In this document: positions 1-64,000 of the stretch, piece after piece
Layout: each line of letters starts with the position of its first letter
Position numbering within the stretch: position 1 is the first letter of the stretch
Source of the DNA: Setoptus koraiensis
Lineage: Eukaryota > Animalia > Arthropoda
NCBI GenBank assembly: GCA_048013815.1
Contig: CM106585.1
Coordinates: 3,224,001 to 3,288,000 of the forward strand
Reading direction: 5' to 3'
Length of the DNA: 64,000 nucleotides
The notes under the pieces: generated by a model
What the model saw: only the letters and a program-made list of their open reading frames with translations
Told to the model about the DNA's origin: nothing
Database searches by the model: none
Program-made: the position numbers and the translations under genes

Positions 1-804
1 ACGCTGGGTGTGAGTCCCATCATCGGCTACGAACTCTTCCGAGTGGTTGACCACTCGGTGTTCGTAGCCTAGGGCTTCTAGGCCACTGTAGGCCGCCCAG
101 CCATCCGTGTGGATGACGCTGCCCGAGCGGACGTGTCGCTGGATGATCGGCTCCAGGTCCGCTCTCGAGCGGCCTGGGCAGATCTCCATCGCGACCGCCC
201 CGTCCTCGTCGATCATACCGAGCACCCAGGTGCGGCCCGGTATGACTCGGCCGCGGTTATATTTCCGCCGGCCGATCAGCGCCTCGTCCACCTGGACGAT
301 TTTCCCCCGGCCACCGATCATAGATCGGGGCCATGGCTTGGGGGCCACGTCCACCACGAACTCGCGGAACATCGTAAACCATCTTGCGATGGTCGTCTTG
401 GCGACGATGTCTTCCGCCTCAAAGAGGCAGTTCCGCTGGGTAGCCTCGTAGCTGTCCCCATTGGCAAAACAAAGTGCTAACATGAGCACTTTGCCAAGGG
501 GTAGCCTTGTGTCCTCGAAGGCGGTGCCCCCTAGAGCTGACAGTCTGTCGTCACATCGGCGACAGCGCCAGAAGAGCTTGCCTTCGATGACTTCGAGGCT
601 CCGTGGCTTTCTGTGGATCCGGCATTGCTTGCGGGTCCCGAGGATCCCGGCGTCCATACACCATTGGGCACATGCTAGGGTATCCCCCAAATGTGCCTCA
701 CGGTACAGACGAACCGGACCCCAGTGACCCCTCAGCATTGGTGCCGGTATCGAGTCCTGGCTCTCCACCTCGGTATATTCGTCGGTCTGCGAATCTTTAT
801 CCAT
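1..804 (-). CDS. Merlin (IS1016/IS1595-like) DDE transposase, 3' end outside window; missed by the ORF track
   Basis: Manual minus-strand translation from ATG at 804-802 is open to base 1: MDKDSQTD...WRCRRCDDRLSALGGTAFEDTRLPL...IGGRGKIVQVDEALIGRRKYNRGR...WVLG...IQRHVRSGSVIHTDGWAAYSGL..GYEHRVVNHSEEFVADDGTHTQR; these are hallmark Merlin/IS1595 motifs. Confidence 0.93.
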   Translation of the reverse strand, partial: MDKDSQTDEYTEVESQDSIPAPMLRGHWGPVRLYREAHLGDTLACAQWCMDAGILGTRKQCRIHRKPRSLEVIEGKLFWRCRRCDDRLSALGGTAFEDTRLPLGKVLMLALCFANGDSYEATQRNCLFEAEDIVAKTTIARWFTMFREFVVDVAPKPWPRSMIGGRGKIVQVDEALIGRRKYNRGRVIPGRTWVLGMIDEDGAVAMEICPGRSRADLEPIIQRHVRSGSVIHTDGWAAYSGLEALGYEHRVVNHSEEFVADDGTHTQR

Positions 805-1451
805 TGTAGTGCCTGTAGATATTGGGTGAAAAGAGAAGAAATGGTTAGTGAAGAAAATGGTCCAATGTGTGCATCCCTATATATGAACAGAGCGTACCAA
901 TTGATTACAGTTCGTACAGGGCGTTCTTTAATTGTTCATTTGTCTCCTGACATATCTAATTGAGGCAAATCATCATGAATCGTTCCACCAAGTCATTAGT
1001 TAAGAAAATTTTCATAGAATTTCAGCATTGGAGGTTCTATGTGGCGTTAATGCCTCAGATCCCCCCGAAGTATCCTGCTGAGCATACCCCTGGCACAGAA
1101 TCAATTCTGCGCATGATCAGAATTAAGTCCGCACACGCTCAGAATTGAGTCTGCACATGCTCAGATTGAGTTCTGTGCAAGCGCACGGAGCAGAAACGCT
1201 CCTATCTCCAGAATACCCTCGATATCTCCCGAACCGGAAGTCGCAGAAACTGAAGAATGAGTTTAGCATGATCAGCATGCTCTAATCAATCAGTCAACCG
1301 AGTTTCATTGCCGTAGCTCTCTTTTTTTGTAAAACCGGAACCGGAAGTTTCCGCACTTCCGGACCACTCAAACTGTTGTCAGGGGGCCCTACGGGCCCCA
1401 TGTGTGAAGTTTCATCGAAATCTGACTGGGTCGCTAATCGCTACAACACCC
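1..1451 (-). mobile_element. Autonomous Merlin transposon, 5' part with TIR
   Basis: TIR GGGTGTTGTAGCGA (reverse complement at 1438-1451) upstream of the transposase matches the termini of TSD-flanked MITEs elsewhere; subterminal CCGGAAGTTTCCGCACTTCCGG module at about 1342-1363. Confidence 0.85.
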
Positions 1452-1574
1452 CGCTCTTACTGTAGAGTCATTCTAGATTGTAGCTCAACGAGTACACATA
1501 CATTTGCAATAAACTATCTTAAATCATAACAATACAATCTAGAATCTGTTTAAAAGTATCAAATACATCGAATT

Positions 1575-3576
1575 ATGGCAAAAAAGAGGGTCAACCAGAC
1601 TGCACAAGAGAACTCTTCTGCCAATGAGGCTCTGATTGAGACTATTGAGCAGAAGTTCGAGTCTATGTCGTCTGTTCTGGCTAGTCTGGTTACACGTTTG
1701 GAGGATATCGAGAAGTCGAGAGAGTACGAGGTTCCAAGACCAACACCTACCAAAGCGATGGATCTTGATAAGAAGAGAAGTCTTAAGATCAAGAGATTCA
1801 CTGGCGACGATCAGTCAGCTACTGGAGCCCAGTGGCTACTTCACTATGAGAGACTCGCGGATGACTATGGCTGGTCCGATCAATGGAAGTCAGATAACCT
1901 GCTCTCTCATTTGGATGGTGTCGCCCATCGCTGGCTATGTTCTTGCGCACCAGATAGAAAGCCATGGTCTGAGATGAAACAACTCTTTGAGAAGAGATTC
2001 GTTTGCAGCAAGACTGATGCCTGGGACAAGATCTCTAAGATAAGATGGGAGCCTGCAACCGAGACGCTACAGAGCTTCTATGATAGGATTTGTGTATTGG
2101 GTGGTATAGCTGGGTTTGAAGAAGAATACATCATATATCTGTTGAACATGTCAGTACCAGAGGAGTTTAGTGGATTGATTAGGGTGGCCAAATCACGCTC
2201 GTTGTCTGATTGGATCTAAAACATGATATTGATAGTGGCCAAACCGGCAAAACCAAAGAAGTTTTGTGCAGCGTTGGAAAGCAAAGGAAGTGGCAATGAG
2301 TCACAGGTCGGCATAGAGTCGAGGCTTGGCAATGAGTCAAGAGGTGAGTTGCACAACCTGGAGACACGAGGTATCAAGAGGCGATTCGACAGAAGAGAGC
2401 GTTTGCGCTGTTTCAATTGCCAATCAGATAGGCATCTGATAGCAGACTGCCCGGCCCCCAAGAAGAACAGACCATCGTTCGCTGAGCGGAGAGAGGATAG
2501 CGGCGTAGTTGCTAGTACTAGCGAACAGTCGCAGTTATAGCAATTAGCCGAAGGTACGGAGAAGGTTGAAGAGTTCTGGCATATACCGGTACAACTGGGC
2601 ATCGAGTCCAAGAGAGTGTATGCTGCTGCTCTGTACGATTCAGCCTCATCCGTCTCGGTCCTGTCACCGAGTTTCTGTGAGAAGATAGGTCTTGGTTGGT
2701 GCAAAAGAAGTGTACAATTGGATACAATGAGTAGTGTAGGAGCGGTTTCAGAAGGATATGTCAGGATTGAAGTTACGATCAACGGTCTCTCGCACGAGAT
2801 CGCGTTTGAGATCATAGAGAATGACATTGCTAGCGTTCTTCTTGGTAAGAATGACGCTCTAAAGTTCGGTTATAAAGCTGTTGGGCCTGTATTCTGTGAT
2901 CCAGAGATATCAAAGAGTAGATTTGTATCAACCATAGCCGGCACACAAGACCTGGAGGCCATGATCAACAAACTCAAGGGTGAGTTTGACATGCTATTTG
3001 CGAAATCGGCTTATGATGTCGGATTGTTAGAAGGATTTGAACTTGAAATCAAACTCAAAGAGGATAAATCAGTCTATTGTAGACCCAGGAGGTATCCGGA
3101 GGTAGATCAGAAGCTGATCGATGATCATGTATTAGCATGCTTGGAGGCTGGTCTCATTCGGAAGTCAAACTCGAGCTTCGCATCTCAGATACTATTGGTT
3201 AAAGGGGAGAACAAGAACGCTCGAGTCTGTGTGGATTATCGCAAGTTGAACGAAATCACTGTCGCAGATCGGTACCCAATACCTGTGATCGATGAATTGG
3301 TCCAAGATCTACATGGATCCAAGTGTTTCTCGAAGTTGGACTTAGTGAAAGGGTATCACCAGCTGAAAATCAAGGAAGAAGACGTTCATAAGACAGCATT
3401 TGTCATCAAGAACGGTCTATACGAGTGGTTGAGAGTGCCATTCGGCCTGAAAAACGCGCCGGCAGTGTTCCAGAGAGCTATAGAGGCAGTTCTTGAACCA
3501 TGCAAACAGTTCGCAATGGTGTACTTTGATGACATTGTGATTCACTCTAGGAATAGCAATGAGCACTTCGTCCATC
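1575..3576 (+). pseudogene. gag-pol: Ty3/gypsy element A gag-pro-RT, disrupted
   Basis: Gag with CCHC knuckle (CFNCQSDRHLIADC), protease LYDSA, RT motifs (CVDYRKLN, LDLVKGYHQ, PFGLKNAP, YFDD). In-frame TAA at 2217-2219 (GAA in the second copy near 36180), TAG at 2538-2540; cut at 3576 by element B. Confidence 0.9.
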
Positions 3577-3718
3577 TGTTAAGTTCGACTACTTCGTATG
3601 CTGTTTCTATCTATACTAACTTTATTTCTTATTTCTACAACTATATATATACTAAAGGAGCACCCTGTATATTTAGGGTGCTACATCGAATTATGTAATT
3701 TTGGGCATGCGCATAACA
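3577..3718 (-). repeat. 3' LTR of element B
   Basis: TGTTATGC...CTTAACA in element sense; TATATATA and AATAAA inside; identical to 10162-10302. Confidence 0.95.
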
Positions 3719-3730
3719 TCCCCCTCCCCT
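3719..3730 (-). other. Polypurine tract of element B
   Basis: AGGGGAGGGGGA between the ORF stop and the 3' LTR. Confidence 0.9.
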
Positions 3731-6700
3731 TCAGACAGTCGGTGGAGGTGGTACAAAGTTGGCAGTGTTGACACTGCTATTATAGCGTATCGATGCCGAG
3801 CTGTATACGTGGTCGTTTAATTCGACTGGTTCAGCCGTTTTTTTCTGAATAGAGAATCTGCTCAGAAATTTGATGACCCGATACGCGACATAGACCGCCA
3901 TTACTCCTCCTATGCTTCCAAGAGCCAAGAAAATCAAATCGTTATTTTGTTTGAGGTATTGTACCTGTTTTATTGGGTCTGTCAGGTTTATGAGGCTCGG
4001 ATCCATCCCTCCAGTGATACGTTGTAATTCCTTGACCTTATCAATTAATTCCGCTGTCATGTCTTCGTGACCACTACTGATCCATTTGTCTGTGATCTGC
4101 GTGTCTAGAGGTTCGCTGATCGGTAAAATGCTTCTTGCCTCTTGATAGTTTTGCCAAGTCTGGCCCTGTAATTCCCACGACACATCTGCACCTAGCTTAA
4201 AAACATATGGAGGACATTGTCTTAATTTGCCCTCTACCGTGATATTATTATTGATACAATATATAAACACATGTTTTCCTGTTATCTTTATCGCCGCTTC
4301 GGGTGAGATGTGCGAGAGGTCTTTCATGCATACCACTTCTTTCCATTCCCTTGGTGTTGTTTTGACCATTAAGTTGACTCTTCGACAAGTTGCCATCGAG
4401 TATTGTCCTGCTGGTACATTTGGTACTGTAATCGTACAGTTGGAAGTGGCATTGTAGATACTATAAGAATCCCCTACGTATTCTTGTAAGCATGGCTTCT
4501 TTGTAAGGTTTGTGTAATGCCTGAACGGATCGGCTTGTAGTATGGAAGTTTTCTTGTCAACTTCTCGAGCTGTAAATCGGAGTTTAACGATATTTGGGCC
4601 CAGCATGGTACAAGAGTGTGCCATTGATGAAAGAATATCAATGTTTTTGAATTCATCGATTTTCAAAAATGCTCCTAATTCGGGTACTACCATCCCACTC
4701 CTCCAGGCTGATACAATCTTAGCTAGATTGCTGCCTGCGTCGTGAATGGTGTTTTGCACGATTAACGTTCTCCATGTTTGCTGGGGCCATAGTCTGGCCA
4801 TATCGTTGATTTCTTTGGTGTTCGTCGTCACCTGCTTTGCAAGGGTCCTTATAACCTCGTTTTGTGCCCTTTCGTTGAAATAAGCTTCATTCTCGTGTAG
4901 CTTGAGTTTATTTAGCTCAACCGATAGTAGGGTGATCTTTTCGTCGTCGCTACGTTCGCTCGGCCCTCTGAACCATCCTCTTATAGACTCCATAAGGCTA
5001 GAAGCTACATATTCAAGGGCTATGCCCGTGCCGATCTCTAATACTTGACGTTTCACTTTATTATTCGTGGTATCATTTGATTCGCGAACGGGTCTGGTGG
5101 TTGGGCCGCACCAATTCTTGAACGTGGCCATGACCTCGTTGTCGTACAAACGTTGGCACATTGTATACAATTGGTCGTTAACTGCTTTATCCGTAAGTCC
5201 CAAATTCACGCACGGTGATCTTAGGGCTATTGTAAGATCCCATGTCTTGCTATTAGACAATACAAGTTTGTCGGTACGACGCCATACTACAGGGGACTCT
5301 TGTATGTGTAGTTGCCCTGCTACGCAGGCAATTGATAGCATTATTAATGAAATTATTGAAGCCGTGCTTGTTCCTGCTCTAGGCGTTCGACTGCTATCGT
5401 AAAGCACTGTGTCGTTGCTGTCTACACTGTCGTGATCACTGGCTACGCTGTCATGGTCACTCTCGTTATTGCTCGTGTTGTTACCACGCCGAACTACTGC
5501 TTTCAGGCAACTAACGTGTCTTTTTATTTTTTTGGAGCTAGATGTGTTCTTTAGCTCATAAATGTTGTTACCGAGGTTTTTGGTAACCACGTATGGGCCT
5601 TCGTAGTTGTCCGCGAGCTTCTTACCCCGTACGTCTTTTTTGAATACCCATACGTAGGCGTCGACTGGGAACTCTCGGTGTTTATGTCTGCTGTCGTAGA
5701 AATCTTTGCTTGTTACTTGTTGATTTCTGTTGTTCATGTTTGCTTCGGCACTAACTATCGCTAGTTGCGTTTGTATCAACTTAGAGTATAATTGGTGTAC
5801 GGTTGTACTTTCTGCTCGTGTGGACTCACAGTGATTGAGTGGCTGTCTGCCATACATTAACTCAAATGGTGAGCACTTTGTTGCCGAATGGACGGTTGTA
5901 TTAATACTGAATACTGCTGCGGCAAGAGCGTCGTCCCAGTGATCCACTTGATACTGGTCGTTATTGTTCATTATCATCGCTATCTTATTACTCAGTGTTT
6001 GATTTACTCGCTCTACCACTGCGTTCCCTTGGGAGTGCAGTGGTGTTGACTTGATGTGCGTCACGTTGCATAATTTCATTATTTCTTTCACTACCTCGGC
6101 GCCAAAAGTGGCTGCATTATCGGACAGTATCTGTTTGGGCGGGCCATAGCGAAAGTAAATATTGTTCATAAAAAATTTAGCAAACTCAATTGCCGTGGTG
6201 CTCTCAGTGGCTGCTGCTTCCACGAAGCGAGTGAACATGTCGATTGCGACCATTATGGTTGTATTTGCTCGTTGAGTAGCCTTCCACGGACCGATACAGT
6301 CGATTGCTACACATTCAAAAACGTCGTCTACAACAAATGAATTCATCAAACCAAGCGTTTTTTCCGTAGGGCGCTTTCTTCTTTGACAAACTTCACACGA
6401 ATCGACATAATCCTTTATATCCGAGATCATGGTAGGCCACCAGTAATTCTTTTTTATGCGATCTATCGTCGCCTGTCTCCCTCCGTGTCCAGCCATCAGA
6501 TCATCATGGCTCTTTTTTAAGATATTGTTTCGCATGCCGCTTGGTAGATACAATTTGTTGCCATGATATAAGACGCCGTCGACTGTTGTCATAGCATCTT
6601 CGCTTTTTTGGGCTTTTTGCAGCAACGCTTGCGCTTCAACGGAGCTGTCATATGTCTCTACCCACTCGTCTACATTGACTGGCAAAATCATGAAGATGTA

Positions 6701-9700
6701 TGCTATGACTTCGTCTAGCCTATCTTCGCTCGATGTCACTGGTGATCGCGACAAACAATCGACGTCTTTGTGTTCACCACCCTTGACGTATTGTATTGTC
6801 ATATTATACTCACTCAGGATGATGCTCCAGCGCTCCAATTGTGGGGTATTAGGTTTCCCTTTGTTAAGGACACATAAAGGACAATGGTCTACTAGTATAG
6901 TAAAATGCTTTCCTAGCAAATACGGTCTGAATCGCTGTATCGACCACATCATGGCTAGGCCTTCTTGTCTCGTGATTGCCCAATTACGTTCATGTGAGTT
7001 GAGATGTCGTGAGCAGCACGCCACGATCATCCAATTACCATTTTTGTCTTTTTGTTGCAATATCCCGCCGATGCCAGTGGAACATGCGTCGGTTTTAAGC
7101 CTTGTTTCGCGTCTGTGATCATAACATGATACGCATAAATCGGACGACAACAATCTTTTGAGTTTGGAGAAAGCGTTTTTCTGTTGCTCACCCCAGCGCC
7201 ACTCTTCTCCTTTCCTAGTTAAGACTGAAAGTGGCTCTGTTATTTCTGCCAGGTTTGGAATCAACCGTCTATAATATGAAACCATGCCGTTGAAGCGTTG
7301 CACTTCTTGTGCGTTCGTTGGAGCTGCCATATCTGTGATCGCTCTCACGTTCTCGGGATCTGGGCGAATGCCGTCTCTCGAGATCACATGTCCGAGAAAT
7401 GTTATGGTATTGGCCCCGATTGTACATTTGGACGGCTGTATTACCAGGTTAGCATTCTTCACGCATTCTAGTACTCTATCAATAGCACTTACATGTTCCG
7501 ACCATGTTTTAGACGCGATACACGTGTCGTCTATATAAACCATTAAGTCTACGCCGCGTAGACCACTGAACACATTATCCACTAGTTTCTGAAACGATGC
7601 CCCGCTATTGCACAGCCCGAAGGGCATGCAGTTAAACTGCCAATGGCCTTCATGGGTGCGGAACGCCGTAATTTCCTTCGAACCTGGCTCCATCGGGATC
7701 TGCCAGTATCCGCTTGCAAAGTCGAACAGCGTAAAATAACATTTATCGCCCATAAAATCAAGGCAATCATCCAGGCGAGGTAACGGGTATACGTTTTTCT
7801 TTGTTACCTCGTTAACCTTCCTATAATCTACACAGAATCTCCATTGGCCGTTCTTCTTCTTAACAAGAACGTATGCGCTGGCCCATGGAGAGTTCGACTC
7901 CTCGATGATTCCTTTTTTCAACATGTCAGTTATCTGTTCTTTGACAGCTTGTTTTTCTACTTCCGCATGTCTGCGGAGTGGTTCAGCCACTGGCTTGGCC
8001 CCTTCGATCAGCTCGATGCGGTGTTCGGCCTTGTCAGTTTTCCCTAGCTGACCGTTGAATGCAAATACGCCCTTGTACTTATTCATTAGGCGCTTCACAT
8101 CTTTTAATTGGTGCGAGTTGAGGTTGTCGCCTACATTTATGGTGTTGCCCTGCTCGTCAACTTCCATTACGAGGTTAATGTCGCACTCGTTGGTTGTCTC
8201 AACCGCTGTTGATTCAAACCTAGCCACGACGGCTCCGGCCTGTACCTGTATGGTGCACGGAGTCGGGTTCATCACTGCGATGGCCTTGTCGTCGTTTGAG
8301 CCGCATAAGGTATTTGCGACTTTCAATTCACAGTTGTTATTGGACGGTAAGACGATGCATTCGCAAGTGTTGCTGGCTCTTACCGGGAGGAACATCTGCG
8401 ACCTAGCTGGTATTTTTACTGTGGAGCTAGCGAAAACTGGTCCTCCTCCTTCTGTGTTGAGGTTTTCGTCATTCGTTTCGTCGATCATAATGGCATTAAC
8501 TTCAGTTTTCTCGTCGTCCGTGAATGACACCGTGTCATCCGCGTTATTTATTGCGATCTTAAATAGCTTCAGCCAATCCCGTCCTAATATCACATTTTGA
8601 GGCAGGTTCCTTATGACTACAAATCGCTGTAAAGTGGTCTTGGTGGTATTATCTACCCTTAGCGCCAAGACTTGTTTTGTTATACCTACAACCGTTAGTG
8701 GTAGGTTGTTGGCTGCTTTAAGCGTGCAATTCGACTTGGATATTTCGAATCCATACTTTATTGCAATTCGCTCGCTCATTACGCATTGCAGAGCACCGCT
8801 ATCGATGAGGCTCTCTATTTGGAACCCCCCTAGGTCTGGCATGACTTTCACAAAATCGACGTCACTAGTCCCGTCTATACCTAAAATAACATGTATGTGC
8901 GATGTGCGAACTACTTCGCCCTCTCTGTGTTCTTCAACGTTGCTTGTTGACGGGGTTGGTTGTTGTTCTTTTCGCTGTGGCGGCTTGGCGTCCTTGCCGA
9001 TCGGAACGTTTTCTAACGATGAGCCGTCTTTTTTGGTCTTCGAATAACATTCGCGTGCCATATGCCCATTTCTATCGCACCTAAAACAAGCTCTTGGCTC
9101 TTTCTTCTTGTTATTCGACTTATTCGACTTATTAGATTTCTCTTTGTTTTTTTTGGTTTGAGGACGTGCATCTTGCTTATCGCTACCTGTGCTGACCACG
9201 TTCACCGACCTTGGTTTTGATTTTGCGATGCCTGCTTCAATTTTGAGGCATATCTCTATTAGCTTCGCGTAGGTATCTGGCTGTTCCATTGCCAGGGTTC
9301 TTTGGAACGATGGCAAAATTCTATCTGCCACTTTCTGTACTTGCTTCGCTTCGGACAACGACGGGTCGTGCAGGTTCAGCATAGCCCTCATATCCGCGAT
9401 GAAGTCGTTTACTCTCTCATTTGGAGCTTGTTGTTTCAAGTCGATTTGGCGACCGAGCACTGCTTCGCTAGTTCGTGAACCATAATTAGCATTGAATTGC
9501 TTCTCTATACTATTCCATGTTGGATCGCCTGTTAATTTCGGCTTTACGTCGTACATATACCACCTCAACGCACTCTCTTCTAAAAATGCGGGGAAGTATT
9601 TAACTTTCTGTTCTTCGCTCCAACTGTTAAGATCACAACAGAAAGAGTATTCTTCAAGCCATAACTTTGGATATTCCAATTTTCCATTGAACATTTTTGG

Positions 9701-10081
9701 CTTTCTCACTAACTTATGCATATCAATTCCGGCCATTGCATTCCAATCTACTTCACTCGCCCCGCTCCTTTGATCACTAGGTTCTGGCTCTGTGAACGCG
9801 AAGTGCGATATTAGCTGATTTAACGCTGCTGTGCAATAGTCTTTCACGCCCTTTGGCTGATTGCATTTGTTTACCAGTTGTAATATGTAGGGAAGTATCT
9901 CCTGTGAGATTTTCGGGCTTCTTCTTTCAATAAGCTTCTCTATCTGGATTACTTTCTCGTAATCCACTTCTTGACCTTGCTGGCTTGGGTTCGCTGGGTC
10001 TCGACCTGCACCTAATTTTGGTATCTGACTTTTATCTTTATCTAAACTTGATTGGCTTGCTTTATCTTCGTCTTTATCCAT
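3731..10081 (-). CDS. gag-pol-env: Gag-PR-RT-RNaseH-IN-Env single polyprotein (first ATG at 10081)
   Basis: CFRCDRNGHMAREC, LIDSGA, YIDD, KTDAC, HHCC plus DDE integrase, GPY; then hydrophobic signal IISLIMLSIACVAG, Cys-rich ectodomain, KVKR furin-like site, C-terminal TM LIFLALGSIGGVMAVYVAY. Confidence 0.95.
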   Translation of the reverse strand: MDKDEDKASQSSLDKDKSQIPKLGAGRDPANPSQQGQEVDYEKVIQIEKLIERRSPKISQEILPYILQLVNKCNQPKGVKDYCTAALNQLISHFAFTEPEPSDQRSGASEVDWNAMAGIDMHKLVRKPKMFNGKLEYPKLWLEEYSFCCDLNSWSEEQKVKYFPAFLEESALRWYMYDVKPKLTGDPTWNSIEKQFNANYGSRTSEAVLGRQIDLKQQAPNERVNDFIADMRAMLNLHDPSLSEAKQVQKVADRILPSFQRTLAMEQPDTYAKLIEICLKIEAGIAKSKPRSVNVVSTGSDKQDARPQTKKNKEKSNKSNKSNNKKKEPRACFRCDRNGHMARECYSKTKKDGSSLENVPIGKDAKPPQRKEQQPTPSTSNVEEHREGEVVRTSHIHVILGIDGTSDVDFVKVMPDLGGFQIESLIDSGALQCVMSERIAIKYGFEISKSNCTLKAANNLPLTVVGITKQVLALRVDNTTKTTLQRFVVIRNLPQNVILGRDWLKLFKIAINNADDTVSFTDDEKTEVNAIMIDETNDENLNTEGGGPVFASSTVKIPARSQMFLPVRASNTCECIVLPSNNNCELKVANTLCGSNDDKAIAVMNPTPCTIQVQAGAVVARFESTAVETTNECDINLVMEVDEQGNTINVGDNLNSHQLKDVKRLMNKYKGVFAFNGQLGKTDKAEHRIELIEGAKPVAEPLRRHAEVEKQAVKEQITDMLKKGIIEESNSPWASAYVLVKKKNGQWRFCVDYRKVNEVTKKNVYPLPRLDDCLDFMGDKCYFTLFDFASGYWQIPMEPGSKEITAFRTHEGHWQFNCMPFGLCNSGASFQKLVDNVFSGLRGVDLMVYIDDTCIASKTWSEHVSAIDRVLECVKNANLVIQPSKCTIGANTITFLGHVISRDGIRPDPENVRAITDMAAPTNAQEVQRFNGMVSYYRRLIPNLAEITEPLSVLTRKGEEWRWGEQQKNAFSKLKRLLSSDLCVSCYDHRRETRLKTDACSTGIGGILQQKDKNGNWMIVACCSRHLNSHERNWAITRQEGLAMMWSIQRFRPYLLGKHFTILVDHCPLCVLNKGKPNTPQLERWSIILSEYNMTIQYVKGGEHKDVDCLSRSPVTSSEDRLDEVIAYIFMILPVNVDEWVETYDSSVEAQALLQKAQKSEDAMTTVDGVLYHGNKLYLPSGMRNNILKKSHDDLMAGHGGRQATIDRIKKNYWWPTMISDIKDYVDSCEVCQRRKRPTEKTLGLMNSFVVDDVFECVAIDCIGPWKATQRANTTIMVAIDMFTRFVEAAATESTTAIEFAKFFMNNIYFRYGPPKQILSDNAATFGAEVVKEIMKLCNVTHIKSTPLHSQGNAVVERVNQTLSNKIAMIMNNNDQYQVDHWDDALAAAVFSINTTVHSATKCSPFELMYGRQPLNHCESTRAESTTVHQLYSKLIQTQLAIVSAEANMNNRNQQVTSKDFYDSRHKHREFPVDAYVWVFKKDVRGKKLADNYEGPYVVTKNLGNNIYELKNTSSSKKIKRHVSCLKAVVRRGNNTSNNESDHDSVASDHDSVDSNDTVLYDSSRTPRAGTSTASIISLIMLSIACVAGQLHIQESPVVWRRTDKLVLSNSKTWDLTIALRSPCVNLGLTDKAVNDQLYTMCQRLYDNEVMATFKNWCGPTTRPVRESNDTTNNKVKRQVLEIGTGIALEYVASSLMESIRGWFRGPSERSDDEKITLLSVELNKLKLHENEAYFNERAQNEVIRTLAKQVTTNTKEINDMARLWPQQTWRTLIVQNTIHDAGSNLAKIVSAWRSGMVVPELGAFLKIDEFKNIDILSSMAHSCTMLGPNIVKLRFTAREVDKKTSILQADPFRHYTNLTKKPCLQEYVGDSYSIYNATSNCTITVPNVPAGQYSMATCRRVNLMVKTTPREWKEVVCMKDLSHISPEAAIKITGKHVFIYCINNNITVEGKLRQCPPYVFKLGADVSWELQGQTWQNYQEARSILPISEPLDTQITDKWISSGHEDMTAELIDKVKELQRITGGMDPSLINLTDPIKQVQYLKQNNDLIFLALGSIGGVMAVYVAYRVIKFLSRFSIQKKTAEPVELNDHVYSSASIRYNSSVNTANFVPPPPTV

Positions 10082-10146
10082 CCAGTTATATTTCTTTTTC
10101 ACGTTGTGTTATTGTTTTTCGTCAACCAAATCTTCTTTTTTGAAGT

Positions 10147-10161
10147 TAGGTTGCCGCACCA
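10147..10161 (-). other. Primer binding site of element B
   Basis: TGGTGCGGCAACCTA immediately after the 5' LTR; cognate tRNA not identified. Confidence 0.75.
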
Positions 10162-10302
10162 TGTTAAGTTCGACTACTTCGTATGCTGTTTCTATCTATA
10201 CTAACTTTATTTCTTATTTCTACAACTATATATATACTAAAGGAGCACCCTGTATATTTAGGGTGCTACATCGAATTATGTAATTTTGGGCATGCGCATA
10301 AC
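10162..10302 (-). repeat. 5' LTR of element B
   Basis: Identical to 3577-3718, abuts the N gap. Confidence 0.95.
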
Positions 10303-12881
10303 NNNNNNNNNNNNNNNNNNNNNNNNNNNNNNNNNNNNNNNNNNNNNNNNNNNNNNNNNNNNNNNNNNNNNNNNNNNNNNNNNNNNNNNNNNNNNNNNNN
10401 NNNNNNNNNNNNNNNNNNNNNNNNNNNNNNNNNNNNNNNNNNNNNNNNNNNNNNNNNNNNNNNNNNNNNNNNNNNNNNNNNNNNNNNNNNNNNNNNNNNN
10501 NNNNNNNNNNNNNNNNNNNNNNNNNNNNNNNNNNNNNNNNNNNNNNNNNNNNNNNNNNNNNNNNNNNNNNNNNNNNNNNNNNNNNNNNNNNNNNNNNNNN
10601 NNNNNNNNNNNNNNNNNNNNNNNNNNNNNNNNNNNNNNNNNNNNNNNNNNNNNNNNNNNNNNNNNNNNNNNNNNNNNNNNNNNNNNNNNNNNNNNNNNNN
10701 NNNNNNNNNNNNNNNNNNNNNNNNNNNNNNNNNNNNNNNNNNNNNNNNNNNNNNNNNNNNNNNNNNNNNNNNNNNNNNNNNNNNNNNNNNNNNNNNNNNN
10801 NNACGATCTTACACTCTAATATGGAGGTTCTGAAGAAAACTTAGATTACAACAATTATCAAGGTGGATTCAGACGAGGCGAACCCCCTCGAGCTCGTAGC
10901 AGCTATAAAACGTAGCAACATCAAGCAAGCATCAAAAAGCTAATAAGTGAAATATTAAGCAAAGTTTTTGGTGAAGAAGACAGTGTCAACGAAGGAGATA
11001 TAGATTCAGAATAAGACAACAGCATTAATAGAGATATGGCCGACAACATGAATGACAACGATAACGACAATATCAGCGTAGATGGCGAAATGAACGAAAA
11101 TTCCGCACCTAGAATGTTAAGAAGACCTCAATTCTTCGAGGGAAATCCGAAGGAAGCAAGACAATGGATTTCGGATTTCGACGATCGTATTGAGATAAAT
11201 GACTGGAAAGGTACAACTCCAGCACTGCGATTCCGCGCCTTTCTGAAAGGCAGCGCCCAGAATTGGTATAACGGCGCAATCAAGAATTCAGATATTAAAC
11301 TCGATTATGATAAAGTTAAGGAACAATTCGTCCGATGGTTTATCCCACGTTCAACAAGAATACACATAGCGAAAGAGTTGGACAACCGCGTACAAAGAAA
11401 AGAGGAGCCGGTCTCTAACTTTATCTGCGACATGAGATTATTATGTCAACAGTACGATGAAAAGATGCCAGAAGAGGAGATAGATTCGCAAAAGAGTATT
11501 AAGAAGTTTCGAGCCCATGCTCACTAACGCCAAACCGACGACATTAGAAGAACTATTAGAAACCTGCATAAATCTAGAGGAAGGTTTGATGAGAAAACGA
11601 AATTGGTCTGTGTTTTGGTTATCACCGCTGATGTTGTAGTTAGCCTGCCTGTTTCCATCGCCGTGATTTCTGTTTCCTTTTTGTTGGTTGTTCGAATTCT
11701 GGCCATATCGCTGTCCATCCGCTCTTCCTGAATTGTTATAATGGCGTCGCTGGTTGTTGGCTTGGCGGTTGAAGTTGTTGCCTTGGGAGCTGCGGTAGTT
11801 TTGGCCGTTATTGTTAGGACGGTTGTTGTTGTTGTTTTGGCCACGATTGTTGTAACGGTTTGCACCACCGTTGTTGTGATTGTTGTTCTGGCCACCGTTT
11901 TGTCGACCAATCCTATTACCGTTATTTCTGCTCTCATTAACTCGAGTGGGACAAACCTTAGATATGTGGCCGCGTCCGCCACAGTTAAAGCAATTTTTAC
12001 TGTTGCCATTGTTTTTCGCCACTACTGCGTCGACATTGTTGTTGCTCTGAGCGGGAACATGGAAATCTCATACTTAAAACCGACGCATCCAAATTAAGGT
12101 TTGGAGCGATTCTTTTGCAAGAACAAGAGGGAGAATATAGGATAGTCGCGACCACAAGCCGGAGGCTGTCTTCTGGGGAAAAGTCTTTAGGTTTCACACA
12201 CCTTGAAGGCGTCGCTCTGGTCGACGCCGTACGAAAATTCAGGCCCTACATCTTTGGCCGCAAGGTCAAAGTTGTAGTTGACCATTGCGCTTTGTGCGCA
12301 TTAGCAAGAACAAAGCCGCTAGAAGGCAAAGCAAGCCCGCTGGGCAATTGCTTTGTCACAGTACGACCTAACTATTGAATACCGCTCAGGCAAACGGCAT
12401 CTGGACGTGGATTGTTTGCCACGACAACCCGTCGCAGACTGCGATGACAAGTTAGACGAGGATAAATTCATCTTCGCGATAATCCCTTTAGAGGATTATC
12501 GTGGAGAATACAAGGATGACAAGGAATGCACTGCAGCTATACAAAGGGCGCAGCGCGGCGACAGTAAATTGACCATTAACAATGGGTATATATATAAGAG
12601 CGATAAATTAATTGTGCCATTCAAATTCAGAGACGAGCTAATAACCAACATACATGTACAAGGCCATCCTGGTATAAGACAAACTATAGAATTAATTGAA
12701 CGAAATTAGGGTGTTGTAGCGAACTGGGCGTAGCTCAGATCGCGACGAAACTCACGGTGTGTGTACCTTAAGGGGCCCTGATGAAGATTTGTTTGGACCG
12801 GAAGTGTAGAAACTACAGGTTCCGGTTTTAGCTTAATCTTCGAGCTACAGTCTTGAAAGTCAATATGTAGGTGGATTTGAT

Positions 12882-13736
12882 GGGTGTTCTAGCGAATAGT
12901 GCCACACTCAGATTTCAACCAGACTTCACACATGGGCCTCGAAGGGCCCCCTAAAAACGGATTCGCTAGTCCGGAAGTGCGGAAACTTTCGGTTCCGGTT
13001 AACCACAAACTTCAAGCTAGAGCCATGAAATTTGATGAACAGCAGGATGCAGACGTGCTGAGTACAACGGAGTTCGTTTCACCTGTGTGCGGCTTCCGGT
13101 TCAAGAGATATTCAGGAAAAACCGCGTGGGTATTCCCTTCGGAACAAAGCATCCGCGCGCACGAGTCTTTACGTGCGCCAATTCATCCCGATATCTCTCC
13201 AATTCTTGATGATACGCATCATTGTGATGAATTCAGTTTCTATCGTCGCATTTCTTCAACCAAGAATTTTCCATGGTTTGCAGTCACGTGAGCGGAGGGT
13301 AGAGGGCGTAGCCCGATACCCGAAGCGCTCATCAACCCTACCCGAAGGGCTCCCGTCGCACGCAGTCGTCGCGGGAGCGACGACGGAGATGTGACGGCCT
13401 CCAAATTACGAGGCCGCAGGCCGAGTTCTCAGACCCACCGCAGGTTCATCCCCGAGTGCAGCGAAGCTGAAATTCGTCATTGGTTCGGTCTTCTGGACCA
13501 ATAAATAAGCCGATATTTTGAGAACCGGAAGTCACACCCAGCTGATAATTATGCCATCGTGTTCATCGTCTTTTGGAACGCTAATATGGTGAATTTCAGA
13601 CCTCTAGCTCTAACTTGAGGTAAAACCGGAAGTTTCCGCACTTCCGGACCACTTTTTCCGTTCCATTGAGGTCAAGATGAACCTATACCGGAAATTTCAT
13701 CAGAATCTGGGTGTGGCACTATTCGCTAGAACAACC
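12882..13736 (+). mobile_element. Nested Merlin-family MITE
   Basis: TIRs GGGTGTTCTAGCGAATAGTGCCACAC / GTGTGGCACTATTCGCTAGAACAACC; TSD GATTTGAT (12874-12881, 13737-13744). Confidence 0.92.
13280..13437 (+). other. Conserved structured core of Merlin MITEs, copy 1
   Basis: Near-identical about 155-bp multi-hairpin sequence, also at 13983, 17644, 20592, 22248 and 24472. Confidence 0.85.
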
Positions 13737-13982
13737 GATTTGATTACGATGATTCCGATGACATCAACTTCTGATTCTTACAACTTCTGGTTCACAAGAT
13801 ATTAGGTGATAACCGCTGCAAGGGCGGCGACGGGACGTAATATCGACCAAATACGTGCGCTAGCAGGCACGTACAGATCAACACAAAAGCCTGCGCTACT
13901 TCCGATTCTCGAGATTCTCACAGTCGGAGGTGCAGCTTCACGATGAACAGTCTGTTCTTCTACTTACGGTCGTGTATGGATT

Positions 13983-14140
13983 GCAGTCATGTGAGCGGAG
14001 GGTAGAGGGCGCAGCCCGATACCCGAAGCGCTCATCAACCCTACCCGAAGGGTTCCCGTCGCACGCAGTCGTCGCGTGAGCGACGACGGAGATGTGACGG
14101 CCTCCAGAATACGAGGCCGCAGGCTGAGTTCCCAGACCCA
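13983..14140 (+). other. Conserved structured core, copy 2
   Basis: Same sequence; loop variants GCA, GAA, GTGA. Confidence 0.85.
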
Positions 14141-17100
14141 TCGCATACTAATTCCTGAGCAGAGCGGAGCTCCAATTTTTCGCACTTCCGGACCGTTCTT
14201 TCCGGTCTATAGACGTCAAGATGTACTCGTACAGGATGTTTCATCTAAATCAGGGCGGGGCACTAATCGATACAACAACTGATCCTTGGAGCGGTGATCA
14301 TGCGTTATGCTGAAATACCCATCATACCTTACACCAGTTATTTCGAATCCGAGTCGATTCTCCACTTCCGGAATACCTTTAAAGGGATGAGGGTTCTCTG
14401 ATGTACGCTAATAGTGCCCAAAATACCTTCAAGTACGCTACGAAGACTCTTAGCGATCGTCTGGTATCTCATAACGCCCACTGTGCGGTACCTCGGGTAA
14501 CTCGAAAACCGTAAATTTTTACATCTTATGAATATCTGTTTGGGTATCAGGGTACTATACTCTACCTGAATATACCCAAAATACCCAGATCGGAACTACG
14601 CCCAGTTCGCTACAACATCCCGAAATTACACATGGGAAAACCTCAAAGACGACGTTAAAGCAAAAGTAGAAGCGTGCCAAACGTGTCAAAAGCACAAAGT
14701 TCTTCGTGAAAAGCCAAGTGGTTTGATGCACTCATTCACCCCGCACAGACCATTCGAAGTTGTATGTTTAGATCATTTTGGACCACTCGATAGTACAAGC
14801 AAAGGAAGTAGACACGTATTGGTTGCCATCGACTCATTTACGAAATTCGTCATGGCAGCACCGACACTATCCACATCTTCAGAGGAAGTGGTAAAGTTTA
14901 TAATAAACAATATCATCGCAGTACACGGAGTACCACAGGTCCTATTCTCAGACAATGGAAGTGGATTCACCGCAAAGTTGACTAAAGATGTATGCAAGGC
15001 ATTTGGAATTGAATTGGTTTGGAATTAGTTGAATTGGACTCTACGCCTTATCATCACAAAGGTAATAGCATAGTCGAACGTGTTATTCAAACACTTCAAG
15101 ATAAGATTGGTATGGCAATGACCGACATAGGCGATGCGGAATGGGAAGACCACGTGGGTATGGCGTGTCTGGCCACAAACGCAACCCGTCATTCTAGCAC
15201 TAAGTATAGCCCATACGAATCGTTGTACGGTCGAAAAGTACGTTTACCGCGAGAAGCAGTAGACATATCAGATGAAACAGAAGTATTTGCAGAAAATCTA
15301 CAAGCACGACTAGAACTCATAAGAAGAGACGTGGCGACGAATATCAATCACGGCAATGAACTCTCCAAGAAATACTACGATAGCAAAAGACAAGAGAGGA
15401 AATTCATTATTAACGACGAAGTGATGGTCCACTTCGAGCCCAAGCAGGACACTAGACCCAACAAGTTATCAACTACTTATAGAGGACCGTACGTAGTAGT
15501 GGACATCAAACCTCACGATATCTACAAATTGGAACTAATCGGAGCCAAAAAGAAGCGAATTATTATGGCTCATGTATCGCGTCTCAAAGCCTACAAAAGA
15601 GATGCGACAGATAATGTACATGAGGAACAGGAGAGACACGGCGAAAACGTTGAAATAATCGACCTGGATAAACCTGAAGAGCTAGAAGAAGCAACAGTTA
15701 AGGAACGCCAGACGCCTAAGCAACACTCGAGGCGTAAGCAGAACTTCAGCATGCTCAGTATCATCGCACTACTACAATTGTTTTCAACATCGCAAGCCCA
15801 AGTGGCTCACAACTTTATAGCATCTGAATCCGTCATATGGACCAACACCGACATTCCAGTTGTAAACGGCATCATACATTACAATATGGATTATTATGTA
15901 GATGATCCGTACCACACATTATTCACCGGCGCATCTGCATCAAATCAAACGGATGCGCACATGATCGACAAGTGTTACCAAATATTCTCGGACAAAATTC
16001 TCAGACCGTTAGAGAACTTTTGCAATGGAACTAATGAGAGCAGAGACAAGAGACTCGTAGGCGACATCGCAGCCTTCGCCATATCGACAAGCTCTTTGAT
16101 TGTAGCCCTTGACGTGAAGAAAAATTATGTCCCTTATTTGAAGAACGCAGTTGCCCAATTGAGAGCTACCGTAGAGGACTCTCGTGACATCACCAGACGC
16201 TTGGACTACAAGGTGGAAGATTTGCGCGTTGCAGTAAAAATAGATCACGAAGTAACCGAGCGCTATCTAGAGAGATTCGCAAAAGAGATCGCAGAAATCC
16301 AATCTCAGGAAAACATAAACACTGCAGCGGCCATCCTATTCGCAGAATATATGGACAACGTGGAAACCACGAACGCTATCATATTAAAAGCTAAAGATGG
16401 ATGGTTATTCGAAGGAAGAATCCGCCCGGAACTATTTCGTATTTTTGGAGCCGGGGAGGAGTTTAACCAGAATGATGGAAAGAACGGCAGGCTAAGATCC
16501 TGCAGATACGATAAGCAGAAACTAACGTTGGCCATCACAACCCATAAGATAGATGGAACGTCGTCCATACTTAGCGCAAACCGACTGAACTTTTGGAATG
16601 GAACTGAGGAAAACATATGTATTAGCACGTACGTAGGCTCGAAGATGGCTTTGGTCAATGCAACCTCTAAATGCAACATAGAGGTCACACAGGATGAAAT
16701 CCAAGGAGATGGATCGTACCGTCACTCGTGTACCGAGTTAAACTCACTCACCCAAGGCTAAAATTACTGGAATAGTACAGAGTGTGTACACATGAAGAAC
16801 ATAACAACAGACTTATTCAAGTACGTGAGCAAGTCAGGATATAACCATGTATACTGCTTTCCATCGAACATTACAATAGAAGGCGACACATTCCCATGCC
16901 CAAAGGGACCGTTTAAGTTACCAGACGAGCAATCGTTCGTGGTAGCGAACAAACATTTCTACGAAGCCGAACGACATATGATATTGTTTGTCAACGACTT
17001 AGCCGCACAATCAAAGATCAATTACAAACTGATGACCAATTACCAACCGATTGTAATTGAGGGCTTTGAGAAATCGGCTAAAATCTTAGATAATTTACCT

Positions 17101-17200
17101 GGACTGGCCAACATCACAGGTATAAAATGGATCGAGGATATTCCACGACATCCAGGACTGAGAGCTTTATCCGATATCCTCACAGGAGACTTCGACTCTT

Positions 17201-18075
17201 GGTTATTCTATACAGGAACGCCGCACTTTTTTCGGGGATTTTTGGGTATTTTCAGCTGGGGTATTGTGCCCTGATACCGGATTGTGTATTCCGGAAGTGC
17301 GGAAATTCCTCGTTCCCGAGATAACCGAGGTACCGCTTAGTAGGCGTTTCTCAATACCCGACGACCGCGAGCGTTTTTTTGGGGTAGCATGGGTGTTACA
17401 GGGTAGAGCAACTCATTGTGACCAAGTATGGGTACTTTATGTGGTGAAGATAGTGACCCCGAGATCAAGCAAAAGTGGTCCGTGCCAGGGCGTAGGAAAC
17501 AAACATTTACGGCGACCAAAAGAGATGGGGCCCCTGCAGACAAGCTTACTTTTGCAGATTTGAGCTTTGCATCGCTGGGCGATGAGTCTGCGTTTGATCT
17601 GAAAACACAGCAATATGAACACACAACTTTATAGCATCAGAAATCACATCTCCGTCGTCGCTCCCGCGACGACTGCGTGCGACGGGAACCCTACGGGTAG
17701 GGTTGATGAGCGCTTCGGGTATCGGGCTGCGCCCTCTACCATCCGCTCACATGACTGCAATCCATACCCGAACAATAGTGGAAGATCAGAATGTTCCCTG
17801 TCAACTCCCCCAAACACATGTGAAAATGCCTCTTCCAAAAGAGTAACGGCAGTATTATAGGAACCGGAAGTCGTTCAGATCTGAAATTGACTCTTTTGTT
17901 TTTGACATGCTCTGAGCAGGCTGTATACTGAGTTTCAAGCTTATATCTTTGATTTTTCTTGAAACCGGAAGTTTCCGCACTTCCGGACCTTCGAATTTAT
18001 TGTTGTCGAGCCCTGCGGGCCCCGTGTGTTGAGTTTCATTGGAATCGGAGTGTGGCGCTCTTGTATAGAATACCC
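17201..18075 (-). mobile_element. Merlin-family MITE with non-matching flanks
   Basis: TIRs GGTTATTCTATACAGGAACGCCGCACT / AGTGTGGCGCTCTTGTATAGAATACCC; same subterminal modules and core; flanking 8-mers CGACTCTT and CTTGCATT differ. Confidence 0.8.
17644..17758 (-). other. Conserved structured core, copy 3 (partial)
   Basis: Lacks the GGCCTC/GAGGCC hairpin; GAA loop changed to GTA. Confidence 0.8.
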
Positions 18076-18785
18076 CTTGCATTCTATGATCCTTGTCATA
18101 TACTGTTCAAAAACATTACTGGCGTCGTTGCACTTGATGAAGAATTAACAGATGTGTGTTCACTTCGATTCAAACATGACATTTTAGAAAAGCTAAAAGG
18201 CGTAACTGATCAACACTACCTAACTAAGAGAGACTTTGGTGTAACAGTTGCTACAGTAACTGCCTTGTCAGCACTGTACGTCGCGACAACGACGACAACG
18301 ACCGCCGTTAAGGGAACGCGCATGGAAAATAACAACAAAGATTTAGTAGAAAGACTCAACGAACGCGTGACAGCGCCACAGGAAACAATGATAGCATCTG
18401 AAGGAAGAATATCAGTGAAGATTGCAGAGCTACAGAAAGACGTAGACTACATGGGTTCGCTTCTGTTAGTTCAACCCAGAATTCATGACGAATTGAATCA
18501 AGTACTTCTACGAATTCACGAGGAGAAATTTAAGCTTGAACAACTCAACAAAGCTCTAAGAGTCAACTAACAAGTACCTATGGTACTTCTAGAACTTGTT
18601 AATTCCACAAATATGTTGAACACAGTCACATTGAGGCATTCAATAGTACATAAGTTCGGTTTTAGAGGCGATGAATTGGTTATCAGCGCCGCTCTATTGA
18701 AAAGGAGTCCCGAAGTCCAAATCATGAGGGCCGATCCTTTTACATATTATGCCATCGACATGATTACAAGTTTCGTGTGTAGATA
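18076..18785 (+). pseudogene. env: Env-like glycoprotein fragment
   Basis: FYDPCHILFKNITG...DVCSLRF...LTKR and later IMRADPF align with the other env copies; internal stop at 18568-18570. Confidence 0.82.
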
Positions 18786-18830
18786 GCTGGCTCTGTAGCT
18801 TGTTCACATATTGTTGAATTTCTCAATTAG

Positions 18831-19000
18831 TTAAAGTATCCCAACATTACACATGTTCACCCTATGGAGTTTTGAAATATGATTCCCGTGTTGAAGTATC
18901 TAAACATTACACATGTTAACTCTATGGAGTTTTGAGTCCCTCAATTCCTGTGTTAAAGTATCTAAACACTACACATGTTAACTCTATGGAGTTTTGAGTC
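18831..19000. repeat. About 60-bp tandem repeat x3
   Basis: AAGTATC...ACATTACACATGTT...CTATGGAGTTTTGA repeated at about 60-bp period; shares a motif with the HINE interior. Confidence 0.8.
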
Positions 19001-19015
19001 ATGACTGGCTTGGTC

Positions 19016-19145
19016 AAGACCGGCACAGTCGTGACCGAATCGGCTGTGACCGAATCGGCCGTGACCGAATAGGCCGTGACCGAATTGGCCGTGACCGGCT
19101 CAGTCGTGACCGGCTCAGTCGTGACCGGCACAGTCGTGACCGGTT
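19016..19145. repeat. 15-bp minisatellite x8-9
   Basis: GTGACC recurs every 15 bp from 19031 to 19136. Confidence 0.9.
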
Positions 19146-19166
19146 CGTCTATGACTTTATGATTTC

Positions 19167-19525
19167 TAGCGCTTAATTTTAACTAAGTAGCTACTGGGGT
19201 AGTGATGATGGATACGTTTATTCACGTGACTATGTAATCCTATGGAGGTTTGACTTAGTCAAATTTGTGAGAATCCTGCTAGACATTACACATGTATTCC
19301 TATGTAGATTCGACTTGGTCTATTATCGCTTCACTCGAAAATATTTCGCATGCAATCCTATGGAGATTTGGTGATAAATCGAATTCGAGATTGGAAATTC
19401 GAATTTTCGATGAGAGTTTCAGGTGCTCGTTCGATGATCGATGGTCAGAGTTGGATGTTCGATGGTCAGGGTTCGATGTTCGGAGTTCCATGGTAACAAT
19501 TCGAACTTCGAAGTATGTGATAACA
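19167..19525 (+). mobile_element. HINE/Helentron-like element, 5' fragment
   Basis: TAGCGCTTAATTTT subTIR plus shared 5' block identical to 43376 onward. Confidence 0.7.
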
Positions 19526-20088
19526 TGTCGGACCCGTGCTCTCCCTACAGAGAACTCATTGGAAGTTTGTTGTACGCTGCGTGCCTGACACGCCCCGATA
19601 TCCAATTCAATGTAAGTGTGCTATCACGATATAATGAAGCACCAATGGAAAAGCACTGGTCAGCAGCTAAACGCATATTGAGATATCTCAAGGGTACTCT
19701 GGAGCTAGGGATACGATTTACTCCCTCCCCAGCATCAGCCTTGACTGTTACACAGACGCTGATTGGGGAGGAGATACTCTCAATATAAAATCGACAAGTG
19801 GTATGTTATGTTTCCTTGCAGGTGGGCTGGTCTCTTACCGAACAAAGAAACAAACAATCGTCGCCCAGTCAACTGCCGAGGCAGAGTATGTTGCCGCGAG
19901 CCTAGGGGTGAGAGAGATACTAGGCATCAAGAATACTTTAAAAGAACTAGACATCAAGATCGATAAGACAACGTTATACATAGACAACCAGCCAGCCATT
20001 CGGATCATACAAAATCCCAAACAAAGGAAAAATACCAAACACATCGGCCTCAACCACTTAATCAGAGACCACTACAACAAGAAATTAT

Positions 20089-21148
20089 GGTTATACTTGC
20101 GAAGTGGGCACCCATCAGATTGGGGTATTTTGGGTATTTTTGGGTAGGGTATAGTACCCTGATACCAGATTGGGTATTTATAAGATGTAGAAACTTACGG
20201 TTTCCGAGGTACCCGAGGTACCGCACAGTGGGCGTTTTGTGATACCCGACGACCGCTAGCGGTTCCCACTTCTTTTTTTGAAGATAATTTTGTTACAGCA
20301 AGGTACAGTCGAGTATTTTGAACTCAGTAGTCGTATACCGGAAGTGTTAAAATGAACCCGATGTGCGATACCAGGGTTTACCCGGGTATTTCGGGTATCC
20401 GAGTTAGTAATAGGCTGCGCGAGGGTAATAATCACAACCGCATGAGTGCGGCATGACCGTTGCGGGTAGCGCGCGGTACCCGGGGTACCCATGCTCACCC
20501 GTCAATCCCCGGCGCACGCGAAATTCATTTTTAGCGAGATTCATGAATATTATCACCAAGGTAGATACCACACTCGGGACCGCACCTGTGATGGGTCTGA
20601 GAACTCGGCCTGCGGCCTCGTAATCTGGAGGCCGTCACATCTCCGTCGTCGCTCCCGCGACGACTGCGTGCGACGGGAACCCTTCGGGTAGGGTTGATGA
20701 GCGCTTCGGGTATCGGGCTGCGCCCTCTACCCTCCGCTCACATGACTGCAAACCATAGACGAGAGTAAGAGACAAGAAGAAATGTTGAAAGCCTCGGAAC
20801 ATGATTCAAGCGCTTCGACGACTTGTGTGGCGACATGTCTGAGCCTCTTGGCGCACGTATTTTCTCGTGCGCACGAATATCTCGTCCCGGGCGGAATACC
20901 CGCGCGGTTTTACCTGAATATCTCTGGATCCGGAAGTCGCACAGGCATGAAATGGACTACATTGTACTGAGAATGAATGTAGTCTGCTGCATACCAAGTT
21001 TCATGTCTCTAGCTCGAAGTTGAAGCTGAAACCGGAAGGAGTAATTTCTACACTTCCGGTCTAGAAGAATCGTCATCAGGGGCCTCTAGAGTACCCACAT
21101 GGTGAGTTTCGTGGTGATCTGATGGGTGCCCACTTCGCAAGAACACCC
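20089..21148 (-). mobile_element. Merlin-family MITE
   Basis: TIRs GGTTATACTTGCGAAGTGGGCACCCATCAGA / TCTGATGGGTGCCCACTTCGCAAGAACACCC; TSD GAAATTAT (20081-20088, 21149-21156). Confidence 0.93.
20592..20749 (-). other. Conserved structured core, copy 4
   Basis: Full-length copy. Confidence 0.85.
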
Positions 21149-22247
21149 GAAATTATTCGAACTTGAGTACGTAAAGTCTGAAGAACAGAAGGCCGACATC
21201 ATGACCAAGTCCCTACCTCCAGCTAAACACAGCAATATGATTGTTAAATTAGGTATGATAGCCGTATTATGCCTAATCCAACTGATAGACTCCAACATGG
21301 CCCTAGACATCGACGACCTAGTCATTTGGAGACCCACCAAGGTTAATCACATACAGGGCCAACAAAACATAGAACTAGACCTAATGTTCAAAAATCCATG
21401 CAAACAATTGTTCTCCAATTTAACATCGATTAGAGCAATCGACAAACAACTTATAAGCATCTGCAACAATCGATTCGAATCAAGAATAAAACAGAAGATG
21501 GACAGCCTATGCCCTGAAAAGAAACGTACAGCCAGGTCACCTACAATTGGGACAATGGTTGCAGCGGTTTCCGCTGTGGTCATGACTGCACATCGAATTA
21601 TCTGATCAACAAGCGGATCAAGATCGACGCGAACTACGCCGCGACAACCAAGTACTACATCAACTGACGGTTGTTGTAGCGATTAGGTCCCCACCCAGAT
21701 TCTGATGAAACTTCCGGTATAGGTTCATATTGACCCAAATAAGACGGGAAAATTACTCCGGAAGCCAGGAAACTTCCGGTTCCGGTTTGAAATAAAGTTG
21801 AAGCTAGAGATCTGAAACTCACCAGACCGACGTTTCAGAGAACGCTGAACAGAATGGCATACTTTTCAGCTCTGTGAGACTCCCGGTTCTCAGGATATCG
21901 GCTTATTTATAGGTTTGGAAGACCGGAAGTAGACGAATTTCAGCTTTGCTGCACTCGGGTATGAACCTGCGGTTATAGTCCCGAAGAGCGACACACTTTT
22001 TTTGGGGTATCTTGGGTATTTTCGGGTAGGCTATAGTACCCTTATACCTAGATAGGTATTCCGGAAGTGCGGAAATTCCTGGTTCCCGAGATAACCGAGG
22101 TACCGCTCTATGGGCGTTTCTCGTTACCCGACAGCCGCTCGGGGATTTGCGGGTATTTTTTCGGGGTAATTTTTGGTTCCTCGATGAAGTCGCGTCCAAT
22201 ACAGCAAGGAATAGTAGAAATAGGCCTTAGCTTCGCTCTGTTTGTGA

Positions 22248-22405
22248 TGGGTCCAAGAACTCGGCCTGCGGCCTCGTAATCTGGAGGCCGTCACATCTCC
22301 GTCGTCGCTCTCGCGACGACTCCGTGCGACGGGAACCCTTCGGGTAGGGTTGATGAGCGCTTCGGGTATCGGGCTGCGCCCTCTACCCTCCGCTCACGTG
22401 ACTGC
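22248..22405 (-). other. Conserved structured core, copy 5
   Basis: Tetraloop variant GAGA. Confidence 0.85.
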
Positions 22406-22803
22406 AATCCATACCCCGTCAAAAGAGATGATCAGACTGCGAACTGTGAAGCCCAAGATTTCCCTGCATCCCATCGAATGCGCAGGCTTCAGATTTAATA
22501 ACAGTTCATCAATCAGCGTAATTCCGACCGATTGCGCAAGTATAGCTTCTGGCAGGTTTTCTGATGACGGCATTCTATCGACCCGTTCGCAGAACTCGCT
22601 AAGATCATGCGCATAGAATAGAAGCAAGAGGTGAAAACCAACAAAAACGGCCCTTATCAGAGCAACCCCAACTTTGAACAACTTTCTCTTGGTTTTTCCC
22701 AAAAATCTCGAGAACCGCGCGTCCAACATGGCTGAAATTGATGACGTTGTGCTCAGCATGCTTGAATCTACCGGTGTACCGAGTTTTGAGTCTGTATCTC
22801 AAA

Positions 22804-24331
22804 GGACCTGTTGCATTTAGGGTCTCCAGAATCAAACTGGTCTGACATACATGAATATAGTATTTTCGTGATCGGAAGAGCCTCCTGAGCACGAATATAC
22901 CAATTGCATCATCCTTTAGTTCGACGTTTAGCCACTAGGCGGCGTTGCTGTTTTTCGCTTTGGGGGCCTCTGGAGCCACTGTCTCTAGTCATAGAGACAC
23001 GTTCCTGATATCGTTGGAAGACGCATCTATAGAGGGTATAATTTTTCCCTAGACTCGAATCCAAGTCCGGGAAAAAATCAAAAGAAAACTTTGGCCCCAT
23101 TTTGTGGGGCCCCAAGAATGTCCGCCCAGAGATTTGACAGCTCATAAAAATAGCCCTATAAGAGAGCTTCAAAATGATATATAATACAACGAAATCAAAT
23201 TGAACGTCGATGACCAAAAATGAAAAAAACCACATACACATCCCCTCGAATTAGAGATAAAAGGCGGATCGGGTGCTCTGTTGATCAGAAGCCAAGCTCG
23301 ATTTCTATAAAAATTGACACGTGGGCTATGAATGGGCCCATGAAGGCGTTCTCGATAGTCCAGAAGTGCCTTAAAGTCTACTTCTCGAGATAGAAAAAAA
23401 CCGGAATCTCGGGCCTCGGAGGGGCCTCAGAACAATTATCATTGCATAGTTGTCTAGATTTATATATCACTTTTGAAGTGGTGTGAAAATTCGCCCTCTG
23501 CGTCGATTCAATCGTTCGAAATCTACTGTTGGTTATGTTGGGTACGCATACGCACTCCTAGAGATGCTGGGAGGCCCAAGGCCGAGTCGACGAAGATCGA
23601 AAAAGGGGTCGGTAGTACTGACAGTACCATTCAATCAGTGAACGAGCGAAGAGTGGCGATATATCACTAATATTCTGATATCAATATGTCATCAAATACC
23701 CAAAAATACCCAGAATAAGGTACCTCTGGTATCTCGGTAACGAAGGATTTCCGCACTTCCGGGATACCCGATCGGATATCAGGGTACAGTACCCTACCCA
23801 AAAATACCGAAAATACCCAACTGGGGCTTGTCCGTCATTCAACGAGACACCGATCCACCATTTGTCTCTATTTTCGGTGGGGGGTGTATGTGGTTTTTTT
23901 CATTTTTGGTCATCGACGTTCAATTTGATTTCGTTGTATTATATATCATTTTGAAGCTCTCTTATAGGGCTATTTTTATGAGCTGTCAAATCTCTGGGCG
24001 GACATTCTTGGGGCCCCACAAAATGGGGCCAAAGTTTTCTTTTGATTTTTTCCCGGACTTGGATTCGAGTCTAGGGAAAAATTATACCCTCTATAGATGC
24101 GTCTTCCAAAGATCTATCCAACGATATCAGGAACGTGTCTCTATGACTAGAGACAGTGGCTCCAGAGGCCCCCAAAGCGAAAAACAGCAACGCCGCCTAG
24201 TGGCTAAACGTCGAACTAAAGGATGATGCAATTGGTATATTCGTGCTCAGGAGGCTCTTCCGATCACGAAAATACTATATTCATGTATGTCAGACCAGTT
24301 TGATTCTGGAGACCCTAAATGCAACAGGTCC
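22804..24331. mobile_element. Spy-like non-autonomous DNA transposon with about 450-bp TIRs
   Basis: GGACC...GGTCC termini with long near-perfect inverted repeats; flanks AAA|TTT with no TSD. Comparison with the uninterrupted paralogous sequence near 36765-36790 supports the site. Confidence 0.78.
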
Positions 24332-24471
24332 TTTCATTAAAACCGGAACCGGAAGTTTCCGCACTTTCGGACCACTCAATTTGTGCTAAGAGAGCCCTAC
24401 GGGCCCCATGTGTGAAGTTCCATCTCAAAAGAAGTGTGGCGCTCTTCGGGACTACACCCGAACCTGCGATA

Positions 24472-24627
24472 GGTCTGAGAACTCGGCCTGCGGCCTCGTG
24501 ATTTGGAGGCCGTCACATCTCCGTCGTCGCTCCCGCGACGACTGCGTGCGATGGGAACCCTTCGGGTAGGGTTGATGAGCGCTTCGCGTATCGGGCTGCG
24601 CCCTCTACCCTCCGCTTACATGACTGC
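24472..24627 (-). other. Conserved structured core, copy 6 (a few stem mutations)
   Basis: Belongs to the outer MITE 21669-24989. Confidence 0.8.
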
Positions 24628-25765
24628 AATCCAGACACAGATGTTTGGAATGGCAGAAGAATACGATAATGCATGGTGCTGCGCATACGTGGCACAGAAT
24701 GAGTCCGCTGGACGCAACCGCACAGACCCGGCCACACCCTCGGTTCAGCTTGAACCTCTTTATCCACCGAACCGGAAGTAATAGAAAATTAATTTTGATG
24801 CCATTATGCTCCGCTAGGTGTCTCCTATCTAATTCCTAAATTTGGGAGCTCTATCTCGATATTTCCGTATCTCCGGAACCGGAAGTTTCCTGGCATCCGG
24901 AATACTAAATTCATAGTATGGGGCCCCCACGGGGCTCTTGTGTGAAGTTTCATCGAGATCCGAGTGGGGACCTCATCGCTACAACACCCCAACTGACATA
25001 CGAACTAAAGAAAAAGATGGAATCCCTCAAAACCCTTATACTAGTTCAAACCAGTGCGACGGACAATCAAATCAATGAAATCATGCGGAATGTTGAGGTA
25101 ATCTCGTCCGTACAAAAGGCACAATCAAATATTACCGACGCACTCTTCCAAGTTTTGTTATATTAGAATCACCTGAGTCATCTCTGTCATCTATACTATC
25201 ATTAGTCAATGACTCGTTCGACGAATCTCCAAATATTCTTTTTATTTCTGAATTGCATGAATCGTCACTGTCATTGGTGTCACTGTCTTCTCTATCAACT
25301 GATTCTTCTAATGAACTCTTTAGAACAGAATTACATGAAATATAGTTTGGAGTCGTATCTTGTTTTTCGTCTTCATCTTCAGAGATACGTATTATTTCCA
25401 CGGGTGATATAGATGATTTACTAACAGTATTCATCATGGATTGGTTATTTCAAAATGTCTTTCTGTGATTTACTCAAGCTGTCAGTTTGTTATTTCATAC
25501 TCGATACAAGTATACTAGTGTATCCAATTATATATATGCATTTATTGTTTTAGTCTTCCAAGATGCGGTTAATTATATTCATAACTGGTACTATTTGTCT
25601 ATAATTGATATTTGTGAACTATAACATTATCATACACCTGCATCCAAACTGATCTAAATTATTGATCTTAATTTGTTGTTATCTCAACTGAAGCTGTCAT
25701 CTAGTGATGTATCAATTATGTTCTAAACAAATATTTTGCCATAAAACACTTTGCCTATGTTTTTA

Positions 25766-26992
25766 TTAGCGCTTAATTTTAATTAAGTTGCTATGAGGGT
25801 GGTGATGATGACTAGGTTTATTCACGTGACAGAACAAATCAGTGCTATTTTTTTTCATGGAGAAATCAGTACAGTGGAGGCGTCGGGAAGTATCTAGTAT
25901 GTTTCATCGTTCTAAATCTATCTAGTTTGTTAGTACAGGGAAAGGTAGGAGGCGGAGCCATAAGAAATCAATTATACAGTGAAAGCTGGGACGCTTACTA
26001 GTAAAAATTAGCAGGGGAGAATGCGAGCTGTTTAGATTTTGGATTTAGCACTAGGGAAGCTACCAAGGCGAAAACTAGGTAAATTCTGTACAATAGAACG
26101 CTTAAATGTTGGTTTATTAAATTTAACACAGGAACAGCTAGGAGGCAGAATCACCAGAAAACATTGATACAAAGAAGGCTGAGATGCAAACTAGGTTGAT
26201 CTAGCACATCAGAAGGCTAGCTGTAGACAATTAGGATCTAGCGCACGGTAAGCTAGTAGTCATGAAACAAGAAGATCACAGTACAGTAGAAGCCACTCAA
26301 GTTGACAAGAGCCTCGCAGCACAAGTTATGCGATGATTAATCGAGCTAGGTGAGAGTGACGAACTTGAAGCTGAGATGCCCACTAGAATAATTAAGCACT
26401 GCAGAAGACTACTACTTGATTGAGATCGGATGCACGAGGATCAAATAACAGCTAGCTTAGATCTAGTGAATCATAATGAGCACAGTGAAAGGCACATAAC
26501 TTGACTGAACAGCGTCATAGCTGAGGATACACAGTTTCTCAGCGATGACATGCACAATAAGCACAGTCAAAGGCACGTTAAAATTTGAACAGCGTCATAG
26601 CTGAGGATGCACGATTTCTCAGCTATGACATGCACAATAAGTACAGTCAAAGGCACGCAAAAATTTACACAGTTTGACAGCTGAGGATGCTCATGTTCTC
26701 AGCTATCACACGCACAATTAGCACGGCCAAAGCTGCATTACTGTACTTTACTGTGTGATAGCTAAGGAGCGGACAGATCCTTGTAATCATGCGTACAATT
26801 AGTCTTTTCCGTGACGAAAGGAGTCACATAGTGGTATAGCTGAGATCTCTAGTTTTCTTAGCTACCACGTATGCATCAATTCATCAATTGCGAGCGCTGA
26901 CAGGTTGTCATAAACTCCTCCTAATCTTTCAACGATAATCGTCCACTTAAAAAATTAAGCGCTCGAAATACTGATTTGATCAGTATTACTTG
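25766..26992 (+). mobile_element. HINE/Helentron-like non-autonomous element, full length
   Basis: 5' subTIR TAGCGCTTAATTTT, 3' subTIR AAAATTAAGCGCT, then stem-loop ATACTGAT-TTG-ATCAGTAT; T-rich flanks, no TSD; about 4 units of an 80-bp internal repeat. Confidence 0.75.
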
Positions 26993-27055
26993 TATGTTAT
27001 ATATGTATGTAATAAATGATATCTATGATGTTTATTTTATGAATTCACAAACGAT

Positions 27056-27239
27056 ACTGACTCAGATTGGCAGTGCTGCCCCCTTATATAGGGGAAGGTG
27101 CAGCACTGCCAAGGGCAGACCCTAGGTGGGTCGCAGGCTCCACTGCAGCTCCTCTATTGAGGAGTAGAGGCTGTAGTGGAGCCTGTTACAGGCGTTTGGG
27201 GGACTCTACAGAGTGACTTTAAGGCCACTCTGTAGAGTC
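27056..27239 (-). promoter_or_regulatory. TATA plus Inr-like promoter embedded in three long hairpins
   Basis: Minus-strand TATATAA (27090-27084) about 32 nt before TCAGT; hairpins at 27067-27112, 27134-27185, 27202-27239. Confidence 0.5.
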
Positions 27240-27253
27240 TTCGTTGTAGTCTA

Positions 27254-28885
27254 TTAGCTGTTGTTGCTTGTTGTTGCACCGGATGTAGTTGGGTTGTCAT
27301 ATGCCAGTTGTCGTTGATAGGATGCTCGTAATTTCTTCCTTACTAATCGTACTTGACTTGAAATAGACATTTCTGGGTCAAGTTTAGTTACCATTGATCG
27401 TATTTCGGAGATGAATGTACTGGCTTCTTCGTTTGGTCCTTGGTACCGTTCATCTAACTGTACTTCAAGACGCTTCAAATGTCGTTGTGTATGGTAAACA
27501 CTAATGAAATGCGCTTTAACAGTTTCCCATGTTGTTGTCTCTGTTGGCCTAAGTTCATAGTAGTACCAATCGTCAGCTGCTTGCTCTAAAAAGGCGGGTA
27601 GGTAACGCACTTTATGCTCAGAGGCCCAGTTGTTAATGGAAGCGCAGCGCTCATATTCGTCGATCCATATGTATGGTGAAGGTTCATGACCATTGAACTT
27701 TCTTGGTTTCTTAACAAGTTTATTAAGGTCGGTAATTGGATCGGGTGTCATTTTGTTATTTGAATTGCACGATTGGGAATCCAGCGTTTGAACAGGATTC
27801 GTTGTTTTAGTCGTGGCGGTTAGTTCTTTGTTTGCATTGTACAATCTTCTATTTGCTACGTGTAGTCGTTCGTTTTCTTCGTTTAGAGCGTTGTATGTTG
27901 AAGTGATGCCTTTACAATACGCTTCGAATATGTCTTTATCTTCACTTTTGGCGTTAGTGCTTCTATGTGATCGCAACAAGTAATCTAGGACGCTGGCGAG
28001 TTGTGTTTCCGTGTATGGTTTATGTGTAGAAGTGCTACTTGATGATGTACCCTCTTTCGCTGACGTTGCTTTTGACTGTTTTTCTTCCTCTTTGTCAATA
28101 GTCATAATCTCCGTTCGTTGGTCCGTTGCTCAGACGTTAGCCGTTGACCGTCGTGTCTTATCCGTTGCCGAAACGTTGGCCGTTGATAGATACGGAGTGA
28201 AGTAAGAAAACTAATTGCGTAGAGGATTGAAGAAATGCAGAGATAATCGCAGAGGCACCGTTTTGCACTGTTGAAGGTAGACTGTCAGTTGAGATTAATT
28301 GCTGCCATTAATTATGTCAGTGGACTCAGTTACGTCGTTGACCCGTTGCCGAGACGTTGGCCGTTGGTCAATAAATGGAATGAGTGTTGACGTTATTCCT
28401 ACGTTGTATAATTTAACATGAAAGTTATGATTCGTCGTAATCGTTTGATTGTATTCTGCTCTCTACGTTGACCCGTTGCCGAGACGTTGGCCGTTGGTCG
28501 TGAATCTCAAGAGATCAAGCAAAATACGATAGTTGAACTGTAAAACGTTGTTTCTATGTCTTCGAATGCATAGAAACTGAATGGTGGTCAACAACTTCGT
28601 TTATTATGTGACGTTGTAGATGAATCGATATTCTTTATTTCTGTAGTGTAAAATTTTTGTTTCTCTGTAGTGTAAATTGGTTATCTTTTACAGACTTTGA
28701 ATCTCGGCAGAACCTCCATGTCAAGCCAGAGAGACTATCAGAGCGAGAAAACGACTGCTTTTTGTGGAGTCTAAACTCTGACTGCCGTTTATTTGTTGCA
28801 TAGGGTAGAAGGTGGACGGGAGGGGAGTGACAAGGGAGTGCGGATAGGGGAGGAGCATGCATGGTCATGCGTATTTGGCATGACA
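27254..28885 (-). mobile_element. gag: Ty3/gypsy element D, 5' part (LTR, tRNA-Gln-type PBS, long leader, truncated gag)
   Basis: LTR TGTCA...TGACA 28885-28719 with AATAAA; PBS TGGAGGTTCTGCCGAGATTC complementary to a tRNA-Gln-type 3' end; gag 28105-about 27280 (VKKPRKFNG...WIDEYERCASINNW) similar to element B gag. Confidence 0.85.
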
Positions 28886-28930
28886 CGTGTGCGTCGTTGA
28901 AACGATGCAGTCGTTGAAATGTGAGTAACC

Positions 28931-28937
28931 CCTCCTC

Positions 28938-28970
<33 letters not shown>

Positions 28971-29254
28971 ACTTTGCAATCATACTTCCCCCGGAACCGA
29001 AACATTTTGGTTTCCCGAAAGCCGCTAGGCGAGTCATTTAATTTTAATGAAAAAACTCAGCCTAATTGCTAATTGGCATCGTTTATGGTTAGAACTGGGG
29101 CGGTATCTGATCGCCTTCGAACCTCTAACTTTCGTTCTTGATTAATGAAAACATTCTAGGCAAATGCTTTCGCTTTAGTTCGTCTTGCATCGGTCTAAGA
29201 ATTTCACCTCTAGCGATGCAGTACGAATGCCCCCGTCTATCCCTCTTAACCATT
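28931..29254 (-). rRNA. 18S rRNA: 18S rRNA gene fragment (about 320 bp, isolated, probably pseudogenic)
   Basis: Conserved SSU motifs: GGTGAAATTCTTAGA, GTTAGAGGTTCGAAGGCGATCAGATACCGCCC, AAACTTAAAGGAATTGACGGAAGGGCACCAC. Confidence 0.92.
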
Positions 29255-29646
29255 GCCTCGATTCGCAAATCTTGTTAACAGTTGAGCTTTCCTGACGGGC
29301 ATCATTCATAGTAGACCTAATCTTCGAAAAATCGATGTATGTTACCTCACCCTTGCGAGTGAGGTAACATACAATCCATAGAAGCAGATTACCAGAATAA
29401 ATGCCACCCAACAGATAACATTATTAGATTTAGCGAACTTGTTTGTTGGTTAGAACCGAGGCCAGTCAGAATTCTTCGTGACGGATCGATAGTGTGACAA
29501 TTCTCCTTAAAAGTATAAAGATCTACGTTCGTAACCTCCCTACGATCTAATTATACATTATTTTATTTACTAGAGTTTATTTATTGATACGGCACTTCGA
29601 CTATAGACATTTCTAGCCTCAGTGTCTGTGGTGGCTAGACCGACAT

Positions 29647-30453
29647 TCAGTTTGGCCAAGTTCTGAGGCGACCCTCGGTGAGCGGGGAGCCTTCCTCGTA
29701 CCATTCAAACGGACAATATCCGTTTGCGATCGGATTGGCCGGTATGCCGCGTTCCAACATTTTGCATCTGTGCTCGTCTAATCTAAACCTAGCATTGTCA
29801 ACATTTTGAGTATCCTTTGTTGCACTCCACAATCGTTCAGCGACCGCCGACGCTCTTGGCCAGGCCAGTTCCAACAATTTGGCCCCATCTACATACTCTG
29901 TCCAAATGCACGCCTCACCACCAAGAACGCGATCCTTTTTAATTGGGTTGTCAGTGAAACTGTGCGGCTCACATTGATAATATTTCTCCCAATCTGGCCC
30001 GTAACTGATGTAATTTAGATACCAGCAAGCGGACAACACCAGAGGATTGCCATACTCTGCCATTGTGTTCATAGTTTCACGCCACGGTTTCGATCCATAA
30101 TCTTTCCACACCTCAACAATTGCATCCACTGGTACCTGTGCTTGATTATCCAACGGGTCTTGCCAAATGATTGTTTTGTAGCCTAATTTTTGTACGTTGT
30201 CGATGGTTTTTGTTACATAAAATGTCTCCAGGTCTTTGGTGCTATTAAAATTGTTCTTAAGCATCCACGAACGAATCTCTGGATTGGACTCCCAACAATC
30301 GTAATAGCTCTCGTCCATACCCAAATGAATATAGGGATCGGGAAATAACTGTTTGACTTCTTGTATGATGTCGCTGACCACTCTATAGGTGTTTTCATTA
30401 ATAGGATTCAATATCTCTTGTTCGGCGTGTCTAGGATAATTGGGCGTGTTGGG
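29647..30453 (-). CDS. GH20 beta-N-acetylhexosaminidase, C-terminal part (5' end in N gap)
   Basis: IHLGMDE catalytic motif, LSACWYLN, VLGGEACIWTEYVD, WPRASAVAERLWS; frame open up to the gap; no introns in this part. Confidence 0.93.
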   Translation of the reverse strand, partial: PNTPNYPRHAEQEILNPINENTYRVVSDIIQEVKQLFPDPYIHLGMDESYYDCWESNPEIRSWMLKNNFNSTKDLETFYVTKTIDNVQKLGYKTIIWQDPLDNQAQVPVDAIVEVWKDYGSKPWRETMNTMAEYGNPLVLSACWYLNYISYGPDWEKYYQCEPHSFTDNPIKKDRVLGGEACIWTEYVDGAKLLELAWPRASAVAERLWSATKDTQNVDNARFRLDEHRCKMLERGIPANPIANGYCPFEWYEEGSPLTEGRLRTWPN

Positions 30454-30955
30454 TTNNNNNNNNNNNNNNNNNNNNNNNNNNNNNNNNNNNNNNNNNNNNN
30501 NNNNNNNNNNNNNNNNNNNNNNNNNNNNNNNNNNNNNNNNNNNNNNNNNNNNNNNNNNNNNNNNNNNNNNNNNNNNNNNNNNNNNNNNNNNNNNNNNNNN
30601 NNNNNNNNNNNNNNNNNNNNNNNNNNNNNNNNNNNNNNNNNNNNNNNNNNNNNNNNNNNNNNNNNNNNNNNNNNNNNNNNNNNNNNNNNNNNNNNNNNNN
30701 NNNNNNNNNNNNNNNNNNNNNNNNNNNNNNNNNNNNNNNNNNNNNNNNNNNNNNNNNNNNNNNNNNNNNNNNNNNNNNNNNNNNNNNNNNNNNNNNNNNN
30801 NNNNNNNNNNNNNNNNNNNNNNNNNNNNNNNNNNNNNNNNNNNNNNNNNNNNNNNNNNNNNNNNNNNNNNNNNNNNNNNNNNNNNNNNNNNNNNNNNNNN
30901 NNNNNNNNNNNNNNNNNNNNNNNNNNNNNNNNNNNNNNNNNNNNNNNNNNNNNNN

Positions 30956-33208
30956 GCTAGGAGGCGGAGTCATAAGAAATCAATTATACAGTGAAAGCTG
31001 GGACGCTAACTAGTAAAAATTAGCAGGGGAGAATGCGAGCTGTTTAGATTTTGGATTTAGCACTAGGGAAGCTACCAAGGCGAAAACTAGGTAAATTCAG
31101 TACAATAGAACGCTTAAATGTTGGTTTATTAAATTTAACACAGGAACAGCTAGGAGGCAGAATCACCAGAAAACATTGATACAAAGAAGGCTGAGATGCA
31201 AACTAGGTTGATCTAGCACATCAGAAGGCTAGCTGTAGACAATTAGGATCTAGCGCACGGTAAGCTAGTAGTCATGAAACAAGAAGATCACAGTACAGTA
31301 GAAGCCACTCAAGTTGACAAGTGTCTCGCAGCACAAGTTATGCGATGATTAATCGAGCTAGGTGAGAGTGACGAACTTGAAGCTGAGATGCCCACTAGAA
31401 TAATTAAGCACTGCAGAAGGCTACTACTTGATTGAGATCGGATGCACGAGAATCAAATAACAGCTAGCTTAGATCTAGTGAATCATAATGAGCACAGTGA
31501 AAGGCACATAACTTGACTGAACAGCGTCATAGCTGAGTATGCACAATTTCTCAGCTATGACACACACAATTAGTACAGTCAAAGGCACGTTAAAATTTGA
31601 ACAGCGCCATAGCTGAGGATGCACGATTTCTCAGCTATGACATGCACAATTGGTACAGTCAAAGGCACGTAAAAATTTGAACAGCGTCATAGCTGGGGAT
31701 GCACAATCTCTCAGCTATGACACACACAATTAGCACAGTCAAAGGCACGTAAAAATTTGAACAGCGTCATAGCTGAGGATGCACAATTTCTCAGCTATGA
31801 CTCACACAATTAGCACAGTCAAAGGCACGAGAAAATTTGAACAGCGTCATAGCTGAGGATTCACGATTTCTCAGCTATGACACACACAATTAGCACAGTC
31901 AAAGGCACGTGAAAATTTGAACAGCGTCATAGCTGAGGATTCACGATTTCTCAGCTATGACACACACAATTAGCACAGTCAAAGGCACGAGAAAATTTGA
32001 ACAGCGTCATAGCTGAGGATTCACGATTTCTCAGCTATGACATGCACAATTAGCACAGTGAAAGGCACATAACTTGACTGAACAGCGTCATAGCTGAGGA
32101 TGCACGATTTCTCAGCTATGACACACACAATTAGCACAGTGAAAGGCACGAGAAAATTTGAACAGCGTCATAGCTGAGGATTCACGATTTCTCAGCTATG
32201 ACATGCACAATTAGCACAGTGAAAGGCACATAACTTGACTGAACAGCGTCATAGCTGAGGATGCACAATTTCTCAGCTATGACATGCACAATTAGCACAG
32301 TCAAAGGCACGTGAAAATTTGAACAGCGTCATAGCTGAGGATTCACGATTTCTCAGCTATGACACACACAATTAGCACAGTCAAAGGCACGTGAAAATTT
32401 GAACAGCGTCATAGCTGAGGATGCACGATTTCTCAGCTATGACACACACAATTAGCACAGTCAAAGGCACGTAAAAATTTGAACAGCGTCATAGCTGAGG
32501 ATGCACAATTTCTCAGCTATGACGCGCACAATTGGTACAGTCAAATGCACTTAACTTGACAGAACAGCGTCATAGCTGGGGATGCACAATCTCTCAGCTA
32601 TGACACACACAATTAGCACAGTCAAAGGCACGTAAAAATTTGAACAGCGTCATAGCTGAGGATGCACAATTTCTCAGCTATGACGCACACAATTAGCACA
32701 GTCAAAGGCACGTAAAAATTTGAACAGCGTCATAGCTGAGGATGCACAATTTCTCAGCTATGACGCGCACAATTGGTACAGTCAAAGGCACTTAACTTGA
32801 CAGAACAGCGTCATAGCTGGGGATGCACAATCTCTCAGCTATGACACACACAATTAGCACAGTCAAAGGCACGCAAAAATTTGAACAGCGTCATAGCTGA
32901 GGATGCACAATTTCTCAGCTATCACACGCGCAATCAATACTGTCAAAGGCACATAACTCAGTCATACCATATGATAGCTAAGGAGCTGACATATCCTTGT
33001 AATCATGCGTTAAATTAGTCTAGTATGCGGCGAAAGGCGTTATATAGTTGTATAGCTGAGATCTCTTGTATTCTCAGCTACCACACTTACATCAATTTAT
33101 CGAATGCGAGCGTTAACAGGTTGTCATAAACTCCTTTGAATCCTCCAACAATACTTGTCCACACAAAAAATTAAGCGCTCGAGATACTGATTTGATCAGT
33201 ATTACTTG
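30956..33208 (+). mobile_element. HINE/Helentron-like element, same subfamily as 25766-26992, with expanded array (5' end in gap)
   Basis: Near-identical to 25960-26992 outside the array; same 3' subTIR and stem-loop. Confidence 0.78.
31491..32960. repeat. 80-82-bp hairpin-containing minisatellite, about 18 units
   Basis: AAAGGCAC recurs at 80-bp period (31741, 31821, 31901); each unit has GTCATAGCTGAG-N12-CTCAGCTATGAC. Confidence 0.93.
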
Positions 33209-33712
33209 TTTATCGGTTTGGATGTGCTTGAGCGATGAGAATATTCTCTCTGTGTTGGCGGATGAAGGCCTGAGCTGGGCCAATCTCGAGGCAATATTTT
33301 TGAATTTTGATCTTTTTTGGTGCTTGGCAGGCAAGGTATATTGGCCTCGTTGGGAGCGATAAAGCTGGAACTCGTCCAGCGTGGCGAAGCTCTCCTTCTC
33401 GCTAGCGCCCATTATTGTGCTGATGTCTGTTAATTTCAGTCCAATTTTCTTGTGCGCATCGTCTGTTAGTTTATCAGTCTTGCAAGATAGATCACAACTC
33501 AGGCAAGTCATCAACAAATCTAGGTCACATTTGGAGAAGTGGTAAAGAAACGAATCAAATATGTCCTGCCTGAATTTCTTCTTGAGTGTTGATCCACGGT
33601 ACAGTTCTAAGCCAAACTGTATGAATTTTTCGAACGCTTTGGAAAGCTTGGAATCTCTACCCTCGCTGTAGGCAATGAGCTCACAAAGAGGCTCATACAC
33701 AGCACTCGTCTC
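33209..33712 (-). pseudogene. hAT transposase C-terminal fragment
   Basis: RPSSANTERIFSSL dimerization/catalytic-E motif; similar to KTSSANVERLFS of the intact hAT. Confidence 0.8.
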
Positions 33713-33825
33713 GGTTATAGTAGCGAACAGCGACCACGCCCAATTTGGGTATTTGGGGTATTTTTGGGTAGGGTATTGTACCCTGATACCCGAACAGGTA
33801 TTCCGGAAGTGCGGAAATTCTTCGT
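33713..33825 (-). mobile_element. Solo Merlin MITE end
   Basis: GGTTATAGTAGCGAACAGCGACC plus GGGTATT module, near-identical to 38721 onward. Confidence 0.8.
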
Positions 33826-34129
33826 TTCACAATCCGAACTTCGAACTTCGAAATTCGAAACTGAAAATTCAAATTTCTGATGATAGTTTCATCTGCTTCG
33901 TTGAAGTTCGATGATCCGATTTCGATAGTGGTGGGCAATCAACATGTGTATCATGCTGCGATAGAAATTTAAAGAACTTGTATTTATTTGGTCGCTCCTC
34001 GGCTGCTCTGATCTGACAAGCATAGTTGTTTATCTCCGACATGTTATCACATACTCCGGTCTATGTTCCAAGGATACTCGTTTATCCAAAAAATTAAGCG
34101 CTCGAGATACTGATTGAATCAGTATCACT
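33826..34129 (+). mobile_element. HINE-like 3' fragment
   Basis: Internal TTCGAA-rich repeats, AAAATTAAGCGCTC and GATACTGATTGAATCAGTATC stem-loop. Confidence 0.7.
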
Positions 34130-34250
34130 TGTTATATTTGCATTAGTGTACAATTCAATGTAACATAAGATATACCGTTCCGCAGGGCGGTAGGTAGTTC
34201 CACGTTGTGGGCGTGGTAGGTATGCGGTGTGACGGTGCGGCATTACAGAG

Positions 34251-34998
34251 TGTTGGAATACTGTGCGCTTCTACGTGCTATGCTGCTCCGTGTTGTAGTA
34301 TCATGCTTCCACCAGGTGCCGTAGAGTGGAGCTTCACAAGGTCATTATATCGTGGCTCACCTTGACATTCAACAAACTTACAATGACCCACTTTCGCTTC
34401 TATAATTAGCCAAGACAGATTTATTACAAACTATTTTTAGCATGCATATATAACCAAGATCTATGTTCGTAACCATCCAAATCATAATCACAATATACAC
34501 CATATAAATACAAGTGTAAACCTTACATAAACAGATTAGTAACAAATAAACAAACAGCAAAACCACAACTCCAAGTTACTCATTCCAATAGGTTAACAGC
34601 CAAATTTGGTGGCTAACCAAATCTGCGCTCGCAACTCCAAAATCATGTCCGACACAATGAAAACTCTCTCCATCACAAAGTTAAATGGAAACAACTACCC
34701 TAGTTGGAGATTCATCATAGAGAAAGTAATAAATCATAGAAAATTCAAAGAAGTCGTGTTCAATGAAATCACTTCCGAAAATCAAACAAAATACGCAGAT
34801 AAAGAGACGGAAGCTCAAGAATTATTAGCTAGTACTCTCGAACCACACATTGTGACAAAAGTACTAACATGCAAGACAGCTCAGCAGATATGGGCACGCA
34901 TCGAAAGCATCTATCAACTCAAGGGCGAAGGCAATGTAGAAGCCTTACTAACGAAATTCTGGGGCTTAAAAATGAATAATGGCGAAGAAATGGCCAGC
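34251..34998 (+). mobile_element. gag: Ty1/copia 5' LTR (34251-34590) plus truncated gag (34645-34998)
   Basis: LTR TGTTGGAATA...ATTCCAATA followed by GGTTA; gag ITKLNGNNYPSWRF...AQQIWARIESIY typical of copia. Confidence 0.8.
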
Positions 34999-35705
34999 TG
35001 AAAATCAAGGAAGAAGACGTTCATAAGACAGCATTTGTCATCAAGAACGGTCTATACGAGTGGTTGAGAGTGCCATTCGGCCTGAAAAACGCGCCGGCAG
35101 TGTTCCAGAGAGCTATAGAGGCAGTTCTTGAACCATGCAAACAGTTCGCAATGGTGTACTTTGATGACATTGTGATTCACTCTAGGAATAGCAATGAACA
35201 CTTCGTCCATCTACGAGCAGTATTTGAGTGCCTGAAGAAAGCCGGAATCAAACTGAGCCCCAAGAAGTGCATATTCATGACTGATAGAATCAGCTACTGT
35301 GGGACCGTCATTGAGAATGGTACGATCAGTCGAGATGAGCAATATGTTGAGAGCATAGCTAAATTGGAGAGACCGGCAGATCAGAGTGAACTCAACAGGT
35401 TCCTAGGGCTGGTCGGATATTCGCGTCAATACATCAAGAACTTTGCCAGCATTGCTCAGCCGCTCAATGACCTCAAACGGAAAGATGTGGAGTTCGTTTG
35501 GTCACCAGAATGTGAGGAGGCTTTCATCCGATTGAAGAGAGACATCATGTCGGCGGAATGCCTGGCGATCTATGATCCAACTCTGGACACCAAGCTTTAC
35601 ACAGATGCATCAGGATATGCTGTTGGAGGAGCGCTAGTTCAATCAAATGGAATCGAAGAGCGAGTAGTAGGTTACTTTAGCCGAACTTTAGATGAGCACC
35701 AGAAG
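34999..35705 (+). pseudogene. pol: Second copy of gypsy A RT-RNaseH fragment
   Basis: Near-identical to 3362-3576 but continues through the element-B insertion site (CATCTACGAG) into RT thumb and YTDASG RNase H. Confidence 0.9.
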
Positions 35706-36218
35706 AGACCTATCTTCTCACAGAAACTCGGTGACAGGACCGAGACGGATGAGGCTGAATCGTACAGAGCAGCAGCATACACTCTCTTGGACTCGATGCC
35801 CAGTTGTACCGGTATATGCCAGAACTCTTCAACCTTCTCCGTACCTTCGGCTAATTGCTATAACTGCGACTGTTCGCTAGTACTAGCAACTACGCCGCTA
35901 TCCTCTCTCCGCTCAGCGAACGATGGTCTGTTCTTCTTGGGGGCCGGGCAGTCTGCTATCAGATGCCTATCTGATTGGCAATTGAAACAGCGCAAACGCT
36001 CTCTTCTGTCGAATCGCCTCTTGATACCTCGTGTCTCCAGGTTGTGCAACTCACCTCTTGACTCATTGCCAAGCCTCGACTCTATGCCGACCTGTGACTC
36101 ATTGCCACTTCCTTTGCTTTCCAATGCTGCACAAAACTTCTTTGGTTTTGCCGGTTTGGCCACTATCAATATCATGTTTTCGATCCAATCAGACAACGAG
36201 CGTGATTTGGCCACCGCA
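35706..36218 (-). pseudogene. gag: Inverted gypsy A gag-protease fragment
   Basis: Reverse complement of about 2185-2693 with a few substitutions. Confidence 0.9.
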
Positions 36219-36375
36219 TTCACCAGACCTGACCGCCCTGGATTTCTATCTATGGGGTATATTGAAAGAGAAGTTTCATGGCTCAGAAATCACACATACT
36301 AGTCAGATGAGAGCTCTGAGAGGAGCAATATGTCGAGAGTTAGCGCTAATCGACCAGGAAGAATCAGCTTCATGA
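36208..36375 (+). pseudogene. Tc1/mariner-superfamily transposase C-terminal fragment
   Basis: WPPHSPDLTALDFYLWGILKEK matches the WPPRSPDL..DF.LWG motif. Confidence 0.78.
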
Positions 36376-36379
36376 CGTG

Positions 36380-36625
36380 TCTGAGAGAAATGTTTCGTCG
36401 ATCAATCAAGGATTGTGCCAGTATCTCAACAGGTGGCTTGAACCTATTGACTATCGCACACACCACGTCTAAGTCTTGTTTGAGAGTTGCAATATTGTTA
36501 TTCGCTATGACATTACTGAAGAATTTAATAATTTGATGCGTCCATGAACCGCCTCCACCGCTCATCTGATTGAAGTCACTTGCCTGGACCTATTGGCGTC
36601 GTCTGACTCCGGTTGCTTCTAATTT
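36380..36625 (-). pseudogene. Harbinger/ISL2EU-like (DDE_Tnp_4) transposase C-terminal fragment
   Basis: Manual translation ANRSRQVTSIR*AVEAVHGRIK, then after a frameshift DLDVVCAIVNRFKPP. Confidence 0.5.
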
Positions 36626-36641
36626 TTCGCGATGAAGCAAG

Positions 36642-37064
36642 GGGCGTTGTAGCGAGTAGCGACCCAGTCAGATTTCGAAGAAACTTCACAAATGGAGCCC
36701 GTAAGGCCCCCTGACCACAGTTTGAGTGGTCCGGAAGTGCGGAAACTTTCGGTTCCAGTTTTACAAAAAATTTGAGATACAGATTTGAAACTCTCTAGAT
36801 AACTGAAACCGTGTATGCGGAGTACGATTATGTCTATTTCAAGTCTGTACGACTTCCGGTTCACGAGATATTTGGTTAGAATTGCTGAGAGGGCGTTGAC
36901 GGGACGAACTGTCCGCGCGCCTAAATGTATGCGTGCGCTCCGAGGCTTATGCAATTCATCACACAAGTGGAGACAGTTTCTCGCGTAGTGATGAGTGGCA
37001 GACATCGAGAATTGATAAGACTTGCACAGATTGTGTATGGCACAGTGCAAGCTGTTTCTAGAAA
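36642..37064 (+). mobile_element. Merlin 5' end fragment
   Basis: GGGCGTTGTAGCGAGTAGCGACCCAGTCAG, close reverse complement of the autonomous end at 1320-1451. Confidence 0.8.
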
Positions 37065-37494
37065 GGACGACTTGCATTTAGGGTCTCCAGAATCAAACTG
37101 GTCTGACATACATGAATATAGTATTTTCGTGATCGGAAGAGCCTCCTGATCACGAATATACCAATTGCATCATCCTTCAGTTCGACGTTAAGCCACTAGG
37201 CGGCGTTGCTGTTTTTCGCTTTGGGGGCCTCTGGAGCCCCAGTCTCTTGTCATAGAGACTCGTTCCTGGTATCGTTGGATAGATCTTTGGAAGACGCATC
37301 TATAGAGGGTATAATTTTTCCCTAGACTTGAATCCAAGTCCGGAAAGAAAACAAAAGAAAACTTTGGCCCCATTTTGTGGGGCCCCAAGAATGTCCGCCC
37401 AGAGATTTGACAGCTCATAAAAATAGCCCTATATGAGAGCTTCAAAATGATATATAATACAACGAAATCAAATTGAACGCCGATGACCAAAAAT
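37065..37494. mobile_element. Spy-like element, single TIR
   Basis: AAA|GGAC start; near-identical to 22804-23230. Confidence 0.75.
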
Positions 37495-37844
37495 GCTGAA
37501 TCATAATAATTGCTGTCTCTGCATTTCTTCTCCTTGTATTGTATATCATTGGTGTGTAGATGCTGTCGTTAAGCTACCATTTGTTATTGGGAGAGCGGTT
37601 GAAGCGGATCAAGCTGTTATATCCGATGCTTTCGTCCCCATCATTCAGCCGGTTATATATAATGGTCATTTCTTCGCTGCAGTTTCGGGATCTAGTGACC
37701 CACTTCATCCAGTTCTCGATATTGTATTTTATACTTGGATATTCACAGTTTTCGATTTTCAGAGTCACGCGCTGTGTCAAAGAGATTAAAGCGATCAGAG
37801 ACTGTACTGTATATTCTACTTATTGTATTTTATTGATACTGAGA

Positions 37845-37990
37845 TACAAGTGATCTTTTTGGCATTACTGCTCTCCCTTATATAGTCTCTCCTGTGGGAG
37901 GAGCCTATATAGGGGAGGAGCTTACATTTTATATTAGGCGGAGTCCCATCGTGATGGGAGGAGTCCAGAGCTGCTATGGGAGGAGTTTGT
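37845..37990 (-). promoter_or_regulatory. Second TATA/Inr-like hairpin promoter related to 27056-27239
   Basis: TGGCATTACTGCTCTCCCTTATATAG resembles TGGCAGTGCTGCCCCCTTATATAG; hairpin about 37873-37917; minus-strand TCACTT about 33 nt after TATATAA. Confidence 0.45.
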
Positions 37991-38559
37991 GCTTTTACTG
38001 TGTGCTTGCAAACATAAGCACTAGTGCAATCAGTGCCTAGTGAGTGTGTAGGAGTACAGGAATCGGCAGAGTCAAATCATCCTAGTGATGACATGTTTAG
38101 CATTTAGATAGTTTACCACAAGGACTCCAGTGAATTCGTCAAAGTCCTTCAGGAGACAGCTGGCACTGTGACACACATGTTCTGTGCGAGACTAATCCAT
38201 TTTCTGTTTCTAGTATTGGCGCTTTGGGCTTTTTTCGGGCTCAAAGGATAAATGAGTATGAGCCATTTTTGAAACTGTTCTCACCAGGATATTCTCCTAG
38301 TACTTCCTAGAGACAGCTAGCACTGTCTCATACACGATCTGTGCAAGTCTAATCAACTTTCTGTTTGTAGTATTTGCGCTATGGACTATTCTGAATCATG
38401 TGAGCTCATACAATGTATGTGATATCTGATCAGATATGCTCATACAGTACGTGGCATTTTCGGAACTGTTCTCACCAGAATAAATTCTTGAAACTTCCTA
38501 AAGACAGCTAGCACTGTATCAGAATACGAACGCCCCTCCAGAATACAACTCACGCAAGT

Positions 38560-40560
38560 CCTGATACCAAAAGAAGTTAGTGACATAGACCTCAAATTGA
38601 CAGTTAAAATAGACACTGCCGAGTCCAATTCTCTTGGCATTGAATTCGACTTGAGGACAGATGCAAATTCAGAGGCCGCATTCGCCTTCATATTAAACAC
38701 ACGGCAACATGAGAAATTCGGGTTATAGTAGCGAATAGCGACCACGCCCAATTTGGGTATTTTGGGTATTTCTGGGTAGGATATTGTACCCTGATACCCG
38801 AACAGGTATTCCGGAAGTGCGGAAATTCTTCGTTACCGAGATACCCGAGGTACCGCATACTGGGTATTTTAGGGTATTAGAGGGCATATTGAGGGTAAAG
38901 TCGGCCGTACCTATCCGCTAGGACATCCGGTCAGATGCTGAGGTCCTCGCATCGAAGAAAAATCATTCCTAGAAGCCACAGGAAGCGAATGAAAGCGGTC
39001 AAAGTGAAGAGGCGTGGCCAATGCGCGCGGCGCGGAGTACAACTGCCCGCAGTTAGTGAGACCACCCACCGAGTCCTAGCACTACTGAGGATGATGAAAG
39101 TTGAATAAAGGCTTAGCCCTGACTTTTTCGACGCTTTCGACCTCGCGGACCGCGCTGACTCGGAACTCCGCTCGTACTGACCCCTATTCCGATCTTTACC
39201 GACTCGGCCTTCGGCCTCGCGAGCTTGCCTCGCTTCGGGTTGAGGGCTTCGCCCTCAACCCTCGCTCGAACCGACAACCCCGGCCTTCGGCCGAGTAATT
39301 GTCACACACCCGAACACCAGAAACAATGCGAATGCGTGCCAGGCTGAGTGCGGCTCGTGAGACGTCAGATGTGTTTCGAATTGCATGACCGGAAGTTGGT
39401 CCAACAGTGAATGGTGGATATCTCCTGAGTGGATGATTGTGAGGGTGAGATTCTAACCGCATGTTGACGGTGGCAACTGGACCTATTCGAAAATACCTAA
39501 ATTTCTAGTCTGAGGCACTCCTGAGGCCCGGAAAATGCTTTTCCCCGTATCTCCGGAAGTAGAAATTTCCGCACTTCCGGACCTTCAAAAACGTTCTTTG
39601 GGGCCGCGAAGCGGCCCTTGTGTGGAGTTTGAAGGGAATCGGGCTTGGTCGTTGTTCGCTACTACACCCGAAATTCGTTCTTCAGCTGACAAAAGAGTCC
39701 GACAAATGACATACTGGATCATTCATCGCTGGCCTCCTAAAACGTGTTATAAAGAAGATAGGCTTGACCAAGATAATCAACATAATATCCGACGGTGCAT
39801 CAGAGTGTGTTCTAGCGAGAAAGCTCATCACTGACGAACACTCAACCATAATAAGTACGCGCTGTCTCGCCCACTTGGCTAATTTGATCGGGCAGAAGTC
39901 ATTACAATTATCTGGAATGGACCCGATTGTGAAGAAAGCAGACACCTTTGTATCGTTTATCAATAGGTAAAAGATACTCAAGGCACATCTACAAGCAAAG
40001 GGAGTTAGGAAATTGAAAAACATGTATCCAACCAGATGGTACTCATCAAACATAACGGTCAAGAGCTTGCAAAAGGCCAAACAGGAACTCTTTTCGTGCT
40101 AGGAACCGACACTCTTCAGTGACTTCGAAGACATATTTACATCAAGTGATTTCAGAAATAGCCTAGATGAGATGTCCGAACTCCTGGATCCGCTCTGCGA
40201 GACCATGGCCATCTGTGAAGGAAATTATACCAACGTATCACAGGCCTACTACTCTCTGATCACATCTGGTAAAATTTGCTACGAACGCTCGCACAAACAG
40301 ATCATGGCGTGGGGTTGTTACGCTCTTATGAGCTACATCAACAAATTGAATATAGACCCGATATATTCGGCTGCATTCATTTTGGACCCTCGCTGTAGGA
40401 GGGAATACGTAACAAAGGATGGTATCATTCATGGGATGGAGGCCCTGACAGACGTCGCATTGGGAATGAATATGCAGCAATCGACCGAAGACAAATGAGA
40501 GATATGTTGATGAATGAGTACAAGAGACAATGGGAAATTCAATCTAGAAATAAACATGGC
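38560..40560 (+). pseudogene. Degenerate hAT transposase interrupted by a Merlin MITE
   Basis: SLGIEFDLRTD, IISDGASECV, RCLAHLANLI, TRWYS, AAFILDPR align with the intact hAT (EFDFWSD, ITDQGAN, RCMAHYCNLI, VRWYS, TYFLDPK); stops and frameshifts. Confidence 0.82.
38721..39669 (-). mobile_element. Merlin-family MITE (lacks the shared core, has a different hairpin cluster)
   Basis: TIRs GGTTATAGTAGCGAA / TTCGCTACTACACCC; TSD GAAATTCG (38713-38720, 39670-39677). Confidence 0.92.
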
Positions 40561-40598
40561 TATACGATGGTTCCGCTCTATTTGGTTTGTCTGTTTTT

Positions 40599-40925
40599 TA
40601 GCGCTTGATTTTAATTAAGCGACTACTGGGGTAGTGATGTTGGATACGTTTATTCACGTGACTATGTAATACTATGGAGGTTTGACTTGGTCAGATTTGT
40701 GAAAATCCTGAAATTCTGCTAAACATTACACATGTATTCCTATGGAGATTCGACTTGGTCTATTATTTCTTCACTCGAAAATATTTCGTATGTAATTCTA
40801 TGCGGATTTGACTCGGTCAAAATTGTGAGAAGTTCGGTGGTATCAATCCAAACTCTTGATAAGAGTTTCAGCTGCTCGTTCCAAGTTCGTGGTTCAGTGT
40901 TCGATAATCGATGGTCGGAATTACA
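40599..40925 (+). mobile_element. HINE-like 5' fragment
   Basis: TAGCGCTTGATTTTAATTAAG plus shared 5' block. Confidence 0.7.
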
Positions 40926-41164
40926 TGGTAACTACTGAACGTGGAGAGTAGCCGAAAAGATAACAGAATAATTCCTAGTTCTCCAAATTGCTATTGCAGC
41001 ATGATTAACATGTTGATTGTTGCGTAAGAAATTTAGTAAGATTCTAATGGTCAGTTTCGCCGCCATGAGTAAGTCAGTTAGACACACCAATTAGTCAATT
41101 GCGCACACTTTGTTATAGTGCATCGATTTCGAAGATCGGGTTGTGACCATCAAACTTCTACCAT

Positions 41165-41725
41165 CGAACTAAGAACACTGATCAACTAACTTTGAGCGAG
41201 CAGCTGGAACTCTCATCAGGAATTCGAATTTTCAATTTTCGAATTTCGAATCGTTACCATCGAACACCGACCAAGGAACTCCGAACGAGCAGTAGTAACT
41301 CTTATCAGGAATTCGAATTTTCGAATTTCGAACACTGACCATCGAACATCGAACGAGCAGACGAAACTATCATTGGGAATTCAAATTTTCAATTTGCGAA
41401 GTTCGAATTGTTACCATCGAACTCCGACCATCGAACGTCGAACGGGCAGATGGAACTGTCATCAGGAATTCAAATTTTCAATTTCGGATTTCGATTTGTC
41501 ACCACCGAACCCCTCACCTAGTCAAATCTCCATAGGATTGCATACGAATAATTTCGAGTGAAGCGATAACAGACCAAGTCGAATCTACATAGGAATACAT
41601 GTATAATGTCTAGCAGGATTCTCACAAATTTGACTAAGTCAAACCTCCATAGGATTACATAGTCACGTGAATAAACGTATCCAACATCACTACCCCAGTA
41701 GCTACTCAATTAAAACTAAGCGCTA
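41165..41725 (-). mobile_element. HINE-like 5' fragment, inverted
   Basis: Reverse complement of the 43376 block with internal TTCGAA repeats; truncates the env of element E. Confidence 0.72.
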
Positions 41726-43375
41726 ACATGGTGTCCAACGAGGACACAATTACTTCTCGAAATCGGTTGTTGCAATAACCAACGATCTTGTCGTCAACCG
41801 CTGCGTTACCTGTTACATTATTGAACAATTTTTCACAGGGGTTCACAATAACTAGGTTTAGGTTCCACTCTTTTATTCCCCCTATGTGTGGAAACCTTGT
41901 ATTTCTCCATAGGATGGAATCTACTTTGTTGAAGTCTGCATTTGTGACACTGCACAAAGAGAGTAGCATTATGCAGGCCACCGCCGCGTTCAGCCTCTGG
42001 TTTGTTGCCGGAGTCGTTCCTCTTTCTACAAACTTCTTCAGCCGATCTACATGGGCGAGAATTTTCTTTTTCTTTTTTAGTTTTTCGTCCAGTAGTTTTA
42101 GACTATAAATGTTATTGTCTGAAACTTTAATGACTTCGTATGGCCCATAAAATCTGTCTGTTAACTTCCGTTCAGCTGTCTTTCTCGGAGGGAAATAAAC
42201 CAGAACTTTATCTCTTTCTGAGAACGAGACTTTTCTTCATTATTTCTTTATAATTTTTGTCCGAACGACGTGCCGTTTCCTTTAGCCATTCCAGCTTCTT
42301 CGCTAACTCGCTGACATACTTTTCCTCTTTATTGTTATTGTTTAATGGGTCCGATGGTAGGACAGCCTGTCGGCCATAAGTCAGCTCGAACGGGGACACA
42401 TTAGTTGCCGAATGTTTCGCGTTGTTGATGGCGAAAACAGCCATCGGCAGTGCTTCCTCCCATTCATCTTCTTCTGATATGATGAGCGCCAATTTCTCCT
42501 GCAAGGAGCGATTAACGCGCTCCACCATACCATTGCCTTTGCTATGGTATGGTGTAGACTTTAGTTGTTTAATCTCCATTATTTTTGTGATTTCGTCCAG
42601 TAATTTATTGGCAAAACCACTGCCGTTGTCTGTAAGGAGGACAGATGGTGTCCCAAAGCGGCAGACGATTTTGTTGATTATAAATTTCGCGACTGTTCCA
42701 GCACTAACGTCCTTCGTCGCTTCTGCCTCTACCCAACGGCTAATCATATCAATGGCAACTAGTATATATTTGTTGCCGTTCGAGGTCGTCCTCCGTTCCC
42801 CTATAAAATCCAATGCATACATTGTAAATGGGTCGTTGGACGTTGGGGAACACATAAGTCCCTGCTGCTTGACTTGGCCTGTTTTGCGCCTCAGGCAGTC
42901 TTCACAGGATTCAATGACTTTTTCGACATCTGCCGCTATCTCGGGCCAGAAATACTTCCTTCTTATCAACTCGACTGTGTTTTTAATGCCCGGATGGGCC
43001 GCCATTTTATTGTTATGGTGTAAATCTATTATCTCTCTGCGACGAGCAGATGGTACACATAGTTTCCCATCTCTGGTGTAGATAATGTTGTTTATCATTT
43101 TGAAGCCAGGGTCTCCGGCTTCAAATCTTTCTTTTAATAGCCTGATAAATTCGTCCCGAGAACTGTCTGCCAACCAGGCTTTGTTCTCCACGGGGACTAT
43201 GGCGTTCACGCTCGGAAAAACAAATCTCTCTTCGACGCCGTATGGTAGATCTATAGGTGCTCTTGACAAGCAGTCCACGTCCGCTTGGTTCTTGCCACTG
43301 ATATATCTAATGTTGAGATTAAATTCTTGTAATTTTAGTGCCCAGTGAGCAATCTTCCTTGGCAGATCGGCTTTT

Positions 43376-44550
43376 TAGCGCTTAATTTTAATTAAGTAGC
43401 TACTGGGGTAGTGATGTTGGATACGTTTATTCACGTGACTATGTAATCCTATGGAGGTTTGACTTAGTCAAATTTGTGAGAATCCTGCTAGACGTTACAC
43501 ATGTATTCCTATGTAGATTCGACTTGGTCTATTATCGCTTCGAATTTCTGATGATAGTTTCAGGTGCTCGTTCGATGTTCGATGGTTGGAGTTCGAAGTT
43601 CGATGGCCAGAGTTCGGTGGTCAGACTTCGATGGTCACAATTCGAAATTCGAATTGGAAATTCGAATTTCTGATGATAGTTCCATCTGCTCGTTCGATGT
43701 TCGGTGGTCATTGTTCGGTGGTCAGAGTTCGATGGTCACATTTCGAACTTCGAAATTCGAAATTGAAAATTCGAATTTCTGATGGGAGTTTCAGCTGCTA
43801 GTTCGAAGTTAGTGGTTCAGTGTTCTTAGTTCCATGGTCAGAGTTCGGTGGTCACATTTCGAACTTCGAAATTCGAAATTGAAAATTCGATTTTCTGATG
43901 ACAGTTTCAGCTGCTTCGTCGAAGTTCGATGGTCAGGGTTCCGTGGTCAGAGTTCGATGGTGACAATTCGTATTTCGAATTTCGAACTTCGAAATTGAAA
44001 ATTGAAAATTCGATTTTCTGAAATGAGTTTCATCTGCTCTGTCGAAGTTGGATGGTCAGAGTTCGGTGGTCGCAATTCGAACTTCGAACTTCGAAATTGA
44101 AAATTCGATTTCCTGATGATAGTTTCATCTGCTCGTTCGAAGTTCGATGGTCAGAACTCGGTGGTCAGAGTTCGGTGGTCAGACTTTGATGGTCACAATT
44201 TGAACTTGGAAATTCGAAAATACCAATTCCTGATGATAGTTTCAGGTGCTCGTTCAGAGTTCCTTGGTCAGTGTTCAATGGTCGGAGTCCGATGGTAACA
44301 ATTTGAACTTCGAATATTGAAAATTCGAATTCCTCATAAGAGTTCCAGCTGCTCGCTCACATGTTTATCTTGCTGCGATAGAAATTTGGAGAACTTGTAT
44401 TCATTCTGTCATCTTTCCGGCTACTCTGATCTGACAGGCCTAGATGTGTATCTCCTACATATTGTCACATGCTCGCATCCACATTCCGACGATACTCGTC
44501 TATCTAAAAAATTAAGCGCTCGAGATACTGATTGAATCAGGATCACTTGT
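43376..44550 (+). mobile_element. HINE/Helentron-like element, full length, inserted in a T-run of RNase H
   Basis: Both subTIRs plus 3' stem-loop; flanks rejoin to DHCALCAINK-KADLPRKIAHW; interior has degenerate about 110-bp repeats. Confidence 0.8.
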
Positions 44551-44967
44551 TTATTTATTGATGGCGCATAGCGCACAGTGGTCTGTCCACAGGACGACCG
44601 ATTTACCATAAATATACGGGCGAAATTTCTCGACGGAGAACACAATAGCCAAACACTCCAACTCGGTTACGGGGTATTTGGCTTCAGCGTCCTTCAGCCG
44701 TCGGCTGGCGCAGGCCACAATTTTCTTTCTCCCGTCTGCTTCCTCTTGGAGTAGAATGGCCCCGATGTTAGTCCGGCTGGCGTCGGTTTTTATTTCAAGC
44801 TTCGCGTTTGGATTATAATGGGCAACGCCTTTTGAATTCAACAGAGTTTCAATTAACATCTGGTGTGCAACTGAATGCTTCTGGGTCCATTCCCACGGTA
44901 CTTTTTTCAGTAGATCTGCGAGCGGCCCTGAAATTTTGGCGTAATTGGCTATAAACCTACGGTAGTA

Positions 44968-47574
44968 TCACACGAGTCCCAAGAACCGCCGCAGCTCGTG
45001 AATATTATTAGGCTCTTTGAGTTGCCTTATGGCGTCAAGTTTGTCTAAGACGGGTCTAATCCCCTCTCGGTCGATATAGTGTCCTAACAAGTTTATTTTT
45101 GCCATACCAAATTGACACTTCTTCAGCTGGACAGTGAGTCCGGCTCTCTGAAAACGTTTGAGAACCTCTTCTATCATTTCAAGGTGTTCCTCCCATGTTT
45201 CGCTTGCAATAGCACAGTCGTCTAAATATACCATGCATGCTTTTCCTTTTAGGCCGGCGAACACGACGTCAGTCATTTTTTGATATGTTGACACAGCATT
45301 ACAGAAGCCAAATGGCATGCGAACAAACTCATAATGTCCAGTTGGTGTCTTAAATGCTGTGATCGGGACGCTTTCATTATTCATAGAGATTTGCCAGTAC
45401 CCACTGTTGCAATCAATAATTGTGAAGTACTTTTTTCCATGAAATGAATCTATATTGTCGTCAATGCGAGGCAGTGGGTAAGGCCATTTGATAGTCTTCT
45501 TATTGACTTCCCTGTAGTCAATACAGAACCTAGTGCCACCACCTCTTTTAGGGACTAAGACGATCTGTGAGGCCCACGGGCTGGTAGACTCCCTAATAAT
45601 ACCTTTATCCAACATCTCTGATGTTTGTTTATCAATCTCCTCTCTTTCCTTAACCGAATATCGCCTCATTGGGGCTGCTACAGGCGTTCTGTCCGCTAAC
45701 TCAATCTTATGGTCCACTATGTTCGTTGAACCCAACTTACCGCCTATACCTAATACATCACTATATTTTCTCAGTAGTGACAATATCTGCTCTGTTTGTG
45801 AGCTATCTAGTTCATCTCCCACCTCAATTTCTTCTTCCTTATCATATGGGACAATGACGTTAACGGCAGGCGTTGCCGTCTCGTCTGGCGGGATTATCCA
45901 CGTTCCGACCCTATCTTTTCTGTTCAAAACGATAGGTGCTGCAGTCGGGTTCATCAATATAATTGAGCTTACGTCTGAAGTGTTCAGGAGTCCGAACGGA
46001 GTCATTAGCCTGTCTTCTCGATTTATAGGCTCAATTACAACTTCGGTATTTTCAGGCGAATTCTTTAGCTGCACCTTGGCTGTCTGTGACGAATATGGTT
46101 CAATTCGCACTGGTTCTACTATGAAGACACCACTTCCGTCGTAGATGGTTTTTGGCTTGAAAATCAGTTTCCTAGCCCCATGATCAGACAGCGCATTCAT
46201 ACGACTTAGAATATCGCTTCCGATCAACAATTTGTGTGGAATACCTTCAGCCACCACCAGAGTATGCTCTACGCATCTTGTTTCTTTCTTCAAGGAGATT
46301 GTTACCCGCACAGTTGTAGTTCCCACGGTCGCCATGTTAGCTGGCCCCGCGGTTGCGAAGTCTAAGCTTACCTTTGGGTTGATTTCTAAGCTGAGTTGCC
46401 TTGCCAACTCCGCATGAATGACTGAGACCCATGATCCCCCGTCAGCCATTCCGCTGACCGGTTTTCCATTCAGTTCACAGCTTATTTCAATAGGTTGAAC
46501 TGGTAACAATAGGTTTACCGACGGTCTCACTGACCTGTTTGAAGTCGTAGCACTGGTGTCTCTGGTATTCCTCTGACGTTGTCTAGGGCAATCTTTTCTG
46601 ATATGCCCTGGCTGGTTGCATCCGTAGCACTTAATTGTTGTAGAATCAATTGTCTTTACAGCCGTTTGTTTTCGATCTCCCTCGTTCTTCTTATCGGTTG
46701 ACTTGGCCTCCGATGGACATTGTGCTTTCATGTGGCCTACACCTCCACAATTATAACACTTCACCGAGGTCTTCGCGTTGCTTTGATTCTTATTAAGTTG
46801 CTTTGACTGCTTCTTGAGTTTTTTGTCCGGCACTACCGGAACAACCTTCTTAGTTTTTCTTGGCATCCCTTCTTCTAGGATGACCGCCTTCTTCTGTAGC
46901 TCCTTTACAGTTTGTGGGTCATCCTCCATTATGTTAGGGAAAAATTCCGGGAGAATTTTTTCTAAAATTCTATCTACCCGATCTTCTTGTGACATGTCAG
47001 CTTTGTAATCGGTACACAGCTTATTCATGTCACATATGAAGTTTGCTACCGGCTCATCCGGAAGCTGACGACGAGTATTCAACTCCTTTCTAATCTCATG
47101 TTTTTCGGACCTTGGGATGTACTGTTCGTTGAAATCCATTGCAAATCTCGAATCAGCGATCGTCGAAGTGTACCAGTTCCTTGCGCTACCGATGAGGTAC
47201 GCCGGAAGTCTTCTACAAGCTGTCAACTCCGACCAACCGTTAACCGAGCAGCTATATCGGAAGTCCTCCATCCACCGCCGGGCCTTCGATGGCGTCCCAT
47301 CGAATTTCTCGGGCGTCACTAGTAGACGGATAGTCATGTCTTCATTAGTGACGAATCGTGGATCTCTAGAAGTTTCAGATCTTGCGTCGGCCTCTTCAGG
47401 ATCGATGTTAGCGACACTGTTGTTGATACCTTCGTTTGCTTGATTATTCTCTTCTTCGCCTGGCATTGTTAGGTTTTGTTTAACTTCTGTCAAGTAGCGT
47501 AGTAGATTTGCTTTCTTATTTCGTTCGACGTTTGAATGTTGTAGCGCTTCAATCAGTCCTTCCAAGTTTTCCAT
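44968..47574 (-). CDS. gag-pol: Gag-PR-RT of element E (ends at a premature TGA)
   Basis: Two CCHC knuckles, ADGGS protease, YLDD. Confidence 0.88.
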   Translation of the reverse strand: MENLEGLIEALQHSNVERNKKANLLRYLTEVKQNLTMPGEEENNQANEGINNSVANIDPEEADARSETSRDPRFVTNEDMTIRLLVTPEKFDGTPSKARRWMEDFRYSCSVNGWSELTACRRLPAYLIGSARNWYTSTIADSRFAMDFNEQYIPRSEKHEIRKELNTRRQLPDEPVANFICDMNKLCTDYKADMSQEDRVDRILEKILPEFFPNIMEDDPQTVKELQKKAVILEEGMPRKTKKVVPVVPDKKLKKQSKQLNKNQSNAKTSVKCYNCGGVGHMKAQCPSEAKSTDKKNEGDRKQTAVKTIDSTTIKCYGCNQPGHIRKDCPRQRQRNTRDTSATTSNRSVRPSVNLLLPVQPIEISCELNGKPVSGMADGGSWVSVIHAELARQLSLEINPKVSLDFATAGPANMATVGTTTVRVTISLKKETRCVEHTLVVAEGIPHKLLIGSDILSRMNALSDHGARKLIFKPKTIYDGSGVFIVEPVRIEPYSSQTAKVQLKNSPENTEVVIEPINREDRLMTPFGLLNTSDVSSIILMNPTAAPIVLNRKDRVGTWIIPPDETATPAVNVIVPYDKEEEIEVGDELDSSQTEQILSLLRKYSDVLGIGGKLGSTNIVDHKIELADRTPVAAPMRRYSVKEREEIDKQTSEMLDKGIIRESTSPWASQIVLVPKRGGGTRFCIDYREVNKKTIKWPYPLPRIDDNIDSFHGKKYFTIIDCNSGYWQISMNNESVPITAFKTPTGHYEFVRMPFGFCNAVSTYQKMTDVVFAGLKGKACMVYLDDCAIASETWEEHLEMIEEVLKRFQRAGLTVQLKKCQFGMAKINLLGHYIDREGIRPVLDKLDAIRQLKEPNNIHELRRFLGLV

Positions 47575-47684
47575 TCACTATTCACTTTTACACTTGTGTA
47601 ATTTTACTTATCAACTTCGTTGTTTTATTTTTAGGCAGAACCTCCAAGTTGAGAGTTTGGTAAAAGTCTGTCTTTATTTATTTT

Positions 47685-50600
47685 TTGCCAGAACCGCAAT
47701 TCATACCACCTGACGAACAGAAAATACGAATGGTCATCAAGCCAGACGAATTCGATGGGACGCCATCGAAAGCTCGAGTTTGGTTCGACAACTACAGATT
47801 TTGCTGCAGCGTCAACGAGTGGTCAGACTATACGGCATGCAAACGTTTACCAGCATATCTCACAAAATCAGCGAGAAACTGGTTCGTTTCCATGATAGCT
47901 GGTAAGCCTGAAGCAGTCATGTTCGACAGATTGGAAAAGGCGTTCTATGACGAATATGTCCCAAGAAGCTACAGAAACGAGATAAGAATGGAGCTTAATG
48001 CTCTGAAACAACAACCAGGTGAGCCCGTTACAAATTTTATAACGGACGCGAACAAGTTGTGTGAAGATTACGACCCTAAGATGTCAGAGTTAGACAGGGT
48101 AGACAAAATCATTGACAAACTGTTGCCGGTATTCTTCCCCAACATAATGGAAGACGACCCGCAGACAGTAGCCGAGCTTAAAACAAAGGCAGTGAAACTG
48201 GAGCATGGCCTCAAGAAAAGAGGAACGGTTGCAGTAACTGCAGTGGTGAAAAATAGATCAATCAAATGCTATAACTGCCAGGAGATTGGGCATTACAAGT
48301 CGGAGTGTCCCAAGCCAGTTAAAGCGAGATTCGATAAGAATAAGAAACGTGTCGACGAAACTAGCAAAAAGGAAGCAGGTAAAGCCAAGAACAAGGCTTG
48401 CTATATTTGCAAAGAGGTAGGACATTTCAAGGCTGATTGTCCCAAGAAAGAAAGAAAAGAAGAAAAGACGCCGCAAGCTAACACAAGTGTCAAGACGAGA
48501 TACAGTATAAATGCTCTCCAACCGATATTACCCACAAGGTGCTTGGTGGTGATAAAAGGAGAGAGCATTGAAGCAACGGAAGACGGCGGTGCAGCAGTAT
48601 CCGTGATAAACGGCGAAATAGCCAGGAGGCTGAAGCTACCACAGAAAAAGAATGTTGGTGGAATCGCGCTGCAAGATGCAAATGGTAGATCGCTCAACAT
48701 AACAACAACGACAGTGGAGATGAAAGTTATATTGAACGGTCAAGAAAAGAATTGTGTTCAAACTATTGCCGTGTCGGACGATAGTCCCTTCAAATTCTTG
48801 GTAGGGAAAGACGTACTACACAAGCTGAACATAGTTTCCGACCACGGTGAAAACAAGCTTTACTTTAAGAGTAAAACGAGACCTAAATCAACCGGCGGTA
48901 TCTTTACGATCGCGCCGACCAAAATTCCTAAGCTGTCAACGGAATGGGTAAAAGTTGATTTTGCCGGCAAACCGGAATGCCGTGACGCGCTTGTATCACC
49001 AGATAGAAGAGACGACAGGGCGCTTACGCCATACGGTTTGTGTGACGGGTCCAAACAGAAAGCCATACTGTTTTCGAACCCGACAACAAAAGACATTGTA
49101 TTGCGTCAACGAGAAAGAGTCGCGTCTTGGAGAGACCTCAAGAAGATAGACGATCATACGAATATTCCTATCAACGCCATAATCCCATACAACGAGGATG
49201 TAGGGATAGAGATAGGCGACGAGCTGAAAGACGAAGAAGTGAAGCAGATAATGAGTTTGCTTCACGAGTTTGATGACGTCTTAGATACGGGTAACAAGCT
49301 CGGTAATTGTGAGCTTATAACCCACAAAATTGAATTGGTTGACGAAAGGCCAATAGCTCAACCAATGCGACGCTATTCAGAGGCAGAAAAGCAGGAGATA
49401 GAAGCTCAAACGAAAAGCATGCTCGAACAGGGCGTCATCAGGCCCTCATACAGTGAATGGGCATCGCCTATAGTACTCGTGCCCAAACGAGGAGGGGGCA
49501 CGAGATTCTGTGTAGATTATAGAGCCCTAAACAGCAAGACTAAAAAGTGGCCCTACCCTCTACCGAGGGTGGATGACAACATAGACAGTTTCAGAAAGAA
49601 AGTGCTATTCTCTCTGATAGACTGTAACCAAGGATTCTGGCAAATCAATATGGACGAGGAATCGATACCACTTACAGCATTTCGAACGCACATGGGTCAC
49701 TTCGAATTTGTGAGAATGCCCTTCGGGCTGTGTAATGCCGTATCAACGTACCAAAAACTTACAGACCTCATCTTCATGGGATTGAAGGGAATAGACTGCA
49801 TCGTCTATTTGGACGACGCAGCAATTGCCAGTACATCATTCGATAGCCACATAGCAGCCTTGAGAGAGGTTTTTCTAAGATTTAGAGACGCAGGGATGAC
49901 CATAAAGACATCCAAATCAAAGTTCGCGATGCAGAAAATCGACCTTCTTGGCCATCATATAAACAGTAGAGGCATTTATCCTTTACAGGATAAACTCAAG
50001 GCGATAAAAGAACTCCCTTACCCAACGGATGTCTCTGAAGTAAGACGATTCTTGGGGGGAATCGGGTACTACCGCCGATTCATCCCCAACTTCGCCCAAA
50101 TCAGCGGACCGTTGGCCGATTTGACAAAAAAAGGAGCAGAATGGCGGTGGACGAGGGAAGAAGCCCTTTCTTTCCACAAATTGGTGGGAACCTTGGTCAA
50201 ATCAGATGGTATCGCGCACTTCGATCCGAATGCGACGACAATAATTAAAACCGACGCCAGCCGAACGGGCATAGGCGCGATTCTATTGCAGGGAGAGTCG
50301 CATGGAGATCAGAAAATTGTCGCATGCGCCAGCAGGCGCCTCTCGAACTCGGAAGCCAAGTACCCGGTAACCGAGCTTGAAGCGCTTGCTATAGTGTTCG
50401 CCTGCAACAAATTTAGGCCATACATACTGGGCAGAGAGGCCATCATATACACCGACCACTGTGCCCTCTGTGCGATGAACGAAAAAAAGGACTTACCGAG
50501 AAGGATAGCAAACTGGGCTATTCAACTCCAAGAGTTCTCGCTGAAAATTAAGTATGTCTCCGGGAAAGAGCACGCAGATGTTGACTGCCTTTCCCGGGCA

Positions 50601-53600
50601 CCGGTCGAGCCGTATGAAATAGCTGAGAGATGCCTCTACCCATGCCATCTGGTCATACCAGCAGATGGAGAACGGTGGAAAGCGGAGGCTAGTAAAGACC
50701 CACATCTGGCGACGGCTATCAAACTAGCCGAAATGGGCAGCAGCACGGACAAAACAATTAACGGAATTTTATACTCCCACGAGAATAAATTAATCGTCCC
50801 TGCTAGCATGGTTCACGAGATAATAAAATCAGTCCATGAAGACAATCTCAATGCCCATCCGGGAGTGGTCAAAACCGAAGAAATGATAAGATCTCAATAT
50901 AAATGGCCAAACATGTCGAAGGATATAGGTGATTTTATAGGACAGTGCGAAAAGTGTTTGAGAAGAAAAACTACGAACACAAGTCGCCAGGGCCTAATGC
51001 ACAGCGTAGTAGCAGATGGCCCCTACGAGATGGTCGCGATCGACATTATTGGAGAACGAAAAAAGACTGCGAGACAGAACACATATATAATTGTCGCAGT
51101 CGACATCTTCTCAAGAATGGTCGAAGCTAAAGCTATTAAGAACACAAGTTCTAGAGCAATTGCTAAATTCATAGTGGACAGAATCGTATGTCGCCACGGG
51201 GCGCCAATTAAACTACTCACAGATAATGCCAGCGGGTTCGTGAGCGCGGCAATAAAAGAAGTAACGAGGCTATTAGGTTGCAACCAACTACAGTGCGCTC
51301 CATACCACCATCGTGGGAATGGGGTAGTAGAGCGAACAAACAGGAGCCTGCAAGACAAAATAGCATTGTTAATAACAGACCAGGATGAGTGGGACGACGT
51401 ATTACAGATGGCTGTGTTTGCCTTGAATAAAGCAACTTCTCGCAGCACTAAATTTAGCCCATTTGAAATAATATATGGCAGAAGCCCGAGAATGCCATCT
51501 GATACGACAGAACTGACGTCCCCAGACAAATACGCAGAGAGTCTGGCAGTTCGTCTAGAACTGATAAGGAGCATGGCCGCAGACAATGATAAAGAGAGCA
51601 AAGAAAAGTCGAAGGCTAGATTCGACGAAAACCGTAGAACCGTAAAATTCCAGGAGAACGATAAGGTTCTCTGTTGCTTCCCTCCTAGAGGAGCTGCAGA
51701 TCAAAAGTTGGACGACCGTTATTTCGGCCCGTACACAGTAATGGCAGCTAGAGACAACGACATCTACAAGCTCAAACTCGACGATCCAAATTCTAAAAAG
51801 AAGCGGACAATTATTGCCCATGTTAGTAGGTTAAAAGCCTACAACATTGAACAAAGCGGTACGCAGATGTCGGCCCAATTAAACCCAACAGACGGACACC
51901 AGATGTCTTCAAGTCGCCGAACAACTGGCCCCGTCGCGTATCTGGGTTTGATCATGGGTTGCTTGGCAGTATTGTTGCCTGGAGCGAATGCGGAATTCAA
52001 TCCGGTCGATCCCGTGCTATGGGTCGCCACAGAAATTCCGCATGTCGCGTCACAAACAGACTGGAACATCGACATCACTCTGGAAGACCCTTGTAAGGTA
52101 CTGTTCACTAACATAAGCGGTTCTAGATCGATGGATGCAGCGATAATTAAGAGTTGTGAAAACAGGTATAATGAAATAATAATTGCCAACTTAGACAAGT
52201 TGTGCCCAGAAAAGGTAGGGCACGCTGTAAACAGACGATTCATCTTCGAGGTGTCGATGCTGACGGCAATCACGGTGACAACAATGCTGACAGCTGTCAC
52301 AAAAATAGTGGATGTCCCAGCAGTGGACAAAAGAGTAGACCTTATAACCGAAAAAGCGAACCAATTGGTTGAACTAACCAACAAGGTAACAAGAGACTTG
52401 GAGGTAATACGACTCAACACTATTAACACGAATAAGGTAGTCGCGACACATCTCGATAGAGTCATAGAGGATCTGGAGTTCGTGTCAGGCCTAGTACAAA
52501 ACCAACCGCGAGTCGCAGATCTATTAGCTATGACATACCAAAAATTCTCTAAAGCAGCGCAACAATTAGAGCGAATTGCGAATGATTTCGAAGAGAAAAA
52601 GACGGTATCGAGAGAATTATTCAACCTAATCAACGAAACGCGCCTTTTCGATCTTAAGATGGAGAAGTACACCGTATTCAAGAAATGTAACCGCCTGAGT
52701 TCGAACAGAATTGAAATATCGGTCACAATTCCTAAAAGAAGTAAAGAGATGACGATATTTAAAGCGGACGCCTTCGAATTCTGGAACATTACAGCCGAAG
52801 ATATGTGCTTGAAACAGTATAAAGAGCCAGAGTATGTACTGTTCAATGCCACATCGGACTGTATGCTGTCCATCAAATCTACTGATATAAGCAATGAAGT
52901 GCTAAGAGGCAAAGCATGCCAACTCAGACAAAGGTTAAGTCCAAACGAAACAGTTTGGGTGACAAAAAAATGCGTTCCCAAAGAAACAAATAAAGAAACG
53001 ATCAAGATGGACAGTATCAAACATTATGAAAGCAGACATTTTATCAACTGCCAGTTTAATAAAATAAGCACAAACCACAAAGAGCACGATTGCCCGAACT
53101 TTGTGTTCTCAATTGCAGAGACAGAAAGCTTTAATATAGGAAGCTATTACTACGTGCATCAATCAGCCCACATGACGCCCATGGTGACGATGCTAACGAC
53201 GGCACCAGAACGTATAAATCTCCAGCTGGCCACAAACGGTATCCGATTTTCCAACGAGATAACGACCCATATTGAGAAGTTGGAATCACTAACCCCAACA
53301 CCAATGGTCGCCCCACTTAATACAACTGGTGAGAAAGACAAATACTTTGACTTGTTTGGAGCCAGAGAGATGTATTATAGAGTCGAAGAGTGGCTAAAAA
53401 CAGGGTACCGCATGACCGTTACAGTAATAGCGGTTATATGCCTACTTACCCTGTATCCAGTAGTTAAATTAATGTGGCTAGTAGTAGCATGGCCCGTAAG
53501 AATTGCTACAAACAGATCGAGCCTACTACTACCGACCCAAAACGTCCAAATGAGAAACTATCAGAGACGAAACTGGTACGCACCAGTTTCAATTAACAGG

Positions 53601-53612
53601 AGAATCGATTGA
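47685..53612 (+). CDS. gag-pol-env: Gag(partial)-PR-RT-RNaseH-IN-Env polyprotein
   Basis: Two CCHC knuckles, EDGGA protease, YLDD, KTDAS, integrase, signal YLGLIMGCLAVLLPGANA, VNRR site, TM VTVIAVICLLTLYPVVKLMWLVVAW; no ATG at the start (junction). Confidence 0.93.
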   Translation: MPEPQFIPPDEQKIRMVIKPDEFDGTPSKARVWFDNYRFCCSVNEWSDYTACKRLPAYLTKSARNWFVSMIAGKPEAVMFDRLEKAFYDEYVPRSYRNEIRMELNALKQQPGEPVTNFITDANKLCEDYDPKMSELDRVDKIIDKLLPVFFPNIMEDDPQTVAELKTKAVKLEHGLKKRGTVAVTAVVKNRSIKCYNCQEIGHYKSECPKPVKARFDKNKKRVDETSKKEAGKAKNKACYICKEVGHFKADCPKKERKEEKTPQANTSVKTRYSINALQPILPTRCLVVIKGESIEATEDGGAAVSVINGEIARRLKLPQKKNVGGIALQDANGRSLNITTTTVEMKVILNGQEKNCVQTIAVSDDSPFKFLVGKDVLHKLNIVSDHGENKLYFKSKTRPKSTGGIFTIAPTKIPKLSTEWVKVDFAGKPECRDALVSPDRRDDRALTPYGLCDGSKQKAILFSNPTTKDIVLRQRERVASWRDLKKIDDHTNIPINAIIPYNEDVGIEIGDELKDEEVKQIMSLLHEFDDVLDTGNKLGNCELITHKIELVDERPIAQPMRRYSEAEKQEIEAQTKSMLEQGVIRPSYSEWASPIVLVPKRGGGTRFCVDYRALNSKTKKWPYPLPRVDDNIDSFRKKVLFSLIDCNQGFWQINMDEESIPLTAFRTHMGHFEFVRMPFGLCNAVSTYQKLTDLIFMGLKGIDCIVYLDDAAIASTSFDSHIAALREVFLRFRDAGMTIKTSKSKFAMQKIDLLGHHINSRGIYPLQDKLKAIKELPYPTDVSEVRRFLGGIGYYRRFIPNFAQISGPLADLTKKGAEWRWTREEALSFHKLVGTLVKSDGIAHFDPNATTIIKTDASRTGIGAILLQGESHGDQKIVACASRRLSNSEAKYPVTELEALAIVFACNKFRPYILGREAIIYTDHCALCAMNEKKDLPRRIANWAIQLQEFSLKIKYVSGKEHADVDCLSRAPVEPYEIAERCLYPCHLVIPADGERWKAEASKDPHLATAIKLAEMGSSTDKTINGILYSHENKLIVPASMVHEIIKSVHEDNLNAHPGVVKTEEMIRSQYKWPNMSKDIGDFIGQCEKCLRRKTTNTSRQGLMHSVVADGPYEMVAIDIIGERKKTARQNTYIIVAVDIFSRMVEAKAIKNTSSRAIAKFIVDRIVCRHGAPIKLLTDNASGFVSAAIKEVTRLLGCNQLQCAPYHHRGNGVVERTNRSLQDKIALLITDQDEWDDVLQMAVFALNKATSRSTKFSPFEIIYGRSPRMPSDTTELTSPDKYAESLAVRLELIRSMAADNDKESKEKSKARFDENRRTVKFQENDKVLCCFPPRGAADQKLDDRYFGPYTVMAARDNDIYKLKLDDPNSKKKRTIIAHVSRLKAYNIEQSGTQMSAQLNPTDGHQMSSSRRTTGPVAYLGLIMGCLAVLLPGANAEFNPVDPVLWVATEIPHVASQTDWNIDITLEDPCKVLFTNISGSRSMDAAIIKSCENRYNEIIIANLDKLCPEKVGHAVNRRFIFEVSMLTAITVTTMLTAVTKIVDVPAVDKRVDLITEKANQLVELTNKVTRDLEVIRLNTINTNKVVATHLDRVIEDLEFVSGLVQNQPRVADLLAMTYQKFSKAAQQLERIANDFEEKKTVSRELFNLINETRLFDLKMEKYTVFKKCNRLSSNRIEISVTIPKRSKEMTIFKADAFEFWNITAEDMCLKQYKEPEYVLFNATSDCMLSIKSTDISNEVLRGKACQLRQRLSPNETVWVTKKCVPKETNKETIKMDSIKHYESRHFINCQFNKISTNHKEHDCPNFVFSIAETESFNIGSYYYVHQSAHMTPMVTMLTTAPERINLQLATNGIRFSNEITTHIEKLESLTPTPMVAPLNTTGEKDKYFDLFGAREMYYRVEEWLKTGYRMTVTVIAVICLLTLYPVVKLMWLVVAWPVRIATNRSSLLLPTQNVQMRNYQRRNWYAPVSINRRID

Positions 53613-53990
53613 CAACTAATTGTCGTGGGGTTAATCTGTGTGGTAACTCTTGGAGCCGCGGAGAGAAAAGATGTACCATCAATAGCAGGGACCCCAACGA
53701 CAGTAAAGGATGCTCAGAAAGAAGTTGAACTTCTGAGAGAGTCCGCCAAAGCATTATGTGTGTCTCTGGACGAAGAGGTCATGACGCATCAGGAGAAATA
53801 TCTCATTCGACTAGCTTGTGCCCTCGTTAAACGAGAGCACAACTGCCTCCAAATCACCAGGATAGAATACATCCCAGTTATTCACGAAAAGAACATCGAA
53901 AAATTCAATGAATATAATCAGATGGAGGCAATTAAGGATGTGTTAACCGTAACGGATAACCGCCCATCTATAAAGGATAGGCTCTCATAA
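53613..53990 (+). CDS. Putative stop-codon readthrough extension of Env (125 aa plus stop)
   Basis: In frame after TGA; context TGA-CAA-CTA; no ATG near the start; ends 30 nt before the PPT. Confidence 0.6.
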   Translation, partial: QLIVVGLICVVTLGAAERKDVPSIAGTPTTVKDAQKEVELLRESAKALCVSLDEEVMTHQEKYLIRLACALVKREHNCLQITRIEYIPVIHEKNIEKFNEYNQMEAIKDVLTVTDNRPSIKDRLS

Positions 53991-54196
53991 ATCAAGATGT
54001 ACGACATCTTTCTTTTTTTAAGAAGGGGGATGTTGTATTATACATAAAATATCTGTAACTGTGCTGCGCACAGATCAATGTTGTGCCGGCACCACTTATG
54101 TGCCTAATCTGCGCACGACTATAAAAGTCGCGCGTTATATTCCAAATAAACAGACTTTTACATCGAACTCTTACAACACACAAAAAAGCAAGAGCG

Positions 54197-54646
54197 TAGT
54201 GATGGGGGGAGATCTCCCGCCACGGGAGAAATTTCTCCCGCCCAGGGAGAATTCTCCCGGGAGATTTTCTCCCTGGGAGCCTCCCGGGCTCTCCCGCTCC
54301 CGCGGATCTCCCGAGTCTCCCGAATGTCCCAATTTTCTCCCGAATCTCCCAAATTCTTCCCAAAACTCCCAAATTCCTCCCAAACCTCCCGAATGGACCA
54401 ACAGAAAATCAGAAATACAAAAAAAAAATGAAAAATAAACAAATATTCACTATTCTACTCAAGAAATTAAGCATATGTTTATTATTAGATTGATATTAGA
54501 ATGATATTAGAATGATATTAGAATGATATTAAAATGATATCAAAAGAAAAGAATGATTTAAGAAAAATCTCTTGCTAAATGAAATGTGGTTGTACGAACA
54601 ACACTCCTGCTATCTCATCCATGGCTATTCAGCATCGATTAGCTAA
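54197..54646. repeat. Left long TIR of the hAT element
   Basis: Inverted copy of 59431-59871; CTCCC-rich subterminal motifs; includes the last transposase codons. Confidence 0.9.
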
Positions 54647-57073
54647 ATCCATCACTGACCAACCCTGAGAGTCTTGCTGTTCCAGACTATCATCGTCGAA
54701 CCTACCAGCTTCAAGCTCAAATAGATGTAGAAAACTTGCCTCATCTGCGGAGATGCTCTCATCTATACTCTCTCCCCTCTCAATTCTTTGATCCAACAGT
54801 TCAACGTCGATTTCTTCTACGTATCCTCCGAAAGACTCCTCAAGTCTTCTATAATATCCTTCACTATCGATACTTCGACGTCCTTTGGCGGTTCTTCGCT
54901 GATTCTCATCTGTCTGGGCAAAATAGTACTTGAGTTTGGCCAGGTTTTCAAGAGTGTCTACCTCAAGACGATTGCGCTTGGCACTGTGTGCCCACTTAAG
55001 ATAGGAAAAAAGTCTTTCCACATTTGCGCTGGACGTCTTTATCGACAGGAGGCTGATCGCCAAATTCTTCAACAAGGATTTGGGCTTGAGGTACCACCAT
55101 TCCAGGGATCTCATCTTGTCCGACCTCGAATACTCGTAATGTGTCTGCTTTAAACGATATTTTCTTATCTCATCCGCTATTTTTCTTGCCATATTTTCGT
55201 CGAATTTAAGGTTATTCTTGACGTGATCGAATATCTTCACTTTGCTTCTTCTCATTGATTCGTCACTGAGAAATTGACAGTCGTACTTCGGATCAAGAAA
55301 GTACGTTGCCAGTAACAAATCCACATCAAGCTCATGAAATCGCTTCAGAAATATCTCAAAAGAATATTTACCGAAGTCGCACGACTTGTACTGACGTAGT
55401 TTTTTTGCCGCTCTCAGGTATTGATAAAGAAAGTCAGACAAACTACTACTGTCACTTTCAGCGACTCTAATAAGACTGTTGATCGGGTCTATCAGATGAA
55501 TTAGGTTTGTAACATGTTCCCAAAAAGACCTCTCCTTTGTATATTTTTCAATGCGAGTTCCAACTGCATGTGTCTTTATCGATAATTTGTTATGAGCGAC
55601 GGATTTCAAGAGGGCAAGAGCCGAGTACCATCGAACTTGAACAAAAGTTACCAAATTCGGAATCTTCTGAGCATGAGAAGGCGACGTTTTGAAGAACTTA
55701 ACTATTGATTTCGCTTTATCAAATGTCCTTTTCATGCCTTCGACATCAAATTGGTCTTGAATAATAAGATTGCAGTAGTGCGCCATGCACCTGTAACTTA
55801 TGATGCTTGGATATTCAGCTGCAAGATCATTGCGAGCTTTTTTTATGTTTGCCCCCTGGTCGGTGATTATTGATGATATGTTAGCATGACCAATCTCTTC
55901 AACCGCTAAGATCATCAACCTCTTGATGTAATTGGAGTCATGTCTGGCGCCGCTGTGATCGGTAACGCAGTAGACCATGCTACACCTATTCGGCAAAGCG
56001 AAATTAACAATGCAAGCGAATATGCTCCTCGAGCGAATATCCGACCAGAAATCGAATTCCAAAGACACTGTGTTGAATGAATCAGCTACCAGTTGTTTAA
56101 GATAGCTACCAGCCCTTCTTACATACTTGGGCATCAGTGTTTCCTTCACTCTGTTCCTGCTTGGTGGGAAATCTTTTGTATTCAGGGTCCCGAATATTTT
56201 CTTAAGATCTTCGGAGTCACATTCAAGAGGTAAAGCCTTGAGCACAATGTAACGCATCCACTTCTCCTCCATAGACTCCCGTTGTGAAACAACTCCCGTG
56301 CTACATTCGGGAACATTCATCATCAGGCTTTTTTCACGAACCGTCATTCGAGGGCACCTTTCCATCAAGTGTTGGATAAATCTGTCTTTTTGATAAGATT
56401 GCCAGGTTTGGTTGCATTTCCTGCATTGTGCTGCCAGATGGGCATTATTTCTAGCAGAGTTGAATTTCCTAACATATTTTTTTATGTCAAAGAAGTCTCG
56501 CGTTGGTTGGTTTTCGATGTCGTCGCCAGCATTTTCATTTTCATTTTCATCTCCATCTTCAACTTCATCTTCATCTTCATCTTCATTCTCATCTTCATTC
56601 TCATTTTCATTCTCATTTTCATTTTCATCTTCGTTTTCGTTTTCATCTTCGTTTTCATTCTCGCTGCTACATTCGTTTAGTCGATTGCTAGAGGGTGAAA
56701 CCTGACCAAATGGATACAATACTTGCGAACGACGGGAACCAGACGGTGTGGGTTCGACTATTTGGTCGAGCATAGCATCGTAGCATTCTTGATGGTAAAA
56801 TTTCTTCGGATTGCTTGCTGGACTTCCTACGTAATTTTCTCCTTCAATCAATTGCTTACAATCGTCACACTGTTTAGACATCTTTCTATACGTATCTTCT
56901 TGTTTGCCTCTATCCAACTTGTTATTTATATAAATCATGCGAAGTCTATAGATCGAATACAAAAACATCAATAAGTAGAACATGACTGAATTATGGGCAT
57001 CTAACAAATCGACTCTTATAGTGAAAGACTGTCTAGTACTGATGATGTCATCAAAAATCATGCCTTTAGACAA
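54629..57073 (-). CDS. hAT-family transposase, 814 aa, intact
   Basis: BED-like finger (CRKC...HLMERC), EFDFWSD, ITDQGAN, CMAH, RWYS, SSANVERLFS; acidic EN/ED-repeat linker. Confidence 0.93.
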   Translation of the reverse strand: MSKGMIFDDIISTRQSFTIRVDLLDAHNSVMFYLLMFLYSIYRLRMIYINNKLDRGKQEDTYRKMSKQCDDCKQLIEGENYVGSPASNPKKFYHQECYDAMLDQIVEPTPSGSRRSQVLYPFGQVSPSSNRLNECSSENENEDENENEDENENENENENEDENEDEDEDEVEDGDENENENAGDDIENQPTRDFFDIKKYVRKFNSARNNAHLAAQCRKCNQTWQSYQKDRFIQHLMERCPRMTVREKSLMMNVPECSTGVVSQRESMEEKWMRYIVLKALPLECDSEDLKKIFGTLNTKDFPPSRNRVKETLMPKYVRRAGSYLKQLVADSFNTVSLEFDFWSDIRSRSIFACIVNFALPNRCSMVYCVTDHSGARHDSNYIKRLMILAVEEIGHANISSIITDQGANIKKARNDLAAEYPSIISYRCMAHYCNLIIQDQFDVEGMKRTFDKAKSIVKFFKTSPSHAQKIPNLVTFVQVRWYSALALLKSVAHNKLSIKTHAVGTRIEKYTKERSFWEHVTNLIHLIDPINSLIRVAESDSSSLSDFLYQYLRAAKKLRQYKSCDFGKYSFEIFLKRFHELDVDLLLATYFLDPKYDCQFLSDESMRRSKVKIFDHVKNNLKFDENMARKIADEIRKYRLKQTHYEYSRSDKMRSLEWWYLKPKSLLKNLAISLLSIKTSSANVERLFSYLKWAHSAKRNRLEVDTLENLAKLKYYFAQTDENQRRTAKGRRSIDSEGYYRRLEESFGGYVEEIDVELLDQRIERGESIDESISADEASFLHLFELEAGRFDDDSLEQQDSQGWSVMDLANRC

Positions 57074-57581
57074 TTTTCAACTCGGTGTAGATTTCCATAG
57101 TTGAAAGGAATATTTCATCGACAGTAAGCCTCCTAGCTAATGTATCGCACGTGTCATTTACATGTCAAGACAATGGGCCAACTAGCGACCCAAATTCAGA
57201 TCAAACAAAACAGATTAAGCTTATTCCTACAATGCCTATCACGTCTGATTTTCAGCTTTTGGAAAACTTGCAAAATATCTCCCAAGTTTTGTAGGAGCGT
57301 TGTTCACGTGATGAACACGATCTAGATGTACAATGTTTACCCAACCCGATCACGATCGGTTTTTTTGCTTGAATATTATAATTGTACAAATTTTTTGGAC
57401 ATCAAGACCAAAGTGCCTGACAAATCTAGTCGAAATCAAATAGGTAAATCGCGGATTTGACCTTAACAATAACCTTCTAGAATGCAAAGCAAGGAAGATT
57501 CAATTTTCAGATAACTGTTTTGAAATCCGAGTTGAAAGATTTGAAGGGAAGTTAATATAAATTACAAAGATTGAGCTCATT

Positions 57582-57800
57582 ACAAGTTCAATAATTAAAC
57601 TGACAACAAGTTCAATAATCAAACTGACAACAAGTTCAATAATCAAACTGACAACAAGTTCAATAATCAAACTGACAACAAGTTCAATAATCAAACTGAC
57701 AACAAGTTCAATAATCAAACTGACAACAAGTTCAATAATCAAACTGACAACAAGTTCAATAATCAAACTGACAACAAGTTCAATAATCAAACTGACAACA
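57582..57800. repeat. 24-bp tandem repeat x9
   Basis: TGACAACAAGTTCAATAATCAAAC at 24-bp period, ending about 17 nt before the env ATG. Confidence 0.95.
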
Positions 57801-57816
57801 AATTCATTTGGAAGAA

Positions 57817-59418
57817 ATGGCTAGAATTTTGCCTATGCTACTATTGGTAATCTTCATGTTTGGAGACACCGGGAGCGTCCTTGATCAAGCAGAGGAATTT
57901 GAACGAGTTTCGTCAATCCGTTGGATCAGTCAGGAAAAATTTGCACTACACAGCGTGGACACTTGGATTAATTCTATCCACTACAGAAACCCTTGTGGTT
58001 CCGTCAACTTCAGCTCAGCCGCTAAGGATTCGTATTTATCGATTTGCAACGAAATGTTCGATCGTAATCTAGTCAATTGCCTGCGATTCTGCACTCCAAC
58101 CATCCAACGAGACACCATTCTGAATATCCGATACACAAGAGACATACGTCATACGTTCTCAGATGTCCTCGAGTACATAAGCGACTTCTTCCCCGGACTG
58201 GTATCTAAACCAATTTTTAAGGTTGCCGACATTCTCATCGATGGGATCTCTAAATTTTGGGCGAGCTCTGCGTCACGCCCTTTAGCATCATTAGAGGAAG
58301 CCGAATCAGAATCACAACGGCAAGGTATGCTTCTTAGAGCTGAATCTTCTCTGGTTGGTACATCTAAAGCAAATCTAAAACTAAATGTGATTGACGACTC
58401 ATACTCTTTCTGGGATATATTCTCGAGCTCGAGAATGCAGCAATTGCTCGAAATGCAGACGGTGAAAGCCGTCAATCTTTCAAGTACAGTATTGAGTTTG
58501 CACGAAATCAAAGAGGCCCTCGACGACATACGACAAAATTGGCAGAGAGGAAAGCTCAGTCCGAAATTTTACGACCTCGTTGGACGAGAAAGGGTTTGTG
58601 GATCGAGTCAATGTGACTCAGCTCGCCCAATAAGCTGTACACTCGACGAGCGTAACCAGAAGGCTACATTTTATTATGTTGCGCCATTGTTTTCGAATGA
58701 AATTCAATTGTTCAAGGCCCACTCCTTTAAATTTTTTACCAAGATAGGACAGAAATATTGCATGAAAAAATACATTGGACCCAGTTATGTATATTTTGAT
58801 ACTGCGAAGGGTTGTATTTTTCCAGCTAACGAATTGGACTCAGTGAAGGATTCGTTCCCGATAGGGAAGTGCTCGAGAGGGTTTACTAAACACAGTGGAT
58901 ACTCTTGGGAGCTGGGGAATTGCAGAAAAACAGCAGAGAAAGCTCTTGAATTGGCAAAGCCATCCGTATTGTACGAGAATGATGAAACGATAGTATGGTG
59001 CTACCTCAGAAAGATCAAGATCGAAGGGTCTCTTTATGATTGCCCAGACTATGTTTTTCGATTGCAAAAGGATATAGAATTTCTTATTGATGGTGTGGGA
59101 TATAGGAATTTACTGCCACGCTCATTCTTATCCAACAATCCAATCGAATCAGTTTTATCACCGAACGATGATATAGATACAGAAGATATCGATAGTGACT
59201 TCACTATGACGGATCTTTATCTAGCTTTGGGTTTGATTGCATTATTTTTAATATTGTCGATAGGTGGAGCCTACATCAGGTATTATATCAAGACTAGAAA
59301 CAAACGCGATCAAGCTAGGATGCGCGAGTCTCTAGATGAAGAGGTTCAAGTGAGTGTTTTAGAAAATCTCACCCGGATGAGACACAGCCGAGACCACCGC
59401 GTCGAAACAGACGTTTGA
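57817..59418 (+). CDS. Env-like type I membrane glycoprotein (533 aa from ATG 57817), homologous to the retrotransposon env domains in this window
   Basis: Signal MARILPMLLLVIFMFG, RYTR furin-like site, Cys pattern and blocks (TW...RNPC; WQRGK; YCMKKYIGPSY; IKIEGSLYDCPDYVFRL) aligning with element B env (TW...RSPC; WRSGM; PCLQEYVGDSY; ITVEGKLRQCPPYVFKL); TM LYLALGLIALFLILSIGGAYI. Confidence 0.9.
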   Translation: MARILPMLLLVIFMFGDTGSVLDQAEEFERVSSIRWISQEKFALHSVDTWINSIHYRNPCGSVNFSSAAKDSYLSICNEMFDRNLVNCLRFCTPTIQRDTILNIRYTRDIRHTFSDVLEYISDFFPGLVSKPIFKVADILIDGISKFWASSASRPLASLEEAESESQRQGMLLRAESSLVGTSKANLKLNVIDDSYSFWDIFSSSRMQQLLEMQTVKAVNLSSTVLSLHEIKEALDDIRQNWQRGKLSPKFYDLVGRERVCGSSQCDSARPISCTLDERNQKATFYYVAPLFSNEIQLFKAHSFKFFTKIGQKYCMKKYIGPSYVYFDTAKGCIFPANELDSVKDSFPIGKCSRGFTKHSGYSWELGNCRKTAEKALELAKPSVLYENDETIVWCYLRKIKIEGSLYDCPDYVFRLQKDIEFLIDGVGYRNLLPRSFLSNNPIESVLSPNDDIDTEDIDSDFTMTDLYLALGLIALFLILSIGGAYIRYYIKTRNKRDQARMRESLDEEVQVSVLENLTRMRHSRDHRVETDV

Positions 59419-59430
59419 TATTTTGAGATA

Positions 59431-59871
59431 TAGCTAATCGATGCTGAATAGCCATGGATGAGATAGCAGGAGTGTTGTTCGTACAACCACATTTGATTTA
59501 GCATGATATTTTTCTTAAATCTTTCTTTTCTTTTGATATGATTTTAATATCATTCTAATATCATTCTAATATCTATCTAATTTCAATGAATTAATAAACA
59601 TATGCTTATTTTCTTGAGTAGAATAGTGAATATTTGTTTATTTTTCATTTTTTTTTTTGTATTTCTGATTTTCTGTTGGTCCATTTGGGAGATTTGGGAG
59701 AAATTCGGGAGGTTTGGGAGGAATTTGGGAGATTCGGGAGAAAATTGGGACATTCGGGAGACTCGGGAGATCCGCGGGCGCGGGAGAGCCCGGGAGGCTC
59801 CCATGGGTGAATCTCCCGGGGAGCGGGAGATGTTCTCCCATGGGCGGGAGATCGATCTCCCCCCATCACTA
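59431..59871. repeat. Right long TIR of the hAT element
   Basis: Inverted copy of 54197-54646. Confidence 0.9.
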
Positions 59872-60120
59872 CAAGAGCGAATCATTTCAACTTACCACGC
59901 GTTAGCACAAAGTTGAGAAAATCGTCTCAAGTCTATCAGGATGCCGGATGTAGATTAAAGTCATCGATATAAAGGCAACAAAAGAGAGCTGCAAGCTAGA
60001 CCAACTGTCTTTGAATTTTTATTCACGAAATAACTATCACTAATGATCTCTCACACACATACTATGTCATTTGTAGCGAAGTGGCTAATATCAATTTATC
60101 GCTACGGTTCCATTGAAGAT

Positions 60121-63100
60121 TCATGGTGCAACAGAAGCAGCTTTTGCTGCCAACTGCTTTGCCTCGTCAACAGAACCTAATTTACCACCACTATCTTTAT
60201 CCTGTTTGGGTATAAGTTTAGCCACGTTTGGAGGGACAAATCCTTTACCTTTGATAGCTTCTTTGATCAACGGGTTCGAGGTCAGGTTGGTCGCAGCGAG
60301 TTGTTGATGTTGTCCTTCAGAGGACTTTGAGTTCCTACTAGAACTGGTAGTTGCACTCTCTGATTTCTTTTTATCATTTTTGTCACTCTTTTTATCGTCA
60401 TCTTTTGACTTCTCATCGTCATCAGAATCAACCTTTTTTGTCTTCTCATCTGCGTCGATCTTGTCGCTTTTGGAGTCCTCTTCAGTGTGGCGTTTATTTT
60501 TGATATGTGAATCATCAGATTTGGCCGAATTATCAGAGGAGCCTTTAGAGTATTTGTCTGACGGCTTCTCTGTCGATTCTGTTATTGTGCTAGCAGTTTC
60601 TTTCTCACTATTTGAGGGCTTCGCTGTGCTAGGGTTTGTTTCTTTCGTTGTTTCTATGACCGAACTACGACTACCACCACTCTCGTTAAGCCGAGACTCA
60701 TCATGTTTGTGCTTTCTCTTGCCGAATGACAGTCGTATGGGCCTATCATCGTCTTTGTCAAGTGGCTCGCCGTCATCGCCTTCATCGCTGGCAAACACAT
60801 TAAGAAGATCGTTGAATGCTTCACCGATATACCCAAACAGATCATTGTCTTTGTGATGCTTCTTTCTTTTCTTTTTCTTGTGTTTCCTACCAGGCTTCTC
60901 TTCTCTATCCTCCTCGTCTAGTGAACTTCTACTACCCGATTTAAGTGATACAGAAGCGTCAGCCGACCCGCCAGCCGATGCGCTAGCATTCACTTTCACT
61001 TGCGACGACTTATCAGACTTGTCCTTCTCATAACTGCTTAGCTTATTCTTTGTAGTCTGTGATCCCTCCGATGAAGATCGCAATTTTTCACGTAGTTGAG
61101 CCACAAGTCGTTTCAATTCTCTGAGTTTTTTAGTAAGCTGGGCTTTAGTTGAATGACGAATGTCGTCATCATCATCGTCAGTATCACTGTATTCCTCATC
61201 GTTCTTCTCATCCTTGTTCTTGAACATATTTTCAACAGGTTTTGCCAAAGCATCGACTGGCTTCATAGCGACGTCGTGAATTTTATCTAGAGTATTTATG
61301 ACTGGATTTTTCTTATCCTTTTCGAGACCCATAATTTTATCTATTGGTTTCATAGCAAACTCTAATGGAGCTTGAGCGATCTTGTGCAGAGTATCGAATC
61401 CTTTGACAGTCACACTTTTGTCGTCTTTTTCCTCTTGATGCTCTTTCTTGTCAGCCTTTCTCTCTCCATCCTCATTATCCCTTCCTTTGAACATTGACTC
61501 TATCGGCCTAGCTACGGTATTGATTGCAGACTTTGTCATGTTGTGTATGGCATCGCCTGTCGACAAAATAGGATTCCTCTTGCCATCTTTATCAAGACCT
61601 AGTAGGTGATCAGTGGAATTGACCAACATCTCTACAGGTTTCTGACCTATTTCGTGCGCTTTATCTAGCACCTTACCGGTGAATGTTTCATCGTCTTTCT
61701 TATCACCATCAGCACCTTCTTTAGGCCTCTTTTCGTCTCTATCTTTCTTAGTTCTGCTGTCACTTTTCAGATCATTATTCTTCTCAGTTATGTCCGAATG
61801 TGCTGAAGCGCTTACTTTTACAGTGCTGGCACCATTAGATTGGTCAGACTTTTTTTTTTCGTCCTCATTATCCCTTCCTTTGAACATTGACTCTATCGGC
61901 CTAGCTACGGTATTGATTGCAGACTTTGTCATGTTGTGTATGGCATCGCCTGTCGACAAAATAGGATTCTTCCTGCCTTCTTTATCTAGACCGAATAGGT
62001 GATCAGTGGAATTGACCAACATCTCTACAGGTTTCTGACCTAATTCGTGCGCTTTATCTAGCACCTTACCGGTGAATGTTTCATCTTCTTTGGAGCGCTT
62101 CTCATCCTCCCTAGATCGCGACTTGTTTTCTCTCAGTTTCTCGTCCTCTCGCAACATTTTATCACCGTCCCCTTTATCGTCGTTTCCTTTGAACATTGAC
62201 TCTATCGGCCTAGCTACGGTATTGATTGCAGACTTTGTCATGTTGTGTATGGCATCGCCTGTCGATAAAATAGGATTCCTCTTGCCATCTTTATCAAGAC
62301 CTAGTAGGTGATCAGTGGAATTGACCAACATCTCTACAGGCTTTTGGCCCACTTCGTGCATTTTATCCAAAACTTTACCAGTGAATGTTTCATCATCTCT
62401 CTTCTCACTCTCAGCGCCTCCTTTTGGCCTCTTTTCGTCTTCTTCTTTCTTACTTCTGCTGTCACTTTTTAGATCATTATTCTTCACAGTTCTATCCGAA
62501 TTTGCGGATACGCTCGAACCCGAACCACTTGAACCAGTAGAGTAAGAATGTGCTGAAGCGCTAGAACCTGAATTGCCTGAGCCAGTAGAGTAAGAATGTG
62601 CTGAAGCGCTTGAACCCGAACCGCCTGAACCTGAACCGCTTGAACCCGAACCGCCTGAACCAGTAGAGTAAGAATGTGCTGAAGCGCTTGAACCTGAACC
62701 GCCTGAACCGGTAGCGCTAGATTGTGCTGAAGCGCTTGATTTTATAGTGCTGGCACCACTAAAGTGGTCGGATTTTCTATCTTCACTTCTTTCATCTTTC
62801 TTCGCCTCCTCTTTCTTCTTATATCCATCTTCTTTAGAAGATTCTTTCTGATGATCATGCGAATCTGAATCAAATCTCATTGTACTGTTTGCTAGATCTT
62901 CGATTGGTTTTGCAATCATGTCTATTGGGGCCTTAATTGTCTCATGTATTGCATCGGCAGTCTTCAGTATTGGATCGTTCTTCTTATCGCTATTAAACAA
63001 CTTATGCCCGGGTTCTAATATTTTTTCCAAAGGAACCTTGCCAATGTCATGTATTTTATCGAACACTCTGGCCGTTTGAGATTCATTGTTTCGCCTTTCA

Positions 63101-63999
63101 ATGGCATCGCCTTTGATAAGTGATTCCAATGGCCTCGCCATAGAGTCTATGGGCTTTTTGGCCATATCGTGCAACTTTTGCTCGGTGGTTACAAGGGAAT
63201 GATTGGTATCTTTTTTATCGAGTCCAACCAAATGATCGACGCGCTCCAGCATTGCGTCTCTTGGCCTCTTGACATAGTCATGATACTCGTCGAACAATTT
63301 TGCAGTTTCTGTTTCGTTTTGCGTCTTTTCATGACCAATCTTCTTTTCTTGTTCATGTCCTTTTGGGAGCATCTCTTTAGTCTCTTTCAGTTTGTCCATC
63401 ATCTCTTCCTTCTTTTCATCAAATTTGTCATATTTTTGATGTTTATAACTGGTCTTGGAATCTGATTGACTTTCAATCTTCGCTGAAGCCACAGCCACAG
63501 TTGATCTGCTAGATGGCTCCTGAGTGGTCTTCGAAGAAGTGTCACTACTAGTGTCAATATTGCTCTTCATAGAGTTTTTTTCGGGATGCTGAGTAGTTGT
63601 AGACTCATCGCCCCGACTTGGCTGTCGAGTTGTACCAGTAGTAGCTTTATCAATAAATCTGCCTATCGGTTCAGTTATATTGCGCAATGCAGAAGACCTT
63701 GAATCAGACTCGCGAATTTCCCTTCTTGAACGGACGTTCGCCACCTGTAATGCGCTATTGGAGGTGATTGATCGCTTCCTTCTATCTTTGTGCAGTAATT
63801 TCTGCAATGGATCAGTCAATAGAGACAGAGGATTGTTGCCGTTGTCTTTCGAATGACTATTATCTTGTTTGTCTTTATTTTTGCTGATTTTCTCGATCGT
63901 GATGATAAGCTCTTGCTTCTTCTTTGTTCCTTTCTCCTCAGTCAAGCCCAATGGGCCGTCTTTATTGACCATCACGACGGGTTTTGGTCCAGGATTCAA
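60121..63999 (-). CDS. Large intronless, highly charged repetitive protein of unknown function (5' end outside window)
   Basis: More than 1290 open codons; three near-identical about 70-aa repeats (DETFTGKVLDK...NPILSTGDAIHNMTKSAINTVARPIESMFKG) plus degenerate copies, SASAHSYSTGSG repeats, poly-K and poly-D tracts. Confidence 0.85.
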   Translation of the reverse strand: MNPGPKPVVMVNKDGPLGLTEEKGTKKKQELIITIEKISKNKDKQDNSHSKDNGNNPLSLLTDPLQKLLHKDRRKRSITSNSALQVANVRSRREIRESDSRSSALRNITEPIGRFIDKATTGTTRQPSRGDESTTTQHPEKNSMKSNIDTSSDTSSKTTQEPSSRSTVAVASAKIESQSDSKTSYKHQKYDKFDEKKEEMMDKLKETKEMLPKGHEQEKKIGHEKTQNETETAKLFDEYHDYVKRPRDAMLERVDHLVGLDKKDTNHSLVTTEQKLHDMAKKPIDSMARPLESLIKGDAIERRNNESQTARVFDKIHDIGKVPLEKILEPGHKLFNSDKKNDPILKTADAIHETIKAPIDMIAKPIEDLANSTMRFDSDSHDHQKESSKEDGYKKKEEAKKDERSEDRKSDHFSGASTIKSSASAQSSATGSGGSGSSASAHSYSTGSGGSGSSGSGSGGSGSSASAHSYSTGSGNSGSSASAHSYSTGSSGSGSSVSANSDRTVKNNDLKSDSRSKKEEDEKRPKGGAESEKRDDETFTGKVLDKMHEVGQKPVEMLVNSTDHLLGLDKDGKRNPILSTGDAIHNMTKSAINTVARPIESMFKGNDDKGDGDKMLREDEKLRENKSRSREDEKRSKEDETFTGKVLDKAHELGQKPVEMLVNSTDHLFGLDKEGRKNPILSTGDAIHNMTKSAINTVARPIESMFKGRDNEDEKKKSDQSNGASTVKVSASAHSDITEKNNDLKSDSRTKKDRDEKRPKEGADGDKKDDETFTGKVLDKAHEIGQKPVEMLVNSTDHLLGLDKDGKRNPILSTGDAIHNMTKSAINTVARPIESMFKGRDNEDGERKADKKEHQEEKDDKSVTVKGFDTLHKIAQAPLEFAMKPIDKIMGLEKDKKNPVINTLDKIHDVAMKPVDALAKPVENMFKNKDEKNDEEYSDTDDDDDDIRHSTKAQLTKKLRELKRLVAQLREKLRSSSEGSQTTKNKLSSYEKDKSDKSSQVKVNASASAGGSADASVSLKSGSRSSLDEEDREEKPGRKHKKKKRKKHHKDNDLFGYIGEAFNDLLNVFASDEGDDGEPLDKDDDRPIRLSFGKRKHKHDESRLNESGGSRSSVIETTKETNPSTAKPSNSEKETASTITESTEKPSDKYSKGSSDNSAKSDDSHIKNKRHTEEDSKSDKIDADEKTKKVDSDDDEKSKDDDKKSDKNDKKKSESATTSSSRNSKSSEGQHQQLAATNLTSNPLIKEAIKGKGFVPPNVAKLIPKQDKDSGGKLGSVDEAKQLAAKAASVAP

Positions 64000-64000
64000 C

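What the first reader, a model, noticed from the sequence alone, without database searches (positions are those of the whole stretch)
13280..24627. About 155-nt structured core conserved in six divergent Merlin MITEs, varying mainly at GNA/GNRA loop positions
Seen: one copy per MITE, always in the same orientation relative to the GGG end, far more conserved than the surrounding MITE sequence or the TIRs. In that sense: closing helix GTCA(C/T)GT/ATGTGAC (C-G or T.G both tolerated); long hairpin capped c-GCA-g or c-GTA-g with tandem GA/GA; ACCC-GAA/GTA-GGGT; GTCGTCGC-loop-GCGACGAC with loops GGGA, GTGA, GAGA (all GNRA); GGCCTC/GAGGCC with a variable 8-nt loop. A few stem-breaking changes exist (copies 1 and 6). 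Known: cGNAg triloops are extra-stable ssDNA hairpins and GNRA are stable RNA tetraloops. Inference: selection on a strand-specific single-stranded fold, such as an unknown ncRNA or ribozyme, or an ssDNA origin/recognition structure carried by a cut-and-paste element. I could not match it to a known family.
Basis: partly seen in the sequence, partly recalled or inferred. Interest (0 to 1): 0.78.

Follow-up and report, generated by a model that had tools for sequence, protein, structure and literature searches.

The report
Conserved hairpin-cluster core inside MITEs
Six small non-autonomous DNA transposons that have otherwise drifted far apart all carry one nearly identical, non-coding 125-150-base segment. 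On one strand it reads as a string of very stable mini-hairpins, so these elements probably depend on a folded single strand. The window alone cannot say what that fold does.

Summary
Six MITEs with 5'-GG ends, five of them with perfect 8-bp target-site duplications, each carry one copy of a G+C-rich core in the same orientation. The cores are 94-98% identical. The arms are 63-82% identical and the first 30 nt of the terminal repeats about 66%.

The core is not coding, not a tRNA and not an Rfam family.

Six near-identical copies give no base-pair covariation, and the long-range closing helix is ambiguous. Three other signals support a constrained, strand-specific fold:
- Variable columns are about 4-fold enriched in hairpin loops (p = 0.006), and all changes in the tri- and tetraloops hit the N position.
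- Perfect stems capped C-GNA-G or C-GNNA-G occur 29 times on the sense strand of the MITEs and twice on the other strand. Shuffles give about 0.05 per core.
- A seventh, diverged relative keeps three such hairpins, with one A-U to U-A swap.

The hairpin apices match the known extra-stable DNA mini-hairpin consensus. I read the core as a cis-acting folded single-strand module, more DNA-like than RNA-like, kept by selection among transposon lineages. A coral MITE group with a conserved interior is a precedent. No further copies could be retrieved.

The parts
12882..13736 (+). MITE EA (855 bp). TIRs start GGGTGTTCTAGCG / GGTTGTTCTAGCG, 8-bp TSD GATTTGAT. It is nested inside EB and carries core copy 1.
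12709..14620 (+). MITE EB (1049 bp once EA and one TSD copy are removed). 8-bp TSD CGAAATTA, inserted in a Ty3/gypsy integrase reading frame. Carries core copy 2.
17201..18076 (-). MITE E3, with no clear TSD. Carries core copy 3.
20089..21148 (-). MITE E4, 8-bp TSD GAAATTAT. Carries core copy 4.
21971..24459 (-). MITE E5, 8-bp TSD GAACCTGC, inserted into E7 just 3' of E7's core. It is itself interrupted by the inverted-repeat element at 22801-24334. Carries core copy 5.
21669..24989 (-). MITE E7 (824 bp once E5 is removed), 8-bp TSD CAACTGAC. Carries core copy 6.
13273..13422 (+). Core copy 1 (sense strand is +). Sub-parts: 5' arm of the possible closing helix 13283-13289; long hairpin 13290-13330 (apex GGGC-GTA-GCCC, tandem GA/AG); ACCC-GAA-GGGC 13340-13350; GTCGTCGC-GGGA-GCGACGAC 13365-13384; ATGTGAC 13389-13395; GGCCTC hairpin 13396-13415; GGCC-GCA-GGCC 13412-22. 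A further CAGC-GAA-GCTG lies at 13459-13469.
13976..14125 (+). Core copy 2 (tetraloop GTGA)
17609..17765 (-). Core copy 3. Only the first 123 nt are conserved; the GGCCTC hairpin region has diverged. Triloop GTA in the ACCC/GGGT hairpin.
20607..20756 (-). Core copy 4
22263..22412 (-). Core copy 5 (tetraloop GAGA)
24485..24634 (-). Core copy 6 (three stem-breaking changes)
38721..39669 (-). MITE E8, a seventh family member with 8-bp TSD CGAATTTC. Its central region (about 39140-39320) has diverged. Only the apical hairpin 39233-39263 still aligns to the core (covariance model 24 bits, E = 9e-4), yet three C-GAA-G capped hairpins remain on the same strand.

Best explanation
The core is a cis-acting, strand-specific module of a Merlin-like MITE family (GG termini, 8-bp TSD). 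Selection acting among transposon lineages has kept it almost invariant while the arms and even the terminal repeats diverged.

Read from the GGG end, its sense strand is a chain of short G+C stems. They are capped by C-GNA-G triloops and one C-GNNA-G tetraloop. These are the sequences GCGNAGC, CCGAAGG and GCGNNAGC, which are known to form extraordinarily stable mini-hairpins in single-stranded DNA.

The most likely mode of action is as follows. The strand becomes single-stranded during replication or gap-repair copying of the element, or by extrusion from supercoiled DNA. It then snaps into a compact multi-hairpin domain. That domain is recognised by the mobilising transposase or by a host replication or repair factor, and this promotes copying or mobilisation of the element.

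Shown: the conservation contrast, non-coding nature, hairpin motifs, strand bias, loop-limited variation, and retention of the motif type in a diverged relative.

Inferred: that the strand is ever single-stranded, that the molecule is DNA rather than RNA, and that the benefit is to transposition.
For: - Core 94-98% identical against arms at 63-82%, with a sharp common 5' boundary where identity rises from 0.38 to 0.91.
- Five of the six core-bearing elements, and the relative E8, have perfect 8-bp TSDs. The copies are therefore young, and the divergence lies between active lineages rather than in post-insertion decay.
- No reading frame shows an excess of synonymous changes.
- Variable columns are enriched in hairpin loops (6/18 against 10/128, p = 0.0056). 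All four events in the GNA and GNRA loops hit the N position, which by chance has probability (3/10)^4 = 0.008.
- Each core has 3-4 perfect C-GN(N)A-G capped hairpins on the sense strand and none on the antisense strand. Dinucleotide shuffles give a mean of 0.05, and 0 of 2000 reach the observed count.
- Across the MITEs the count is 29 sense against 2 antisense. Elsewhere there are 17 in 57 kb counted on both strands.
- E8 has lost sequence similarity but keeps three such hairpins on the same strand (1 of 2000 shuffles). Its five differences in the shared 31-nt hairpin are one loop N, one A-U to U-A swap, and two changes that turn the tandem GA/AG into G-C and A-U.
- Both strands fold better than shuffles, the sense strand more so. 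RNA z is -3.2 to -6.0 against -2.8 to -4.2 in five copies. DNA z is -2.3 to -4.7 against -2.0 to -3.5 over all six.
- From the literature: only GNA triloops form DNA mini-hairpins, any N is tolerated (Tm 70-76 C), and the RNA counterpart is far less stable. Such motifs mark ssDNA priming sites of phage G4 and RSF1010 ssiA (PMC13037366; PMC3201870).
Against: - There are only six near-identical copies plus one partial relative, all from one 27-kb neighbourhood.
- There is no significant covariation.
- Junction and other unpaired positions are as conserved as stems (4/50 against 6/78 variable). Primary sequence, not only pairing, is therefore constrained, or the core is simply young.
- The long-range helices are ambiguous.
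- The local hairpins are also palindromes in duplex DNA.
- No single-stranded step is known for DDE cut-and-paste elements of eukaryotes.
- There are no expression, probing or transposition data.
- No autonomous partner was seen.
Confidence: 0.4

Rival explanations
1. The core is transcribed and works as a structured RNA carried by the MITE: an ncRNA, a processing or stability element, or an unknown ribozyme.
For: - As RNA, the sense strand folds 4-10 kcal/mol better than the antisense in five of six copies (copy 6 is the exception), with z down to -6.0.
- GNRA tetraloop variants GGGA, GUGA and GAGA, and a tandem GA internal loop.
- G.U pairs occur only in the sense-strand long-range helices, with C-G and U.G both seen at one pair.
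- A pyrimidine-rich tract and an invariant TTGCAG sit just 5' of the core.
Against: - No Rfam family matches, even at E <= 10, and there is no tRNA-like gene.
- Three or more of the caps are GNA triloops on 4-bp stems, which are weak in RNA and exceptional in DNA (PMC13037366).
- No covariation.
- No conserved T-run or other promoter or terminator signal was seen around the core.
- No transcript data are available.
Confidence: 0.2
2. The core acts as duplex DNA. It is a platform of palindromic binding sites for the transposase or for host proteins, working as a transpositional enhancer or as the promoter or enhancer of the family. No single-stranded fold is involved.
For: - Every local hairpin is also a palindrome with a variable spacer.
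- Unpaired junction sequence is as conserved as the stems, as expected for sequence-specific protein contacts.
- The arms carry another palindromic motif (CCGGAAGT ... ACTTCCGG) typical of subterminal binding sites.
- Internal sequences that boost MITE transposition, and a coral MITE group with a conserved interior, are on record (PMC2872659).
Against: - A duplex palindrome gives no reason for the spacers to read G-N-A or G-N-N-A on one and the same strand 29 times out of 31.
- It gives no reason for changes to be confined to N.
- It gives no reason for the tandem GA/AG (T.C/C.T on the other strand) to be replaced by Watson-Crick pairs in E8.
- It gives no reason for E8 to keep GAA-capped hairpins at positions whose sequence no longer aligns.
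Confidence: 0.2
3. The core has no function of its own. It is a young segment shared by recombination, template switching or ectopic gene conversion between MITE subfamilies, or a recently captured host fragment. It has simply not had time to diverge.
For: - The elements are mosaics. Two unrelated right-arm types combine with the same core.
- Identity falls off gradually on the 3' side.
- The loops are only mildly variable.
- E8 has arms as close as the others (up to 80-82% in the right arm) but a diverged centre.
Against: - The 5' boundary is sharp and the same in all six copies.
- The few substitutions are not random: loop enrichment has p = 0.0056 and loop changes hit N only.
- The core was not found outside MITEs in the window.
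- The same hairpin type recurs in unalignable sequence of E8.
Confidence: 0.15

Closest known systems
CMITE families of Acropora corals (Wang et al. 2010, PMC2872659)
   Same: Several MITE families in one genome have different TIRs but share an internal region that is more conserved between families than the TIRs. Only the outermost TIR bases are kept. The function is unknown and was suggested to aid transposition.
   Different: CMITEs are about 100 bp long with a 75-nt interior, TTAA duplications and piggyBac-type CCYT ends. Here the elements are 0.8-1.1 kb with GG ends and 8-bp duplications, and the core is only about 15% of the element. No hairpin or strand-specific motif was described for CMITEs. 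The two cases are analogous, not homologous.
DNA mini-hairpin motifs GCGNAGC / GCGNNAGC and the ssDNA initiation signals that contain them (phage G4 origin, RSF1010 ssiA, phage N4 early promoters; review PMC13037366; d(GNA) loops PMC3201870)
   Same: The apices of the core hairpins match the consensus letter for letter: GCGCAGC and GCGTAGC (GCGAAGC in E8), CCGAAGG, and GCGGGAGC, GCGTGAGC and GCGAGAGC. Natural variation is at N, which the motif tolerates. Several hairpins are clustered on one strand, as in ssDNA priming sites.
   Different: The known sites are in phage and plasmid ssDNA replication or hairpin promoters. None is known in a eukaryotic TIR transposon, and formation of the fold was not tested here.
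Folded single-strand recombination sites (integron attC, CTX phage attP); from my own knowledge
   Same: Imperfect palindromes that work only as one folded strand. Structure is conserved more than sequence.
   Different: These sites are bacterial and are substrates of tyrosine recombinases. Here the sequence itself is also highly conserved, and the element has DDE-type hallmarks (TIRs and TSDs).
Structured RNAs encoded by transposons (TnpB/Fanzor omega RNA, IS110 bridge RNA, R2 and Penelope ribozymes); from my own knowledge
   Same: A structured non-coding module of about 100-200 nt, carried by a mobile element in a fixed orientation.
   Different: Those RNAs sit at an element end or next to the enzyme gene and have known partners. 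Here the module is internal to a protein-less MITE, matches no Rfam model, and its loop types are more DNA-like.

Membership tests
Merlin superfamily (as MITE derivatives) | TIRs with conserved terminal 5'-GG (PMC8101967) | tested here: met
   All seven elements start GGGT at the left end and GGT or GGA at the right end.
Merlin superfamily (as MITE derivatives) | 8- or 9-bp target-site duplication (PMC8101967) | tested here: met
   Perfect 8-bp TSDs in six of seven elements. E3 has none that can be recognised.
Merlin superfamily (as MITE derivatives) | Sequence relationship to an autonomous element that encodes a DDE_Tnp_IS1595 transposase | tested here: inconclusive
   None of the 20 ORFs scanned (of 33 with at least 150 aa) has that domain. 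Shorter ORFs and the rest of the genome were not examined. hAT and P elements also make 8-bp TSDs but have other termini.
Any Rfam family (hammerhead, HDV-like, twister, pistol, hatchet, snRNA, snoRNA, SRP and others) | Covariance-model score at or above the family's gathering threshold | tested here: not met
   There is no hit in the region at gathering thresholds. At E <= 10 the best hits score 8-15 bits against thresholds of 42-128.
tRNA-derived or SINE-like module | tRNA-like cloverleaf detectable by ARAGORN | tested here: not met
   No tRNA or tmRNA in the window.
Protein-coding exon | Open frame with an excess of synonymous over non-synonymous differences | tested here: not met
   In the open frames 10-13 of the 16 differences are non-synonymous. 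Peptide searches of two open frames found nothing.
DNA mini-hairpin motif (GCGNAGC / GCGNNAGC) | Sequence consensus: G-C stem, a C-G closing pair, and a loop of G-N-A or G-N-N-A | tested here: met
   There are 3-4 per core on the sense strand and none on the antisense strand. The consensus is taken from PMC13037366.
DNA mini-hairpin motif (GCGNAGC / GCGNNAGC) | Physical formation of the hairpin in single-stranded DNA (anomalous mobility, high Tm, nuclease resistance) | not testable with these tools
   Only nearest-neighbour predictions are available (DNA z -2.3 to -4.7 for the sense strand).
MITE groups with an interior more conserved than the TIRs (CMITE-like phenomenon) | Between-family identity of the internal region exceeds that of the TIRs | tested here: met
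   Core 94-98%. First 30 nt of the TIRs 19.7/30 identical between elements. See also the sliding profile.
MITE groups with an interior more conserved than the TIRs (CMITE-like phenomenon) | piggyBac hallmarks of CMITEs: TTAA TSD and CCYT termini | tested here: not met
   The TSDs are 8 bp and of varied sequence, and the termini are GG. The two cases are analogous, not the same family.

The most novel reading that the evidence does not exclude
A eukaryotic TIR/TSD-type MITE family depends on a folded single-stranded DNA signal, a cluster of mini-hairpins like the ssDNA initiation sites of phages and plasmids. That would imply a single-stranded DNA step (priming, protection or structure-specific recognition) in the amplification of a supposed cut-and-paste element. 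It would explain how subfamilies with different terminal repeats are all kept mobile.
Probability: 0.2. Interest if true: 0.85.

Novelty: new variant of a known kind. Interest (0 to 1): 0.6.

Why it matters
How MITEs reach high copy number with a cut-and-paste enzyme, and what besides the terminal repeats makes one a good substrate, is still poorly understood. Here the best-conserved part of a whole group of subfamilies is an internal, strand-specific hairpin cluster rather than the transposase-binding ends. That points to a second cis requirement that can be tested directly by deleting it, inverting it, and mutating its loops and stems. If the fold acts as single-stranded DNA, it would be the first mini-hairpin or ssi-like signal in a eukaryotic transposon. 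If it acts as RNA, it would be a new transposon-borne ncRNA. Either way it would also be a convenient marker for tracing this family.

Tried and rejected
- **Known RNA family.** Rfam was searched at gathering thresholds over the window and at E <= 10 on one copy. Nothing credible came back.
- **tRNA or SINE head.** ARAGORN found none.
- **Coding exon.** No frame has a synonymous excess. Two open frames were searched as peptide alignments, in the hope that gene callers had called them on short public contigs. There were no hits.
- **More copies from public DNA.** Two different core patterns were scanned against metagenome contigs and against prokaryote genome contigs, and one against viral contigs. 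All gave 0.
- **Source genome.** The Ty3/gypsy polyprotein of the window has a best public match of only 62% identity.
- **Literature.** A full-text search for three core and TIR strings found nothing.
- **More diverged copies in the window.** A covariance model built from the six copies and run with filters off found only the E8 hairpin.
- **The core as an independent inserted element.** Rejected: homology of the flanks continues on both sides at lower identity, and the core has no TIR or TSD of its own.
- **CpG decay as a clock or constraint test.** Dropped, because CpG observed/expected is about 1.0 everywhere in the window.
- **Splice-site idea.** A pyrimidine tract plus TTGCAG lies upstream, and GTGAGC follows 4 nt later. 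Pyrimidine content is only 0.49-0.76, and there is no consistent exon end. It is kept only as a remark.
- **The large profile search (search of protein representatives).** Not used.
Full report
**What is there.** The interval holds a nest of small TIR elements inserted into retrotransposon remains. A 20-nt pattern for the longest stem occurs exactly six times in the window, against 0 expected. A covariance model built from the copies and run with filters off finds the same six full-length matches and nothing else of that length. The copies lie at 13273-13422 (+), 13976-14125 (+), 17609-17765 (-), 20607-20756 (-), 22263-22412 (-) and 24485-24634 (-).

**The carriers.** Reading the ends gives six complete elements:
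- EA 12882-13736, nested in EB.
- EB 12709-14620.
- E3 17201-18076.
- E4 20089-21148.
- E5 21971-24459, which is itself split by an inverted-repeat element at 22801-24334.
- E7 21669-24989, which hosts E5.

Five of them have perfect 8-bp target-site duplications: GATTTGAT, CGAAATTA, GAAATTAT, GAACCTGC and CAACTGAC. All ends start with GG. The left end reads GGGTGT (GGGTAT in E3) and the right end GGTTRT, or GGATGT in EB.

GG termini with 8-9-bp duplications are the published hallmarks of Merlin (PMC8101967). No IS1595-type transposase was found among the 20 ORFs scanned. 'Merlin-like' is therefore consistent but unproven.

The core always has the same orientation relative to the GGG end.

**Host.** The window is eukaryotic and rich in transposons. 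It holds intact Ty3/gypsy polyproteins and a hAT transposase. It is not human or vertebrate:
- CpG observed/expected is 1.02, including in the repeats.
- A hexosaminidase-like ORF is only about half identical to the human enzyme.
- An SSU rRNA fragment looks to me like an arthropod-type metazoan sequence. That is my own reading, not a test.

**Conservation contrast.** After removing nested inserts and aligning the six elements, sliding-window pairwise identity shows four levels:
- About 0.65 at the TIRs.
- 0.4-0.7 through the arms.
- 0.38 just upstream of the core.
- 0.91-0.97 across about 125 nt of core, then 0.81 and 0.70 over the next 80 nt.

Segment by segment, the first or last 200 nt are 63-82% identical and the 122-nt core is 94-98% identical. 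Within each element the two TIRs match each other at 25.9 of 30 positions. TIRs of different elements match at 17.5-19.7 of 30. These are therefore distinct subfamilies.

The duplications are intact, so the copies are young. The arm divergence must then have accumulated between active lineages, not after insertion. Something has held the core still while the TIRs changed.

Flank homology continues at lower identity on both sides, and the core has no ends of its own. It is an integral part of the ancestral element, not a secondary insertion.

**What it is not.**
- No Rfam family matches at curated thresholds. At E <= 10 there are only 8-15-bit chance hits.
- There is no tRNA-like gene.
- Several frames are open because the segment is 65% G+C. 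The 16 differences from the consensus are mostly non-synonymous in every open frame.

**Fold.** As RNA, the sense strand (150 nt) folds with z = -5.9, -5.1, -1.8, -6.0, -5.6 and -3.2 in the six copies. The antisense strand gives -3.5, -3.1, -1.3, -3.9, -4.2 and -2.8. With DNA parameters the sense values are -2.3 to -4.7 and the antisense values -2.0 to -3.5.

The long-range part is not settled. A further outer helix (GGWTTGC with GCAGGCC) closes the whole 150 nt in some copies.

Covariation cannot decide between these. 27 of the 39 proposed pairs never vary, and the single double change is in the poorly alignable part of copy 3. All of the measures are matched by 83 of 500 shuffles. The RNAalifold covariation term is 0.17 kcal/mol.

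**Where the few changes fall.** There are 17 substitution events over 146 scored columns:

| Class | Events | Columns |
|---|---|---|
| Hairpin loops | 7 | 18 |
| Stems | 6 (2 keep a G.U or C-G pair) | 78 |
| Other unpaired positions | 4 | 50 |

Counting variable columns, loops have 6 of 18 and the rest 10 of 128 (one-sided Fisher p = 0.0056). With the RNAalifold structure the p value is 0.013.

All four events in the two triloops and the tetraloop hit the N position: GCA/GTA, GAA/GTA and GGGA/GTGA/GAGA. The chance of that is (3/10)^4 = 0.008.

Junction nucleotides are as invariant as stems. Either primary sequence matters too, or the core is young.

**Strand-specific mini-hairpin cluster (the strongest result).** I counted perfect stems of at least 4 bp that are closed by C-G and capped by G-N-A or G-N-N-A.
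- Each core has 3-4 on the sense strand and none on the antisense strand. Dinucleotide shuffles average 0.05, and 0 of 2000 reach the observed count.
- Over all the MITE sequence (6.6 kb) there are 29 on the sense strand and 2 on the other. In the remaining 57 kb there are 17 on both strands together, and two of those lie in MITE fragments.

The apices read GCGCAGC or GCGTAGC, CCGAAGG or CCGTAGG, GCGGGAGC, GCGTGAGC or GCGAGAGC, and CCGCAGG. In three of the six elements there is a further GCGAAGC or GCGGAGC about 45 nt downstream of the core. These are the published consensus sequences of the extraordinarily stable DNA mini-hairpin. From PMC13037366 (see also PMC3201870):
- Only GNA triloops form it.
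- Any N is tolerated, with Tm 70-76 C.
- The RNA counterpart of the tetraloop version melts at 39 C, against 76.5 C for the DNA.
- CCGAAGG is the hairpin of the RSF1010 ssiA priming signal.
- Such motifs occur at the phage G4 origin.

A duplex palindrome gives no reason for its spacer to read G..A on one strand every time.

**A diverged relative.** E8 (38721-39669, TSD CGAATTTC) is a seventh family member. Its right arm is up to 80-82% identical to those of the others. Its centre no longer aligns, apart from a 31-nt apical hairpin (covariance model 24 bits, E = 9e-4).

All five of its differences in that hairpin are compatible with the structure:
- The loop N changes, giving GCGAAGC, the prototype mini-hairpin.
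- One A-U pair becomes U-A.
- The tandem GA/AG becomes G-C and A-U.

One swap is not significant on its own (105 of 500 shuffles). The E8 centre still folds better than shuffles, with z = -3.8 as RNA and -4.0 as DNA. It carries three GAA-capped G+C hairpins on the same strand, two of them in sequence with no alignable counterpart (1 of 2000 shuffles). The type of structure has therefore outlived the sequence.

**Interpretation.** Shown:
- A non-coding segment that evolves many times more slowly than the rest of the element, TIRs included.
- It is built of one-strand-specific mini-hairpin motifs.
- Its variation spares the stems and the loop G and A positions.

Inferred: the fold forms in vivo and benefits propagation of the element.

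I favour a folded single strand over a duplex binding platform, because of the strand bias and the N-only changes. I favour DNA slightly over RNA, because most of the caps are GNA triloops on short stems.

Two further scenarios remain open. One is a transcript-level function. The other is a 'young segment spread by recombination'. The latter draws on three points: the arms are mosaic (two unrelated right-arm types), the 3' boundary is gradual, and E8 lacks the core.

**Relation to known things.** The general phenomenon has a precedent. MITE families with different TIRs that share an interior more conserved than the TIRs were described in the piggyBac-type CMITEs of Acropora. Their function is unknown and was guessed to aid transposition (PMC2872659). 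That paper also cites work showing that internal sequences can enhance MITE transposition. The new points here are:
- A different superfamily signature.
- A core that is a small part of a kilobase-sized element.
- The mini-hairpin architecture with its strand bias.

**Limits.**
- No further copies could be obtained. Five public DNA scans and two peptide-trick searches were blank.
- The best public relative of the window's gypsy polyprotein is 62% identical. The source genome therefore seems to be absent from those collections.
- The large profile search was not spent on a non-coding target.
- All statistics rest on six related copies plus one partial relative. They should be repeated genome-wide.

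**Verdict.** This is a new variant of a known but unexplained kind of MITE feature, and it leads to a concrete, testable hypothesis.

Noticed in passing
window 28992-29622 (-) and 29647-30411 (-): A fragment of eukaryotic SSU rRNA (Rfam model positions 613-1116, 224 bits) lies directly downstream of an intron-less GH20 hexosaminidase-like ORF. That ORF is about half identical to human HEXB over 235 residues. The pair looks like a chimeric retrocopy or a transduced fragment inside the repeat nest.
   Followed up: partly
window 22801-24334: An inverted-repeat (foldback-like) element with arms of about 450 nt that are 98-100% complementary, inserted in MITE E5. Its centre holds pieces of MITE arms at 23291-23369 and 23697-23819. 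No clear TSD was seen.
   Followed up: partly
window 12709-14620, 17201-18076, 20089-24989, 38721-39669 (element ends): Within each MITE the two TIRs match at about 26 of 30 positions. TIRs of different MITEs match at about 18 of 30. The two ends therefore change together from subfamily to subfamily. Position 3 is G at the left end in all seven elements and T or A at the right end. This could reflect co-evolution with transposases, homogenisation, or pairing of the ends.
   Followed up: partly
about 55-75 nt from the GGG end of each MITE, e.g. 18008-18024 (-), 24392-24408 (-), 39600-39616, and the MITE fragment near 1392 (-): A second hairpin in the left arm keeps a G+C stem with different sequences in different subfamilies. 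Its loops are GCA, GTA, GTG and, in E8, GAA on the opposite strand.
   Followed up: partly
both arms of every MITE, e.g. 13626-13648, 17965-17987, 24349-24371: A subterminal palindrome built of CCGGAAGT and ACTTCCGG, an ETS-site-like octamer, is conserved in both arms. It is the likeliest transposase or host-factor binding motif of the family.
   Followed up: no
window 18822-19170: Two adjoining tandem arrays lie next to MITE E3: three units of about 60 nt, then about nine units of 15 nt.
   Followed up: no
window 57808-59418 (+) and 60121-63999 (-): Two long ORFs (536 aa and 1292 aa) have no Pfam family and no relative among solved structures.
   Followed up: partly
TSDs at 12701-12708, 12874-12881, 20081-20088, 21661-21668, 21963-21970, 38713-38720: Three of the six duplications are close variants of one another (CGAAATTA, GAAATTAT, CGAATTTC). 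This hints at a target preference for the family. Orientation relative to the element was not normalised.
   Followed up: no
window 1269-1451, 33713-33826, 36642-36906: Further fragments of the same MITE family (arm pieces only, no core) show that the family is spread through the window.
   Followed up: partly
45 nt upstream of each core (sense strand), e.g. 20757-20801 (-): A poorly conserved but pyrimidine-rich tract (0.49-0.76 Y) ends in the invariant TGGWTTGCAG. A GTGAGC follows 4 nt later. The arrangement resembles splice sites, but I could not turn it into a consistent exon model.
   Followed up: partly

Follow-up and report, generated by a model that had tools for sequence, protein, structure and literature searches.

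An intact env-like gene inside a hAT transposon of Setoptus koraiensis

The element and its two genes

The window analyzed here, a 64,000-bp stretch of Setoptus koraiensis DNA (assembly GCA_048013815.1, contig CM106585.1), consists of elements nested in one another, in a patchwork dense in repeats, and is rich in LTR retroelements. One copy of a 5,675-bp hAT element is visible in it, at 54197-59871, bounded by perfect inverted tips of 18 nt and by an 8-bp target site duplication (TSD), CAAGAGCG. The left copy of the duplication (54189-54196) and the right copy (59872-59879), both read directly from the sequence, are identical and each adjoins a tip; the sequences to either side of the insertion occur nowhere else within the 64-kb window. 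The left tip, TAGTGATGGGGGGAGATC (54197-54214), is found as its exact reverse complement at 59854-59871. In a search of the 64 kb allowing up to three mismatches, the tip matched at two places only, both of them ends of the element, where 0.03 matches were expected by chance. Both tips begin with TAG, which fits the hAT rule that inverted termini start with YAG. The exact hAT ends and the 8-bp duplication of the original prediction are thus borne out. It does not mention that the termini are more than short inverted repeats: the inverted repeat runs inward for about 450 bp.

These longer arms (54197-54649 on the left, 59427-59871 on the right), which were delimited by inverted-repeat detection, tip search, hexamer density and tandem repeats, are 90-94% complementary. 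The outer ~220 bp of the left arm contain 13 GGGAGA/TCTCCC hexamers and the inner ~230 bp contain an 11-bp tandem repeat and a minus-strand AATAAA (54478-54483). The mirroring right arm, which closes on the second perfect tip, has 12 GGGAGA hexamers and a plus-strand AATAAA at 59593-59598, 175 nt past the env stop codon. The density of GGGAGA in the arms is 58 per kb as against 0.26 per kb in the rest of the window, a difference of about 200-fold, and to judge by other hAT elements these subterminal arrays are likely to be binding sites for the transposase.

An intact transposase gene occupies 54629-56881 on the minus strand. Its reading frame runs from an ATG at 56881 to a stop at 54629 (750 aa plus stop), with the final 21 nt lying inside the left arm. 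In Pfam the protein matched DUF659 (PF04937, 5.7e-17) and the C-terminal hAT dimerization domain Dimer_Tnp_hAT (PF05699, 1.1e-6; 28.8 bits against a cut-off of 21.4). The structure of the Hermes transposase in the PDB was matched at 4e-10, in an alignment that spans the second-Asp, CxxH, RW and Glu motifs; phmmer pairs TDQGAN, C-x-x-H, RW and SSANVERLFS with the corresponding segments of Hermes. FDFWSD, the first Asp motif, is not covered by the alignment with Hermes; it is conserved in P0154, a transposase encoded on a separate contig described below. Together with FDFWSD, we take these motifs to be the Hermes catalytic positions. Over its full length the window transposase is 40% identical to P0154, with every motif conserved, including a finger-like CxxC...H...C pattern for which there was no Pfam BED match. 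An acidic repeat is encoded near the N-terminus (56530-56659). Thus the full DDE transposase that had been predicted is present as an intact frame with both hAT-type domains and Hermes-like motifs. P0154 was the sole close relative recovered in our searches, the next matches being plant hATs at ~20% identity, and an alignment of the transposase found no relatives among viral contigs or JGI metagenomes.

The second gene, also intact, lies at 57817-59418 on the plus strand and is transcribed divergently from the transposase. It encodes an env-like protein of 533 aa plus stop, and its stop codon is 9 nt from the right arm. The region between the two divergent ATGs (56882-57816) is presumed to be a promoter region common to both genes. 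Within it, a 24-bp unit is repeated in tandem 9.4 times (57582-57806; score 436 and 99% matches in Tandem Repeats Finder), the array stopping 10 nt short of the env ATG. Because both stop codons adjoin the mirrored inner arms and each arm contains an AATAAA, the duplicated arm appears to serve as the 3' end for transposase and env genes alike.

An env gene in such surroundings could be what is left of a nested retroelement. This reading was rejected: seven retroelement polyproteins match the element, each through its env part alone, and we detected no gag, pol or LTR remnants and no long direct repeats within it, in agreement with the earlier observation that the env gene stands without them.

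The env protein and its relatives

The env protein has the features foreseen for it. Its hydrophobic N-terminus forms a probable signal peptide (approximately aa 1-21), and the only other hydrophobic 19-mers fall in a transmembrane segment at approximately aa 461-491, followed by a tail of ~40 aa, which gives a type I topology. There are 13 cysteines. A furin-type site, RYTR, is present at aa 105-108 (nt 58129-58140); it is a minimal R-x-x-R, whereas the same column in the family is usually R-x-K/R-R. A conserved PIF-x-VAD segment follows the cleavage site. In the alignment of the envs that we assign to hAT elements, this segment ranks with the most strongly conserved stretches of the protein, and four of the five members covering the region keep the furin-type site, the remaining one having no canonical site. 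Signal peptide, cleavage site, cysteines, heptad-type helices and membrane anchor are retained across this clade.

We modeled the protein with AlphaFold. The alignment-based model (pLDDT 79.7, pTM 0.63) has long helices at aa 136-243 and a beta-rich core at aa 270-430; a single-sequence model (pLDDT 41) was unusable. When the former was compared with the PDB by Foldseek, all 50 of the top 50 matches were F proteins, led by those of RSV, hPIV3, NDV and Nipah virus (E ~1e-8, probability 1.0). Against BFVD, the matches included glycoproteins of arliviruses, lispiviruses and chuvirus-related viruses, and baculovirus F/Ld130 (E 1e-8 to 1e-10). The TM-scores were low (0.2-0.37), as expected since the protein is long and multi-domain and its shape differs between states. 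A profile of the env family matched F0 chains of the PDB in register at the cleavage site, the fusion peptide and the first heptad repeat (E 1e-4). The env itself had no match in Pfam, the Fusion_gly and baculovirus F models included; one of 45 env relatives matched PF00523 weakly (0.0016), and a phmmer search of the PDB with the env returned noise only. By fold and profile, rather than by a curated family model, the env is predicted to be an F-type class I fusion glycoprotein, and the proposed class I fusogen resembles the F proteins of paramyxoviruses and pneumoviruses and that of baculoviruses.

The env has 170 homologues. Its sequence relatives are env domains of retroelements, Gypsy and Copia, from mites and springtails, and those that are named come from two mites and one springtail. 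Among 28 long homologues, 8 belong to Gypsy-type and 10 to Copia-type polyproteins; in L010, too, the env family is attached to a polyprotein. Within the window, tblastn aligned env aa 35-462 with 5296-4040 on the minus strand (E 5e-18, 21% identity) and aa 293-432 with 52731-53153 on the plus strand (E 2e-10), and the family profile spans the entire env domain of both of these Gypsy polyproteins. At least two Gypsy elements of the window therefore have a complete env domain of the same family, and the homology to a retrotransposon env that had been noted at the outset extends over whole domains. A word-indexed protein search and an exact-sequence lookup with the window env found nothing, nor did an alignment of the env find relatives in JGI metagenomes.

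A recent capture from the Gypsy elements of the window was considered and rejected. The hAT-clade envs are ~21-23% identical to those of the window Gypsy elements, and since the BLOSUM distances of 0.86-0.87 place the latter among the more distant members of the family, the env was not recently taken from them. We infer instead a single capture, the source being an LTR-retroelement env that belonged to the family found in mites and springtails.

Recurrence and constraint

The same arrangement is found outside the window. A Logan contig (L002) encodes the P0154 transposase on the minus strand and an env on the plus strand, that is, in the same divergent layout. Its products are ~35-40% (transposase) and ~32-35% (env) identical to those of the window; neither element end is present on the contig, and the window element alone shows full termini. 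Two metagenome contigs (L007 and L008) are 99.8% identical over the env and ~437 bp, after which their flanks differ. The sequence that they have in common ends in ...GCAGCACTA, and this terminus, TAGTGCTG, matches TAGTGATG of the window element. The two contigs represent a third lineage, inserted at two sites, in which the env lies beside a hAT terminus that matches. Another contig (L006) was rejected as support for the layout: its transposase and env fragments are on the same strand and indicate co-occurrence only. The search for other copies with both genes, proposed at the outset, is thus answered in part by L002, a distant relative, with L007 and L008 adding the env and a terminus at two sites.

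Both the layout and the distance from env to terminus are repeated in independent contigs from other samples. This bears directly on the concern that, in a patchwork of nested elements so dense in repeats, the locus might be an assembly chimera or a retroelement env remnant that came by chance to lie between two hAT ends. Such an artefact would also have to accommodate perfect tips, an exact duplication around the whole unit, an interior with no trace of gag, pol or LTR and an env stop codon only a few nucleotides from the arm. We consider it extremely improbable.

The envs assigned to hAT elements group together to the exclusion of all other envs (100/100 bootstrap). Within this clade, pN is 0.31-0.46 and pS 0.73-0.92; synonymous sites are saturated, so that dN/dS values are rough only. 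Between the window and the L002 lineage, dN is 0.62 for env and 0.61 for the transposase. The selection check that had been proposed for env thus gave a pN far below a saturated pS, and a dN about equal to that of the transposase. The picture is less uniform in one sample (SRR33593474), in which most related env copies change reading frame once; these copies are either decaying or poorly assembled. L007 and L008 have one frame change in common, yet occupy two sites; movement therefore does not depend on an intact env.

Cut-and-paste elements, hATs among them, are known to pick up foreign DNA, and the env might be a neutral passenger of this kind, acquired by chance capture or transduplication and intact only through the youth of the copy. 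Several related env copies are frame-shifted, and a broken env did not keep the element in L007 and L008 from moving or persisting, both of which fit such an origin. Nevertheless, the layout has been kept between proteins that are 35-40% identical, the hAT envs stand apart as a clade with full bootstrap support, and nonsynonymous change in env is constrained to the level of the transposase. A passenger would not be expected to retain signal peptide, cleavage site, cysteines and membrane anchor, nor would it account for two genes that are both fitted to mirrored arms. The neutral reading is already disfavoured by these data, and we hold it to be quite unlikely.

Our preferred explanation is that the window element is autonomous and belongs to a small hAT lineage that already had a viral F-type fusogen gene before its known branches split and has kept it as conserved cargo. 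We assign the whole of this explanation a probability of roughly 60%, and its parts differ in strength. The architecture and the lineage of the element are, with high confidence, as read here. The pattern of substitutions suggests that the env has probably been maintained by selection as a working glycoprotein. The recurrent layout, the exclusive clade, the constraint and the F-type fold agree in this respect with the original prediction of a captured env-type fusogen kept as hAT cargo.

Possible roles of a fusogen in a transposon

What the env does for its carrier is a separate matter. As the element is constructed, the transposase would mobilize the entire 5.7-kb unit, while the env, expressed from a promoter of its own, would form a trimeric type I membrane protein. 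Cleavage at RYTR would divide it into two subunits, the N-terminal one small and the other large and anchored in the membrane, as in other F-type fusogens, and the protein could render the cells that express it, or their vesicles, fusogenic. The element might then reach other cells (for example the germline from the soma) or other hosts, comparable to the role of env in errantiviruses and to that proposed for the fusogens of Mavericks. That the env serves transmission between cells or hosts is a tentative suggestion, to which we give somewhat less than even odds. A point against transmission is that the element lacks genes for a capsid or for packaging by which a fusogen could bring excised nuclear DNA or transposase to another cell. 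The stronger proposal, that capsid-less cut-and-paste transposons have become partly infectious through a captured class I fusogen, passing between cells or species by cell fusion or fusogenic vesicles, is speculative and on balance doubtful.

In vertebrates, domesticated env genes act by receptor interference. The hAT-borne env could likewise occupy or down-regulate the receptor of the related env-bearing Gypsy and Copia elements, which are abundant in this genome, to the benefit of the host and of the persistence of the element, the transposon being no more than the vehicle by which a protective gene is disseminated. Relevant targets exist in the window, namely the two or more Gypsy elements with a complete env of the same family, and the env is under constraint. 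The weakened R-x-x-R of the window copy and the clade member without a canonical site would be tolerable if only receptor binding counted. However, an identity of ~21-23% to the window Gypsy envs does not imply a common receptor. The cleavage site, the segment downstream of it, the heptad-type helices and the membrane anchor have all been kept, although interference alone would not need them, and a gene of benefit to the host would be expected to be fixed at one locus rather than to lie in a mobile unit at differing sites. We therefore regard interference as unlikely.

The env might also act in trans, by coating the particles of LTR retroelements whose own env is missing or defective, so that the elements travel together. 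The occurrence of one env family on Gypsy-type and Copia-type polyproteins suggests that it can serve particle-forming partners that are unrelated to one another and passes easily from class to class, and the window is dense in retroelements of these kinds. Yet the hAT element would gain no evident benefit, nothing in it links its DNA to a retroelement particle, and a co-distribution of hAT-env elements and retroelements is not in evidence. We give this possibility little credence.

Whether or not the env of this hAT lineage serves transmission, the combination of genes sets the element apart from known systems. It resembles Hermes, hobo, Ac and Tol2 in its 8-bp duplication, YAG termini, subterminal short repeats, dimerization domain and Hermes-like motifs. 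To our knowledge, these classical autonomous hATs have a transposase gene only and short inverted repeats, whereas the present element has ~450-bp arms and a second conserved gene of viral type. Errantiviruses, the env-carrying Ty3/Gypsy elements of insects and other metazoans, have an F-type env (Chary and Hayashi, PMC13524379) and share with the hAT element an F-type class I fusogen, a furin-type site, an RSV F-like fold and the acquisition of a viral fusion gene by a mobile element; that paper mentions neither hAT elements nor transposases. The carrier here is instead a DDE cut-and-paste element with inverted ends and an 8-bp duplication, without gag, pol, LTR, RNA intermediate or particle protein. 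A gained viral fusogen in a DNA transposon is also seen in nematode Mavericks/Polintons, which captured MFUS-1, a gain proposed to let them pass from one species to another (Widen et al., bioRxiv 10.1101/2022.07.12.499685). Mavericks, however, are virus-like, with genes for capsid, DNA polymerase and integrase and with a fusogen of class III (herpesvirus gB-like), in contrast to a 5.7-kb element with no capsid, a transposase as its sole mobility gene and a fusogen of the class I F type. Teratorn of medaka is reported to be (PMC10175614) a piggyBac transposon fused with a herpesvirus genome, ~180 kb in size and with a whole herpesvirus-like gene set. As portrayed there, it likewise combines a cut-and-paste transposase and viral genes in one mobile unit, whereas here a single viral-type gene resides in a small hAT element. 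We found no published description of a fusogen-carrying hAT transposon in the literature, in line with the initial statement that no cut-and-paste transposon with an env was known.

The capture of an env is the textbook step in the passage from LTR retrotransposon to retrovirus-like agent, and Mavericks are proposed to have become vectors of horizontal gene transfer through a fusogen. Env-bearing LTR elements and Mavericks build particles; a hAT element has only its transposase and naked DNA. With the present element, hAT joins Gypsy and Copia as a third class on which this F-type env family occurs. If capsid-less transposons of this kind have indeed become partly infectious, the hAT lineage would represent a third independent route to an extracellular or intercellular phase, after the capture of env by LTR elements and that of a fusogen by Mavericks. 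A fusogen conserved for so long in a hAT element would mean either that it aids the spread of a particle-less DNA transposon, which would bear on the frequent crossing of species by such elements, or that transposons may be long-term vehicles for env genes of an antiviral or helper type.

Anatomy of the hAT element

The element occupies 54197-59871 (5,675 bp). The 64-kb window has exactly two copies of the 18-mer TAGTGATGGGGGGAGATC, one at 54197-54214 and the other, in reverse complement, at 59854-59871; allowing up to 3 mismatches brought no further copy (chance expectation 0.03). An 8-bp target-site duplication, CAAGAGCG (54189-54196 and 59872-59879), abuts both tips on the outside, a length typical of hAT elements. 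The inverted repeat extends inward beyond the tips for about 450 bp (54197-54649 versus 59427-59871), with 90% complementarity in the outer part of the arms and 94% over the inner 231 nt. The outer ~220 bp of the arms contain 13 and 12 copies, respectively, of the hexamer GGGAGA/TCTCCC at a spacing of 9-11 bp, a density of 54-58 per kb compared with 0.4 in the element interior and 0.26 in the rest of the window. In studied elements, hAT transposases bind subterminal short repeats of this kind, and by analogy we infer that the arrays are putative transposase-binding sites. Each inner arm has an 11-bp tandem repeat and one AATAAA, at mirror positions 59593 (plus) and 54483 (minus). Among all the relatives described below, complete termini are visible in the window element alone.

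The transposase gene runs on the minus strand from an ATG at 56881 to a stop at 54629 and encodes 750 aa. Pfam identified DUF659 (5.7e-17) and the hAT dimerisation domain (1.1e-6), both exceeding the curated cut-offs. The sole match in a PDB search was Hermes transposase (4e-10), in an alignment spanning the motifs TD-x-GAN, C-x-x-H, RW and SSA-x-ER-x-FS. In Hermes, these motifs contain the second catalytic Asp and the catalytic Glu as well as the His and the Trp. The element's transposase also has the first Asp motif, FDFWSD, which is kept in the closest relative, the transposase P0154. The gene looks intact, and the element shows the other hallmarks of the hAT superfamily; for the BED finger, a CxxC...H...C pattern is shared with P0154, and Pfam gave no BED match. 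A hexanucleotide repeat within the gene (56530-56659) gives the transposase a long acidic stretch, rich in Asn, Glu and Asp, close to its N-terminus; because P0154 also begins with an acidic run, the stretch seems to have been retained rather than to be noise from slippage. Two further hAT-like transposase remnants, at 39647-40411 (plus) and 33206-33733 (minus), are ~25% identical to the element's transposase; they belong to different hAT families, and tblastn results gave no env adjoining them.

The env gene lies on the plus strand (57817-59418, 533 aa). The divergent start codons are separated by 935 bp, within which a tandem array of a 24-bp unit, with 9.4 almost perfect copies, ends 10 nt upstream of the env ATG. 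The transposase stop lies 21 nt within the left arm and the env stop 9 nt short of the right arm; therefore, both genes run directly into mirror-image sequence with a poly(A) signal. Judging from the sequence, this arrangement is built in, unlike the outcome of a random nested insertion. No gag, protease, reverse transcriptase or integrase remnant was found in the element, seven retroelement polyproteins matching only through their env parts, and no LTR-like direct repeat was found inside it. An LTR retroelement identity was rejected, there being no gag, pol or LTR trace. The original prediction had described exact hAT ends with an 8-bp duplication, a full DDE transposase and no gag, pol or LTR remnant; these were borne out by the tips and octamer, by the Pfam domains, Hermes-aligned motifs and FDFWSD, and by the polyprotein comparison and repeat search, respectively.

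On the minus strand, an open reading frame of 1,292 aa or more (60121-63999) begins 250 bp from the element and continues past the window end; it has no Pfam match, contains internal 300-nt and 48-nt repeats and shows a strong A-rich coding-strand skew, as in retroelement ORFs. Elsewhere, a eukaryotic 18S rRNA fragment (28992-29622, minus; Rfam RF01960, 223.8 bits, model positions 613-1116 only) is set in a repeat-rich region and is not a complete rDNA unit. There are 80-bp satellite arrays at 26426-26886 and 31438-32860, and one such array is bracketed by a 99% identical direct repeat (25946-26245 and 30958-31257, 5 kb apart), an arrangement suggestive of a segmental duplication or of a large repeat unit. 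Two pairs of blocks 32-33 kb apart (2176-2702/35696-36222 and 3359-3577/34994-35212) are 98-100% identical, one pair inverted and one direct, which indicates recent copies, in opposite contexts, of a single retroelement family.

The env protein and its retroelement relatives

The env protein begins with a hydrophobic stretch and ends in a basic tail; RYTR (aa 105-108) and a single transmembrane segment (~aa 461-491) lie between them, and the protein contains 13 cysteines. The predicted features of the divergent 533-aa reading frame are all present. Direct comparison with Pfam and with PDB sequences gave no match. When 1.84 billion representatives were scanned in full with HMMER, 170 homologues emerged, 22 of them below 1e-10, and many of the matches were to the C-terminal end of polyproteins of 1,100-2,700 aa. 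Among 28 long env-bearing homologues, the reverse transcriptase was of Gypsy type in 8 and of Copia type in 10. Named hosts of the family are the mites Leptotrombidium deliense and Halotydeus destructor and the springtail Orchesella dallaii. An alignment of 45 sequences contains a conserved R-x-K-R column (RYTR in the window env) and eight positions that hardly vary, of which five are cysteines.

An AlphaFold model built from this alignment was confident (pLDDT 79.7, pTM 0.63). When the model was compared with the PDB by Foldseek, a structural check that had been suggested at the outset, all of the top 50 matches were paramyxovirus or pneumovirus F proteins (best E 1e-8, probability 1.0). Matches in a viral structure library (E 1e-8 to 1e-10) include arthropod arlivirus, lispivirus and chuvirus-related glycoproteins and baculovirus F/Ld130. 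The family profile also matched F0 chains of the PDB (~1e-4), with the cleavage site, the fusion segment and the first heptad region aligned in register. By modelled fold, topology and cleavage site, the protein is thus assigned to the F-type class I fusion glycoproteins; no curated sequence model matches it.

Homology to retrotransposon env was confirmed within the window, where two Gypsy ORFs, at 3731-10102 (minus) and 47685-53612 (plus), have a complete domain of the same family at the C-terminal end (aa 1557-2122 and 1395-1957). These Ty3/Gypsy elements each consist of one uninterrupted ORF (2,123 and 1,975 aa) encoding gag, protease, reverse transcriptase, RNase H and integrase together with the complete F-type env domain, which is joined in frame to pol and is not a separate ORF. 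That the element's env is a helper for such resident LTR elements is improbable in our estimate. The same env family also occurs on a Copia-type element (RVT_2, gag_pre-integrs) on Logan contig 80885 of SRR33593474 (L010, 51-5617). Its env-bearing protein, P0080, is the closest relative of the env at 3731-10102 and has Copia-type genes beside it; env has therefore moved between element classes.

Recurrence and descent of the transposase-env pairing

The pairing recurs in another sample; a search for further copies with both ORFs had been among the checks suggested. A 4,184-bp contig of SRR33593474 (L002) carries P0154 (633 aa, minus strand), which has both Pfam domains of the window transposase, together with a plus-strand env homologue, in the same divergent arrangement as in the window. 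P0154 is 35-40% identical to the window transposase over its full length, including the acidic N-terminal stretch and C-terminal tail; the two envs are 32-35% identical. The contig ends within env and just beyond the transposase stop, placing the termini outside it, and its env spans two reading frames (one break). An artefactual pairing is highly improbable given this second occurrence.

Two contigs from different ENA metagenome assemblies (L007 and L008) are 99.8% identical over 1,260 bp, comprising the C-terminal part of a clade env (34-39% identity), with one frame change in common, and ~437 bp more. The common stretch ends ...GCAGCACTA, beyond which the sequences are entirely different; in the window, 453 bp separate the env stop from the terminus ...CATCACTA. 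In the inward direction, these ends read TAGTGCTG and TAGTGATG. The matching end at a like distance and the differing flanks therefore indicate a third lineage with env near a hAT end, at two insertion sites. Further clade env pieces were found on L003, L004 and L005 (SRR33593474) and L011 (ERR10899952), and an intact 503-aa gene on L001 (ENA ERZ28585498). L006, with transposase and env fragments on the same strand, was rejected as support for the layout and counted as co-occurrence only. The relatives lie on short contigs, and a single frame change affects each of several of them. SRR33593474 has at least five different contigs (L002-L006) with hAT-clade env, 27-50% identical to the window env, the frame being changed once in four of the five; that genome appears to have an old, diversified, mostly decaying population of hAT-env elements.

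In a neighbour-joining tree of 142 family members, built from their conserved core, one clade unites the window env with P0001, P0002 and P0003 (the env of L002) and includes none of the retroelement-fused envs of the tree (bootstrap 100/100 in a 40-taxon subset). A hAT transposase physically adjoins env in two of the four, the window env and P0003; P0001 and P0002, on short contigs, were placed with the hAT elements by similarity. The nearest outgroups are retroelement polyproteins. The window Gypsy envs are distant (BLOSUM distance 0.86-0.87), so the element's env was not a recent local capture. Between the window and L002 lineages, dN is practically equal for the two genes (env 0.62, transposase 0.61), as predicted for co-divergence from a single ancestor with both genes.

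Against its relatives the window env gives pS of 0.73-0.92, which is saturated, and pN of 0.31-0.46, and third codon positions are much less conserved than first and second. The proposed dN/dS check gave 0.14 for the closest pair, a rough value since synonymous sites are saturated. R-x-x-R is kept in four of the five clade sequences covering the cleavage column, and a P-I-F-x-V-A-D segment ~20 residues past the site is among the clade's best-conserved parts. The shared layout, the exclusive clade and pN far below saturated pS support the claim of the original prediction that a captured env is kept as cargo; we give little credence to a neutral passenger.

Possible roles of the glycoprotein

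The overall observation was confirmed and its reading supported: the element is genuine and intact, and belongs to a small hAT lineage bearing an F-type viral fusion glycoprotein gene. A full-text literature search, mostly of open papers, gave no description of env on a hAT or other DDE cut-and-paste transposon; such absence does not prove novelty, and the lineage is apparently undescribed. A survey of errantivirus env across metazoans reports F-type proteins in which the furin site is conserved and the fold resembles that of RSV F, the same kind as the element's, and makes no mention of hAT or transposases (PMC13524379). Among the closest cases are Mavericks, whose fusogen, proposed to enable cross-species transfer, is of class III, whereas the element's is class I F-type (bioRxiv 10.1101/2022.07.12.499685), and Teratorn, a piggyBac-herpesvirus fusion (PMC10175614).

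Autonomous hAT anatomy and an intact F-type glycoprotein gene are fitted and conserved together. The transposase would recognise the GGGAGA arrays and tips, move the whole unit and generate 8-bp duplications. The central region would drive both genes, with transcripts ending at the mirrored AATAAA, and env would enter the secretory pathway, form a trimer, be cut at RYTR and be shown on membranes. A receptor-interference or host-protective function for this conserved glycoprotein is unlikely. Although the element is without a capsid or packaging function, the main difficulty for a role in transmission, analogy with errantiviruses and the Maverick fusogen leads us to a tentative reading (probability roughly 0.35-0.4) in which env may be a fusogen that promotes transmission of the element.
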